Shown: positions 1-64,000 of the stretch, piece by piece
How positions within the stretch are numbered: position 1 is the stretch's first letter
How the letters are laid out: every line of letters starts with the position of its first letter
Assembly: GCA_038496445.1 (NCBI GenBank)
Contig: JALMLS010000076.1
Location: 62,001-126,000, forward strand
Direction: 5' to 3'
Length of the DNA stretch: 64,000 bases
Source of the DNA: Trichosphaerium sp. ATCC 40318
Taxonomy: Eukaryota > Protista > Tubulinea
Made by a program: the position numbers and the translations under genes
The notes under the pieces: generated by a model
What the model was told of the DNA's origin: nothing
Database searches by the model: none
Seen by the model: only the letters and a program-made list of their open reading frames with translations

Positions 1-31
1 TGCGCACATTCTTACTCATTATTGTAAAAAG

Positions 32-511
32 GCGACGTACCTAATACAGTAGCCAAACTTACAAAGTTACCTGGAGTTGGTACAAAGACAGCCATGGAGG
101 TGATGATGGTAGGATGGGATAAGTATGTTTAAATAGCCTTTTATTCAAAAATTACTGCGGCTTATTCTGTTCTTTCAAGGCCTGCTGGTATAGCTGTGGA
201 TACACATGTTCATCGTATATGTAACAGATTGGGTTGGTTTGATCCTGAAACACAAACTAATGACAAAACAAGAAAAGCATTAGAGTCTTGGCTTCCAAAG
301 GAAAAATGGGGTAAAGATGGAATTTCTTGGTGTTTCCCAGGTAACGGATTCTCTTACTAAACGCTTTTATTTATTCTTCAAAGGTTTTGGACAAATGGTT
401 TGTACTGCAAAGAACCCTTTGTGTTCCACATGTCCTGTTACTGACTTGTGCCCTTCTTCTGGTAAAATTAAGGCACCAACATCTAAAAAGCGTAAGACAG
501 CAAAGAAATAG
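32..511 (+). CDS. NTH1: Endonuclease III / NTH1-like DNA glycosylase, 3' exons (5' end outside window)
   Basis: Spliced translation shows HhH motif LPGVGTKTA, catalytic [14 protein letters not shown] and 4Fe-4S motif C-x6-C-x2-C-x5-C ([17 protein letters not shown]), ending in a basic KKRK tail. Confidence 0.9.
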
Positions 512-838
512 TTCCTGTACCTTGCAACCAGTTTAGTTATCTAAATAAACCCATTTCTGATTGTTAGATTATGGCAGTGGCAAAAAATGCGCCTTTACAT
601 TATCATTTGGCCTTGATTTAAAATTAGCATTTCTTACGATTCTTAGCAATCCAAATCACGTGCCACCACTAACCAATCGTGCACTAGCAAGCCGGACAGG
701 CATGAAATGTACTTGTACTTGACCGGCCAATACATACAGTGACTTTTGGAGTGTTACTTAACTAGTGTCCAATTAAGCGTTGTTTTCGTCCATTCATTGC
801 AGAATAGCATGGTGTAGAACAAATCTTCGGTTTTCCTA

Positions 839-2448
839 ATGTCAGCTCGTGAATGGCATATTGTAATACTGGGCCCTCGAGGAGCCGGTAAAACATCCTT
901 ATTGATGCGCGTACGTAAAAGAAAAAAAAATCCTTGTGTTTGCCCACTGTGCCAAAGTTGTAGTTCATTCTCAACACGTTCTCGAAGAACTACGTGCCTA
1001 CAATTGTTGAAGATGAATGGGAATCAAAATTGACGTTACACGGAAGACAGTACACTGTAGTGTTTCACGATACTCAAGGGTTTGGTAAAAATCACGTGGC
1101 GTTGTATATTTACCCTTACAAAAAAAAAAAATAGTCAAACACCTGCCAGACGCTGACATTCCTCCTAATTTACCATTCATCGATATAGATAGCGTAATAA
1201 GAAAAGGTACTTTAGTTAATTCCAGTTTAATCTAATTTACATCATTTTGAATCGGTTTGTGTATGATGGCCGTATCAAAACGAAATCGCGTCTCTCTTTA
1301 GCCAAAAAAATCAAAAAAAAACATTTTCTCTGATATTTTCGCTTATCGTTTACAGGTGATGCCTTCATAATAGTGTATGTAAAATTTTAGTGATGTTATC
1401 TTACCCATTGAGATATGACGCTTCGAGTTTACAATCATTCAATACAACAAACAGACTGGTTGATACAATAAATGTCGTGAAAAAGAATGAAGGTACTAGA
1501 CGGCATCATGGCGCTGTGTTGCTCAACGATATTTTATAGAGATTGTACCACCTATGGTTTTAGTAGCTAATAAGTGTGATACAATTTCCAGAGAAGTAAT
1601 GGAGCAAGAAGGTCGCTATCGTGCGGAAGGGTTTAAGATGCTGTTTGCAGGTAATTTTTGACTTTTTTTTCAAATTAAAATGAAACTCGTGTCTCCACCT
1701 ACACGTGTTTTTAAATGTCTCCTAAGAATTTTTTTCTGATCTTTACCCTTTGGAAACATCTGCAGAGAATGATGTTAACATACAAGGTACGTCAAGGTTG
1801 TTTTTTGAGATAAAATGGTTCAAATTGTGAAGAAATTATTTTAAGACACATTCCACGCTATTGTTGACAGAATGACAAATCCCAACCTACAAATAATATC
1901 CGATGCAAAGGTACCATCATTTAAGGATGTAATTTATACTTATAAATTATCCTACAGCTCAAAAAGAGAAAATTTTATACAATGTCAGACGAAGTGAAGC
2001 AATGTCAATATTGTAAGCATAAACTAAAAGATTTACAAAGACAACAGGTTAAACGGGAAGGGTACGTATATACCCACCCTATATCACGTGACACGGGCTG
2101 TAGGTATTTAATGATGGAGCATAACACATCAAAAAAAAAGTATAAGTACGTACTAGCAAAATAACTAAACGGTTTGGTTTAGAAAAAAAAACTTACAAAA
2201 ATAGTTGCTTCCTATTCACCAATCACTTGATTGGTACAATACACAAAAAATGTCGGTTTGTATTTCATTTGACGCCGAAGGTTGTTGAGTTATCGAAACT
2301 ATCAGTAGTAGAGAATGGAAAGCCGAAGTATGGCTTATTTTTTAAATCGAAACAAACTGGGTCGTATCAGTGCCTCTACTCAGATAACGAAGTTGAATTG
2401 AATGCTTGGTTCGATGCTGTAACAAAAACTCTTGAAAGGCCATTGTGA
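839..2448 (+). CDS. Ras-like small GTPase with C-terminal PH-like domain, multi-exon
   Basis: G1 GPRGAGKT, G2 YVPTI, G3 DTQG, G4 ANKCD, G5 ETSA. The C-terminus has VKREG(Y)LMM ... LYSDNEVELNAWFDAV, the typical PH terminal helix with Trp. Confidence 0.8.
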
Positions 2449-2728
2449 GTTTTCAATGGTTCTTTTTACCATTCGGTATTTGTACCTACTTGTATATGAT
2501 GCGCCATGTTTAGCGTTTAACGATAAATGGAGATAGTTGGCCTGTTTTTTGCCAGTACATTTCAACGATAAGCTTTTTTTTGTACGACACGCTGTAATGC
2601 CTAAGTGGTGGCGTAATCTGAGTGTTGATTATAACAATAAAGCTCGGTACAATTGTTTAAAAAAGGAACGAAATTTCCATTTTTGTGTCGTGTAGTCATA
2701 AGTTAGCAAAAACCAAAACTTTGGCATC

Positions 2729-5700
2729 ATGAGTACGGAGGGCATGACTCTTGAGGAGATAAAGGCGCATTTGGCCGAGCAAAAGGCTAAAATGCAACGT
2801 ACACTCGAGCTAAAAAGAGCCAGACTGAAAGCAAAGCGCCTGGCGAAGAAGAGACGAGAGGAAGAAGAGAAAAAGAAGATGGAGGAGTTCATGCGAGAGC
2901 AACAGGGTGAAGCAGAAGCGATGAACAAGATGAGGGCAACGATCCAGGCCAGAAAGGCTGCAGTTGAAAATCAACGCGCTAAAATGGAACAGGAGGCGCT
3001 TGCAAAGTATGTACAATGTACCAAACACAATTTTCCTTTTACAAAAATCTCGCCGCATCAATTTTCGTTCTACGCGTTAGAGGCACGATTTAAACATAGT
3101 TGTAACGTTTTCCTAAAGGTATGAAGCTGAACAAAAAACAGACGACGACGCAATGCGTATGATGAGAGAGCGTATTGCAAAGCGTAAACAAGAAACCGAA
3201 AAACGTAGGCGTGAGATTGAAGAGGCTAATATCAAAAAATACGAAAAAGAACAACAGGTACGTTATTGGGAATGGTTTAGTTGAGAAACCTAAACCGAAA
3301 AAAGAAGAAAATACGCTATAAAAATTCAAAACCGAACAATATTAATTGTTGTACCTTTAGGCTGAAGAAGATGCCGTTAAGCAAATGCGTGAACGTATTA
3401 ATAGGCGTAAACAAGAGCTTGCCTCCAAAAAAAATAAATTCGAACAACAAGCCCTCCTACAATTCCAAAGCGAGCAGGATATGGAAGAAAATGCTATTAA
3501 ACAGATGAAAGAAATGGTAGCGAAGCGTAAAAAGGAAGCTGCTGAACGCAGGAAGCAAAAAGAAGAAGAAGCCATGAAACAATTCAAAGCAGAACAGGAG
3601 GTTAGTAAAGTTTTCTTCACAAGCAAAACCAATTTTTTTACCTATTTTCATTGAAACTTGGGCTTACTCATTCCAAACTAGGCTGAAGAGCAAGCACTCG
3701 CTGCTATGAAGGCTCGTGTAGAAAAAATAAAGGCTGAGGCCGCCCAGAGACAGAATAAATTCGAAGCAGCTGCAATGGAGGAGTTCAAGCGTGAACAAGA
3801 CTTGGAAGAGGCTGCTATTTCTAATATGAAAGAAAGTATTTCCAAGAGAAAAGCTGAAGCCGAACAAAGAAGGAAGATTCGAGAAGAAGAGGCTATGAAA
3901 GAATTTAAGGCTGAACAAGAGGTACGATTTTGTTGTACAGCTTGAATATTTTCATTTGGCATAACTATTGCTGGGTTTACTCACCTGTGGTATAGTCTGA
4001 AGAACAAGCAATGGCACTCATGAAAGAGCGCGTACAAAAGCTTAAAGCTGAGAGAGCAAAATCAACAAACAAATTCGAGGTGAAGTTTTTTTAGGTTTTA
4101 GACATAAATTAACTGTTAAACAGGCTGCTGCTCTTGAGCAATATAAACAAGAGCAAGAGATGGAAGAGGCTGCTATCACACAAATGCGTGACTCTATCGC
4201 AAAGCGCAAAAAGGAAGCTGCACAGAGGAGACAGGAGAGAGAAGAACAGGCCATGAAAGAGTTCAAGGCTGAACAAGAAGCTGAAGAGGAAGCTATGGCA
4301 CTCATGAAAGAGCGTGTAAGAAAACTCAAGGCTGAGAAAGCAGCATCAAACAATAAATTCGAGGTACGTGAAGCGGCAAACAACAAAAAAAACCGAAGTA
4401 CATTTTGTGATGGAATTTTTACAAGGGCTTTTTGCTTGAATTAATGTTATCTTTTTTTTTTAGAAAGCTGCTATCGAACAGTACAAACAAGAACAAGAGA
4501 TGGAAGAAGCTGCCATCACTGCTATGAAAGACCGTATTAAAAAGCGCAAGGCTGAGTCTGCTGCAAGAATGAAGGCTGCTGAGGAGAAGGCACTACTAGA
4601 ATACAAGGCCGAGGCTGAGGTATTTTTTGTTTGCTGGGTTTTTTAACTATTCTGTTTTGGCGATTATTCAATCAACTGTGGCCTTACTTCTTTCAAAATA
4701 GGCTGAAGAGCAAGCACTTTCTGCCATGAAAGTCCGTATACAAAAGATAAAGGCTGAGGCTGCCAAGAACCAGAATAAATTTGAGAAAGCTTCAATGGAA
4801 GAGTTCAAGCGTGAGCAAGAAATGGAAGAAGCTGCTATTTCAAAGATGAAAGACAGCATTGCCAAGAGAAAAGCTGAAGCTGAACAAAGAAGAAAGGCCA
4901 AGGAAGAAGAGGCCATGAGAGAGTTCAAAGAAGAACAAGAGGTAACGCATTGAATTGTTTTAAATTTCGCTGAATCATTCATGTGTATTAATATCTTTAG
5001 GCCGAAGAAAAAGCCCAAGCAGTTATGCGTGACCGTATTAGGAAGCAAAAGGCTGCTCTTGCCGCTAGCAATAATAAATTTGAAGCAGCTGCACTGGCAG
5101 AGTTCCAACGTGAGCAAGAAATGGAAGAAGCCGCTATTTCAAAGATGAAAGACAGCATTGCCAAGAGAAAAGCTGAGGCTGAGGCTAGGAGAAAAGCCAA
5201 GGAAGAGAAAGCTATGAAAGAGTTCAAGGAAGAGCAAGAGGTACGTTAAGATGTAAACCCTTGAAAACTAGTCTAAAGTATGTTTAGGCTGAAGAAAAAG
5301 CAGCCGCAGCAATGCGATTGCGTGTTGAGGAAGCCAAGAAGAATAAAGCTGCTACTACTAATAAATTCGAAAAAGCTTCAATGGAGGAGTTCAAACGCGA
5401 GCAAGAAATGGAAGAAGAAGCTAGGAATAAGCTAAAAGAGGCCGTAGCTAAACGTAAAGCTGAAGCTGCCGCACGTGATAAGGCAAAGGAAGAAGCAGAG
5501 ATGGCAAAGTTCAAGGCTGAGCAAGAGGCAGAAGATGAAGCTGCTAAGCTCATGAAAGAGCGTGTTGCAAAGCAAAAGAAGGCTAAAGAAGATAAACGTA
5601 AGGCTGAGGAGGCAGCCCTTCTAGCAGAGTTCAACAAGATGAAAGCTGAAGAGGTGCGGTAGAGAACTTTGTATTTTTTTTGTTGACTTTTCTTTGTAGG

Positions 5701-5747
5701 AAGCTATGCACAAAATGTTGGAAGCTGAGTTTTCCGATGTTGCTTAA
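2729..5747 (+). CDS. E/K/A/R-rich helical tandem-repeat protein (40-aa subunits, 80-aa exon unit)
   Basis: About 11 exons with repeats such as AEEQA..MK.R..KIKAEAA..QNKFE.A.MEEFKREQEMEEAAISKMKDSIAKRKAEAEQRRK.KEEEAM.EFK.EQE. Ends EAEFSDVA*. Confidence 0.85.
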
Positions 5748-6017
5748 TACAGTTCATGTCTTTGTGTGTGCGTTGTGAAGATACGTACCCAAATTTTAGG
5801 AGGTCTCTATTGAGATATCGTGCGATTGTAAATATAATTTTTCGGAAAATACATAAACCCTCTGTTGATGTTGTATAAGCGTCGTAGACGCTAAGGAACA
5901 TCTAGAGGCATTAAAAAATGAAAAATAAAAAACAAAAAATTACGAAAACACGTTTTGGATTTAGTTGTGCCTACATACCCCTTAAGCGCCAGAGCACTTG
6001 AAATTGACTGCAGTACA

Positions 6018-7480
6018 ATGAAGAGCCTTTCAATAGCATTACTTGCAGTTGTTACATTATCAGCTGTATTCTCAATAGTGGTCGAGGTAATCTAGTGCCA
6101 AAACAAATATTCAAAACGCTAAATCGTTTTAAAGGAGCAACCGAATGCCTCTCCAGTTGTTGTAACCTACATAGACAAAATTAACGGTTGGTGGCCGCCA
6201 GCTACAATCGCAGCAGGTAAGATACCAATTGTCCAAGCTTTTTATTTCCAATATCACGTGCCAGGGCTCTTTTGTTGTCCAGCAGAACTTTCGCTTAACA
6301 TTGCTTTTTTAGGTATTGGTGTGCCTGGTTACGCCAAAGACACCAGTTATAATGTTTTTAACATTGCTTTCTGGTTGAGCAGTGGACCAACTGATATTGC
6401 CGATATTTGGGCAGACCCTCTTGTACGTGAAATAACTAAGCAGCTGCTTACTGAGTCATTCTCGCAAGTTTACTTGTTTTCTAGCATTATTTCAGCGCCC
6501 AAAACCCTTTTGGAAGCACTTCAGCTGAGATACAAGCCAATTTAACGAGGTACTACATCTAAAATCGAAAACCTGTTCTTATCCAACGAATTAGTATGTA
6601 TCACGCTGCTGGTAAAAAAATCATGATTAGCGCTTTCGGTGCTACAGAGTTTCCAACATCAGGCGGCAAGGACGCAGTTAAAACGTGCACAGATTTGGCT
6701 AATTTCGTAAAAACGAACCAGCTTGATGGTGTTGATTTAGATTATGAAGACAACGCAGCTATGAATAGTGGAGCAGGTAAAGAACAAGAAACAACTGAGA
6801 TTAAAAAAAATTAGGTGTTCAGTGGTTGATTGACTGTACAACTGCGATAAGAAAAGTACTACCTGTTGGTCAATATATTCTGTCACATGCTCCTCAAGCA
6901 CCGTATTTTATGGGTGAACCCAAGTATCCAAAAGGTATGTTTGTTATTTGTGCCACCAAGTTTCGTACTGTGATACTAGGAGGCTATCTTGAGGTTGATA
7001 AACAAGTTGGGCACCTAATTGATTACTACAACGTGCAATTCTACAACCAAGATCAAAGCTCTTATGATACACTAGAATCCCTCTTTATCAATTCAAACGG
7101 TTGGTACGATAATACAAATTAAACTGTACATACAAAAATTGAAACATCTACTTCTTTATTTCCCGTTGTACTGGAATCTTTTTTTGTGGAAAATATCGCT
7201 TAAAGTCACGTGATTTACTTGCAATTGTTTTAGGGCAACCAACAGTTCTATTCAACAAATGATAAATAATGGTATCCCTGGATCGAGAATTGTAATAGGC
7301 AAGCCTGTAACCACTGGCGATGCATCAAACACAGGATGGGTTGCAGCTTCAGCTCTTCAAGGTATAATTAAACAAGGGAAACAACAGGTCCCACAATGGA
7401 CATCTCCAGGTGTTATGACTTGGCAGTATAGCAGTGACAAAGAAGGTTCATTTATTGATGCAGTCGCACAAGCGTTGTAA
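6018..7480 (+). CDS. Secreted GH18 chitinase
   Basis: Signal peptide MKSLSIALLAVVTLSAVFS, KIMISAFGA, catalytic DGVDLDYE (DxxDxDxE), SHAPQAPYF, NVQFYNQ, GVMTWQY. Confidence 0.92.
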
Positions 7481-7640
7481 AAATGGACCATTTCATTGTT
7501 AAATTTTGCGTTTCTTTAATTTTCGGGTACTTGATAAGTTTGGCGATACACAGACGCGCTGAATATTATGACATCTAAAAGAAGCGTGGGGAGGTAAATT
7601 CATATGTTTATTATAAACGTCAAAAGGGTGAGGTGATTCA

Positions 7641-8276
7641 TTAGTCATTCCTTCCCCACTTTCCGAAAAAATCTCTAAGTCCTGGATATTTGCTCCAAAA
7701 ACTTGATCTTCTTGTACTTGGTTTAGGCTTTAGCTTATTACAAATAGCCAGTTCTCCTTCCCTTGGAAAGTGTGTAAGGTTGCAGTCTTCCGGATCAAGA
7801 ATAACTTCCTTTTCTACATCATGGTTGCTAAAAAAGATCCACTTTTCGAGTTGCCAAGCAAAAGCTTTGATTGTACAAATCCTTTTGGTGTCGTCAAATA
7901 CTCTTACATCCATCTTTGAACTTTTGTGCAAGAACCTCACGTCTACACAGTGCAGTGGGCTTTCTAGGTTAAATTTTGGTTCTGTGGCTGGTAACAAAAA
8001 AATACGCTCATCAAAGTATGCGTCCTTTACAACGCAAGGCGCCCTCCTTATTGTTATACCGTTGTAGGTTGTAAATTCAATAGAGTCTGCGTTTTTGCAT
8101 TCCCTCCTAAAAGAGTTGCATGTTTTGCAATCCTTGAAATATTCCTGGCTGCTTTGTAGGTAACCGTCTTCGTTTAGGTCAATAACCTTGCATGAACCAG
8201 TATACCCAGGGCATTCGCCTGCAGCTAATGCCAATAGAGCTGAAATGACGATAAGGAGATAGATACATTTGTACAA
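7641..8276 (-). CDS. Intronless secreted Cys-containing protein, unknown function (211 aa)
   Basis: Uninterrupted ORF with hydrophobic signal peptide (IYLLIVISALLALAAG) and about 10 Cys. No family recognised; start codon uncertain. Confidence 0.6.
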   Translation of the reverse strand: MYKCIYLLIVISALLALAAGECPGYTGSCKVIDLNEDGYLQSSQEYFKDCKTCNSFRRECKNADSIEFTTYNGITIRRAPCVVKDAYFDERIFLLPATEPKFNLESPLHCVDVRFLHKSSKMDVRVFDDTKRICTIKAFAWQLEKWIFFSNHDVEKEVILDPEDCNLTHFPREGELAICNKLKPKPSTRRSSFWSKYPGLRDFFGKWGRND

Positions 8277-8636
8277 AGCGATTGTAAATTAAGTACTCGC
8301 TAGTAAACTTAGTTCGCTAATTCTGTAAGTCGCTTTTTGGGACTTGGTTGGCTGAAGTTTGATTTAAAAAGCAAGTCGCTCAACTACAGTAGGCGCAAGG
8401 ATGCAAAGTCAGATGCTGACATTGTCGCAGATTTTGAAGCTCATCACTTGTTCAACACAAAATTTATTTAGATTGACTCAATGTCATTAACAGCCCTGTT
8501 TATTGCGACTGCAGTGTACAATTCCAATACGAAAAGTAAGACAGACGACTTGAGGACGAATTAAAACAAAAATAAATTTGACACATTGTGACAGTTGTGC
8601 GAATGCATTTAACATTTTGATTTTGTGTCATTAATA

Positions 8637-9880
8637 CTACTGATTGCAAAAGATACCAACATTACCAAACCGATTGACCAATGGCCGCATGAACGATCCA
8701 TGATACATGGAGCGTACTTCTAGTTGTAAACGGAATACAATATCGCCCTGTTGTAAGTGTTAGTGTTACTCGCATTCAATTAAAATTTGTAGCTTAATAC
8801 CTTCTCATTAACGAAATCTCTTATGCGAAACTGTTGATACTTGTAAGCTTCCTCGTATGTCTTGCATGAATCCCTGAATATGTGATCATGACACAGCACA
8901 TTAGCTTTGTTGCAAATATTATAGTAAGTCTCAAACTGAGCAACATAGACACAAGCATGCCAATCATTCAGCTTGGTGTAAGCTTCGCATTTATCTGACT
9001 CTTTGAAAATCAACTTTTGATTTGGTCCTACACTAACTGCTACCTTGAATTCTTTAGTTAGAATCTATCTAAGCGTTAAAGAGAACTAAAACGCACGAGC
9101 CCTGGATTATCAATACAATCAGCACCTAGATGCTTTTTAAAGTATGTGGATATGTGACTGGCTGTTCCTTGTGAGCAATAAACTTCAAGATATCTATAAC
9201 ACGTGTCAACCACATGTAATGCTTAACGAACCACGTACGCAATGCCAAGGTTGCCTCTGAATGCGATTACGCTTTTGTCATAAATTTTAAAATGAGTTCC
9301 CCAAGGTCCTATTACACAGTAAGGTAAACTTGCTTTTTTAACTCATTACTCCTTTTTTGCTTTTGCATTTCCTAAATGGTACGAATTCATTTACACTCAC
9401 CTGTCACCTCCAAAAACGCCTGGTCTTTTCCGAAATATGTGTCTCCTTTTCCTTTGCTCCAAGTGAATTGAGTTTCAGCGAGTTTATCGCCTACTGTTCC
9501 CAATGACTCTTCCAAAGCCTTTAGATCCGGTACAATAAGGCCCACCTCCCCTGTGACGTGTTGTGGGGTTGCTGAAGTCACCAAATGGAACTACGAAGCG
9601 AGTTAAATTACGGCAACTTTGTACATAGCTAAAACGTTACGAAATGTTGTACCTGTTGGTATCCAACGTTAATCCACATCGTATGGTCACTAAACCGGCG
9701 ATAAGGGTCGCGTGTGAGTCTCAAGCCCTACGTATGTTACAATTGCCGATGAAAGTGGCGTACTTGGCAAAAAAACACGCTGGCAATAGGTTGGCTAGGA
9801 ATCTCAATGTTGATGTGCTCCAACATAACAATGTTCTTTACATCGGTACGATTTACGTCATACAGTACACTGTTGGCCAT
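8637..9880 (-). CDS. VOC / glyoxalase-like protein, multi-exon
   Basis: Spliced: MLEHINIEIPSQ..GLRLTRDPY..MWINVGYQQFHL..WHACVYV..QQFRIRD..LEVRSMYH. Resembles a double-VOC-fold family I recall from bacteria, algae and fungi. Confidence 0.7.
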
Positions 9881-9992
9881 TGTAGTGTGCGTGTTTGTTG
9901 TTTTTTATTTGATGTGCCATTTTGACTAAACGAGACTTAGACTCACTTGTTTTTTCGCTTACACAAGATGATTGATGAGATTTCGATCACTT

Positions 9993-10014
9993 GCAGACAT
10001 TACGTAATGTCTGC
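9993..10014. promoter_or_regulatory. Perfect 22-bp palindrome GCAGACATTACGTAATGTCTGC with TTACGTAA core
   Basis: Self reverse-complementary, about 110 bp upstream of the VOC gene ATG. The regulatory role is inferred. Confidence 0.45.
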
Positions 10015-10353
10015 TGTGCAGCGCTTTACGAAACTTGTCCCGTTCGCCCTTCAAGTACTTAACATAAAGGGGTAGAAACATGTCTCTTTCGTGGTAGGAC
10101 AGTGATGTATGAGCTACTGCTTTTCATCTCATACTTACCTTGAACAACACGTGTCAAATGAAACGACAAACTGTTATGTGAGTCTTTATCATGCAGAGCA
10201 ACTTTATTGCAGCCGTATGTACAGGTTTAAAAAACAACAAGGTACTTATGTAGAATTTTGTACATTATCCAAAAAGGCCAATCAAATCATGTTGTAGTTA
10301 AAAAAATTTGAGAGGAGCCAATTCGTTTTCTTTTTTTTTTTGATAACTTTTCT

Positions 10354-13160
10354 TCAGAGCTTAGTCTGTTCTAACTTATCATATTCTAGCATAAAATTAT
10401 CCTTTCTACACTTCTCCCATGTGTTTACATCCCAGTACCAGTACGACCCGCGCTCGTATGTAGCAGTCTTTACAATTGGTTCTGTTCCAGGTAATCGCTG
10501 AAACCACACTTGAAGGTCCTTATGATACCGCCAATCTCTAGCATACCTAAAAAACAGAGTTAGTTTCTAAACACATGAAACATAAAGTTGGCAGACATTG
10601 TGTTCGGCGTTAAAATGACGTACAGTTCATCTGCGCTTGCTACTTGCTGTGTATCGTGTGGCATGCTGTAAAAAATATAGAATAGGGTTTCTTCAGTGAA
10701 GAAACTCATTTTATCTGTTGGAGGAAGCAGAGCATCGGGTTGTATAAAATAGCAAGCTGGAATGTTAAATTCTGGTTCTCGCTTCAATGGTGCTTCAGCC
10801 CACGGAGATGCGAATGTAGCGTATAATACACTAATATAAATACTTAGATGAAACAGTAATAAACGGGCAATGAGTAAAGACATACTTTGGAGAACTGAGG
10901 TCAAGACCAAGTGTAGTTAAGTCTGTTCCAAGTGCAAGCATGTTTAGGTCTCTATCCGTCATTTTTAATACTTTTAGGAGGCCCAACAAGCTGTAAGGGT
11001 CGTGTTGGACATAATTATCATATGGTTCACCAATTGGCGTTTGATTACTGAAAAGAGACTAAAGAAAACGTGTAAGCTCATTGAGGTACCGAAATTTTTT
11101 GTTGCAAATAAAAGAAATGGTGGTAACCTTTCTGGGACTTGTGGACACTGATTGTCCCATAGAATCATTACGTTGGCGCTTGACATTATATTCGTAGTTG
11201 CCAGATGTCCGCAGTGAGCCCTGATTTTGACCTAAACGAATAAATAAAGAAATTTTAACAAGAAAAACACTCCAAAACCCAGGCTGATTGTGGTCGACGT
11301 ACCTGACATAAGCTTACTTGGGGACATCATAAACGATGCGCTGTTTTGAAATTGGCCGGCCTAAATGATCAGATCGAGTTTAAAATGGGAAAAAACGTAC
11401 CATCGCATTATTCACGGAGTTATCTTGAGGAGCGCCTGGTTTACCACCAAGGGCTGGGAATTCTTGTTCATATCGCCGATCGCCTACAGTTACGTTGGAA
11501 AAAAATAAAAAACCGTTATTTAATCGCTAGACGTCAAAATATCACCCAAAAAACGTGAAAATAAAGGTTTTGCGAATAATTTGTGCGGTTTAGGTGAATA
11601 AAGGCCTTACCTGCTTGTTGACCTCCATTTGCCTCCCGAGAGTTTGACATTAAACTCTGGGAGTAAGATTGACTGCCTGACTGGTGATTTGTAGAATTAA
11701 ATCCATCGAACGATGAACTTAAACCAAGGTGACTAAGTCATAAAAATCAGTTACAAAATGACTAATTTTGGGTTTACCCCTTAGAGCTCGTCTGCCGAGA
11801 TCCAGATGTGGTTAAGCTGTGCGATTGAACCGGCGATTGAGGTGGGATTAGACCCATTCCCTGTCGTCCAGGCTAATTAACGTCAAAAATAACGCTAAAC
11901 TGTAAAACGAAAAAGGGATGACTGGGACTTGAACCCAGATTAACACGTCCCGAACGTGTGGTGCTGCCAATTACACTATCATCCCTAGTGCTTTAGCACG
12001 TGCACGGAGGGGCATGCGCAAAAAAACCCTAACAACACCAAACGCCATTGCGTATCACTGAAATTTGTTTTTCTGTCAAAAAAAAGTTATTAATTCGCAC
12101 CATTTCGCGATGTTGCACTTGGGTATTTTGCATTGACATTGGTATTTGTCCGCCCAAACCACGAGTCATCTGTTGTTGTGACAAAGACAATGATGATCGT
12201 ATTTGCTGAGAAGGTTGTGATGCTAGAAGAACGTTAGTGCCAAACTTAAAACTTACAATTAATGCACATACGTTGGTGTGGTTGCCGTAGTTGATCAACA
12301 CCCATATGTGGCATGTTCGATACGCTATTATTAACAGAATGGTGCGTAGCGGCTATACGACGGGAGGTCGAATTTAAAAGAGTGTGTTGTGGCGCAGGCT
12401 GCATCGTGTGTTGAGAGGATATGCTGTGTTGCGATTGTGTGGATGTTTGTCTGTGGTTTTGAAGGCCAGGTAGGTAGCTGTTTCGTATATCTTGACCAAC
12501 TTTAAAGGTATTAGAGAAGGAAAAATTTAAAACAAATTCAAATAGTAATTTTTCACATTTTAGGAGTTTTAAAACAACTGTGTCGTGAGGATGTGACTGT
12601 GTCACCATCGCCCATAACTAGTGGTAAATAAAATATGTGCAAATGAGAGCGAGGTTTCATCTCATAAGCGTGGGACAATGTCCTTTTTGTTCAAATAGTG
12701 ATGGAGGGAATTATCTGATGCAAAGGGCGCACGCATAGAAGGCGGTGTCATTTTGCGTGATTGAACTGGTGAATAAGGGGCTTGAGGCGATATTGTATCG
12801 AGGCTAGTACCATAATAATGTGTTGATGGGTCTACAGCGCTACCAGGAGGACCGGCGTTCATACCAGGAGGATACATACCTGCTTTACCCTGTACATTTC
12901 GGTTAAATGCGTAACACTTCATTATTGCCATGAGTGGTTCTGGCGTGTACAAATCAAGCCCTTTTGTGAGCTTTGGTGGTTATTTGCACTCTTAAAAGCG
13001 ACAACGCCGAAATTGTGCTAAAATGATGTACCTTCTTATCTCGAGAGTAGTAGTAATCTTTAGGGTCAAAATGTTGATCTTGGTTAGGATCTATGACATT
13101 GTTTTTGAAGTAATCCAATTTTTGTTTACTCCGCGGCTGCATTGATCCTTTTTCGCTCAT
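10354..13160 (-). CDS. CNOT2: CCR4-NOT complex subunit 2
   Basis: C-terminal NOT box: LALGTDLTTLGLDL..LYATFASPW..EETLFYIFYSMPHD..DWRYHKDLQVWF..YERGSY. Low-complexity Q/S/P-rich N-terminus. Confidence 0.92.
11914..11985 (-). tRNA. tRNA-Pro(CGG), atypical body, inside a CNOT2 intron
   Basis: Cloverleaf GGGATGA-TA-GTGT-AATTGGCA-GCAC-C-ACACG-TTCGGGA-CGTGT-TAAT-CTGGG-TTCAAGT-CCCAG-TCATCCC-T. All stems pair, A and B boxes are present, and a T5 run follows. Confidence 0.9.
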
Positions 13161-14419
13161 TAGCCTTTAGAACGTTAGAATTGTTTGTTTTTTGGCAACA
13201 AAGAAGCGTTTTTGCGCAAACCCACTGTTGTAGAGTTGGGTAGTGGTTGTTGTAGATTGTATTAAAATAAAATTATTTTTCACAGTGAATTGCCAAAGCG
13301 GTTAGTGGATTAAACATCGTATCACAAATGCCACGTTCATTTTAATGAGATGTAGATAAATTCAAGCACAAAACAAAGCGATCGCACGCAAAAAAACAAA
13401 ATCAGTTTTGGTGAGTCATAAAGGCATAAAACAGCGCCTCAACGACTTCGCATATATTTTTACTGCGTATCAAGTAGATTTAAGGTTGTTTTAATGTGAG
13501 AGATTGTTTGGTTAAAATAGCTAGCTGCGACATACCTGCTTCAGTACTTAGTGCGAACGCAGAGCGTGCGTGATGTTGTTTTACACTATACTTTGGTGTC
13601 TAAAAGTCAGCTCGACTTCAGTTTAAAGAAATTGTTGGACTTTTTACTCTAGCCTCAATGCACAATACCCAGCGCTTCATTGGAGCTGTGCGAAAGAGAA
13701 CTAGTAGATTGCAAAAAAACGTTTTGTGAAGTTGTAGTATGCAACTGTACGCTCCTTATGAACAAACTCCACCGCTTACGCGTATCCACAACAAATTTAT
13801 GCTTCTGTACAACCGTCGTATGATTCTCCAGCACCGAATGTGCTACGGCAACAAATAATCGTAATATATGCCTACTGTAATGCCAGTGTTAAAGTTGTGA
13901 CATCTAAGTACTCAATTGTGGCAGCGCGAAAGAAAAAATTTCAACGCTTTGTGCGTGGTGCATGTACGTTAACGGGCAAGTTTGCCTGTCCTTGTCTTCG
14001 TTCATTGCCTGTTTCTTCGTTGTATTCTATTGGTGCGAAGGCGCTCTTCATTCGTGACAGATCCTAGCACAAGGTACAAAACCTCCACATTAGGCAAGTA
14101 AGTTTAATGATTTTAATAATCTAATTGCAAGAATTCTCAGCTTAATATTCGCAAATCTATCTGCATTTGCAGTATCCATTGGTTTATTGTTTATCTTGTA
14201 GCAGTGTTTTGATGAAATTCCGCCAAAATAACTTGACACAGAAGTTAATACTTTTCAGTAGAGATAAAGTGCAAGATGTGATTTTTTTTAACAGAAATAA
14301 AAAATATTGTTTTGCCGTTACCTAATCAATCATTCTACATTAAAGACAAGTTTTTTTTTACAAATGAGCAATTTATTGTTTATAAGTGATTTCAACAAGA
14401 TGTGGTACAGGTCGAGTAC

Positions 14420-17400
14420 TTAGTATTCGACAACGTTGAGTGGTTGCTCTTGCGCCTCGCTGCGTTGCTGGCTTCTAGCAGATCGCGTAGAAGATCGGCT
14501 ACGGAAAGAATCGCGGGCGCTCTTGACAGTTCTTGATGACAACTCCTTGACTTGGTCGGACAAGTTGCCTAAGAAACCTCTTTCGCCAACTGTTCTGACC
14601 TTTGGTGTAGTCATTACTCTGGCGTCATTGTAGGCGCGCTCATCGTCAGATGGTTCATCAGAGGAGCTTGCGTCATCAGTGTCATCCAATGCGTTGGACA
14701 AGAAGTTTTGAGTGTTGATGGTAGAGGCGACTGGTAGATCGCTGGCACCAACGCTTTGCATCTCGAGTTGTTTATCTTCTTTTTCTTCGTTGTTCTTTCT
14801 TCTCTTTCTTCTGATTACAAAGAAAGCGACAAAGACGATACAACAGCAACACAATCCTGCGCCGACACCGGCTCCTGCCAAAGCGCTGAGCGGTACTGTT
14901 GGACCTTCTTCTTTAGCTTGAGCTTCACCAGCTTCTTCTTGAATAGAAGCTTCGATGGTAAAGAAGTATTCGAATTTTTGTTCGGCTGAGTCGTCGAATG
15001 TAGATTCGGCTGTTTCTTCAATGGAACGGACAAGCATACGTTTACGTTCAACGTTGGTTGTCGAAGAGGCACATTCACATCCAAACTTGTATTCTACGAG
15101 AACAACAGCAACTGTGCAGTATCGTGTAACGTTTACAGTTTCTAGAAGTGCTTGTAAGCGACAGAACAGTACAGTGATCAAGTGCAAAAATTTAACGTAC
15201 CAGGAGTAACGGTTCTGTTCGTAAAGAAGGTAAAACCGCTCTTATCTGTGAGGAGCTCGTCATCCATTCCAAAACCGATATCGGTGTATTGTGAACCACC
15301 GTATTCTTTGTCGAAGATAAGGTTGACGTTGTCGTCACCGACTGGGTGAACGAAAATCTTGAGAATCTCAGAAGAGAGGATTGTTGCGGCACCACCAGTA
15401 GTGACTTCGGCAAGGAAATGGACTCGTTGATCGTAATTGAACAATTGTTGAGGTATACGGTATTCTGAATCGACGAAAGCAGTAAGTTGACCTTCCAGTT
15501 CAATCTCAATTTCAGCTTGAGCACAGAAGTTTTCTGAGTTAATGGCAAGTACAATATCGCGCAAAGAACCTGTAGTAACAAAATGAGTACATTAAATAGG
15601 ACTAAGATGCTGCGTGTTTATATGCCGTACCTTCGTGTTGGCATCCTCTGCATCCGAATTCGAATCCTGCAGTGTAATCGGCAGTCAATTCGCACTCAGC
15701 ACCGACAAGAATGGTGATGATATGTTCTTGAGAACAGTATGCTGTTTCTTCAGTACAGTTCTCTTGTTCACCTTGTTCAATAGTGACTTCCTCAAATTGA
15801 GGTGTCACACCCTTTTTGCTGATATTGACGATCTCACGACCAATAATTTCAACAGGTACTGGACAAATGGACTTGACAATGATAATACCCTTTTGGAAAG
15901 GCAAACCAGCAACAGCTCCAGACAAGTCAATGTATTGTCTAATGATAGCAAACCTGTATGATGTGTGAGTGTGTGAACGGGAAATACTCGGATTGCTACG
16001 TACATGCAGTCATCAGGGGAAACCTCGGAAGTGTTTGGAGGAAGTGTGGTTGGTGGTTGAGTAGTAGGAGCAGCAGTAGTTGGAATAACAGTTGTTGGAG
16101 CAGCTGTTGTTGGAGCAACTGTCGTTGGTGGCGATGTTGTTGGTGGTGCAGTAGTTGGTACGGCAGTAGTTGGCGCGGCAGTAGTTGGCGCGGCAGTAGT
16201 TGGCGCGGCAGTAGTTGGAGCTTGGGTCGTTGGTCTCAATGTAGTTGGAGCCAATGTTGTCGGTGGCAACGTGGTTGGAGCAGCTGTCGTTGGTGGCGGT
16301 GGTACGTAAAAACCGAAATCAACAGTTGTGTCTTCTTCACCTGATGCAGGGGTTGTCACTTCAGAGCAAGACAATAACTAAATGATGTGAGTTTATGTTT
16401 TTAAGCATTCGAGTTTGTACCACGTCGTTCTTAAAGTTAGCCTTAGTAGCAAGTTCACCATTGGAATCCAAGTTTGGTGAATCGCCAACGCGTACTGGAC
16501 TGAGAACAAAGTTTTCACCTATTGTGGTCATGTAGTCGACACAAACAGTGTATTTAGTGTTAGGAAACAATCCATCTCTCTCTGTAAAGTAGTATTCGCC
16601 ACCTTCATTAGTAGTTGTGGAAGTTATTACTTCGTCATTTTCAGAGAAGAGTACGACTGTAACATCAGGGATGCCAACATCACTCTCTTCATCTTGAACA
16701 CCATCTCTGTTACTGTCTGCGAAGATAAAGTTACCAATCCTGACTGGAGCAGCAGTTGGAGGAGCTGTCGTTGGAGCAGCAGTCGTTGGAGCAGCAGTTG
16801 TAGGAGCAGCAGTTGTAGGAGCAGCAGTAGTTGGAGGTTGTGTAGTTGGAGCAGCTGTTGTAGGTGGAGTAGTCGTTGGAGGAGGTGTAGTAGGTGGCAA
16901 CGTAGTTGGAGGTTGCGTAGTTGGAGCAACTGTTGTTGGTGCGGCAGTTGTAGGTGGCAACGTAGTTGGAGGACCAGTTGTTGGTGGAGGAGTAAGGTAG
17001 AAACCAAAATCAATGGTCAAATCTTCTTCGCCAGCATCAGGTGATCTAGCATGTGCACAAGATTGAACCTGCAAGCTGAGTTAGAAATGTAATAAGTTTG
17101 ATAAGAAATGATACGCACAACTGAGTCAATAACTCTGTCTACACCGTTGGAATCTTCAACAGAATCTACAGCAAAAACTGGAGATGTTGAATAACCATTG
17201 CCAAGAGCTTCGACATATGAAACACAGATGATGTAGTCAGTGTTTGGTTCAACACCATCAGTTTCATCAAAAATATACGTTTCAGTAGTATATTTGGTAG
17301 CAATCAAATCTTCACCAGTGCTATCACGGAGGGTTACAACAAAATCAACCTCAGAGAAAGAGTCTTCTCCGACTTGGGAACCGTCTCTGTCGGAATCTTC

Positions 17401-20400
17401 GAAGATTCTGTCACCAATACGGACCGAAGCCTTTTGTGTTGGAGGAAGAGTGGTTGGAGGAGCTGTTGTTGGAGGTGGAGGTTTGTGAAGACCGAAATCA
17501 ATCGTCTCATCAGAGAAACCTTCACTTGGAGTGGTCACTTCAGCACAAGACATAAGCTAGAAAAATTTGTCAGCGGGAGCTATGTGGTAATGTTAAAGTC
17601 TGTACGTTGGTGCCATATGCGTCGTGTACTGCAGCAGCACCGTTTGAATCGTAGTAGTGGCTTGTTGTGAAGACAGGAGATGTTGTCCATTCGTCACCAA
17701 GCATGTCTTTGAAATCGACACAGATGATGTAGTCAGTTTCAGGAACCAATCCATCAGTTTCATCAAAGTGGTATTCACCTTCAGGTGTTGTCGTGGTTGT
17801 AGCAATCACAGTTTCACCTGTCTCATCGAGAAGAATGACTGGAATCTCTTCACCAATTGGTTCTTCACCTTCTTGGTCACCATCGTTATCAGAATCCTCG
17901 AATACTTTGTCACCAACTTGTACTCTTGGGAGAGGTGTTGGAGCGACAGTTGTTGGAGGAGCTGTTGGTTGGAGATCACCTGAATAATTCAATGAGTTGG
18001 TGATGTTAAAAAGCATTGACAAGCGACGTACATAGACTGAAGATCATGTTGTATGTTTCACCAACATTTCTGTAACCTGAAACAATTACTTTAAAAGTGT
18101 TGCCTGAGATTTGGGTTTCGGTCTCAGCAGGGAAGTTGGAAGAGAGAGGAGTCATGTGCTCGACATTGTAGTCGTCAAAAGTACATGTGTACTCAAGAGG
18201 AGGTAGATAACCTGCGCGAGCGGCAGTATTCATGATGACAATCATACCGTCAGAGTCGATATCAATTGACAAAGAGACTAGAATCATGTTAATACATTGT
18301 ACTAAAAAATAAGAAACTAAATGAAATATGACGTACTGAATCTATTGTCAAAAGTTTCTTCACTTCCAATAAATGGGTCGTCACCATCAGCGACAGTAAA
18401 GTCAGGCATATTAGGATTCTTTTTGTAGTATTCAAAAAGATTGACACCTTGCAAGTATGCTACGGAGAGCACACAGGTACCAGTCTTACCAACTTCAGGA
18501 CCATGAGCACAAGGGTATGGCGTTGGAGGAAGTGTTGTTGGAGGAGGAGCTGTTCTTGGAGGAATTGGAGGAAGTGTCGTTGGAGCCTCACCAGGAGCTG
18601 GAGTACCGCACAACTCTTGGAAGAAATATCCATAAGGACAATCTGGTGGAGTTGGAGCGGCTGTGGTTGGTGGCGCTGTTGTTGGGATGGCTGTAGTTGG
18701 AGCCTCTGTAGTAGGAGCCTCTGTAGTAGGGGCAGCAGTTGTTGGTGGAGGTGGAGGGAGATAGAAACCGAAATCGATGGTTAGATCTTCGTCACCTGCA
18801 CCTGGGGCTACTACATCATCACAAGCCAAAATCTAAAAGAATTTAGAACAAGCTCCACAAGTTAAGTAATGTAACGTACACTGTTCGAGTAGACAGCATG
18901 TACTGCACCCACACCATTAGAATCATGGGCTGAGGTGGTTTCATGGGCTGGACTCAAAGCGTATTGTGAACCAATGGCGCTCTGGTAGTCAACACAAACC
19001 TTGTAGTTTTGATTTGGTTGAACACCACTATCCTGATCAAAGTAGTAGTAACCCTGATCAGTGACTGTACTTGCGATGATATTGTCGCCAGCGGCATCCA
19101 AAAGAATTACTGTAAATACCGAAGTGAAAGCTAAATCACCACCTTGGTCGCCATCACGGTTTTCATCATAGAAAACAAAGTCACCAATTCGCACTTTAGG
19201 AAGAGGAGTTGGTGAAGCTGTTGTTGGAGGAGCGGTTGTTGGAGGAGCAGTAGTAGGAGCAGCAGTAGTTGGAGCAGCAGTAGTTGGACTAGCAGTCGTT
19301 GGGACAGCAGTTGGAGGAGCAGCAGTAGTTGGAGCAGCAGTAGGTGGTGGAGATGTCGTTGGTGGGGCAGTCGTTGGTGGCTCTGAAGTAGGAGCTCTTG
19401 TTGGAGCAACTGTTGGTTCTGGTGTTGGTGGAGCTGGGTGGAAACCGAAATCGAAAGAAGTATCGGAGAATCCAGAAGCTGGGGATCTGACAGGTGCGCA
19501 CGACATGACAAGCTCTTCGTTGACTACAGGATAGACAGATGGTTTACCATTTGAATCAGTAGTGGTGTCACTGCCTTGGTATTGGAGAGAAGGAACATAT
19601 TCTTCCTCAAGAACATGGTAGTTAACACAAACAATGTAGTTTGTCTCAGGAAGCAATCCAGTTGTTTCGTCAAAGTGGTATGATCCGAAAACAGACTGTG
19701 TTTGAGAAACAATTTCTGTTCCGTCTTCGCTGAGGAGGTACACTGGCATGGATTGAGAGAATGGGAATTCACCATCTAGATTGTGTGAGAGATGTGTTGG
19801 TTAAAGAAAATGAGTTGCGCACCATCAATGCCGTTCTCGTTGAAATCTTCGAAGATTGTATCACCAATAGATACTTCAGCAGGGGTTGGGGCAGCTGTTG
19901 GGGCGCTAGTAGGGACAGGCGTTGGTGGGGCAAGATAGAAACCGAAATCGATTGTCAAGTCTTCACCACTAGCTGGTGCGGTAACATTAGCACAAGCCAT
20001 CATCTATTCAAAGTTAGGTGGAATTACTCACTAATAATCGTACCATTTGGGAGTAATCTGATACTACAGTGGCTACACCGTTTGAATCCTCAAAGGCAGA
20101 AGCGGCAGATCTTGGAGAAAGCACATAGCTTGAGCCGAGAGATTTCTGGTAGTTAACACAAACAGTGAATTTTTTGTTTGGTTCAACACCATCAGACTCA
20201 GTAAAGAAATATTCACCAAGAGAGTTTGTTACGGTTTCTGCAAGTAAGTCACCGGTTTCATTAAAGAGCGCAACGTCGATTGGCTCGGTAAATAATTCGT
20301 GATTTTCTAAAGAACTGTTTAGTTTAGTTTGCTATGTAGTATATTGATACCTTGTGAACCAGATTGATCAATATCTTCAAAGATCAAATCACCGATGCGA

Positions 20401-23400
20401 ACAGGCGTAGCTGTTGGTGCAGCAGTTGTTGGAGGAGAGGTTGTTGGCGCAGCAGTTGTTGGACCCTCAGTTGGAGGAGGAGTCACAACAAATGGAGCTT
20501 GTGTTGTTGGAGCAGCTGTAGTTGGAGCAGCTGTTGTTGGTGCGGCTGTAGGAGCAAAAGTTGGAGGAGGAGGAATAAAGAATCCAAAATCAACGGACAT
20601 ATCCTCGAAACCTGAAGCAGGACTAGTCACAACAGCACAAGAGAGTACCTAATTTAATTAAGCCACAAATCAGAATAATTGAAAAATCGTACAGTATTCG
20701 CTTTGTATTCAGGGCGAGTGGCAGGAGAACCATCAGAATCAAGCATGGCTTCGCTGGCACGGACTGGACTTAGGTCGTAGTTTGCACCAATAGTGCTGGT
20801 GTAGTCAACACAAACTGTGTACTCGGTGTTAGGGAGTAGTCCATCATTTTGATCGAAAATGTATTCACCACTTTCATCAGTTAGTTTGACGACGTGTTCT
20901 TGATCGTTGATAAAGAGAATAACAGCAGCATTGCTGATTGGAGTATCATCTTCATCTTGGTGACCATCGTGGTTGACATCCTCGAAGACCTTGTCACCAA
21001 TCCTGACTGGAGCAGCTGTCGGAGCGGCAGTCGTTGGAGCAGCTGTCGTTGGAGCAGCTGTCGTTGGAGCAGCTGTTGTAGGAGCAGCAGTAGTTGGAAT
21101 AGCAGTTGTAGGAGCAGCTGTTGTAGGAGCGACAGTTGTAGGTGGAGTAGTCGTTGGAGGAGCTGTTGTAGGTGGCAACGTAGTTGGAGGTTGCGTAGTT
21201 GGAGCAACTGTTGTTGGTGCGGCAGTTGTAGGTGGCAACGTAGTTGGAGGACCAGTTGTTGGTGGAGGAGTAAGGTAGAAACCAAAATCAATGGTCAAAT
21301 CTTCTTCGCCAGCATCAGGTGACGTGGTATGAGCACAAGACATAGGCTAAAGGAGTAAGAGTACTGTTTAATTTAAATGCAATAGTACCTCATCAGAAAA
21401 GCTATGAGATTCTGGTTTACCGTTAGAATCTTCTGTAGCTCCAGTTGTGTAAACTGGAGAGAGTGAATAACCATTGCCAAGAGCTTCGACATATGAAACA
21501 CAGATGATGTAGTCAGTGTTTGGTTCAACACCATCAGTTTCATCAAAAATATACGTTTCAGTAGTAGATTTGGTAGCAACTACTTCGTCACTGTTTTTGT
21601 CGATTAAAGTTACAACAAAATCAACCTCAGAGAAAGAGTCTTCTCCGACTTGGGAACCATCTCTGTCGGAATCTTCGAAGATTCTGTCACCAATACGGAC
21701 CGAAGCCTTTTGTGTTGGAGGAAGAGTGGTTGGAGGAGCTGTTGTTGGAGGTGGAGGTTTGTGAAGACCGAAATCAATCGTCTCATCAGAGAAACCTTCA
21801 CTTGGAGTGGTCACATGAGCACAAGACATAACCTAGCAACTTGGTTATTGAAGCGACAACATTGGCAAAAGCGTACTCTGTCAGTGTATGCGTCATGAAT
21901 AGCAGGTACACCATCCGAATCGTAGTAGTGGCTTGTTGCGTATGCAGGAGATGTTGTCCATTCGTCATCAAGCATGGATTTGTAGTCGACACAGATGATG
22001 TAGTCAGTTTCAGGAACCAATCCATCAGTTTCATCAAAGTGGTATTCACCTTCAGGTGTTGTCGTGGTTGTAGCAATCACAGTTTCACCTGTCTCATCGA
22101 GAAGAATGACTGGAATCTCTTCACCAATTGGTTCTTCACCTTCTTGGTCACCATCGTTATCAGAATCCTCGAATACTTTGTCACCAACTTGTACTCTTGG
22201 GAGAGGTGTTGGAGCGACAGTTGTTGGAGGAGCTGTTGGTTGGAGATCACCTGAATAATTCAATGAGTTGGTGATGTTAAAATGCATTGACAAGCGACGT
22301 ACATAGACTGAAGACCATGGTATGAGTTTCACCAAGATTTCTGTAACCATCAACAAATACTTTGAAAGTGTTGCCGGATACTTGGGCGTCGGTCTCAGCA
22401 GGGAAGTTGGAAGAGAGAGGAGTCATGTGCTCGACATTGTAGTCGTCAAAAGTACATGTGTACTCAAGAGGAGGCAAGAAACCTCTACGAGCGGCGGTAT
22501 TCATGATGACAATCATACCGTCAGAGTCGATATCAATTGACAAAGAGACTAGAAGTGGTGTTAATAGAGCAAGGTACAATTAATTTAAACTAAAAATAAG
22601 AAACTAATGAAATATGACGTACTGAATCTATTGTCAAAAGTTTCTTCACTTCCAATGAATGGGTCGTCACCATCAGCGACAGTAAAGTCAGGCATGTTAG
22701 GATTCTTTCTGTAGTATTCAAAAAGATTGACACCTTGCAAGTATGCTACGGAGAGCACACAGGTACCGGTCTTACCAACTTCAGGACCATGAGCACAAGG
22801 GTATGGCGTTGGAGGAAGTGTTGTTGGAGGAGGAGCTGTTCTTGGAGGAATTGGAGGAAGTGTCGTTGGAGCCTCACCAGGAGCTGGAGTACCGCACAAC
22901 TCTTGGAAGAAATATCCATAAGGACAATCATCAGTAGTTGGAGCAGCCGTTGTTGGTGGCGCTGTTGTTGGCGGCAAAGTTGTTGGAGGAGCGGTTGTTG
23001 GCGCAGCGGTTGGTGGAGGTGGAGGGAGATAGAAACCAAAATCGACAGACAAGTCTTCTTCGCCACTAGCAGGCGTTGTAACATCAGCACAGGACATTAC
23101 CTAAATAACATTAGACAGCGTCACTTCAAAAGTTGCGTACATTATCGGAATAGGCAGCATGAACTTCTGGGCGGCCGTTAGAATCATGAGGGGCACTTGT
23201 TGCAAACGCTTGCGAGAGAGCATACTCGGAACCAAGAGCAGCTTGGTAGTCAACACAAACCTTGTAGTTTGTTTCTGGTAGCAGACCATCTAGTTCATCA
23301 AAGTCGTATTTACCGTCTTCAGTAGTTGTTGTAGCAATGACGGTATCGCCGTTTTCATCAAACAACACAACATCAATTTCTTCCGTGAAGAGATCATCAT

Positions 23401-26400
23401 CACCTTGATCACCATCTTGATTCGCATCATTAAAAATAGAGTCACCAATTTTGACCGTGTGAAGAGGAGTTGGCGGAGCTGTTGTTGGAGCAGCCGTTGT
23501 AGGTGGTGCTGCTGTTGTTGGAGCATTTGTTGGAGCATCGGTTGGAGCTTCGGTTGGCGGCGAAACAGTAGTTGGTGGAGTGGTCGTTGGAGGAGCCGTT
23601 GTAGGCGCAGCAGTTGTTGGAGGAGCTGTTGTAGGAGCAGCAGTCGTTGGAGGAGCTGTTGTTGGTGCGACTGTTGGTGCTGGTGTCGGTGGAGATGGGT
23701 GGAAACCGAAATCGAAAGAAGTATCGGAGAATCCAGCAGCTGGGGATGTGACAGGGGCACAAGACATGATAGTCTCTTCGCTAATTACAGCATACGATGC
23801 CAATTTACCATCGGAATCCAATAATGTGTTATCACCTTGGTATTGGAGAGAAGGAGCATACTCTTCTCCTAGACCGGCCTTGTAGTCAACACAAACAATG
23901 TAGTTTGTCTCAGGAAGCAATCCAGTTGTTTCGTCAAAGTGGTATGATCCGAAAACAGACTGTGTTTGAGAAACAATTTCTGTTCCGTCTTCGCTGAGGA
24001 GGTACACTGGCATGGATTGAAAGAATGGGAATTCACCATCTAAATTATGTGAGAGATGTGTTGGTTAAAGAAAATGAGTTGCGCACCATCAATGCCGTTC
24101 TCGTTGAAATCTTCGAAGATTGTATCACCAATAGATACTTCAGCAGGGGTTGGGGCAGCTGTTGGGGCGCTAGTAGGGACAGGCGTTGGTGGGGCAATGT
24201 AAAAACCGAAATCGATTGTCAAGTCTTCACCACTAGCTGGTGCGGTAACATTAGCACAAGACATCATCTATTTGAAGTATTAGGAAGTTAATTACGGCGT
24301 TTTTTTACGTACCAAATGACTGTATGCAGTGTAAATAGCAGCTATACCATTGGAATCCTCAAATTGAGCACCGATGTAAGGTCTGACTAATTCATACCCA
24401 TCACCGAGAGCGGTCTTGTAATCAACACATACGATGTACTTTCCTTCTGGCATCAAACCATCACTTTCGTGAAAGTAATATTCACCATCAACAGATGTTT
24501 CCATCTTGGCAATGACTTCAGAGCCATCTTCACTTAGAAGAACCATAGTGAATTCCTTATTAAAACTTCCATGAAGAACTAAATTTAGATTAGCTTTAGT
24601 ACTGTTACGTGTTTGCGAGAGTTTAAGTACCTTGTTTATCAGTTCTTTCTAAATCTTCCCAAACGTAGTTACCAATGCGAATTGGAACTCTAGTTGGGGC
24701 TGCGGTAGTAGGAGGAGATGTGGTTGGAGGAGGTGTGGTTGGAGCAGCAGTCGTTGGAGCAGCAGTCGTTGGAGCAGCTGTAGTTGGTGCTACAGTCGTA
24801 GGAGGCTGAGTTGTTGGTGCTTTTGTGGTTGGAGGCGCTGTTGTTGGAGGCGCTGTTGTTGGAGCTCTGGTTGTTGGCGGTCTCGTGGACGGCGGCAACG
24901 TAGTTGGAGCTACAGTAGGCACAGCAGTAGGTGCATGAGTAGCAGGTTCGATAACACCAATGGCAGTTTTGATAACAACCTTCTTTGGAAATTTAACGAG
25001 CATAGGAATTACGTGGTCGGTTTGACGAGTCCAGTGCTCATCAAAGAATTGACCAAGATCATCGTAGTGCTCTACAACCAAGTTGGTGTAGAAACGGTAG
25101 TAATCTTCAGTATCATTTTGAACCAATTTTGCACATTCGCGCATGTTAATCCACGGAATATTACCAATCCATGTGTCGTCACACTCACCTTCACGTACTT
25201 GCTTTTCCCAAAAGAAACCTGGGTAACCACATTTGGCGGATTCGACATGATCGAATTCAACAATAGAGTGGGTACGGTTGGCAACAAATGGAGATTGCAC
25301 AGCAACAGAAAGCATATCGCAGTGGTATGAGGGATCAAGATTCAGCAAAGGAATATGAGCAGTTACTAAGACAGCGTTAGTTTTAATGTCGCCAAACAGG
25401 CCATTTTTGTACGTACCTAAAGGATCAACGATAGCAAACTCGCAAGTTTCGTTTTGGACACGTTCATCACAGTTCCTTCCTTGGTAACCTGAGCGACAAG
25501 CGCACATTTTGTTACCGAAACCGAGTTCTTCGTTGTAGTCACGTTCTACGCATTGTCCTTCTACGCAAGTATCTTCGCATCTAGATAGCGGTTCCATACC
25601 AAGATTCATCATAGGGTGGTACTCGGTATCCTTGGAGTAGAAAGTGTCGAGAGCAAGAGCGGAGTCTGGATCAACAACATTCTCGTCACAGTTGCCGAGG
25701 ATAAGATGAAAGTGAGGTTGGGCCAATAGGTCTAATTCAACAACGCTCAGTGGTAGAACAACCTCATCAGAGCCTTTTGAAACATCAGCAATGACCTCAG
25801 CCATCTTAGATGTAGGGGCTAGACGTTCAGGATTGAAGCGTTCGTTCAATTCTTTCTAGAGAGAGAGTCAGTGGTGGCCATTGATGTGTATTGTTTAGAC
25901 TAATATTACGTACCCATCCATCCAAATTTTCGTTCCACACAGTATCTTCTGAGTGAGGGATTCTGTAGATAGCAACACAAGCTTTACCATCTTGAGTGGC
26001 TTCGGTTGTCATCTTAATTTTAAAGTCGGTACATGTAGTGTAGTCGAGAGATTTTCCCCAACAGCTAAGATCGAATTCCATAATGGAAAAGGCACACTTA
26101 TTGCCTGGGTAAATCACAAGGTCATCGTTTTCTGCGCGACCGTCGCTTCTACCGCCCCAGCAAGCTGGGTCTACAACACCAAGATCTTGCACGACACAAA
26201 TGTCGCTAACAACTGGGTACATATCAACGCTTGGTGTACATGGTTCGACATGTTCAATTCTGCAAGATGCTTCAAGAGGATTGGTCATGTAGTTTTCACC
26301 GCCAGAGATGGATGTGAAATGAACAAGTTTAGCAGCTACAACGAAATTAGAAAAAACTAACAAAAGGGAGATCGTACGCTCTGAATAAACTGTGATTTCC

Positions 26401-29400
26401 TTTGAATCAGAAATTGGTCCAATCTTAACATCGTATGTGCAAACAAAAGTTGCTGTAGGTTCAAGATCGCCAAGGCTGGCTGAGCTTTCGAATAAATCAC
26501 CTTGGAAACTTCTTTCTGTCTTTTCGTTATCGTAGAAATGGATACATTCCAGAGGACTGGCCAAAGTGAGCCCCTTTGTACAAGTTAGAACAGCAATAAA
26601 CAACCAAATTTTTTAAATCTAAATACTTACGTCAGGGATGACATCAGTAATCGCAACACCTTTAGCGATACTAGTTCCTTTGTTGTAAACAACGACAGAT
26701 AAACTGACGAAATTGCCAGAGTGAACGTTGCTGAGATCGTTGTTGATTGGTCTTTGGATGACTTGTAGACCATCGAGCATGCCAGAGTATCTTGGGTAAG
26801 GGGATTCAGGAGGTGATACACCCCATTCCACTTCCGGAGTAAAATAACCGTAAGTGTTGTCGGTGCTTACAACACCCTTTTGAATGCCCAAAAGAGGAGC
26901 TTTAAGTTCAATTTCAGAACGTGCGACCATGTTGGAGCCTTGATTTTCATTGCCAGTGATTTGAGTAGTAATTTTAAGACCATCAGGGAACGAATCGCCA
27001 GAAATAGTAGAACTGCACATCTAAAGTAATGGTTAAACTTGTGCGACTGTAAGTGGACTTACAAATTCAATGTAGGATTCTCTGTTGTTCACATCCTTAG
27101 AGTCACTAACTTCCAGGATTATCCGACTATCTGAACCGATGTAATAATCAACACTTCCAGATGGGAAATACGAGAGCCAAGTATTTGACGGGACGATTGC
27201 ACACTCGTCAGAAGCTGGGACGCCAGATTCCAATAGAGGAACAGGCTTTTTAGTGCTATCTTCTTGTGGCTTGAATACAGGGTATGGCAAGGCCAAAGTG
27301 AGCTAGCTCGTTTTAGAAAACAGTAATAAGAGGTGAAAAGTCTTACCTTCAAATCTTCGAAATTTGAGAAAGGCAATGTGTACTTGAACTTGTACGTGAC
27401 CACTTGACCAGCAGCACCGTATTCTAGTCCTTCTACGCCCTCAATAGCGAACGTTTCTATCTCAGATAGACCGTAGTCTAGGTTAGTGTTTGATGATTTA
27501 CTTAAGCTTGATACTCGAATAGATTCTTTGCTTGCACAGTCAACCATATCAAAAGTGATTCTAAACCTTTCATTAGTATGCTTTTGCTGGAAAACAACAA
27601 AGCGCGTACGCTGAGGTAGTAACAAATTTGGTTCTGTGAATCATTGTAGTTCCATCATGATAAGTTTCAGCAATTTGCACAGTGTATCTTATACGTATTG
27701 TTTGTTTTCCAGAAATTACATCATCTGCGCCAATCTAGCAACAGCATGTTAAAAGGAGCACAAGAACAAGAACATACCAAATTATAATCTTTCAATAATT
27801 GATCAACGTTGAATGTAAGAATCGTAATTTGACCAGTTGCATCAGATTTTTCGATAGTGTAAGAACTATCAGTATCTTCAACAATAATATCTGTGTCGCC
27901 GAATTCAAACTCGAAAGTTGTACCAACGCGGTTCAAACCGTCAGGAAGGCTTTCAGTAAGTACGAGATTTCTAACGCAAATTCCAGCGCCAATATCTACG
28001 CGAGGGGCATGGTCGCCAGTGTAGCCAGGGCGTTGACGGTTCCTTTTTTCTTGCCAACGTGTCAGAACAATAGGAGATATAGTTGGCTCAAGAGTTTCTT
28101 CTCTTTCGCTCCACTATGCTCTGGTTAGCCAACGTGACGGCGGTTTGTAAAAAAAAAAACTAGGATAAAAAGACGTACGGTTACACAACCACATTCTGGG
28201 TTGTAAACAGCCCAACGACTCGTAAATCCAAGTGAGACCTTGGCAGGATCGGCTGGATTGTTACCATATTCACACTTATTTTCTGGATCGTCGTACATAA
28301 GCTCAAATTGGATCTACGACTGGTAAGTACGTGATTATAACAAGAATGGAAATACGTACATCAAACTTGTCATCTTCATTGGCTTCCGTTTGGGCAATGT
28401 CGAAAATAACGAAGTTATTTTGCGCGTCGTAGATATCAGCCGGCAGTTCAGAGACAGTTAGAAACAAAGCGCCTTTTGTCAATCGGACAAAGCGAAAACC
28501 GCAAGGGAAATCTGTAATAAAACACAGTTAGCAAAGAACGGAAATTGGAAACAAAGCATCAGATACGTACCAACTTGCGTAGTGCCATTGATTGGCCACG
28601 TTCCAGCAGCCATATTTTCGGTTAATGTACATAGATGGCCTTGACCCTCAATAACATTTCCACCAACAGTCGATATTTTGACGCTCTCCTCAACAAGTTC
28701 AGGAGCGATAGCAATAGTAACGGCATTGAGAGAGAAGATACTAACGTAATTTAGCGGTTTTTGTGATTAACTGGCTGTAGTACCTTGGATAAAGAATCTC
28801 TGGGTCGGAATACTGAAATCCACCGCCAAAATGCGCTAACGAATCACTAGCGGCGAAAGTAGCCGAAGCAGCGATAGTAAGCTTGATAATGGCTTTAGCT
28901 TGACCAGGTGCGTATGAAAGGTATGGGAGGGGATATACATAGTATGTCTCTTTTACAGAGCCAGACGAACAAACCTTTTCGGCAACACCTACACGAAGTT
29001 AGTCAACAAATAGTAAAACGCGATTTTTTTTTTCAAAAGGCTTTGTTCTAAAGATAGAAAAAAAAAAGTTCTTGTGAAACGGCGCCAGCGTTTATTTCTT
29101 TAAAGGACGCTAAAAGGACAAAAAACGAAAAAATAGAAAGTTGTAGAGTAACGTACCTTCTTCGTCCCGCATAAGTACATGGTTGATACACGAATTAGGG
29201 TCGATAGAAGCTTTTTTCTTTAGCGGAACATCTTTGTCGAGATGTGTCGCTTCAGTAATAGTCAAACCTTCTGGTAGCGAAATGTCGATCATAGGACCAT
29301 AACCGATAGCATCGCCGCTGTTTTCCAGGCCAACATCTACAGTAAAAGTGTCGCCTGGGAGCACTTTAAAGGTGTTTTTATTTACAGTAAAGGTGGGGAC

Positions 29401-29536
29401 TAAAAGTGTGCGTTAGTTCGTTGCAAAAGAGTCTTTGTATAGGAGTAGTAGTACCTGCACCACCAGTCACCCCATGTACAGAGTTTATTACAACAATAGA
29501 TATATACAGAGCAAGACACACCGCCGGGAAGCGCAT
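14420..29536 (-). CDS. Giant (roughly 4000+ aa) type-I membrane adhesin-like protein: signal peptide, pilin/DUF11-like Ig domains, EGF, 12 SdrD-B-like domains with PT mucin linkers, ZP-like region, TM, cytoplasmic tail
   Basis: Start MRFPAVCLALYISIVVINSVHG; GDTFTVDVGLENSGDAIGYGPMIDISLP; VVVYNKGTSIAKGVAITDVIP; EGF CACRSGYQGRNC; repeated IGD.(I/V)FED.D.DG.Q...DSNG...SCA...IDFG; TM AGVGAGLCCCCIVFVAFFVI followed by RRKRRK. Confidence 0.85.
16380..24270 (-). repeat. Intragenic ~4.27 kb tandem duplication (copies ~16380-20005 and ~20650-24270) plus 15-nt PTTAA/PTTAP microrepeats
   Basis: Paired exons at offsets of 4264-4278 bp (e.g. 19776/24040, 17553/21829), with some introns nearly identical. 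Confidence 0.9.
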
Positions 29537-30630
29537 GATGTGTGTTGTGTAGGAACTTTTAAATTATGATTTCCTAACCTTTTTTTGCTACCTTGAAACT
29601 TCGCAGTTTTCACGGTTTTCTCCGACATAGAAAAGTGAAAAAAAAAAAACTGGTTCATATTTTCGCACGCTTTAGCGTTTTATATAACTCAATTTTTGTT
29701 GGGCACAATCGAAAACGAAACGACATTTTTTGCTTTTTTGAAAACTTCGTTCCTTTTTCATTTATAGACTTATCACTTTACAAGTCCGGTGCTTATTCTA
29801 CTTACGCGTAATGGTCTGGACGCCGATGATATTAAAGACATTAGTGCATTTATAAATAGCAAAAGCACCAAAAATACTAAGTAGGTTTGTATCGGCCTAA
29901 AAACCTGTTTCAAACCGATCGTATTCGTTTCAGACGCAATAGCTTTTTTTACCGAACAAACAAACTCCCTTTTCGAGAATTTCGGCTTTAGCTCATCACT
30001 CGCTTGCGAGACACATACAACACTCCCGCACAATACTTTTTGTAGGCCGGAGAAACAGCCGTGGTTCAAAATTCTGAAATAGTAAAAGAGATTATTCCGC
30101 CATAATTATTGAAATTCAATTCGCTGCAAACTGTTAGCTCCTAAAACGTAAATGGTGAAACTGCTCTACGCTCCCCGAAGTCATTTTAGGTTATATCGTT
30201 TATTTGCGTTAAAAAAGCGCCGTAATATTGTAAACACACACGCATTTCAACGGATCACAAGATAAGAACATACAAGAACCCTGGTACAGTATTCGGTACA
30301 CTTCTGCATAAACAACAAAAAAGGTGCAATGTGTCACCAAAAAAAACCTCAATCCAGTTCGGCCTTCTCTTTGTAGCCCCACTAGCCTCATCAACCGACA
30401 CCCTTTAAATAGTATTTTCCCATACAGTGATAACGCTTTACAAACAAACCACTGAAGATAGATCTAACGAAAAATGTGTTTATTGGTTCTTTTTTGTAAA
30501 TAGTCGCTATGACTTTATGAATACTTGTATTCTCTCCACTGCGCGTAATACGTTCAAGTAGGCAATGATAGAGCAGCTAAAATTAAATCTATTCATAAAG
30601 AACAAGAAAACTTTTTGGTTTATTGTAGCT

Positions 30631-31407
30631 CTACATGAAATTTGGTCTTCGTATTGTATCGCAGTCCATACAAGTAACCGAACCATCTGCTAATTGTGTA
30701 TAGCTCTCATAGTTCTTTCGTACTATTCTATTGCACTTTCCGCAATGCGTTGGTTTGAATGGAGGGGGATTCTTAAGCTTTTCAAAGTTGTAGTCATTTG
30801 TTACATACCAAGAGTAAGTCTCGGCGTCAAAATCTGTAAGACACTTCTTGCAAGTGCGCCAATCACCTCCATGGCCCTCTGTAGTATGATAGGAGCATAA
30901 CGTGTAGCGATCATGATTTCGACTGCAACTATTCCGCGCGTAAGAAAACATAACGTAGTCTTGTTGATCGTCGCATATCCACTTGTTACAACAGCTTGTG
31001 CGCCTCAACCTTCCTTTCTTTCCACACAGCCCACACTAGAAACGCGTAAATAACTCAATTGCATTCGTAGTACGCCGAAATGATACGCAGAAAACTTTTG
31101 CATTAAATTAAACATATTTTTTTTATGTAATTAGTTTGCGTACCGAAGGAACTTTGCGTGGTGCGCGATCTGGTTGGGTTGTAGCCTTAGCTTTTGTTTT
31201 CTGACCCGCACATTCGGGTTTGTGTACTTTCCAGTGCTTTGATTGGCACTCTCTACTACAATACCGCACTGTGAGGCAAGCGCCGCATTTTTTTAACTTG
31301 CCACCTCCCACACCTGTGTACGAGTTGCATCTCGCGCATGTAGTGCTTTCCGCCATCCCTTTACAGTGTTTTCCGCCACCCTTTTGCAGTGAAAACAATT
31401 TTACCAT
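30631..31407 (-). CDS. zf-MYND protein fused to a Cys/His-rich domain (2 exons; start may be 31356)
   Basis: CARC..LKKCGACLTVRYCSRECQSKHWKVHKPEC is a MYND finger. Exon 2 reads CGLCG..TSCCNKWICDD..SYARNSCSRNHDRYTLCSYH..EGHGGDWRTCKKC..CGKC..CMDC. Confidence 0.85.
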
Positions 31408-31739
31408 GTTTGAAATCTAGCAGTGTCTCTTTTGCGTAGCGATACCATACAACATGAAGTACTTCGCAAAAGGATCCATAAGGGCAGACTTTACCACTCG
31501 TGCTCTTAAACGCGGCATGTTTACTGTTGTCAGTCTAGACGCGCGTCGGATACACTGAGCTAGAGTTAGTATTTAAAAACACAGAGTTGACAACCCAAAC
31601 GTTACCCCTTTACATTTTCAATGCGCTACTCGTTGATAGTATGGCCACGGCTAGTTGTTTTGACATGGCAAACGAGGAGCAACTTTAGTAAAGGTTCGCA
31701 CTTAAATCCTGCTTATTTATTCATTTCAGTTTAGAACTA

Positions 31740-34700
31740 ATGGCACAAGTCACTTCGTTTGTAATTTGTGTATTCTTTGCGTTGTTCGCTAATAGCAAAG
31801 TGTCCGCTTTTACTTCTGACAACTACGTACAGCATGAAGTGCTTGTATCAAACGTGTACACTATTCACTGGACTGTAAATGAAACGGCAGGGGAGATTAG
31901 ATTGGCCTTGGAAGCACAAACCACCGGTTATGTTGCATTTGGTATTGGTGAGCCTACGAGTGGAGGGTACGCAACTTGCATCGGTGAAACAAAAAACTTT
32001 CTTATGTTCTAACAATAGATTTGGTGGCGCAGATATAGTTTGGGGCTACGTAGATGGTACGTACAAGTTTTCTCAAAATAAAGCAACGTACTAAAATCTT
32101 TATTAGATGACACAGGCTACATGGAAGTGAATGATATGTATACCGAGTCAGTACGTCAGAACCACTTTAAAACAAAAACAGACAAAAGCAGTTTTCAGAT
32201 TTTCTAAATACCGTGGTTAGGCAGATATCGCGCCTAAAAGAGATACTTGCCAACACTGGAAGCTTATTAGTGCCGAACAATCAAATGGTGCAACAATCAT
32301 GGAATTAAGCAGAAAACTGGATACAGGAGACCAAAATGTGCGTGTATAGACACAAAGCTTTCGTTCAGTTTAAAAAAATATCACTGAAGTTTCTGACCCT
32401 TCGCACAGGATCGCATCATTCAGCCAGGTTTGCATAGAATAGTTGGAGCGTGGGGATCCAGCGACAATTTCGCTATAAACAACCTTAACACCAGTACGTT
32501 CTTTGTTTTGAAATGAAAGTTCTAATGTCGTTGTAGCGGATTCTCCTATAACTTTCTACGGCGACAATCCACTTACTCCAGCAGTTGGGGCTCTTAAAAC
32601 AAGGATTTTGATCAGTGGTACTTATTGTAATAACAATAATTTCTAAGTCCATTCAGATCTACCTATTGCTGCTGATACAACTGCCCACAACTGCCATTTA
32701 CTTTCCCTTAGCGGCAACACAGCATACCATGCTATAATGGTACAATTGGTTATTCAAATATTGTCTTATAGTCCTAGTTTGAACCTATCATAGATAAAGA
32801 AGATTATTTACGTAGTATAAAGCTCTTTGATTGTACACAAGATTCACAAGATGACTCGAACTATGGTGCATCATGCAACTCAGTAGAAGTACGTATAATA
32901 TATTAATTTATAACTCTCCTTGTACTTACGGTTTGTAGGCTCGCCAAAATTGTTCGATCATATGGAGTTGGGGCAAAGGAAGCCCAGAATTTAGACTACC
33001 AGAAAATGTCGGTGCGTTACAACCAGATGCGATATTAGTACACTTGTATGACCTTGCTGTAGGATTTCCCATTGGCGAATCAGGTGCTAGGAAACTAGTT
33101 GTTCGTGTTACTTATGACAATCCAACACAACAAGCAGGTATTAAGGATAAGTACGTAATTGTTATTTTTTAAATAGTATTGTATTCTAATTCTTGCTGCA
33201 GATCAGGTGTTGCAATGTTTTTGACAACGACACTCAGGCCAATAATCGCTGGACTACTTAGCATAGGTGATCCTTTTATGAACCTTCCTTCAATACCAGC
33301 TGGAAGCTCAAGGGTAATACCATCTCTAATCTGCATTGTTCTAACTTCTTGTAGTATCATGTTGAAACGACGTGTCCTTCTGAATGTACAAATTCTGCTA
33401 AATGGAATCAAAACAATATTACCGTTTTCGGCAGTTTCTTTCAAATGCGCAACTATGGTATTAGTAACTTGTAAACCAATAAGCTATGCTAACAGCATGT
33501 AAAGGTAAACGTGTATGGACAACATTGACACGTGATGGTTCTGTTATTGAGGGAACAAATCGTGTAGATTTCTATGATGACGGTACGTTCACTAACCATA
33601 GCTTCTTAGTTGGCATACTCATCTTTGTAGAATACCACCAGTGGGCAAATGTAAACTATGTATTGAAAAGTGGTGATAGGCTTAACCTTCACTGTGAATA
33701 CGATACATCTACTGCTAGTTCATTGGTGTCATTTGGTGACGAGGGCACACAAGAGTCTTGTAGAGGATCTCTCATGTACTACCCCGCTATTGATGTAAAG
33801 TAAGCCTTGGTCAAAAAATACAACGCGCTAACGTTACCTAAGATACTGTGGTTTGGCATCAGGACAAGACACTATATGCGGTACTACTGCGCCTGAGGAT
33901 ATTCTTGCTGAACCAGCAACGCCTCCAACAGGAAATACAGGTACAGGGTTATAATTAAACTGCAGTAAGCACAGCTAACAATCATGTAGATGCACCTGAT
34001 TCTGGGATAGTTCAATTCGTGCAAACGCCAACTAGCTGTCCAGTTGGAACAATACCAGAAGCACCATCTACAACTGTTCCTCCAACAACTCAACCGACAC
34101 CTGAACCAACAACAAGTCAACCAACAATCCAACCAACGGACCAACCTTCAGGCCAAGCAACAGCCCAACCAACGACAAGCCAACCAACAACAAGCCAACC
34201 AACAACAACAACAAGCCAACCAACAACGCCACCAAGCACAGTTGCCCCATATAGCACCAATACACCTACAGCTTCTCCAACAAGTCAAATCCCATCTTTC
34301 AGTCCAACGGCAATAGCATCACCATCGCGATCAATTATTGTGACTAGTCCACCTATTAGACTTTTCCCAGTTGGAAATGATCAAACCATGCGTCTGTTGC
34401 TGACTATTGGAGTGACATACTATCCTCTGAAGGTTCACGATCTTGATTTAATTTGTGAGGTTGTTGTAGCTGCAATCAAGTTTACAGGAGAAATAGATTG
34501 CTACAATAACCGTGAACAATTAAAACGTTCAATTGAAGCAACTGGAGGTGTTTTGGTTACAATGCAAGGTGATAACGCAGTCGATAAAGGAATGAGTTTA
34601 ATCAAAGACTTTCAACTTCAACAACAAGTCGATGTAGCTATTAGAACTGTTGTTGGTGTCAACCTGGTACTGCTATTTCACGTTTTTTTATTTGAGCTAA

Positions 34701-35163
34701 CATGGTAGTAGTTACATGTTGCAGAAGTTGAAGACGAAACTGCAACAGGAGTACCATCAAAGAGTGTTTCACTAGGCATGTTATTTTTTTTGAGTTTCGA
34801 ACCTTGCATAGAATGCTGACTTGCTTTTCAGTGTACTTGATTGGTATCCCCCTATTGGCTGCCATTGTTATACTACTTGTTGTAAATGTAGTATTGTTCC
34901 GTAAGGCAGCCAAGAGGGTCAAAAAAGACAACAGAGCGAGAGATAATGGTGAATTTGAAATGACATCTCCAAGAAGACATTTAAAAAGAAAGAAGGATAA
35001 TGATTTCAAGTTGACTGGTGTTACATTACTAGAAAAAGCACCCGACGGTACTTTATCGCCACGAGGTGGTGACAGTGTCTTGTCCCCAAGAGACGATATT
35101 GATGAGGAAAATATACCTCTCAGCGCATCTGGATATGGTCCTGAAGATGACATAATGTTGTAA
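31740..35163 (+). CDS. DOMON + copper type II monooxygenase-like (DBH/MOXD1-like) membrane protein, probably catalytically dead
   Basis: Signal peptide, DOMON (TTGYVAFGIGE..GADIVWG), monooxygenase-fold motifs (LPENVGFPIG, YDNP..DKSGV, GDRLNLHCEYDT, MYYP), PTTSQ stalk, TM LIGIPLLAAIVILLVVNVVLF. Confidence 0.82.
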
Positions 35164-35283
35164 AAATCACCAAACTGAGAAGATGTAAAAACAAAACAAA
35201 AATATAACAAGTACACTATTTTTTTATCCGAGACTTGAATAAATGTTCTTATTGGTACAATGGTAATATTTGTAAGTATGTTC

Positions 35284-37918
35284 CTACCTACATAACGAGT
35301 ACATTTTTTCATTACATTCGATCCACCCGCGCATCACAAGCTCTTGAGCAATCTCACATACAAAATCTACAAAGTAAGCTTAAAACATATATGGTTTTTT
35401 ATTTGTATTCTCACCTTCTTCAATATCTGCAGCGTATGGCCTTGCATATGATAGTACCTAATTTTGTATTAGAATGCATTATATAGAGTTTTGTTGTACT
35501 GCATACGTTCTGTACAACCTCTTTTTCAGATACACAAGCCGGGTGCTTCTTTTTTACAACATCGTAAAATGCTACTTCAACAACATGTTTATAAAAAAGC
35601 ATAGCCTCTTCCCATCTACTAGGAGGCTTTATAAAATGTATTAGTAATGCATAAGCTATGCAAAAGAAAACACATTGCAAGTGATAAACTTGGGTGTACC
35701 TTTGCAATGACTGGCGGAGGACGTCTTGTTGTTTTTCTATTAAGGTTGTTCCTTCGCATGTGACTTCGGTAGTAGTTGTTGACACTGAAAATTGTTTCTT
35801 TAGTGAATTGGTACTCATCAGGAGATCCATTAGGAGAGGTGTATGTAAGGATATTCGTTTCAGGTCGTGTGAGAGTCTATAATGAAGAGTTAAATGAGCA
35901 GAGGTTTTTAAAAACAGTATAAATAAGTACCCAAAGCTTTTTGTCGAGATGTCCTTTAAAGTGGGAATTGAAAGCTTCCAAGAACCTCACCTAATGTTGA
36001 TGAGATGTTATTTATTAATATAAGATAAATTAGTCATTACCACAGATTCACGGAGTCCACATTCGTAGAAGTTTATCTTTGCTTGAATAATTTTTATTGC
36101 ACAAATCTCTCGAAGAGTTTTAATATGTGGCGGCAACATAGCACCAACAGACTCAATCTCTGGCATGCCAACGCTATCTCTATTATTAAAGAGATTCAAA
36201 ACACATAACTAGAAGTATTGTCAGTTAAACCAAATCGAGGTAATAATGTCATAAGAAAATACCTGCAGCATTGTTCCTTTCAATTCATACTCTCTTTCGT
36301 ATTCATTATTGTGATCAAATATCACATTACCTATTAACATTAATATCAATAAGTACAAAATAATAGCTTACCATGAGAGTAAGCACCTTGCCAGACTAGT
36401 TTTCTTCCTGGATGCTATTGTAACATTTATTTAAAAAAAACATTTAAAAAAAATATGTTTACCTTCTCCTTATAAAATTGAGTGTACAGCGTCATACATT
36501 TTGTTACTTCAGGTGGAGCCATTTCTAAGCTTGGGAGAGAACCAAATCTATCAAATATTGGTTGCCAAACATTTGGGGATAGCACACGGCATTTGAATTC
36601 AACTAAATAACACATTAATGATACATAGCTCCAAACCAAAAAAAACATACTGTTTGATGGATTAATCTTTTCAAAAGCTTCATCAAGTTTACTACTCTCG
36701 CGTAAATCTTCAATCAATTGATAAGGCTGTGCTAGAACATTTCCAAACACGTTACCATACTCACGCTGTAATACAGTTAGCTATGTATCAGGATAGCATT
36801 ACTCTTGAACTTACCTGTAAGTATCTTAACATTATGAACTGACGATCGTTTGGATCAGTTGGGATGGGTATATAACTAGAATATCCGAGTAAATACAATT
36901 GATTTATGTGGAATTGATGTCGGTTAATTTTTGACGTACCCACGCAGACTAAGTGTACGGTAGATGTACATAAAATCCTTGAAAAAAAGAAACTTGTCTT
37001 TTATGAAACGTGTCACTAATACCATCTTATGTATAGCGTCTTTACACATACTCTTCATATCGTAGTCTTCATCAAGGTAGTGCGGTTTACAGCAATCTTA
37101 TCAATTAAAATTATTCAACTTGTTGTGACTGAAACCCGCAAACAAGCCCTACATGCTTGGGCTGTTGGCTATGTATCTGGGCTCCGAAAACGTTACGTAC
37201 ACTTGAACCAATAAGTGAGCCACATCCATCCATTAGGGTCGTAATGACGAAACCATTTTTTGAAACACTAATCACGTGTTAGTTTATTTTTTTCACTTTA
37301 GTTTTTAAACTTACGTCATTTACTACCTTTCTCACTTCCCAATTGCCATGAAAGACTTCATGAGTGCCCTTTGCAAAATGGGCAAATACCTAGTGATATT
37401 TTCGTTAGTCTTAGCGATTGTGATAAGGACAAAACCTGGAAAAAGTTGTGGTAGCGCAATTTAGCCTCGCTTGTAAAACAGGAGTACTGGAGCATCTCGT
37501 CTATGAAACTAGCAAATAAATCCTTGAATTGAGTCATACCGGACTGTATCTACATGGACGTTATAATTGGGATACAAGAAAGGGCCTACTGTGCGTTACC
37601 TTTAGTAGAAACACGTATCGACAATTATCATCTCTTAAACCGAACCAATATTCTACACAATGTTCAATTTCGCGTTTGATAAGGTGAGCGTTATCTTTAG
37701 TCACGTCTACAACGGCCAGTAAAAATTATGAATGTTTGACAGGTTAACGGTTTACGTAGTGGATATAGAGCGTGTCGCCATCTTTTACACACTCGAGAGC
37801 ATTGGTGGTACGTATAGATTGGTAAATCAACAAATACGTGATGTAATAAAATTTCGGTTGGTAGCCATCCAATAGACGCAGTTCTACCCGAATCCGCCAT
37901 CAACGATCGCTTGTTCAT
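35284..37918 (-). CDS. F-box / cullin C-terminal-domain fusion protein with internal SOCS/BC-box-like motif
   Basis: F-box LPTEILLHHVFVDL..CSRVCKRWR. Cullin motifs FIKDKFLF, IEDLRESSKLDEAF, FKCRVLSPNVW, FYKEKHPGRKLVW, FSVNNYY. Nedd8-type winged helix VEVAFYDVVKKK..LVMRGWIE..YSL. Confidence 0.8.
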
Positions 37919-38026
37919 TCAGTGTAATTATTGAGATGGTTCTTGTACAACGGTCGCTGATAAATTCACTTTTTGGCGTTAAGGAATTACAGTTGCTAAG
38001 TTACATATTTCAAAAAAAACATAACG

Positions 38027-41000
38027 ATGGGAGTTCCAGGGCTATTTTTATGGCTCATAAAACGCTACCCAGCTATGGTGCATCTTATTAACCACGAAGA
38101 AAAAGCAAAGGACACCGACGATAAATCTAGTGAGGAAGAGAAGAAAGGAGTGCCAAAAGAGGACTATTCATGCGACAACCTGTATCTTGATATGAACGGC
38201 GTTATTCATAACGCCTCTCATCCTGCAGAAGACGAGCCAGTACAGTATTTACTTATAAACGTCCCTAAAATGAGGTAGGAAGCGCTAAATGTAAAACGAA
38301 CCAAAGAACTTATTCTGTGGAAACTTGACCACATTGTAGAAGCTACCAGGTACACACTAGTAAATTACTAGTCGTTATTTTGTGTAGCGGTTGCCCAACT
38401 TTATTTTTTCAAAATTAAAACTATCGTTAGGCCACAAAAATTAGTATTTATGGCCCTGGATGGTGTAGCACCGCGCGCAAAAATTAACCAGCAACGTTCC
38501 AGGCGTTTTGTTTCAGCTAAAGGTACGAATTAACGTCAAACTCGAAAAAATTTCACATTTTTTGTTATTGCTCATTGTTATGGTTGCCTTTAATGCTAAT
38601 AATCGTAAATTTAGATAGAAAAGAGGGTGATGACAGTTTTGATACCAACGCTATTACCCCAGGCACAGAAGTAAGTGACACGTCATATCTAGATTTTTTT
38701 TTTCCGATTTTTTTCTCAGTACCTAATTTGTAGTTTATGAACGATGTTGCTCACTGGATACGTGAATACATGGAAACAAGAGTTACTGAACACCCTTTAT
38801 GGAAAGACGTAAGACCGTCAAGTGCTTGTAATGTGGGCTAATATGATTATTTTAGCTTACAGTTATCTTCAGTGACACTGCTGTGCCTTCTGAGGGAGAG
38901 CACAAAATAATGGTACACATCACAACCATTATTTTAATTACTTACTTCTTGTAGGACTACATCCGCTTCGTCCGTAAACAACCAAACTATGATCCTAAAA
39001 CTCGTCACGCCATATACGGTAAAGACGCTGACTTGTTCTTCCTTGCTCTTTCATCGCACGAGTTAAACTTTAGTGTAAGGCTTTCTGATGTACTACAATT
39101 ATGTAATCTAATGAGTGCACTGTAGATTATCAGAGAGGAGGCTCAGTCGTCTATTCGTCACATTGTTCCTCCTGCTCCAAAGAAGGTTGTGCCCACTAAG
39201 ACTTTGCATGTGAGCCACTTGCCGACCACTGCACAGGAGGAAGGCTTAAAAACGATATTCTCCCAAGCAGGAAAGGTTGTTGAACTCAGACTAGTTCAGA
39301 AAGAGTCCAAGTATGCTTTCATTGAATACGAAACTGTAGAGGTTGCTACAAAGGCCTATGAAATGTTTAAGGGAGAGCTTGTTATTGATGACGAGCATAT
39401 TAAGATACAATACGCACGTGGCGGTATGTTCGTTGAAAATTCTTTTTGTTCCAATTATTGGTTGGCTAAACACAAGCTAGATAAGCCTAAACACGGTGAA
39501 AAAAAAGAACGAAGTAAGGATACTATTTATGTTGGTAACTTACCTTGGGCTATCAACGAAAGAGGTCTTGCTGATTTCTTTAAGGTTTGTAGCAAACTTA
39601 TTAAGCATGTGATCATAATTGATTTGCCCTTAGGATTGTGGACCTATTGCTGAAGTACGTATCATTACTGATAGGCACACTGGACGTTCTAAGGGGTACT
39701 TTGATAGCAATCAACGCAAGCTAAAATGATTGTAGGTACGGTTATGTACGATTTTCGAAAGAAGATTGTCTTGGTAAGGCTTTAGCATTGAATGGTAAAG
39801 AACTCAGTGGTCGTGCTCTTAAGGTTGACTTCAGCACGCAAAGGAGAACTGGTATAGCATAGAAATATTATGGATATCATGATGCTGATTGTTTTCCTTA
39901 GATACAGGCATCCAACGTGTTGATGAACAAAACTTGAAGATTGGACAATTCCTTTCTTTTATTGGCATTGTAGAAAACGGTGTCGCATACCATTATTTGG
40001 AAGTGCGTATACATAGTACCTGAGTGTTAACTATGATGATTAAAATTTTAATTAGACTGCCAATTGGGATCTCGAATTGGCTATAAATTTGTACTTTGAA
40101 AAACAGAGCAAGGGCGAAGATCCTTTGGCCGTCAAAGAAACCAAAGATGAGTCTGATAAAAAAGATAATAAAGAAGAGAAACTTGAGGCCAAAAAAGAGT
40201 CTGGGGAGAAGAAAACGGAGGATGATAAGTCTACTCCGAAAAAGAAAGAGAAGGATATTCACAACGTATATAACCATTTACTATGCCCTTGAACAGGTAC
40301 TTACCTGACTGTAGGTGTTAACAACTCATCAATTGCATCAAATAATGGGTATGAGGTACGTACAAAGTGGATACCTAGCTCATGTCATATTAATTTCAAG
40401 TTAAAGGTACTGGGTGTGTCATACATCAATTATACGCGAATATATGCAGTTTGAGATTGCCAAAGAATTTACGATTGCAAAAGAGCGCATGGAGAGACAA
40501 GCGGTTAGTTTTTTTTGTTGAACGTTCAATCATTTGACTTTTATGGTTTTAGGAGTATGATGGTGTACCAATAGAAAAAGAGGTATTAGCCAAATAATGG
40601 AAAACCACTTTTGTTTACTGATTTCTTTAGCTTACACCTTTTGAACTTGACCGTGTCATTGACGACTTTGTTTTTATTTTTATCCTCATTGGCAACGATT
40701 TCCTTCCAGGTTTGTTTGGCTACTCATATTTTAGCGTATAACTGTGGGCAATAGGGTTACCGTCACTCGATGACGTATACCATGGCACAATGGACTATGT
40801 GTGGATGACATACTTGCGTTGTCTACCTACTCTTGACGGTTATCTTACTGATAGAGTCAATGTACTAAAGCAATGTTGCTAACTGTTTTGCTTATTTGTT
40901 TGTTTTTAGCTTCACCCTAAGCGTATTGCTACCTACTTGAGGGCATTAGCAGAAAAAGAAACAAGTCAGATTTTGTATGTGCTTATTTGTATTATCTACT

Positions 41001-42497
41001 TGCAGTTATTAATGCTTTCCCCGTTTAGCTATCAGTACAAGAAAGGTTACAAAGGAATTCAAAAGAAAAAGTATTTGGAAGAAAAAAAGAAGCAGATGAT
41101 AGCCGGACATCATGACTCTAAAACTGAAGCTGTTGTTGTCGAAAAGGAGCCAATGCCTATACCAGAGAACCTTGAAGATGTAGATGATGAAAAACTTAGA
41201 CAACACTACTACACCACAAAGTTTGGTTGGGAGGATGAAGACTTTGAGAAAAACTTAGCAGCGTACGCTAGCAATTTTTTTTGAAAAGTTTTTCTTACTT
41301 CTTGTCAGCTTAAAAGAATCGTGGAGAACTGGAGCTGTATGGGTCATGCGTTATTACTATGCTGTACGATTACTATCAAACATTTGCAAAATACTTAGTC
41401 TTTTGTTAGGGATTACCATCATGGAGTTGGTATGTTAATTAGTCTTCATTGCTTACCTTGGCGTGCCTTGTTTTGATCTTATTTTAACTGTTGATTTAGG
41501 TTTTATCCTTACCACTATGCTCCATTAGCCTCTGATCTAGCAGATGCGTTTGATGACTTGAAGTGCGTTAATCTCAAGGCAAATCTGTTTTATAGTTAAT
41601 AAATTCGTTTAGAGAACCAACAGCTGAAACAGTTGTTCTACCAAAAGGTCGTCCTTTCAAACCATTCGAACAACTTCTTTCTGTGCTCCCACCTCAAAGG
41701 TACATGAAAATTTTGTGCTTCAATGTCTAAACTATGTTGTCCATAGTGCTACGCTGTTACCAAAGCCACTACGTTCTTTAATGACGTCTCCTACATCACC
41801 TCTAAGCGTGTATTATCCAGATGACTTTACGGTAGATATGTTTTCTGCTGATAGAGTATGTCAAAGTTTGTTTAAAGAATGATTTGAACTAAAAACTTTG
41901 GTTAGGAATGGATGGGTATTGTCCAATTGCCTTTCATTGATGAGACTCTCCTTGTTGAGAGTATTAAAAAAGTTGCTATGCCAGTTGATGAACAAGACAA
42001 AAAGCGTAATGCTGAAGGCACAAATACTCTGTTCTGCAAAAGTGGAAGTGCTGTTGCTAAAAGAATTGGCAAGGTGCGTAGTAACAAAAAGCAATTCACG
42101 ACATTTATTCTTGTTTGCAGGTTAAGAAGACTTCTTTATCTATGGACTTTGAAACTGGTATTTCTGGTTTAGTATATGAATGTAGTGATAATGGGAAGCT
42201 TCTTAGTGCTTCTTATAACTTTATGGGTACGCAATCACATCTGTTTCTCTTTTTTTTTTTTTCTCCCGTGGTTGTTATTGACAACCTTCACAAGATGCTT
42301 CACCTTTACCGATAAAATACGGTATGCTATGTGAAGAGCTACCACCTACATTGTCAGAAGAGGTTCTATTGCGATGTCTTCCACGGAATAAGCGTAAAAA
42401 GCGAAACAGAAAACCAAAAGAGGATAAAACTGAAGTAGTGGATAAAGAAAAGAAGACGGAAGAAAAAGAACCAGAAACTAAAAAAGAAGAAAAGTAA
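38027..42497 (+). CDS. XRN-family 5'-3' exoribonuclease with inserted 2 RRM + UBA-like domains
   Basis: [98 protein letters not shown]. Confidence 0.93.
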
Positions 42498-42550
42498 ATA
42501 AAACCGGAGGTTGAAGATATTGTTGCCACAGTATTTTACTAGATTAACAA

Positions 42551-45462
42551 TCACGATAACTGTACAACTGCAAGCGTAGCTGAATAACCTGACAAACTTC
42601 GTACTACTCTACCTTGAGATAGGCTACCACTACCATCAGCATGTATACGTTCACTATTATCAAACGTAAAGTAAGACACCTATGAGCACGAGTGAGTTAA
42701 CACTTTTTCTTTTTTTTCCCTTGCGTACTGTTCCTTGCATGCCAATAGAACTCACATCTATAGTCAGCGGTATTGTGCCGCTTGGTGTCTTATTCACTGC
42801 TATAATATAAATTTTCATTGCTTTGGTATCGTGGAAAGAGAACGTGTCCACAAGTGCAAGACTTGAGGTGTTAGCTGTGATAGAATCACCAGTAACTTGC
42901 GAGCCTAAATCATACAATGTCAAACTGTCTGATGAAGCTTTGGCTACGGTACCTTTGCCATCGTAGTTAAGGTATATCTTGAAGGCATCTTCAACTAGAG
43001 ATCCATACGCAGGCGCAACCCATCTCGATGCAACGTAAGCACCTTCGCGAGCCATAACACCGAGTGCTTGTACTTGAGCAAGAGCACCAGTTATGATATT
43101 ATCACCTCCAAAGTTATACTCGGATATAGACATTTTTAATTCTAAAATAAATGAGTTTAGGTATTGTTTGTTTAAGTAGGTTGTTTGTTTTCACTACGTA
43201 AGCTAAACACAAGTTGCTCACCTGGATCGTATTGATTGATCCATCCTTGTACTCGTCTCAATATGTATATAGGGGCACTGATCCATGACTCATCAACATA
43301 AGTTGGGTCCCAAAGACTTCTTGTGCTTCTAAAAAATGCGAGTCAATTACACTTTACGTATGAAGTTGTTTGGCTTTTTTATGTGTAACGTATGATGTAC
43401 CTTAGACGCAATAATGATGTTATTGTATCTTCTGTATCACTTAACGCAACATTAGGTGCTGCTGGATAAAAATGAAGATCAATTACATCGACTAAAGATT
43501 TTCCAGTCTTCAACTTATAGTGTGCTAGTTGTTGAATGTACCTAAGAATATCAGTACACAGACTAAATCAGAATATTATTCTTACCACTCTAGTATAGGC
43601 ATGTCGCCATGAGCCTTACGATCAGGGCCATCCGTACAGCCATCCGCAGCTGAGAACATGTACGCACAATATCCCCTGAAGTAAGTTAGCTAGGACGCCT
43701 ATACCAATGTCTGTACCATGGCACTGGCCCAAAGAGGAGTGATTCGGGAAAGGCTTCCTTTAGTGCACTAGCATAAGCAACAGTACGGTTCCAAAGCCTA
43801 GATTTTAATACATTAGTTGTTGTGACACTGGTAAAATTGTTTTTAGTACTCGTCGTATGTTAACTTTTCTGGATGCACATCTCTGTGAGTTGATGACCAA
43901 AGAGCAGGTTCGTTGTCCATCATAAACCAACGAGTGGTTCCTTTACCAAATGCCTGTTTTGTATTAAATTAAACCAAAGAAATAAAGAGTTTGGCGCACT
44001 TTGTCCAAATGTTGTATCCAATCCACATTGTACGACGGCTTTGTTTCTATTGATGTATCGTGTGGATCGTTTCCAGTAATATCAGATCCATCTGGTAAGA
44101 CTCCATTGCCACAATGACCGTAGTACGGATCTACTTTTTGCTGTTTTGGATACTTTGAAAGATCAAATCCGCATCTAGATAAAGAATCAACTGAAAACAT
44201 TGCATTGCTCTTTGTTGTAACCTTTTCACTCTATCTTTTGGTCTCCAGCCAATTATTGGTGTTGTTAGCAATACTTTGGCACCTATAAAAAAGTAAATCT
44301 CAAGTATACTGCGCTAAAGTAAACCACGTGCCGTTCTCGGTAGAGTTTTTGACAAAATTGTCAGCTTTACTTCCAAAAGGAAGGGCGCTTTCGTTCTTAA
44401 CAGGGTTTGGAATATTCTCAAAATACCAGTCAGAAGCGTGATTACCTGTATCTGTATCCCATGAATATCTTGTTACAGCATTACCACCCCATCTATGATG
44501 TCATTAGAAACGAAAATAAAATTGAAGGTACCTGTTAACTGAGTATTTATTTGCAGCAAGTTGTTTTGCTGAAGCGAAGTTAACACCAAAAATATATGGT
44601 GAAACCGGCCTTCTGTTCGTATCTGACACAACAACAGTGACAGGTTTTGCTTGAGGAACTGAAGCGGTAAATTGAATATCGTCAAAATACAAAGCGCTCT
44701 CAGCAGTGTTCTTCAAAAAAAATAGTCAATAAAAAAATTACTGCCAGTTAGCAAAACCTACCGTAGTTGCTTGAAACCAAATACCACCAATAGTCACTTC
44801 AGAACCTATAGCAAACTTGATAATGTCCAAAGAAGCTATAAAAGGAATAAGCACTAAAGAGTTTTTCGAAATGCAAACCTTGTGTCCATGTATTTGCGGG
44901 TACAGGCTTTCCAAGGATATCAGATAACAAAAGACTAGCGCCAACAGCTTTACCAGAAGATAGGAGATTAACTTTTACATTTTGACTGCCACCAGTCCCT
45001 CCGTTTACCCTTTGAAAAAAAGGTGAGTATGTAACGCTTCAAAATCACGTGATCCACAAGAAATTGGCCTAGTACCAAAACGTTAATTTTCCAAGGTTCC
45101 CAAAAGGCATAACAAAGTCGCCATGGAGGTATAGCGCTTGATACCCAGCAGGTATCATACTAAGTGCGTATTTGGAACCTGAACGGACAACCTTGGGCAA
45201 AAAATTAGATATTAGTACGACTTGCTGCTGGCTGTTGAAGAAAGCGTGCCGTTGTATCTTGGAAGTTTACTTTTGCCCATGAATAGTTTTCAAAGCCGTT
45301 TAGAAGTTTACCTTGCTTTAATGTTAAAAAAGGAGTGGTTAAAGGAGTGGTTGTTGGATTGTTTGAATTTAACACACCTGTTGTACCAGAGTACACTTGT
45401 ACAGATATCTCTTGCGCTAGTATAGCGAGTACAATGCACAGAAGTAATATTGCGTGCCTCAT
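42551..45462 (-). CDS. Secreted GH44 endoglucanase/xyloglucanase with N-terminal CBM-like domain
   Basis: Signal peptide MRHAILLLCIVLAILA, VSPYIFGVNF, RWGGNAVTRYSW, MDNEPALWSSTHRDVHP (acid/base Glu), DLHFYP, ISEYNFGG (nucleophile Glu). Confidence 0.9.
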
Positions 45463-45689
45463 TGTTGACACAAACTGTCGGAGAAAAAGAACAATGTTGA
45501 CGTTTGAAAAAACGTCAGCACGTGAACATTAATGTGCAATAGCGTACACAACCTGGATTATACTTCAACTTATACTTGCACCTTACTACAGTCCCTTATG
45601 TGTCACCTACCTTTCTTCCGTTTAAACTCGAACCAGTACAAAACGGCACAGGTGTTCCACGTTAAACTCGCGCATTTATTTTTACTATT

Positions 45690-47240
45690 TTACAGTACAG
45701 ATTCTTCTGCAGTCCGCTTGGGTATATCGATGGCTTTTGCTATAGCCTCCACGGCCATTGCTGTTGCAGCGCGGACAACAACATCTTTCTTACTGCCCTT
45801 GATTACAGCGTAAGTCGCGCCAGGATATACAAACATTGTGTGCCCTAGTGAAAACAATCAACAATAATGGTTTTTAAAGTCAAATGTACTTGGCCCGTGT
45901 ATTTGTACACCTGTAAATATAAGCCAGTCTCTGTAGGTATCATTATTATTTGATACAAGTGTGTTCAAATCCTGTACCACGGTAAGTGCTAATAAAAGAA
46001 GCCAATTTGAAGCTGTTTCTTACCTCGAGTATCTGTTTGGAACATAACTTTGTAAGTTCAACAAGCGAAGGAATAGAGCCATAATCTATCTTCTTTAATA
46101 ATCTTTGTTTTAACAAACTTTGCTCAAGATCATGTGGATCTAAATCAAGATTGATATGGCCAGAAAGCTGAATATTTGTACTGTTAGTTAAAACGAAAAC
46201 TACCCACGTGGTATCATACCATCTCCTTCCTGAAAGCCCCTAGAGCTCCACACGCATGAGAAGTCTTTGAAAAGCAGTTTAGATAAATCCTAACTGCTCA
46301 GTACAATTCAGTACCTCTGCACGTCCAAATCTGGCACATAGGCCAATCTCGCCATTCTCATATAATCCAATATGTGACATAGCAAAGAACACTATTTTTT
46401 CAGTGCCAGTTTCGTCTAATTAAAACTTCAGAAGCTTCTGACATATGACTTTTTAACCTACCTTGAGGTGCATGAGCTAATGCTGCAGCAATACCTGTCT
46501 GACCCAGGAACAATAACCCACCAAGGCTAGAACAATTGAAAGCTTCTCCCCACACCCCAGATATGCAATCAGACATCGCCCTTAGGAAGAGTATCAGAAC
46601 TGTTTTCTGGTTATTTTGTGAAGTTTGTGGTTTCGTTGTATTATCTGAAAAAATGCGACTTTGATGTCGCTTACTACCTTGTTATTTCGTCACGACAAAA
46701 ACTAACACACGCTATTGTATTATCGTTTGTGAAGCCCATACTGTTTGCTGCTTTAAAAGTAGAGCGTATGAAAGCATCCATGGATACTGAGCCTGCAAAG
46801 TGCTTCTCCATGGCTAACTTAAAGCGTGGGAAGTCCCTCAGTACCTCTTCTTCTACGTTTGGTTAATTTCTCAAAAAAGAAACTAATAATGTGCCGTGGA
46901 AACCTACCCGCACTCTCAATCACGTTGTTTACTTCAATCACAAGCGGTGGTTCCCCTAAAACTCCTTTTAGCAACGAAAAAACAGATAATACGTTTGTAT
47001 ACCGCTACAGAGCTCGGATAGTGGACTCATGGCGTCTGGGACTGAATTTGGGGCGCTACCTATGAACATAGTGCAATGTACAGGTAACTTGACCACAAAT
47101 GACTTGAGATACTATTATCACATTTATGGCTACGTAAAAAAGTTACTCGTTGTTCTTTAATGCGTAAGTACCTAATTCTACGGCAACCCTCTTTATAATT
47201 GTGGATCAAAATAACATACCCTTCAACGTTTTGTACCATC
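45690..47240 (-). CDS. LCIB/LCIC-type beta-carbonic-anhydrase-like protein (start uncertain)
   Basis: NTIACVSFCRDEIT, WGEAFNCSSLGG..GQTGIAAALAHAP, VFFAMSHIG..GEIG..RFGR, SHACGAL, FTGVQIHGP. The Cys/His/Cys zinc triad is retained. Confidence 0.85.
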
Positions 47241-47363
47241 ACGTGGTAAATACGGTCTCAAAAAAGAAAGAAAAGACCAAAAAGTAATAACACAATTTTT
47301 ATTTACAAGTTACGGTATTTCATTGGCCTGTGACATGAATTCAAAATGCCTCAGTCAATATTT

Positions 47364-49116
47364 TCAAGTTGGTCTTTGAGTCTTATTGCTCAATTGATTA
47401 ATTGATACGGTAGGTGGTGTAGGTACCTACAAACTATGATTAATAATAAGGATACAAATAATTGTATTTAAGGTTCGTTTACGTACTGTATCGTCAAATA
47501 CTAGACCTTCACTAAACTGACCTCTTATCCGTGGTACAGCAGGAGCCAAAGGTGGCATACCATTAGCAGCATTCGCTCTAACAGTTTGTTGTGGTTGTAC
47601 ATTAATTGTTGACGTTTGTTGTCCTGGTAAAACCAAGAAATTAAGTTGTCCGTTAAGAGCATTTTGAAGGGGATGCTGTGGTTGTTGTTGTGATAAAACT
47701 TGTTGAAGAGGGTGCTGTTGTTGAGGTTGTTGCCGAATTGTTTGTGCAGGAGTTTGGAATTGTTGCATATTCTGTATTGTACCCTGACTACCAAGAGTGT
47801 TTCTATGCAGGTTCTGGTACTGAGCTGGTGGCATGAAGAAATTTTGCATCTCTATTTATAAATAAATAAAACCAATGAAGTCCCAAAGCGAACAAAAATA
47901 AAAGAAGGCCATTTATTTGAGCGAAAAGTTTCGTTTTTGACAGACTTTTTTCACAAAATGTCAATAAACCCAGATTTATTTGTTACCAGTAACGTACGTT
48001 GATTTTCAGCCAAAACAGCTGCATTTAGAGCCTCCAGAGGTGTGTGTGATGAGTTCACGTTCCCTTGGCGGTACACCTTAACAAATAAAAGTAAGAATAA
48101 CTTATAATGAAAAATAACAAAAAGCAGTACTAGTACCACAGCGTTTTGGCTTGTTTCTGTTGTATCATTATTATCCTTGTGGTACATATCCCATAAATAA
48201 GATGGTACATATTTGACATCTTTATGTTTGCTCTGTACGTGATATTTAAGAGCACCTTCTGTACCATACGCTATGCCATAAGCAGTTAGAGACGAGTAAC
48301 GGTTTTTAATCCCAGAATACCTTTTTTGCAAGCTGGCACGCGGCATTCAAATGGTCTAGGCACGTCGTTGAATTTCCGCCTGGTCCTCTTTCGCGATGGC
48401 CTTGGGAGAGTGTAAAAACGCGTATATTATAATTTTTTTGTAAGTTGGCATTTACATACTTGTGAGCCTTTTTATCTTCGTCTCTTGGTCTGTCTTTAAC
48501 GTTTTTAAGAACACCAAGCCAAGCTTCAACGTCAATAGGGCTTTTGTTCAATGTTAAAGCAATTGATTGTATAGAGTGCTACAAACATCAACGAACGCTT
48601 CAACATAACGACATCGATAGCATACCTCCGCAACGAGCATAGTCATCATTTTCTCGCATGCTTCTACTGTCCAACGCCCACCAATAGGTCCGTACGTATT
48701 TGCCCATCCAAGTGATTCGGTTGGAGCCACTAACAAAATGCGTGAGTCAAAAAAGTGACGTCAAAAGTAAAATTGAGATATTAATTTTATCAACTTTACC
48801 AGCACCCTTAGCAAGCTAACATGAGCAAAAAGGGTGGCAATAAATGGAAGAAAGGTAGATCTGTTGCGGCAAACCAATTTTAAACAAATACGAGCGCGAA
48901 TAGCCAGATTAATTTCGACTCGTGAGATAGTATTAAAACAGGCTAAAACGTACGACTTGCGGTTGTTTCTTGTTGTGCATTTTCTGCACCTCCCAATTGG
49001 CTTCCTTGCGTTAGAGTACCACTAATAGACGCGTTAGAGGCGGAATGGCTCGGTGGGTTGTACACAGGCATAACAGGCGCACGTGTAGCACTCTTATCAG
49101 TGGTATACGGCAGCAT
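47364..49116 (-). CDS. C2H2 zinc-finger protein with Q-rich region, probable transcription factor
   Basis: Spliced C..C..KKAYGTEGALKYHVQSKH, followed by Q/P/N-rich C-terminal exons. Confidence 0.6.
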
Positions 49117-49196
49117 ATCGCCAAACGAGCACCTTATGGCTTTACAAGTACGAACATTAATTTGTAAGGTCAACTTGTGTCAATTAGCTTAATGGC

Positions 49197-51304
49197 ATGG
49201 TAGTAATTCGTAGATCCATTTGTTGGTATGTAGAAGACGAGAAAGAGAATCACAAACGATATTTTGCAACAACTCTCTCAGCAAAGCTTTCTGTTCGCTC
49301 CAAAGATGATTGGTACAACGTTGACCCACAAATGGCAATGGATATAGACGAACGAAACATTATAAAACGGAGGTACGGCTGTCAGAGGTGGCGTTCAATG
49401 AAAACTTGGTTTTATTTTTAACGTTGTTTGTTTACATTTTACAGACATAATGGATCTCTGTACCTAGCACTAAAGAGAATATTTCCAGAGGATGTATGGC
49501 GAAAGCATGAATTGCACGTGCATCCAGACGATTTTGAATATAGAGATAATGTACAAAGAAAACTAGATAGAATTGCTGAACACCACGGAGTACATCTTTT
49601 AAACGACCTGCAATATATCAGTACGGGAGACTATATTGAACATGGTTGCTATTATATACTAAAACGGTAAAGTACAATCGATACACAACACGTGATAAGC
49701 AAAAAAACTTACTTTTTTTTTGTTAAAATCAGACATAATCATTCAAAGATGGATGCTTTAGTAGACGCATTTCCGAATCACTTATGGGATACCACAGAGA
49801 GGAAAATTTTATCCACGCCTGTATTTAAGCCATTAAACAAACTTGCTGTTGATATTGATATGGCACAACATTTTGGTGTAAAAATAATGGAGGATTGGTA
49901 CAAAGTAGCACAAACAGACGCAATACGGTATAGACAAAGAGCTGGTGCTCCACCTCTTCCGTACGTATTATCCATGCAAAACTAAATAGATCATGGCATG
50001 TTTAGGTTTATAGCTATGAGGGATTTATTAAAGAACACATATCCTGATATGAAATGGGATGACACATTTTTTGAGTAAGTCAATTGTAACATAAACCTTT
50101 CTTACTGCTTCCTAGAAACGCACCGTGGTCTGCTTGGGCGGATAAGAATAATCAAAGGCGCAGATTTGAAGTACTTGCTGAAAGAGAAAATGTCAAGACG
50201 CTGGATGATTGGTATGTATTAAAAAAGGGTAAAGTTTATGGAGACGTTGCAGGGTTGCTAAATAGGTACTTGCCACATGATTAATGGTTTATTCAGTTAC
50301 CTTATTGTTTATCAGATACCGCGGCAATATCATGAAGGCTTTGGCAGGTATTTACCCTGAACACAACTTCAAATATAGGTATTACATCTATTACTGTAGT
50401 TTACTGAAAAGTATTTTAGAGATAACATACCTGCTTCTTATTGGCAAAAACAGAAGAATCAACTAAAATTCTTGGCTAAAATTTCAAAAAAAATGGTTGT
50501 AACAGACCCAAATTCATGGTACTGTTACACAATGGTGTTCTTTAAGCCAAAAAACATATTGTTATTGACTATGGCTCCTTAGGTTCCGCGTAGGTATCGA
50601 ATCTATGTCTAGTTTCGGTGGTAATGGATTCTTGCGAGCTCTTGATTTACAAGACAGTTTACATAAGCTTCATCCATATTTTGAGTTTAAAGGTAAACAA
50701 GGTCCTGATTACTCAAAGAAATCGAAACAAAGGTAACAGATATCTATCTCAAACCGTTTGAATCTTATGTTACTGTAAAGGTGGTTATTTAAATGCGTGC
50801 AACTACTGTTCCCTGGACAGCAGGTTGAAGAAGAACACAGCATTGATTCAAACGTTGCAAGTGGTGTAATCCTCGTTGTAGATATTTTTGTACCAAAGTA
50901 TAACCTTGTTGTGGAATACCAAGGTACATACTTGACAACGGATTTGTTATCTTACAATAATAGGCGAGCAGCACTATTCAGATCGCATTATACCATTTGC
51001 GCCAACACGCATTTTCTCATCACGTGATATTGAAAAATCACAGCAATTCGCTGATCAGGGTACCTCAGTGATCTCCATTTTTGCTCTTGTGTTTACTTAT
51101 GGTTAAGGGTTACAACTATTACTGATACCATACTGGTGGGACTCTTCTGTGGAGTCTTTAGCAGCAACTATAAAACACTATGTACCAGGCGCAGAGCTTA
51201 ACCCAATGATACCTACAAATGGTCACGTGTTACACGCAGAGCGTGTGAGTGAAGAAGACCAACGATTATATCAGCCCACAATGGCATTGATGTCACCTGT
51301 ATAG
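49197..51304 (+). CDS. DWY helical-repeat protein with C-terminal RAP/DUF559-like (PD-(D/E)XK-type) domain
   Basis: Repeats W....NQR..F..LA....V..LDDWY.....G..GLL.RY.G.+.KAL..+YPE. The end reads VDIFVPKYNLVVEYQGEQHY..RDIEK..LLIPYWWD. Confidence 0.8.
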
Positions 51305-51605
51305 TGTCCGAAAAGGATACATTAAAGTGTGTACTATAACGTTTAAATAGTCCGCTTTTAATCCAATGGTTCTGTATATTAAAAAAAAACAGTAGAGAAC
51401 GTCTCTTCGCCTTTTCTCGATAATTAAAGAAAGCGGCGCTTGCTTATCGAAGAATTCAAGGGTTTGAATACCCATTCGTTAACCCAAGTGAACGAACCAT
51501 GTATTACAGTGCGCGATGAGATTTAAAATGTTTTTTGTGACCAAACCTCAAATGACTTTTTCTGAACTTGAAATTTCAATAGTCATTAAACGCATATAAG
51601 GCCGC

Positions 51606-53667
51606 ATGTCGAGCCATAAGATTGATGACGCCACACGAGAAACACTTCTTCATGATCTTACAGCAATATTTCCTTCCGTAGTACGTATATGAGTACACTA
51701 ATCACCAATAAAGCGTCTGTTGATAATTTTTTTGATTTTTTTTTTTGCTAATCTTTTAATTAAAAGGGCGTATCACAGTGCCATCGTGTGCTTAAAGGTA
51801 TGTATCACGTGTTTTCGATATTTCACTCACGTGCAAAGAGAACGATTACGATTTTGTTAAAACTGTCGAAGTAATATTAAAAGCAACAAAGGATGAGAAA
51901 ATGGTGCGTCTCGATGCCAGTTTTATTTTTTTTTCTTTTTCCCTTTTTTTTTTCATTAATCGTAAAATTCTGTATTATCTTTTGTTTACTCCATTGCTCC
52001 GTGTCGTAGTACCGCTTGATACGGAGCCGGAGTTGTACTATCTTGAACGTGTTGAACAGAGCGTTCTAAAACCCATGTGATAGGAACGACGTAGAGCACG
52101 ACCAGCATCTGTAAATCTAGGGCGTTCACGTGTAAAGAAAAGACCAAGTAGAAACAGTGGGCAAAACCAAACGGGTTATTTTCAAAGGTCGTGTCCAGAA
52201 GTTAGGTACTACTTTATTTTTTTTCACACTTTTTGATAAAACGCAAAACCCACACGTTAAATAAAGAGAGCATATGCGTTATGTCCTCCTCTACTATTCT
52301 ATTGAAAATCACGTTTTTTTAAATAAGTAGTAGGTTGTCGAAACCCTCTGGTGCTGATAGAAAGATAACACGAACAGTAACAGAGCCAGTGTAAGTAAAA
52401 TTAGTAGTATTTTGTTCAAAATGAAATTCAACAAAAAAAAAAGAAAAATATAAGCTCCCACATGTCCTGTTCTTAAATTTATTTAGTATTATGAACGATA
52501 GAAATGCACGCAGGTCGCCAAAACCAAGTACGGCAAAATCACGTTTTTTGGGTGGTATCACAGGCGCCTAAAAATAAATAATTGCAAAAAAAACTTAAAA
52601 ATATATATCACCTCTCATTTATCTTTAGAGCGAAAAGCGCATCGGAGAGCAGGCTCAGCGCCTTCACCACAATCCACACCTCACAAGAAATCATCTACAT
52701 CAAAGAATAGAAGAGGTTCTGAACGTAGACTCCGTAAAAGAAGTAACACTCGCGTTGGAAAATTATTCAGGTTCAAATCAGCTTCGAAAACTCCTTCGGT
52801 ACCTTATCCTTGTTTTTTTTTTCGTCAATCACGTGATATAACTTGACACATTTAATTTGTTTTGAAATTACAGAAATTCGGCACTAAATATGAGACTATT
52901 GTCGACTACTACAAAACAAATGGAAACGATCAACTTATGCCAACTTTTTTACATATTGCTATCAACTACATTGAAACGCACGGTATGGTTTACTATTTTT
53001 TTCCGCACGTGGAGCGTGACATTATTTCAGGTGTATACTTCGAGGGTATATTCAGAGTAAGCCCTCCACAGAGAGTACTAAATAATCTTAGAACGACAAT
53101 AGAACAAGGAAAGGTACGCAGACTAATGGATTTTAATTGTAATACTTAATATTAATGGTTCCTAGCCAATAGCTTTCGGTGATGAAGAAGTAGACGCACA
53201 TGCGGTTTCAGGACTTATAAAATTATTTTTAAGAGAGCTACCAGAACCTCTAGGCACATTTGCCCTTTTTGAGGAGTTCACAAAAGCAACGAGTACAAAA
53301 CCAATAATTTTTATTGTGCCTAACCTTATACAACTCTAGAGATGAAGGAAAATATTGATGGCCATTTGAGAGACCTTGTAGAGCAATTGTCACCACCAAG
53401 GAAAATACTATTCGAAAGATTGATACTCATGGCTAAGTGTGTTGCTGAAAATTCGAGCTACAACAAGATGTCTATTAGCAACTTGGCAACTGTTTTAGCG
53501 CCAAATGTTTTGTACAGAAAAGAATCTGACCCGCTGGTACCACTCCAACTCAATTACACGTGATATTTGTACCTTACTATTTTTTTAAGGCTATCGTTTC
53601 CGATGCCCACAAAGCCGCACAAACCTTTGTACTTCTCACAGAAAATTTCTACACTGTATTTTGTTGA
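51606..53667 (+). CDS. RhoGAP with N-terminal CUE-like domain
   Basis: EGIFRVS (Arg finger), AVSGLIKLFLRELPEPL, NKMSISNLATVLAPNVL. N-terminus LTAIFPSV..HRVLKENDYDFVKTVEVIL. Confidence 0.85.
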
Positions 53668-54130
53668 AACCCTTTCAACCCTTTTTTTTGTACAAACAGA
53701 AATGAACCGGTGAGATATTTTAAAGCCAGCATCTTGTTCCATTAACGAAGTACTGTAAACAAGCACCACACATGCTTTGCTAGTGGTTTTTGGAAACTGA
53801 CACGTGATAGCGGGCTTCTAATAACTTTTGTAGAATCAACGGGTTTTTGTAAGAAAATACAAACTCTTTATTTTACCACATTATCTCAAGGTGAAATTTT
53901 GAAAACCTCCAAATAAATCATACATTAATTGTACCTACCACCTTTACTGAATTTAATTATTGGTACTACAATGGCCTATTGTGGTGTGTACAAATCATAT
54001 GCAAACTGATAGAATACCTGAAGGTAGCTTGCAATTATGTGAGGCTAAGTAGCCAAAATCACAAGTAATTTGAGTGAGAACATTCGCAGATTACAAAAGG
54101 GTTGTTTTAATTGCTTCAAAATTGACCTAT

Positions 54131-56391
54131 TTACATTTTATGTGCCAGCACTTGTGTTTGTTGTGGACCCATAAAGGCAACATCTGCTGAAAAGTTAAAA
54201 TTTTATAGCAGTAATCTGTTCGTACTTGTTGTATGTGGTGGTGTATTTATAAGTGGTGTAGAAGTTGTAAGTGGAAAATAAGATCTTAAATCTGGCTTAT
54301 AGAATAATATTGTCGAAATGAGAGATTGAACGTCGCCAGTCTTCCACCAATACGGAACAGGAACCAGGCAGATTCCTGTTAAAAAGTAATCAAAATGATG
54401 TTAGATTTACCAACAAAGTACTAACCTGCATCGTTGCACTGTTGCAGTTTTTCATGATCTAATACTGCCTGAACAGATGGATATTGCCAGTTAAACCCAA
54501 AATCGTGATAGTGTTGCTCACCTAGTAAAGTAGGTTATAGAGTTTTTTTTTCTATAAGTTTGTACCTTGGTACTCGAACGCAATGCCCATTTGAGGTACA
54601 TAGATATCAACTACAAGGTTTTCTAGACTATAGTGCCTAATACCGATAATATGCTCCTCAATGACATCCATAGAAGGAAAGATTTGTTTAACACAAACCA
54701 TCAGTATTCTAGAAATATGTCAACAAAAAAGTCACAAGACTTACACTTACCTCTGCTGTGCTGCCTTACTTTTAAGATTAAACTTTGACCAATCCCAGGT
54801 AAAGCTATTATCAACAGTAGAAAGAACTTGTGGCCAATACTTTCTTAATCCTTTACCTCCAATTTCTTTTATTTGTTGAAACGAAACTCTATACCTTACA
54901 AACATTATTTTTATTGACAAAAAAAAAAGAAAAAATTAAGAAATCACTAGCAAGAAAAGTAAGAGAGACGTACCACATGGAAGAGTCTGTAACATGTAAG
55001 TTCCGTTTAACTTTCGATAAGAAATTATGTTGGTTTTCTTTTTGATCCCAGAAAGATACATTCCAATGAAATCGAGAATCATCCCATTCATACTCATTGT
55101 AAACAGCTTTTAGTGTTCTTCTGAGAGAACCGCCATACCTAAACAGTGGCATGTTAATGAATGCATGTGGTATATAAATACTACCTCCTTAATATAGCAC
55201 TAGCTACCTTCTCTGCCGAGCGGAGTTTAACACTGTACCAATCTTCTATTGTCTTGATACGCAGTTCTCTTTCATAAGCTCTAAAAAATATACGTTCGTT
55301 GCCAATGTCCTTCAGCACGTGTGCGGGACGCCTGCGATTTTTATTAGAGCTACAATACGCATTTATAATACTTGATGCATACTTGAATTTAGAAGCGTCC
55401 CATTGAAAATTTGTGTGGAGAGTCATAACACAACTGCTCAAGCTTTTGTAATTTTTCCTGCAGCGTTGTAAGTTGGGTTTAATCAAGAACACGTGAGCGT
55501 ACAGTAGGTCATATGCATCGTACTTTTCAACTTCCCGTGGATCTATGTTATACCACTCATATATTGTCTGCACTCCTAGAATCTTAGCAAGTGCGTCTAG
55601 CTCAGAACGTTGTTCTTCGAACGAACTTTCATTCTGCACGTATCTAGCATAAATTACTAGGTATTCTTGTATTCCTCTACCTTACTTGAATTTCCATGTA
55701 TTCCATGTATAATCAGAGTATATATGTGCCACTGCGTCATTCAATGTACTATAATAGTTTCTAGCAACACGTGTTAAATAGTAACGACATTAGAAAAAAG
55801 TTACATTATATTTCTAATTGCATCAGATGTTTTTGACAGTCTCATGGCATGAATTACATCATCTCCACCGAATTCATACCATCCACTCAGTTCTTTAATG
55901 CTTAATTTCTTAGAGACCTTATTAAAAAGTAACCTCTGAACGCTTTCTTGCATCCAATAATTTTTAGGTGAACGCCTGTAAAAAAATTTACTTTTTTGGT
56001 AATTTCAGATTGTTGCTTGCCTGAAGGACCACGGCCTCCAGTGATGACTTTTATATACATCACTAAGACACCGCGCCAAATCACCATTGTAGTGCGTCCT
56101 GTAAGGAGGTTAAAATATCGCGAGGCTTATGCTACGTACAGTAAACCACGTGCTCCAGTTTGGTGAATTGAGCGGTTGTCAATAGCGTACCAATCGTCAA
56201 GACTCTTTATATTCAAGGACTGGCCAACGTTATCAACAACACGCTCTCTATGATATGAATTGCGCCATTTGGACGAATTTCGGTTACTGGTGATCTGTTA
56301 GCTGAAATACGCCACTGAAATTGCTGTACGTTTCGTAGTAGCCCGAAAAAGCTGGATAGCTCGTTTGTAGAGTTTTATGAACTGCAGCCAT
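54131..56391 (-). CDS. Second DWY helical-repeat protein with RAP/DUF559-like C-terminus (5' end uncertain)
   Basis: LNIKSLDDWY, IKTIEDWYSV, YGGSLRRTLKAVYNEYEWD, FWDQKENQHNFL. The end reads VDIYVPQMGIAFEYQGEQHY..HEKLQQC..VPYWW. Confidence 0.8.
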
Positions 56392-56628
56392 CTCTTTACG
56401 CTTGCAATGCCACAAAAATACTTCCTTTTGCGTACACACTAGCTTTGTAGCTTTTACTTAGATTGTTGTCAACAAATAAATTAAGGCTGTGCATTCGCGT
56501 TACGGTACCATATATTATACATATGACATATAGACACGCGTAACACTGCGCTAAATCTCGAAAAACAATCAGTTTTACAATCAGTTAAGCGCAGTGAGCC
56601 AAACCACTTACTGGCACAGCAACGAGTG

Positions 56629-58143
56629 ATGGACGCCGATTTAGAGAAAGAATTAGCCGCTTTGAATAGCTTTGCGTCAATGTCGTTTGGTGTTAACACA
56701 AATACGCCAAAATCAGGTAACAGCATACCATACAAGCTAAAAACGTCAAGATTGCTGAGAATTTTTAGACTGTAATAATGCTTCGCTCGGTGACGCTCTA
56801 GCCGCTTTAGATGACGAAGTGAGAGTGTCCTCAACGAACGAACTAGACATTTCAATAGATTTAGGCGATCTTGAAGTAAATTGCTGCAAATATAAAATTA
56901 AACAGCCATAACGTACCGTTAGGACTTGCAAATTGACGAAATTGATCTTGACTTGGAACCAGAGGAAAACAGGGCAACATCCCCAACGGCAACACGAATA
57001 CATTACGAACAGGAAGATCGTGAGGCCCTAAAGCGAAGACAAATGCAGGTAGGCACTATTAGATACTCTACAAAAACGGTTCAAAATACCTAAGTCAGTG
57101 AACTAGGAAGAGCGTGCTAGGCAGTTACAAGCAAGTATCGCGGCGCAAGAGGAGCAGGAGAGACAAGCACAGTTCGAAAGACAACGGTACGGATGACAAA
57201 ACAAAGAAAAAACACTTCTCCCTTGTTCTTACTTCTATCAGCATAGCCTTTGAACGAGAGCGTCTATTGAAGCAAGTACAAGATGAAAGAGACGTACGCA
57301 AAGGAGAACAAACGTTGTATAAGCTCACACAAGCACATGATTAGGCTGAAGATAACAGAAAAAAAGAGGAAGAAGAGAGACTTGCTGGAATTGAACTTAA
57401 GAAACGCTTAGCTCAGTTAGATGTTGTTAAACAAAAAATCCTTTTGTCTACACAACCTCAAGAACAACGTGCTGTAACAGGAGCTACACCTGTAAAACAC
57501 TTCCAAATGTTATCAGCACAAGAAAAAGAGAAAGAACGTCAAGAAACAAAAGACAGGATACTTAACCGAGCACGTGATCTCTCTGCTGGAAGACAAGAGA
57601 GACAAGAGAAGCGCGATGCAAACAAATTGGTATGTATTATGTCCATCAGTCATCGAACGTGATGCAGTAAACTAACTTTTGTTATTTCTTAGGATCAAAA
57701 ATTACAAAAACTTGTTGATTGGATAGCCACCATGTATGAATCTGAGCTTTCAAAAAAGCTATCAGATATTGTGGCATATGTGAATAATCTCACAGAATTT
57801 GATAGAACGCTTGTTCAAGTATTAAAGGATGGAAAAGAGGTGCGTAAAAACACAAAAAAGTCACTGTATTTTGTTAGGTTTTTTTTACCTTACTTTGTTG
57901 TAATAGGCTCTCACAACGCTTAATGTAACTATAAAAGCACAAAAGAAACCCCTTAAGCGTTCACCAGGAAGTCCATTAGAGCAATATAAAGAGCTCACTG
58001 GACAGCAATATGAACAGATTTCTGATTCTTTAAAACTCGCTTCTATAAAAGCAAAAGATTTAACTCAGGTCGATTTGATTAAAGTTGTAAAGTCTGTCAA
58101 GACTCTTAAACAACTTTTAGATACCTTAGATATTAAAAAATAA
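56629..58143 (+). CDS. Coiled-coil protein of unknown function
   Basis: Spliceable ORF MDADLEKELAAL with an acidic N-terminus, E/R/Q-rich coil and amphipathic helical C-terminus. Confidence 0.65.
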
Positions 58144-58260
58144 TCGAAATAAAGAAAAATCGTTACCGATTTGTACCAGTAAAGAACATTGTCTTCTTTT
58201 TCTTCAACGCAAAGATACACATTCTTGTACGTTGCAAGTTTTATTATTGAAAAAAAACAG

Positions 58261-61200
58261 CTAAGAAATGAGCTTCAAGTATCTAGCCATCCAATAAGGA
58301 AGAAGCCAGGGACTGGCATCATAATTTGTGAAGCCATCACCTTCATCTACAATGACAGGTTAACAAAAATCAAACACGTGATTTAGTGTTAAAAAAACAT
58401 ACCAACAATAAATGGGTTACCATTCCAATAGAACATACTCCTCTCATCCCAAGGTAGTACATTTATACTTTGCTTTGATCCAAATCTATCAGCATCAGGA
58501 TTTAATCTAAATACGTTAGCATCTTCATAAAGAAAGTCATAAGATAATAATAATCTACCGTATGTCAAGTCTATGCGAGTTTTGAACTGGCCAATTTACT
58601 AGCTCGAGAGGCCATGTTTGCAATGTCCAAAGCATATCTTCAATGTATTTATTATCAATCTCAGCATTTGGATTCACTTTATTTAAAAAAGCTGCATAAA
58701 CAGCTATCCACAGTGCAGATTTACCAGGAGCGACAATATTAAATGTCCTATGGAAAAAATGAATAGAAAGTAGATCAAATCAAAAGTATTCACGTTTTGG
58801 AGTGTTGATTGTTAGTGTAACATAATCACAAAAAGGTAATATAAAGCTGTTTGGCTATAGCCAATTCTCCAGAAAGATCATGTCAAGTACGCTGAGGAAC
58901 GCACTTACTATATTTTTTTTTCAGAGTTATAAAAACTATCGAATTACCTGTTTATGCTTAATGCAGACTGCACTAGTAATTCAGGTGTTCCACTAAGTAT
59001 ATAGGTATAATAAGGCAGAAAACTGAGCTCATCATCGGAAAAGTTATCATCAGATGGCTGTGTTATCTTCAAATTAATAATATTAACAGCATATCCATAG
59101 TTGTCTGTTAGATTGAGGTAAGAATTGAGATAATATCGGTTTCCAGTAAGCTGCCATGCAACTAGCTCCCATGCCATAATTTGCATGGAATTAACGCCTC
59201 GTTCATCATAAAACTCCATATTTCCGTTCAACAAATCAGGAGACCACACACCCCTCACGTGATGGTAAATAGAGCTTTGAAAAAAGAAAAGATAACCAAC
59301 TTACCACGTTGTTCTTTTTCCAGTTACATCAAGAAGAACAAATCCATTTTCAGTAATGTACCTAACAATATTTTCTATTAGACCCAGAGAACGCAATGCT
59401 TCGCTCTCGGTAGATGCTACAAGTTTGTAGATGAGTGGATAAGCGAACATATGACCGCAGACTTCATCTGAACTTGTATCGCCTGGTACAGTTAAAAGGC
59501 AACTATTGTTTCTGTTATACCTTTCCAAACGTAGTCTGGGAATACTGTACTATTATGCCAGTGTCCGGATGTTGGAGCTTTAGAACCTTTCCATACACTT
59601 CTGGCCATCAATCCCTTATTTAGTAATAAATCACGTGACAAAAAACCTACTTAAAACCCACCACCTACCTCTATTCCTGTAACATGATTCAAAAATTCCA
59701 TACCGCCGAATGTTTCCATTGCTTCGTTCTTAGCCTCTTTATCGCCAGTAACAGCATACCTTAATATTTATTTAAAAACTAGAACTGCAAATTGTGTTCA
59801 CCTGAATGCTTGGCTAGCAACATAAATACTTGTCCACAATCCATCATTATCTGACGAACGCAATGTGTAATTTGATATATCACCAAACTTTGAAAGAGAA
59901 GCTTCTTCAACAAGACTATAGTCCCGAATAACATTACGTTTGTGTCCAGGCATAGACGCCTTCAACATATACATTAAAAAAAGCGAGTGATAAAAAGTTG
60001 CGACTCTTGAGAAGAATTGAGGTGTGAAGTAATAGTTGTTATATTGTAATTTATGCTGTACCTGATAAAAAGCTGCTTTCTTAGCAAGAGTCCACTCTTC
60101 ATAACAAATATGACTCAATCCATACGAAGTTGATACAAGCACACATTCTTCTCCTTTAGATGAAGTTGTAGCTGCTACATCCTATTCAGAAATTAAGCAA
60201 GGCTTCATAAAGGTCTAGGTTCAACGTAAATGACGTACAACGATGGCGTACTGGTTTTGAATACTTCCAAATTTTCCACCCGGAAGCCACCTCGGTCCAT
60301 AAAAGTACTTCCAATGCCTGCCAACTTTTGACGCTTCGAAGCTGTACCTCATTACACCACGTGCTGAACCAAACCATATACCGCTTTGAGAACCACCCAA
60401 AGAACTACAATGAGTTAATAAAGTATATTTGAAGCATCATTATAAGAACGAACGTTGAGGATGTGATACCGTTGGTTGGCAGCCCTTCTAGTCCGCCTAT
60501 ACGTTTGAATGAAAGGTTTGACGCTTGAACATTTATGCATATATCATTTCCTATCCATAGAGATCCATAAGCATCAAAAGAAAGTGAAGTTGGTGCGCCA
60601 TCAATGATACCAGGCACTCGGAAAAAATGCCACCTTCGAAACATGATTAGACTTGGACGCGAACTCTAAAACGTGTACTGATTGTTAACAACTCTCCAAA
60701 GCATATCTGTTGTCCCAATCGCAATATCAGTATCAGAGGAAGTCATAGCAGATACATCCCCAGTTATATCAGGAATACGAGACGCTTGACCATCTCCATC
60801 AATAATCCAAACACCGTCAGTTGTGCCAATATAAACGCTGCCAGAGAAGTATGTCAAAGCATTTACTCCTGGGAAATTTAAGTCTTTCGTTATCTTGCAC
60901 GTGTATTTCTGACTAAAGAAAGTTAAAAAGCCCATGGAAGGCAAAGAAATACGTACTTTGAGGCTACCGAGCACCGACAAAAACTTGAAGGATTGACTAC
61001 AAACAGAGTTTCGCCTGGTGTTGTCCTGTCCGTTCCTATCATCGTCTTTGAAGATACCTCGCATGGAACCTCGAGAGTTGTGACTTTGTGAGCTTCAGCG
61101 TCGAATAAATGAAGTCTTTTTTCTGTACGAAGAATATAACTAGCACGTGATTTATTTGCAGGTATTATCTTGGAGAGAAAAGTTAACCATTTCGAAAGAA

Positions 61201-61380
61201 AAATTATATGTTGTTTTCGCGAACCTGAAGCGCCGCATCAACGTCTACATGCTTCCAATTAGCCAATAAAGGATTACCTTTGTAAATAAAACGCGTTGCT
61301 CTTGGCTGCCAGAAAGTGCGATCTGGCACGCACTGAGAAATCGCAATAAAGCCTAACACTAAATACAACGTGATGCGCAT
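58261..61380 (-). CDS. Secreted protein: beta-propeller-like repeats plus helical-barrel-like domain, uncharacterised bacterial-like family
   Basis: Signal MRITLYLVLGFIAISQC; blades VYIGTTDGVW, LWIGND, GLPTNGIT; SDNDGLWTSIY, WKGDTSSDE, GKRTTWGVW, NFSDDEL, WLLPYWMARY. Confidence 0.75.
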
Positions 61381-61465
61381 ATCAGCAAAAGCTAAGAAAC
61401 GCGAAAGTAAGCGACCGATTCTGAAAAGGCTAACAATTTATTGTCAGTGCACAGTGTAGAGCGTT

Positions 61466-62286
61466 ATGGAGAAACCATAGCCACAGTGGTTTACAAGTTC
61501 AACCATTTCTTTTGGAACAGACAACGACTTGAAAGCACTAAAGGGCATAAAGAATATACTTGTTGAAGATAATGATTGCATAACAGATAAGGGGCTAGAG
61601 CCATAGCAGGAGTTCATACTATGTCTTTTGGAGTATCAACATAACAAACGAAGGACTCAAAGTAATTGCCGGAGTACATAATATAGATATTTATGACAGT
61701 CCTCTCATTACTTGTGAAGGATACGCACACCTTAGCGGTGCACATATAATAGATCTAAGCCACACAAATATTAATGATGATGGCTTACAGGGATTAAGTG
61801 GTACTCACTCCATAAATGTTGACCACTGTTCGAGTATAACAGATAAAGGTATATCATACCTTAAAGGTATTCATAAGATCAGTTTGAGGTCTACAAAAGT
61901 GACCTATGTTGGTGTAGAGGCATTCATAAATGGAAATGGAAACATTTTAAGCAAAATCGATTTGTCTTATACAAAGATTACAGATAAGACTCTTAAACAT
62001 CTCTTTGGCATAAATGAAGTTCATTTGATGAGCTGCCGTATTAAAGATGAAAGCATTAAGTATTTGACAGGTGCAAAGGTTGTCAATTTTTTCAATACAA
62101 ACATAACAGACGAAGGGATTAAACATCTTCATTCAGCTACAGCTACGTCTTTCATATACAAATATTACTGATGAGGGTATCAAGCATTTGAAATCAGTTG
62201 TGCGTCTTTATATTATTGGATGCAACATATCAAAAGATTGCACTGATTCATTGCCTAATCTTAAGTATTGTTTACGTTCCAAATAA
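61466..62286 (+). pseudogene. Intronless LRR gene with three apparent 1-nt frameshifts
   Basis: ~22-aa LRRs (L.G.H.I.LS.T.ITD.G+..L). The frame breaks near 61600, 61630 and 62150. Confidence 0.65.
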
Positions 62287-62783
62287 ACCTTCATTTACTA
62301 GGTTATGGCAAAAACAATATTTGAAAAAAATCACATGTTGCACTTTATTACAGGATTTACGTTTCAAATTTGTAGTAAGTTTTAGCAAAATTCAGAACCC
62401 TTTTTCAGAATCTACAAGCAATATAAAAAGTGGTTATACTTTTCGTTAGCTGCAAACTCATAAAATTTTGCAATTGTTGAAATTATCACTTCTCCATAGC
62501 ATCACTAAAATCAAACAAGATTGTGTTTTAAACCAAATACATTTGTCATTCAAAACGCTACATTTTTGTAAGATCCAAAAAGGAGCTATTTTTCAGGAAA
62601 GTGAATTGTTTATATATAAATTTCAATGATTCATGGCGGCACTGGTAGGTATCTAATGCAAGGCATCAGCAAAGTAACTCCTTAATTATAGCACTGAGAG
62701 TTCAAGCTTATACCATGTAAAGGAAAAATAACAACAAAAAGCAAACAAGGAGACAAGGTTGAGCGTAAAAAAAATGGGAATGT

Positions 62784-64000
62784 TTATTCTTCTTTTATTT
62801 CTTCGATCCTAGGTCCGTCCCGCCTATTATATTTTTAATGCTGTCTAAATTTACGTGTGCCAACTCAATAAAAGAAACTTTCAAGCTTTTTTTGTGGGTG
62901 AACCAAAAAAGAAAAACTGTTTGTACAAAAAAAAAAATAAAAAAAATCGAGTTGGCACACTGTTATGTACCTTACGTTGCCTCTAGCTCCTCCTTGAGCT
63001 TGTCCTTGACCTTGTGGTGCAGCTTGTCCGCCAACACCGGCAAAGTTTTGAATCAAACGTGGTACTAAAAGAAAGAATAAATCTCAACGCAAAAAAATAA
63101 TAATTTAAGGTTCTCAGTTCCGTTATAACAAAAAACTCCTCTGTGGTCTTAAAAATTATGTATTATGGTAAAAATACGACCAAACAATTATTGACGAAAG
63201 CGAAAAAGTCAGGTCTAGCAGCGAGAAAACTTCTTTTTTAAAAGCAGTGAATATAAAGAGAAATATGATCGTACCCATAATAGCAAGACCCATCATGATT
63301 GCCATACCGTATTTAGACCAGAAAGTCTGTGGTGGTTTGTAAACACGCTTTATAGCTGCTACAGAGACGATTCCCTGATGAAAAGACAAGTCAGAAATTG
63401 TGTTAACAAAAGGGTAAAAAATTTTACAAAACAATTTGTTTGCGCTTACCTCTGCGTTGTGGATAGATACAGTAAGGGAAATAGGAGATGTGATGTACAT
63501 GGTGTATGTACCTGGTGTACCAGCAAGGTCAGATTCGAAAGCACCTTGGGAAACCATTGCGCCCTTAGACAGAAAGCGGTAAGTAAAAAGGACTGATGGA
63601 GTTTTTTTTGTACTTTTGATCTGTTAAAGAAATCAAACGAGAAAAGCTTTTTAAGATCAGCTTCAGCGTCGTCGGCAATGTCGGCATAGTAGACAGCACC
63701 GTTTGAGTTAGATTCAAATTCCCTACGCTGGTGATGAGTCATATTTACAAAAACATAGTGATTTAGATCTATGGCTCTTGAGAGGCAATCATGACGTACA
63801 TGTTGATGGCGTATTCAAGGTCATTTTCAAAGTCAGTATATTCTGCTTTTAGGTCGCCGGCGTCGTTTGTTACGTTCATAAATACGCGTACGACATCACC
63901 TTCGGTTGCGTATTCCTCACTTTTACTAGTTTTTGAAATCTCTAAATCCCACTCTCTGTAGTACTATCATCAGCGTATAATACTGTTAAATTATATTATT
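62784..64000 (-). CDS. Single-pass membrane protein, 5' end outside window
   Basis: Spliced exons ending PPQTFWSKYGMAIMMGLAIM (TM) and a G/Q/A-rich tail, probably ending GPRIEEIKEE*. Loosely EMC10-like juxtamembrane motif. Confidence 0.6.

Follow-up and report, generated by a model that had tools for sequence, protein, structure and literature searches.

An F-box and a very diverged CUL1-type cullin region predicted within one transcription unit of the amoeba Trichosphaerium sp. ATCC 40318, on either side of an atypical intron

The window analysed here (64,000 nucleotides of Trichosphaerium sp. ATCC 40318, contig JALMLS010000076.1, positions 62,001 to 126,000) carries on its minus strand an F-box-cullin gene, whose features are collected in Table 1. 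The ATG starts at 37918 and the stop codon, TAG, lies at 35286-35284, exactly the limits of the original prediction. Transcript contigs reach upstream to 37942, so that the 5' UTR is 24 nt or longer, and continue past the stop codon to 35248. At the 3' end the RNA defines exons at 35626-35507, 35457-35415 and 35366-35284 (joints 35504/35454 and 35415/35366), and every intron across exons 6-12 is likewise confirmed by RNA. Only 108 bp separate the ATG from that of a divergent XRN gene, and the genome is very compact. One spliced contig of 1266 nt starts in the 5' UTR (37942), includes the F-box exons and extends as far as 36136, spanning both halves of the gene; F-box exons and cullin exons form one transcription unit. 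Of the proposal that a single transcript joins the two, the physical joining is borne out by this contig, and a continuous reading frame was found in none.

Table 1. Positions in the window of the gene and its predicted parts, with residues numbered on the 586-residue fused model.
Feature	Position	Strand	Evidence or content
F-box-cullin gene, 17 exons	37918-35284	minus	15 of 16 introns RNA-confirmed by spliced transcript contigs
Exon 1	37756..37918	minus	start codon 37918-37916 and F-box; intron 37755-37707 in runs X5 and X6
Exons 2-5	37706-37600, 37549-37436, 37389-37315, 37267-37201	minus	residues 55-175; three internal introns RNA-confirmed
Junction intron	37097..37200	minus	donor GTACGT at 37200
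Exon 6 for the fused frame	36940..37096	minus	residues 176-227
Core cullin homology, residues 192-400, exons 6-12	36119..37049	minus	hmmsearch domain 67.8 bits, profile positions to 605 of 741
Insertion of ~39-42 residues (401-439) in predicted winged helix A	35952..36118	minus	42-column hhalign gap
Rest of predicted winged helix A, residues 440-493	35736..35951	minus	HMMER domain 2 and hhalign
Predicted winged helix B, residues 506-586	35287..35626	minus	three exons fixed by RNA joints; alignment posterior 4-8

Exon 1 encodes a true F-box. Two Pfam profiles score above their curated cut-offs on this exon, PF12937 (F-box-like) with 31.5 bits against 24.3 and PF00646 with 27.2 bits against 20.5, in agreement with the N-terminal F-box claimed originally. 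The match covers residues 19-50 (37864-37769), and both hallmarks of the fold, LPTEIL (an LPxEIL start) and RVCKRW (a VCKRW-type second helix), are present. Exons 2-5 carry the F-box end, followed by a linker and the probable remnant of cullin repeat 3.

The downstream exons, as judged by profile comparison, encode a true but very diverged CUL1-type cullin, with ~18 % identity to cullins. A profile built from 47 cullin sequences matched the spliced model with 71.9 bits (E 2e-24), and none of 500 shuffles exceeded 3.0 bits; a narrower cullin profile gave 46.7 bits, and the best single cullin match, 49.9 bits, was to a CUL1-type sequence. When profiles were compared with hhalign, residues 85-579 aligned to columns 302-743 of 753 in the cullin profile (Prob 98.5 %, E 1.7e-15). 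Pfam Cullin (PF00888) was scored on the exon 8-9 piece only, the sole exon pair readable as one frame (101 residues), and gave 12.3 bits against a cut-off of 33.2 (E 0.072, profile positions 445-518). The alignments show a colinear order of predicted domains: end of repeat 3, four-helix bundle, alpha/beta domain, winged helix A and winged helix B. The motifs by which the cullin region had been recognized (FIKDKFLF, RVLSPNVW, HPGRKLVW and QLCVLNLFN) all fall on the corresponding conserved cullin columns. The core homology takes in what remains of the four-helix bundle, then the alpha/beta domain and the opening part of winged helix A, and its best-kept part is formed by the alpha/beta strand motifs RVLSPNVW, GRKLVW and LQLCVLNLFN, with posteriors of 7-9 in the hydrophobic core; by analogy, an Rbx1-type RING protein would be expected to bind through this domain. 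Within winged helix A, LDKKLWTLTRPETNIL corresponds in the alignment to the cullin helix L..L.SL...K..vL and FSVNNYYRSHMRR to F.vN..F.

Nothing in the spliced model corresponds to profile columns 1-300, as expected from the predicted loss of the adaptor-binding cullin N-terminus, and the set of three N-terminal cullin repeats with an adaptor surface on repeat 1 was not found. The protein lacks repeats 1 and 2 and the greater part of repeat 3, just ~120 residues separating the F-box from the C-terminal domain, and with repeat 3 supported as a remnant alone, the Skp1-binding surface of a cullin is absent. The probable remnant occupies residues ~85-160 and includes WEVRKVVNDCFKKWF. For the segment 55-175, neither a set of 60 shuffles nor one of 80 contained a shuffle equal to the real posterior sum, and hhalign extends the colinear alignment back to residue 85 with high posterior. 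Searched alone against the cullin profile, the same segment was not significant; the exon 2-5 pieces had no Pfam match, and HMMER favours another placement of residues 96-113 than hhalign does. The statement that the end of the cullin repeats is retained is thus moderately supported, by the colinear alignment and the shuffles (0/140), with the result for the segment alone on the other side. Since the homology appears to cross the junction, from residue 85 onward, both halves would derive from one cullin reading frame.

At the C-terminal end, Lys530 (35554-35552), in FYDVVK, aligns with the K of IVRIMK at a posterior of 7-8. Residues 506-586 alone did not give a significant match, and exon 15 alone had no Pfam Cullin_Nedd8 match. 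A lysine at the neddylation-equivalent site, as originally proposed, is therefore moderately supported: the colinear alignment places it there, and the last 81 residues are not recognized as a cullin by themselves.

Canonical cullins lack the insertion in winged helix A, around which HMMER splits its alignment, with the first domain ending at residue 400 and the second starting at 440. The insertion begins with TLREICAIKI (residues 401-410, 36118-36089), which fits the strict pattern [ST]LxxxCxxx[ILV], the only such occurrence in the protein, and which had been interpreted as a BC/SOCS box. This interpretation did not hold up beyond the pattern itself, which 564 of 20000 shuffles of the protein (2.8 %) also contained. 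Neither exon 12 nor the spliced 48-residue segment had a Pfam SOCS_box match, even at E 10, the 48-residue segment had no match in the PDB, and no LPxP cullin box follows the pattern. The idea that the motif is instead the conserved helix of winged helix A was rejected, the diverse profile placing the true helix at residues 441-456. A constitutive single-chain scaffold with a working BC/SOCS box, binding Skp1, Elongin B/C and Rbx1 at once, would be consistent with the single occurrence of the strict pattern in a lineage-specific insertion outside the conserved cullin core, and with the gap-free resemblance that ~33 residues from the pattern onward presumably have to the SOCS2 box; given the profile and shuffle results, and RNA in which no continuous frame was seen, we consider such a scaffold highly improbable.

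The exon joins between 37060 and 37200 had been regarded as doubtful from the outset, and a stop-creating splice falls there. In the only contig that crosses the junction, from run X5 (joint 37155/37201, depth ~16), the acceptor used lies at 37157-37156, which removes a 45-nt intron (37200-37156) and makes exon 6 begin at 37155, and translation of this isoform would reach an in-frame TGA at 37117-37115 and stop after 188 codons. An RNA contig of run X4 (37147-37267) retains the junction intron and leads to a TAA (177 codons). The in-frame join of 37201 to 37096, with a 104-nt intron and its acceptor at 37098-37097, was not present among the contigs, which come at this spot from two low-depth runs and drop rare forms. 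A mature mRNA with a continuous frame was thus not seen in the contigs, and a single F-box-cullin polypeptide is unproven. The 586-residue fusion needs either the distal acceptor (37200-37097) or a two-step route, which on paper would consist of the 45-nt intron, a 3-nt CAT exon (37155-37153) and a 56-nt intron. The proximal acceptor scores -1.9 and the distal +1.6, where confirmed introns score from -0.8 to 7.2. With a length of 104 nt, the junction intron would be much longer than any of the other 15 (41-73 nt), and most of it is GC-rich, like exon sequence, the GC content of its first 82 nt (0.50) exceeding the value for any exon or confirmed intron in the gene. An origin of this GC-rich part from a repeat or mobile element was rejected, as the 64-kb window holds no other copy. 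A second intron of 23 nt (37119-37097) was also rejected, being far under the 41-nt minimum of the gene and contradicted by the X5 contig, as were ribosomal frameshifting and stop read-through, since there is no overlap between the two frames and several more stops occur in the upstream one.

The fused junction would read YCCKPHYLDEDYDMK, and the short forms would have the C-termini ...WFKCT or ...RVSVTTS. Downstream of the junction, 12 correctly spliced exons keep the frame open through 411 codons, and its first ATG is at 37058-37056 (Met189). The CUL1 C-terminal construct in PDB entry 1ldk_B begins ~8 residues ahead of helix AEQLSTFCDPILKK in cullin L001. In the fused model, the join of exons 5 and 6 (WLTYWFK/YCCK) is set on the equivalent helix, which translation from Met189 would leave out.

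These observations can be accommodated by several readings. We place at roughly even chances the view that the fused frame is an evolved coding structure, with the junction as either a splicing gate or a first lesion. It is favoured because the F-box and cullin profile matches are strong, the downstream frame is open, a contig spans both halves, the distal acceptor has the better score, the homology extends across the junction and the fused model keeps the helix that a start at Met189 would lose. It is weakened because the in-frame join was not seen, the junction intron is atypical in length and GC content, and residues 55-175 and 506-586 are insignificant alone, and further because HMMER and hhalign differ on residues 96-113 and searches with the exon 8-9 piece and exon 12 yielded no orthologue. 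The gene is best explained as a lineage-specific member of a fast-shuffling F-box family; the F-box has taken the place of repeats 1 and 2 and most of repeat 3 in a CUL1-type cullin. Use of the distal acceptor at 37097, or the two-step splice, would yield the 586-residue fusion, and the proximal acceptor or intron retention the F-box half only. That splice choice toggles on demand between a small F-box-only protein and a 586-residue chain holding Skp1 together with Rbx1/NEDD8 is a tentative suggestion, possible but leaning towards the doubtful.

Alternatively, the gene may be decaying: a recent change at the junction of a formerly working fusion would have imposed the frame-breaking acceptor, leaving a short F-box protein and an untranslated relic of the cullin half. 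A premature stop results in each of the two RNA runs over the junction, the junction intron is atypical in its acceptor as well as in length and composition, and the cullin half is extremely diverged, with IVRIMK degraded to FYDVVK. However, the 411 codons remain open and the 12 downstream pairs of splice sites are intact and correctly used, so that any disabling must be very recent; in addition, the alpha/beta domain has preserved its hydrophobic-core pattern well, and contigs report the presence of an isoform rather than its absence. We consider decay somewhat unlikely. Separate frames in the mRNA seen, with an ATG 56 nt past the upstream stop, would also suit two proteins from one locus, an F-box protein of 177 or 188 residues and a 398-residue cullin C-terminal-domain protein translated from Met189 by way of an internal promoter or reinitiation. 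The compactness of the genome points in the same direction, as do the ability of cullin C-terminal domains to fold alone with Rbx1, seen in PDB constructs, and a contig of run X1 that covers the cullin half only and ends at 37061, 3 nt before the Met189 ATG, although at a depth of ~9 this end may be a plain drop in coverage. Yet the cullin homology extends upstream of the break, initiation at Met189 would cost the protein the opening helix of the four-helix bundle, the two halves share one spliced contig, and frameshifting is excluded; a two-protein locus thus seems distinctly improbable.

If the fused chain of our preferred reading is made, family knowledge predicts that its F-box would bind Skp1 and that its alpha/beta domain and winged helices would dock an Rbx1-type RING protein. 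Lacking the long repeat stalk, the chain could not position a substrate receptor opposite the RING in the manner of an SCF ligase. The most likely role would be that of an F-box protein with a cullin C-terminal domain as cargo, delivering to a normal SCF either a RING module or partners of cullin C-terminal domains; the protein may instead soak up Skp1, Rbx1 and NEDD8. The roles suggested originally, a self-assembling scaffold or a decoy, are speculative. In cullin-RING ligases, adaptor, receptor and scaffold are separate chains. A natural chain that combines an F-box with a cullin C-terminal region would make it possible to test to what extent the rigid cullin stalk is required, and would show how pools of Skp1 and Rbx1 get wired or titrated. 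Should the on-demand fusion be real, it would represent a short-circuited or bridging cullin-RING ligase component, undescribed in any organism. Within this amoeba, the gene would be a single instance of far wider shuffling among F-box, BTB and cullin-fragment parts, and the odd junction intron is a place to ask whether new fusions start as minor splice forms.

Searches for relatives returned little. The exon 8-9 piece matched nothing among 1.84 billion representative proteins, not even itself, so that library does not contain the protein. The same piece found no related locus among metagenome contigs and no usable match in the ESM Atlas, exon 12 found no related locus among viral contigs, and phmmer searches of the PDB with the exon pieces gave nothing relevant. 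A protein search with the giant-virus cullin L005, a poor choice of query, produced only 4 matches. An F-box and a cullin C-terminal domain on one chain are not described in the full-text literature searched or in a cullin-diversity survey.

Among known systems, SOCS-box/BC-box proteins share only the ten-residue pattern with the amoeba protein, whose segment has neither a profile match nor a cullin box and lies in a winged-helix insertion. APC2, CUL7 and CUL9/PARC, with other N-termini, show a cullin homology domain functioning alongside a RING partner outside the canonical setting. There the F-box is on a separate polypeptide, and the amoeba protein matches best with CUL1-type cullins. CUL7 also acts with Skp1 and an F-box protein, a combination listed in Table 1 of a published survey (PMC2785787). 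The 'small cullin-like proteins' of Arabidopsis (PMC2785787) are also fragments without adaptor repeats, but they are unfused and have no F-box. Cullin C-terminal constructs in the PDB (1ldk_B, 3rtr_A, 4p5o_A, 3dpl_C; 366-382 residues) similarly lack the adaptor repeats and fold with Rbx1; unlike the amoeba gene, they are laboratory-made and without an F-box. From CUL1-type cullins (human CUL1; PDB 1LDJ, 1LDK, 1U6G), the predicted amoeba protein differs in its N-terminal F-box, the absence of repeats 1-2, an insertion of ~40 residues in winged helix A, its low identity and the change of IVRIMK to FYDVVK, whereas it shares with them the colinear order from the end of repeat 3 to winged helix B and, by alignment, a Lys at the NEDD8 site.

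The F-box-cullin gene is eukaryotic, with very short introns, and manual exon linking joined its open stretches through GT-AG introns into one minus-strand frame, from an ATG at 37918 to a TAG at 35286-35284. RNA evidence was taken from the contigs of four public sequencing runs aligned to 34500-38500, and the spliced contigs confirming introns were identical in sequence to the window. The intron at 36603-36650 is the only one in the gene whose length is a multiple of three and which has no in-frame stop; its retention would add 16 residues without breaking the frame. Position 37481 is C in metatranscriptome run X4 and G in the window; the difference is silent, as it alters only the third base of a codon for Ser (TCC to TCG). 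Just 108 bp (37918-38027) lie between the gene's ATG and that of a divergent XRN-type 5'-3' exonuclease gene, 24 of which are taken up as 5' UTR in the F-box-cullin transcript contig. At the other end, transcript evidence for the F-box-cullin gene runs to 35248. A convergent gene on the plus strand, encoding a mucin-like stalk, a membrane span and a cytoplasmic tail, has its stop at 35163, and the 3' ends of the two genes lie within about 85 bp. The sole Rfam match in the window is a tRNA gene (11914-11985, minus strand, 59.5 bits).

Features of the F-box-cullin gene and its product (window positions unless residues are stated)
Feature	Position	Strand	Evidence or remark
Introns, F-box half	37755-37707, 37599-37550, 37435-37390, 37314-37268	minus	RNA-confirmed, spliced contigs
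Introns, middle	36939-36876, 36814-36766, 36650-36603	minus	RNA-confirmed, spliced contigs
Introns, middle (continued)	36462-36415, 36371-36331, 36262-36209, 36040-35991	minus	RNA-confirmed, spliced contigs
Intron	35930-35877	minus	implied by arithmetic of contig record
Intron	35699-35627	minus	spliced contigs
3'-end exons	35626-35507, 35457-35415, 35366-35284	minus	fixed by RNA contigs
Form with 45-nt intron removed	TGA 37117-37115		frame from F-box ATG ends after 188 codons
Form with junction intron retained			frame from F-box ATG ends after 177 codons
Downstream frame	TGA TAA 37103-37098		411 open codons, closed just upstream by these stops
First ATG of downstream frame (Met189)	37058		398 residues from there
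Upstream segment 1	residues 90-109		KIQSGMTQFKDLFASFIDEM; posteriors 8-9
Upstream segment 2	residues 140-157		VFHGNWEVRKVVNDCFKK; aligned on F..d.lF..AlkdAF, posteriors 8-9
IKDKFLF			aligned on cullin column motif DKDlF
RVLSPNVW			aligned on VLTtG.WP
HPGRKLVW			aligned on ..RrL.W
LQLCVLNLFN			aligned on.QA.iLl.FN
FSVNNYY			aligned on F.vN..F
FYDVVK	Lys530		aligned on IVRIMK; Lys530 on NEDD8 acceptor
LVMRGWIEC			aligned on LI.ReYLER

The predicted N-terminal F-box was borne out, residues 19-50 of the exon 1 translation exceeding the cut-offs of two Pfam profiles, F-box-like with 31.5 bits (cut-off 24.3) and F-box with 27.2 bits (cut-off 20.5). For the cullin half, single exon pieces were too short for Pfam, with only a weak Cullin match for the exon 8-9 read-through piece (E 0.072) at the expected profile location (positions 445-518 of 620), and exon pieces had no match in PDB, the ESM Atlas, a representative library of 1.84 billion proteins or metagenome contigs. 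Cullin references came from scanning viral contigs with a back-translated AAIVRIMK pattern, which yielded full-length cullin frames on giant-virus MAG contigs; one giant-virus cullin and then a heterolobosean cullin were used as queries to retrieve 217 cullins, and all comparisons of the spliced model with cullins were scripted. The model scored 46.7 bits against a 118-sequence CUL1-like profile and 71.9 bits (E 2e-24) against a 47-sequence diverse cullin profile, and hhalign matched its residues 85-579 to columns 302-743 of the 753-column diverse profile (Prob 98.5 %, E 1.7e-15). The best single cullin, of CUL1 type, gave 49.9 bits, and 500 shuffles of the model reached at most 3.0 bits. These values uphold the cullin assignment, and each cullin motif of the original prediction fell on its corresponding conserved column. 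The lysine proposed at the neddylation-equivalent site is placed on the NEDD8 acceptor in the colinear alignment; residues 506-586 alone were non-significant against the cullin profile.

The giant-virus MAG contigs (IMG/VR label) carry full-length, intron-free cullin genes (L001 4446-6485, L004 2071-4164, L005 2100-4430, L003 1383-4247). The L001 and L004 cullins are ~84 % alike, with about 40 % identity to stramenopile CUL1, and the L005 cullin is very AT-rich and almost without close relatives in the protein collection.

The two halves of the gene meet at the intron after exon 5 (donor 37200). A single transcript is supported by a 1266-nt contig from run X5, spanning 37942 to 36136 and the sole contig crossing this donor, but it excises just 45 nt (37200-37156) there and leaves an in-frame TGA. 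A 151-nt contig from X4, an RNA library, retains the junction intron, with the next intron upstream spliced. The continuous frame of 586 residues requires the donor to be joined to an AG at 37098-37097, a 104-nt intron; by arithmetic, an alternative productive route would remove the 45-nt intron, keep a 3-nt exon CAT (37155-37153) and remove a 56-nt intron with donor GTAGGG, giving one extra Ser. Neither productive form was present in the contigs; the spot is covered by only two low-depth runs, and contigs lose minor splice forms. The junction intron is odd in length, acceptor and composition. Beside the 15 confirmed introns, which average 51 nt (range 41-73), the 104-nt distal version is an outlier. 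Acceptor scores from a leave-one-out matrix were -0.8 to 7.2 for confirmed introns, -1.9 for the observed proximal site and +1.6 for the unobserved distal one. GC is 0.50 in the first 82 of the 104 nt, higher than in any of the confirmed introns (0.12-0.44) or of the exons (0.32-0.47), and an intron-typical 0.14 in the last 22. No second copy of this stretch was found within the window.

The fused chain had been proposed to keep the end of the cullin repeats. Residues 55-175 alone were non-significant against the cullin profile, but in the full alignment a colinear path extends back to residue 85, with high posteriors on two segments. When residues 55-175 were permuted and the remainder left unchanged, the real posterior sum was never reached, neither in 60 shuffles with the narrow profile and greedy alignment nor in 80 with the diverse profile and default threshold, together 0/140; in 75 of the 80 diverse-profile shuffles the alignment extended back only to residue 193. 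The detail of the upstream alignment is uncertain because HMMER matches residues 96-113 to helix 1 of the four-helix bundle instead; cullin-like residues are present upstream of the frame break under either placement.

The CUL1 C-terminal crystal construct 1ldk_B, found in a PDB search with the L001 cullin, starts about 8 residues before helix AEQLSTFCDPILKK, which in the fused model corresponds to WLTYWFK/YCCK (the slash marking the exon 5/6 join that it straddles). A protein starting at Met189 would be without this helix, which in our view favours the fused frame as the evolved coding structure. We give a roughly even chance that a minor or regulated splice form yields the fused protein. Recent disablement of the gene, which would fit the early stops in both observed forms, we consider less likely. 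Two separate products from the locus would fit the long open frame from Met189, and with the second of them starting beyond the helix this seems quite improbable.

A BC/SOCS-like box had also been proposed within the cullin half. Its TLREICAIKI pattern is present, at the start of residues 401-439, an insertion that cullins do not have according to the diverse profile, which identifies residues 441-456 (LDKKLWTLTRPETNIL) as the real helix of winged helix A. The strict BC-box pattern, however, occurred in 2.8 % of shuffles of the F-box-cullin protein, and among 118 cullins one had it; Pfam SOCS_box matched neither exon 12 nor, at E up to 10, the spliced 48-residue segment, and phmmer against PDB with the BC-like segment gave no match. 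The segment may bear some resemblance to the SOCS2 box and serves as a lead only.

The original prediction was largely right. Joining an F-box to a cullin in this way is unusual and seemingly undescribed: full-text literature searches and a survey of cullin diversity gave no account of such a chain. If made, the fused protein might serve as a bridge, a sink or a cargo domain: its F-box end would bind Skp1, as F-boxes do elsewhere, and its cullin C-terminal end would hold an Rbx1-type RING, and possibly NEDD8, in the manner of cullin C-terminal domains elsewhere.

Follow-up and report, generated by a model that had tools for sequence, protein, structure and literature searches.

A complete XRN paralogue was found on the forward strand of the window, a stretch of 64,000 nucleotides of DNA from the marine amoeba Trichosphaerium to which all the positions given here refer. 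The annotated features of the gene are as follows.

38027..42497, + strand: coding sequence of the XRN paralogue, 28 exons, 1012 aa, with the stop codon ending at 42497
38027..39140, + strand: first part of the XRN core (Pfam XRN_N, aa 1-233), with XRN_N in register and PDB alignments to Xrn1/Xrn2 chains
38501..38649, + strand: shortened tower/arch, in which RRF (aa 119-121) and FDTN (aa 134-137) are 12 residues apart, with intron 3 inside
39141..40353, + strand: inserted stretch (aa 234-538, about 305 aa), which is skipped in the alignments with paralogues and viral XRNs
39201..39416, + strand: RRM1 (aa 254-325), matched in exon 8 by Pfam RRM_1 (PF00076; 47.4 bits, E 1.8e-12, cut-off 20.7)
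39525..39832, + strand: RRM2 (aa 343-415), exons 9-11, each with an in-register match to part of RRM_1 (18.4, 13.7 and 22.4 bits)
39934..40100, + strand: UBA_4-type domain of three helices (aa 433-470), interrupted by intron 12 (40003-40055)
40101..40265, + strand: 55-aa spacer rich in Lys, Glu and Asp (17 K, 10 E, 7 D)
40354..42226, + strand: remainder of the XRN core (Pfam XRN_M), with XRN_M in register and PDB alignments to Rat1 316-339 and 717-761
42387..42419, + strand: basic C-terminal motif (aa 977-987), recognised by sequence

Gene structure and transcripts

Twenty seven introns, all of them GT..AG and between 39 and 92 nt in length, were identified from the gene model and its translation. 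Spliced transcript contigs from four public runs (X1, X2, X4 and X5), each belonging to a different study, cover positions 38022-42509 and join the cassette in frame to the XRN halves on either side of it. A single contig of 2745 nt extends from 38458 to 42504 and includes all the cassette exons while a second one extends from 38022 to 39851, and every listed GT..AG intron is spliced out in the contigs (15/25 joints listed). This evidence consists of assembled contigs, in which rare isoforms are hidden and expression levels are not recorded. Four sequence variants were observed between the runs, all of them synonymous and two of them located in RRM2. Skipping of the cassette exons as a block would, judging from the exon lengths, shift the reading frame or remove part of the conserved core.

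The initial annotation had described an XRN with two RRMs and a UBA-like unit inside the nuclease, and both the exon-wise Pfam searches and the spliced contigs agree with this, the latter providing transcript confirmation by bridging XRN_N, RRM1, RRM2, UBA and XRN_M. All the peptide strings that it quoted were found in the spliced product, although it overlooked an intron of 57 nt (39424-39480) that lies within the apparent open reading frame, in the interval between RRM1 and RRM2; this intron is in frame and the domain reading is therefore unchanged. A nested gene, or the skipping of the RRM and UBA exons, was rejected since the spliced contigs carry the cassette and the IIREE strand shares an exon with RRM1. 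All Pfam searches were run exon by exon, and the joined product was used for the translation, the local BLAST and HMM searches and the tree.

Nuclease core

The two Pfam families of the nuclease, XRN_N (PF03159) and XRN_M (PF17846), were recovered collinearly along the gene. Profile positions 1-52, 84-113, 153-177 and 197-235 of XRN_N match exons 1, 3, 5 and 7, and positions 2-24, 26-57, 222-236, 244-262, 267-295 and 302-352 of XRN_M match exons 17, 18, 23, 24, 25 and 26 respectively. The first part of the core contains D55, D105, E182, E184, D212 and D214 together with the basic 5'-phosphate pocket (Lys, Gln, Arg, Arg), which is kept at aa 107-121 and aligns to Xrn1/Xrn2 chains. The remainder contains the IIREYM helix, D604 within GNDFLP, a short K-rich CR1-CR2 linker and a CR2 with the motif WFYPYHYAP. 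All seven acidic catalytic residues (D55, D105, E182, E184, D212, D214 and D604) are thus intact and lie within conserved motifs, as had been proposed; the reference lists of catalytic residues are those for XRN1 and Rat1 (PMC5499597). The gene is expressed in frame with this architecture and with its catalytic motifs intact.

Two further statements of the initial annotation, that the XRN1-type C-terminal extension is absent and that the tower is short, hold in the spliced product of 1012 aa. The spacing between RRF and FDTN is 12 residues here compared with 35-36 in 199 XRN2 proteins, and the distance from DG to ITPG is 34 residues, whereas it amounts to 57 residues in L024, an XRN2 of the animal type, and has a median of 45 in the 50 XRNs measured from viral contigs. 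The length of the tower was confirmed by a transcript contig (record 1 of run X1), and one compact XRN (L026) has a tower even shorter than that of the Trichosphaerium gene. The basic motif near the C-terminus is possibly a nuclear localisation signal, which would place the enzyme in the nucleus.

Insertion site

The alignment with paralogues and viral XRNs covers aa 1-233 and resumes at about aa 545-590. The landmarks flanking the insertion are IIREE (aa 229-233) on one side and IIREYM (aa 547-552) and GNDFLP (aa 602-607) on the other. Introns 8-13 lie in the inserted stretch, whose start falls within exon 8; IIREE and RRM1 are not separated by an intron. The loop from DADL to GNDF is 390 residues long, compared with 95-111 in 203 XRN2 proteins and 72-105 in 45 viral XRNs. 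Exon 7 was aligned to S. pombe Rat1 212-250 and exon 17, which carries GNDFLP, to Rat1 316-339, and these alignments place the cassette in the zinc-knuckle loop. For exon 15, neither PDB nor Pfam gave a significant match, hence the C-terminal edge of the insertion was placed by the alignment with paralogues and viral XRNs.

This location differs from the CR1-CR2 linker in which the insertion had originally been placed. The linker of C. thermophilum Xrn2 comprises residues 423-568, whereas its CCHC zinc knuckle is located in a separate loop of CR1 at residues 266-304 (PMC9512700). The site found here is the zinc-knuckle loop within CR1, and it corresponds to the border between Pfam XRN_N and XRN_M and not to that between CR1 and CR2. 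The knuckle is positioned on the active-site face of Xrn2 and contributes to RNA binding, and its removal in the C. thermophilum enzyme reduces RNA affinity 1.5-3 fold and slows the decay of structured RNA (PMC9512700). The motif CX2CX4HX4C occurs at this site in 203/203 of the sampled XRN2 proteins, whereas no CCHC motif was found in the sequence of the inserted stretch. A CCHC knuckle in the CR1 loop is known from animal and some fungal XRN2 enzymes and is missing from yeast Rat1, so that it is not a strictly defining feature.

Domains of the cassette

RRM1 has the RNP1 motif KYAFIEY and the RNP2 motif LHVSHL, with a His at the usual aromatic position. In RRM2 both motifs are canonical (RNP2 IYVGNL and RNP1 KGYGYVRF), and its three exon pieces correspond to RRM_1 profile positions 1-20, 22-39 and 41-70 in the exon-wise search. 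The UBA_4 profile (PF14555) matches exon 13 at 23.8 bits (cut-off 21.8) over positions 25-41 of 43, representing the second half of the domain, and the first UBA exon by itself has no Pfam match. When three other UBA_4 domains encoded in the genome were combined into a local HMM, this aligned to aa 438-470 across the exon junction with a score of 27 bits, compared with 8.7 or less in 2000 shuffles. Binding of ubiquitin is not universal among UBA_4-type domains, and the sensing of ubiquitin or NEDD8 is here a prediction from membership of the UBA_4-like family.

A search of the genome for a donor of the cassette found no paralogue of the RRM1 exon at E <= 0.001, and none of the six other UBA_4 loci in the genome was linked to the cassette.

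Relationship to other XRNs

Exon 1 aligns over residues 1-70 with XRN2 chains, including the spacer that is restricted to XRN2 (which places the first Asp at 55 and not at 35), whereas Xrn1 chains align to it over residues 49-70 only. In exon 26, the match to Rat1 reaches 33.9 bits compared with 19.9 bits for Xrn1. By these alignments the enzyme is of the XRN2/Rat1 type. A search with PF18334 for an XRN1-type paralogue gave no match anywhere, the controls included, and was uninformative.

In a quick tree of 58 rows, built without an XRN1 outgroup, the protein was attached on a very long terminal branch (1.49) to the branch between 15 XRN2-like rows (SH-aLRT 97) and 42 viral rows (SH-aLRT 100). 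Membership of the giant-virus XRN clade was rejected as the 42 viral rows exclude the protein. Three XRN genes were found in the genome, and only one of them contains the cassette while the other two have short loops. The gene had been called a lineage-specific XRN paralogue; it is a real and expressed paralogue, one of three, and its restriction to the lineage is plausible though weakly tested.

Occurrence of the architecture

The RRM-RRM-UBA layout was found in no other XRN that we examined. None of the approximately 320 XRNs among the matches listed has a Pfam domain other than XRN_N and XRN_M. These XRNs were collected by word-index searches with three full-length intronless queries from IMG/VR contigs, keeping the best 120 of more than 5000 matches each, and animals and giant viruses dominate the sample, from which rare architectures would escape. 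Among 1.84 billion representatives, a phmmer search with positions 39126-39584, which encode RRM1 and the first part of RRM2, found neither XRN motifs nor XRN_N in the best 150 matches; the best match scored 96 bits, identity was 43% or less, and the listed matches are generic multi-RRM proteins. The Trichosphaerium protein itself was not found among the 1.84 billion representatives, which indicates that the organism is poorly covered. A metagenome scan with exon 8 gave no match, an XRN with RRMs was not found in the literature, and the gene is not mentioned in the accessible part of the supplements to the Trichosphaerium genome paper. The rarity of the architecture, known from one non-model species, is weakly established.

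Proposed function

We consider it probable, although well short of certain, that the gene encodes an expressed third XRN of the XRN2/Rat1 type in which the knuckle loop has been replaced by a targeting module that feeds RNA to the catalytic centre. Such an enzyme would act as a processive 5'-3' exoribonuclease on RNA with a 5'-monophosphate, with RRM1, RRM2, the UBA_4-like domain and the charged spacer taking the place of the zinc knuckle on the CR1 surface loop, and with a shortened tower. As this loop lies on the active-site face, the RRMs most likely hold or select RNA, either by choosing which RNAs are degraded or by gripping the body of an RNA downstream of its 5' end. Feeding of the RNA held by the RRMs to the catalytic centre would resemble the role of the knuckle, but with greater strength and selectivity. 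The UBA-like domain most likely docks a protein partner, for which ubiquitin or a ubiquitin-like mark would be the obvious candidate. The RNA binding by the RRMs, the geometry of the cassette and the partner of the UBA-like domain are all predictions, and where the cassette stands with respect to the active site is deduced from the zinc-knuckle loop of another species. Two features were counted against this reading, namely the His in RNP2 of RRM1 instead of an aromatic residue, and the shortened tower/arch, which could change the handling of substrates.

The cassette might instead be mainly a docking or localisation module that binds proteins or places the enzyme in a compartment or condensate, while the XRN core locates RNA in the ordinary way. 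The partly degenerate RNP2 of RRM1, the protein-binding nature of UBA-like domains and the long charged spacer with the basic tail would suit such a role, but we regard it as unlikely, albeit deserving of attention, as RNP1 and RNP2 of RRM2 are fully canonical, both RNP1 aromatics are kept in RRM1 and the loop is a known site of RNA binding in XRN2. A catalytically impaired or regulatory XRN-like scaffold, with its tower/arch truncated and its core interrupted by a large module, would account for the tower of 12 residues instead of 35-36 and for the very long terminal branch. We find this quite improbable when the phosphate pocket and the stacking motifs are preserved along with all seven acidic residues, all four variants are synonymous, the tower of the compact XRN L026 is shorter still and the zinc-knuckle loop of normal XRN2s tolerates insertions.

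The architecture could also be real but ordinary, with XRNs carrying RRMs in this loop being widespread, and already annotated, in poorly sampled protists. The composition of our XRN sample and the thin coverage of such organisms leave some room for this, yet we judge it unlikely given the XRNs listed with no Pfam domains beyond their own two, the best RRM matches free of XRN motifs, the blank metagenome scan and the silence of the literature. Nothing positive was found in favour of a fusion artefact, whether by mis-assembly, by a nested RRM/UBA gene or by exons that are normally spliced out, and the only opening for it is that rare isoforms are invisible in contigs. With single contigs from different studies bridging XRN_N to XRN_M with zero or few mismatches, IIREE and RRM1 held in one exon and no cassette-skipping joint among the 15/25 joints listed, an artefact is extremely improbable. 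Finally, the protein may be the nearest cellular relative of the giant-virus XRNs, either captured from a virus or the source of the viral genes, that later gained 27 introns and the module and is now a ubiquitin-guided, sequence-targeted decay enzyme; this we consider doubtful. Ubiquitin-marked stalled ribonucleoprotein complexes, or virus-host conflict, would be examples of the settings in which such a viral relative could act.

XRN enzymes are normally guided to RNAs by separate partner proteins, and to our knowledge the zinc knuckle of XRN2 is the only built-in RNA-binding addition known in an XRN core. The presence of two RRMs and a UBA-like domain in the knuckle loop suggests that this site has been used in nature as a general socket for targeting modules. 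To what extent the nuclease itself can encode the choice of substrate is a question for which this gene provides a test case from nature. If the UBA-like domain binds ubiquitin, then ubiquitin marks would be tied directly to 5'-3' RNA decay within a single polypeptide. The Trichosphaerium genome has seen heavy gene traffic with giant viruses (PMC10521059), and the signature that the protein has in common with giant-virus XRNs raises an evolutionary question in a genome that exchanges genes with viruses.

Comparison with known systems

The idea of an RNA-acting protein steered by a small three-helix UBA-like domain would be shared with nucleases or RNA factors in which RNA-binding and UBA/CUE-like domains occur together, such as yeast Cue2 and NXF1/TAP, the latter combining an RRM with a TAP-C domain. 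These belong to unrelated catalytic or transport families with other domain orders, and any claim of homology to them is limited to the generic domains.

The compact XRN clade of the Nucleocytoviricota (IMG/VR contigs, L027-L076) resembles the Trichosphaerium protein in Gly5 and Leu8 (MGVPG.FLWL), in having AKI and not AKM before QQRSRRF, in the shortened tower and in the small overall core. This Gly5/Leu8/AKI signature was observed in 50 of the 53 viral XRNs and in none of the 198-202 cellular XRN2s sampled. The viral enzymes differ in being 540-640 aa in length and intronless, and their loop at the site of the insertion measures about 10 aa.

The Rat1 enzymes of S. pombe and S. cerevisiae likewise have a short C-terminal region and lack the XRN1 domains, whereas their tower is full and their loop at the site of the insertion is short and plain. 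The catalytic residues of Rat1 (D55, D104, E205, E207, D235, D237 and D336) correspond to D55, D105, E182, E184, D212, D214 and D604 here.

The XRN2 enzymes of animals and C. thermophilum have the same core with the first Asp at 55 and the same loop, running from the ILREE strand to the LREYL helix. The Trichosphaerium protein falls outside the sampled XRN2 group in the small tree, has no CCHC motif and has a tower about 24 residues shorter. In XRN2s with a knuckle, the extra nucleic-acid-binding element carried by this loop on the active-site face is a knuckle that takes up about 17 of the roughly 40 residues of the loop, whereas in the Trichosphaerium enzyme the same loop bears about 305 aa comprising both RRMs, the UBA_4-like domain and the spacer.

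Gene structure and transcripts

The XRN paralogue with the insertion of about 305 aa (the cassette XRN) was modelled from the sequence as follows:

38027 (ATG) to 42497 (end of stop codon), + strand: coding region of the cassette XRN, 28 exons, 1012 aa

All 27 introns in the model are GT..AG introns of 39-92 nt. Contigs from four public transcriptome runs, belonging to four studies, were aligned on window 38000-42600, and at the 15 joints listed of 25 all introns were found to be spliced out. A 2745-nt contig from run X4 spans 38458-42504 and is an exact length fit to model exons 9-12 (281 nt), 14-19 (419 nt) and 21-24 (223 nt), while a 1277-nt contig from run X1 extends from 38022, five bases 5' of the ATG, to 39851 and continues into exon 12. 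As these spliced contigs match the model, the mature mRNA includes the exons for the RRMs and the UBA-like unit, read in frame with the XRN halves on either side, which confirms at the transcript level the arrangement proposed in the initial annotation. A single exon encodes both RRM1 and IIREE, the final conserved strand in the first XRN half, and skipping of the cassette exons as a block leads to a frameshift or to loss of the conserved core. Four sequence differences were observed between runs, all of them synonymous and two of them in RRM2.

Domains of the cassette

In an exon-by-exon Pfam scan, RRM_1 was found on exon 8 (47.4 bits) and, as successive thirds of the profile, on exons 9, 10 and 11. 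The RNP2 and RNP1 motifs of RRM2 are canonical, and RRM1 keeps both RNP1 aromatics with a histidine at the RNP2 aromatic position; no second copy of the RRM1 exon was found in the amoeba genome. UBA_4 was matched above cut-off on exon 13 over the last 17 profile positions only, since the domain is interrupted by intron 12. Its first half was probed with a local HMM built from three complete UBA_4 domains elsewhere in the genome, which aligns with aa 438-470 of the spliced product, over the exon junction, at 27 bits compared to at most 8.7 in 2000 shuffles. Both RRMs and the UBA-like unit described initially are thus recovered, and the latter is followed by:

55 aa directly after the UBA-like unit (from the sequence): Lys/Glu-rich spacer

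Of six further UBA_4 loci in the genome, three (on contigs C37, C60 and C42) have a match that stops at profile position 30, just past NW(D/N)L(N/Q), then V, which suggests a common intron position unlike that in the XRN cassette.

Nuclease core and site of insertion

Pfam XRN_N lies in register on exons 1, 3, 5 and 7 and XRN_M on exons 17-26. The seven acidic catalytic residues, reported initially as intact, are all present (D55, D105, E182, E184, D212, D214 and D604), together with the phosphate-pocket and WFYPYHYAP motifs (reference residue lists in PMC5499597). Judged by its alignments, the protein is of the XRN2/Rat1 type: exon 1 aligned to XRN2 chains over residues 1-70, including the XRN2-only spacer (first Asp at 55), whereas its alignment to Xrn1 chains starts only at residue 49, and exon 26 scored 33.9 bits with S. 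pombe Rat1 versus 19.9 with Xrn1. The product ends about 160 residues past the LPFIDE motif and therefore has no XRN1-type extension, and its tower comprises 12 residues from RRF to FDTN compared to 35-36 in 199 XRN2 proteins, so that the absent C-terminal extension and the short tower noted at first reading both stand. This truncation is unusual but not unique and the tower was lost more than once, as a compact 511-aa XRN on an IMG/VR contig (IMGVR_UViG_3300003323_000817, from 5001; DG-to-ITPG 32 residues) has an even shorter one. The C-terminus bears a basic motif suggestive of a nuclear location.

Exon 7 aligns with S. pombe Rat1 212-250 and K. lactis Xrn1 183-221, and exon 17, containing GNDFLP, with Rat1 316-339 and Xrn1 272-294. 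In C. thermophilum Xrn2, the CR1-CR2 linker comprises residues 423-568 and the CCHC zinc knuckle lies in a separate loop, residues 266-304, inside CR1 and on the active-site side (PMC9512700). The alignments place the cassette in this zinc-knuckle loop and not in the CR1-CR2 linker; its initial description as lying between conserved regions is correct for the Pfam XRN_N/XRN_M border, though not for CR1 and CR2 as defined structurally. The location matters for the mechanism, as the loop in C. thermophilum Xrn2 serves RNA binding: without the knuckle, RNA affinity drops 1.5-3 fold and structured RNA is degraded more slowly (PMC9512700).

Paralogues and neighbourhood

A six-frame XRN_N search of the whole assembly found three XRN genes, on contigs C41, C139 and C57 (the cassette XRN), and one further weak FEN-like match on C43 (G000:C43:129481-129759, E 5.6e-4), where the gene starts with MGIEGLWKWL and resembles FEN/XPG more than XRN. 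In the C41 and C139 proteins the corresponding loop is short and contains neither RRMs nor a zinc knuckle, and the cassette is therefore specific to the C57 paralogue among the three. The C139 protein has a long tower.

The transcript contig of the neighbouring gene begins only 34 nt past the cassette XRN stop codon (42531-43133), and a 157-aa minus-strand ORF (42660-43133) has no Pfam match. At window 17300-24200, a segment of about 4.27 kb is duplicated in tandem (copies 94-99% identical) and contains minus-strand 295-aa ORFs with SdrD_B-like domains as well as a repeat with a 15-nt period; the GC content of the region rises to 0.44-0.46 and its GC skew is about +0.2.

Possible relationship to giant-virus XRNs

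An MGVPG.FLWL start with AKI before QQRSRRF was found in 50 of 53 viral XRNs from IMG/VR contigs. The cassette XRN shares Gly5, Leu8 and AKI with this signature (38027-38062 and 38449-38500), which was found in none of the 198-202 cellular XRN2s sampled. In a quick 58-row tree built with the insert removed and no XRN1 outgroup, the cassette XRN has a very long end branch and attaches to the branch that separates the viral clade (SH-aLRT 100) from the XRN2-like rows (SH-aLRT 97); membership of the viral clade was rejected, as the cassette XRN falls outside. A link to the viral XRNs, possibly as sister, is conceivable, given that about 6% of Trichosphaerium gene models, many with introns, trace to giant viruses (PMC10521059); with this 58-row sampling the placement is at real risk of long-branch attraction.

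One contig filed as viral (IMGVR_UViG_3300038405_000043, 5001-7343) carries an intronless 781-aa XRN2 with 54-60% identity to XRN2 of annelids and molluscs, which points to recent capture from an animal-like host or to a mis-binned contig.

Occurrence and proposed role

Among the 150 best phmmer matches of the RRM exon in 1.84 billion representative proteins, none had XRN motifs and all were generic multi-RRM proteins. Three word-index searches, with full-length queries drawn from a set of 53 intronless XRNs on IMG/VR contigs, listed about 320 distinct XRNs (the top 120 out of over 5000 hits per search), with XRN_N and XRN_M and no further domain. A metagenome scan for cassette relatives found nothing, and literature searches turned up no account of an RRM-bearing XRN. 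These results argue against an ordinary architecture already common in unsampled protists; such a wide distribution is conceivable because the lists are nearest-match samples dominated by animals or giant viruses and the phmmer library lacks Trichosphaerium's own protein, but we consider it improbable. That the fusion is an artefact is essentially excluded by the in-frame spliced contigs and the exon joining IIREE to RRM1.

The gene probably encodes an active XRN2-type exoribonuclease, in whose zinc-knuckle socket the two RRMs would hold the RNA body or pick substrates while the UBA-like domain would tether the enzyme to a protein partner or mark; going by family membership only, ubiquitin or NEDD8 sensing is a reasonable hypothesis. 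Rival readings of the same residues and domains are a cassette purely for docking or localisation and an impaired enzyme. Compared with known XRNs, the DADL-to-GNDF distance is 390 residues in the cassette XRN versus 95-111 in 203 XRN2 proteins and 72-105 in 45 giant-virus XRNs, and whereas all 203 XRN2 proteins sampled carry the CCHC motif in this loop, the cassette XRN carries an RRM-RRM-UBA cassette there.
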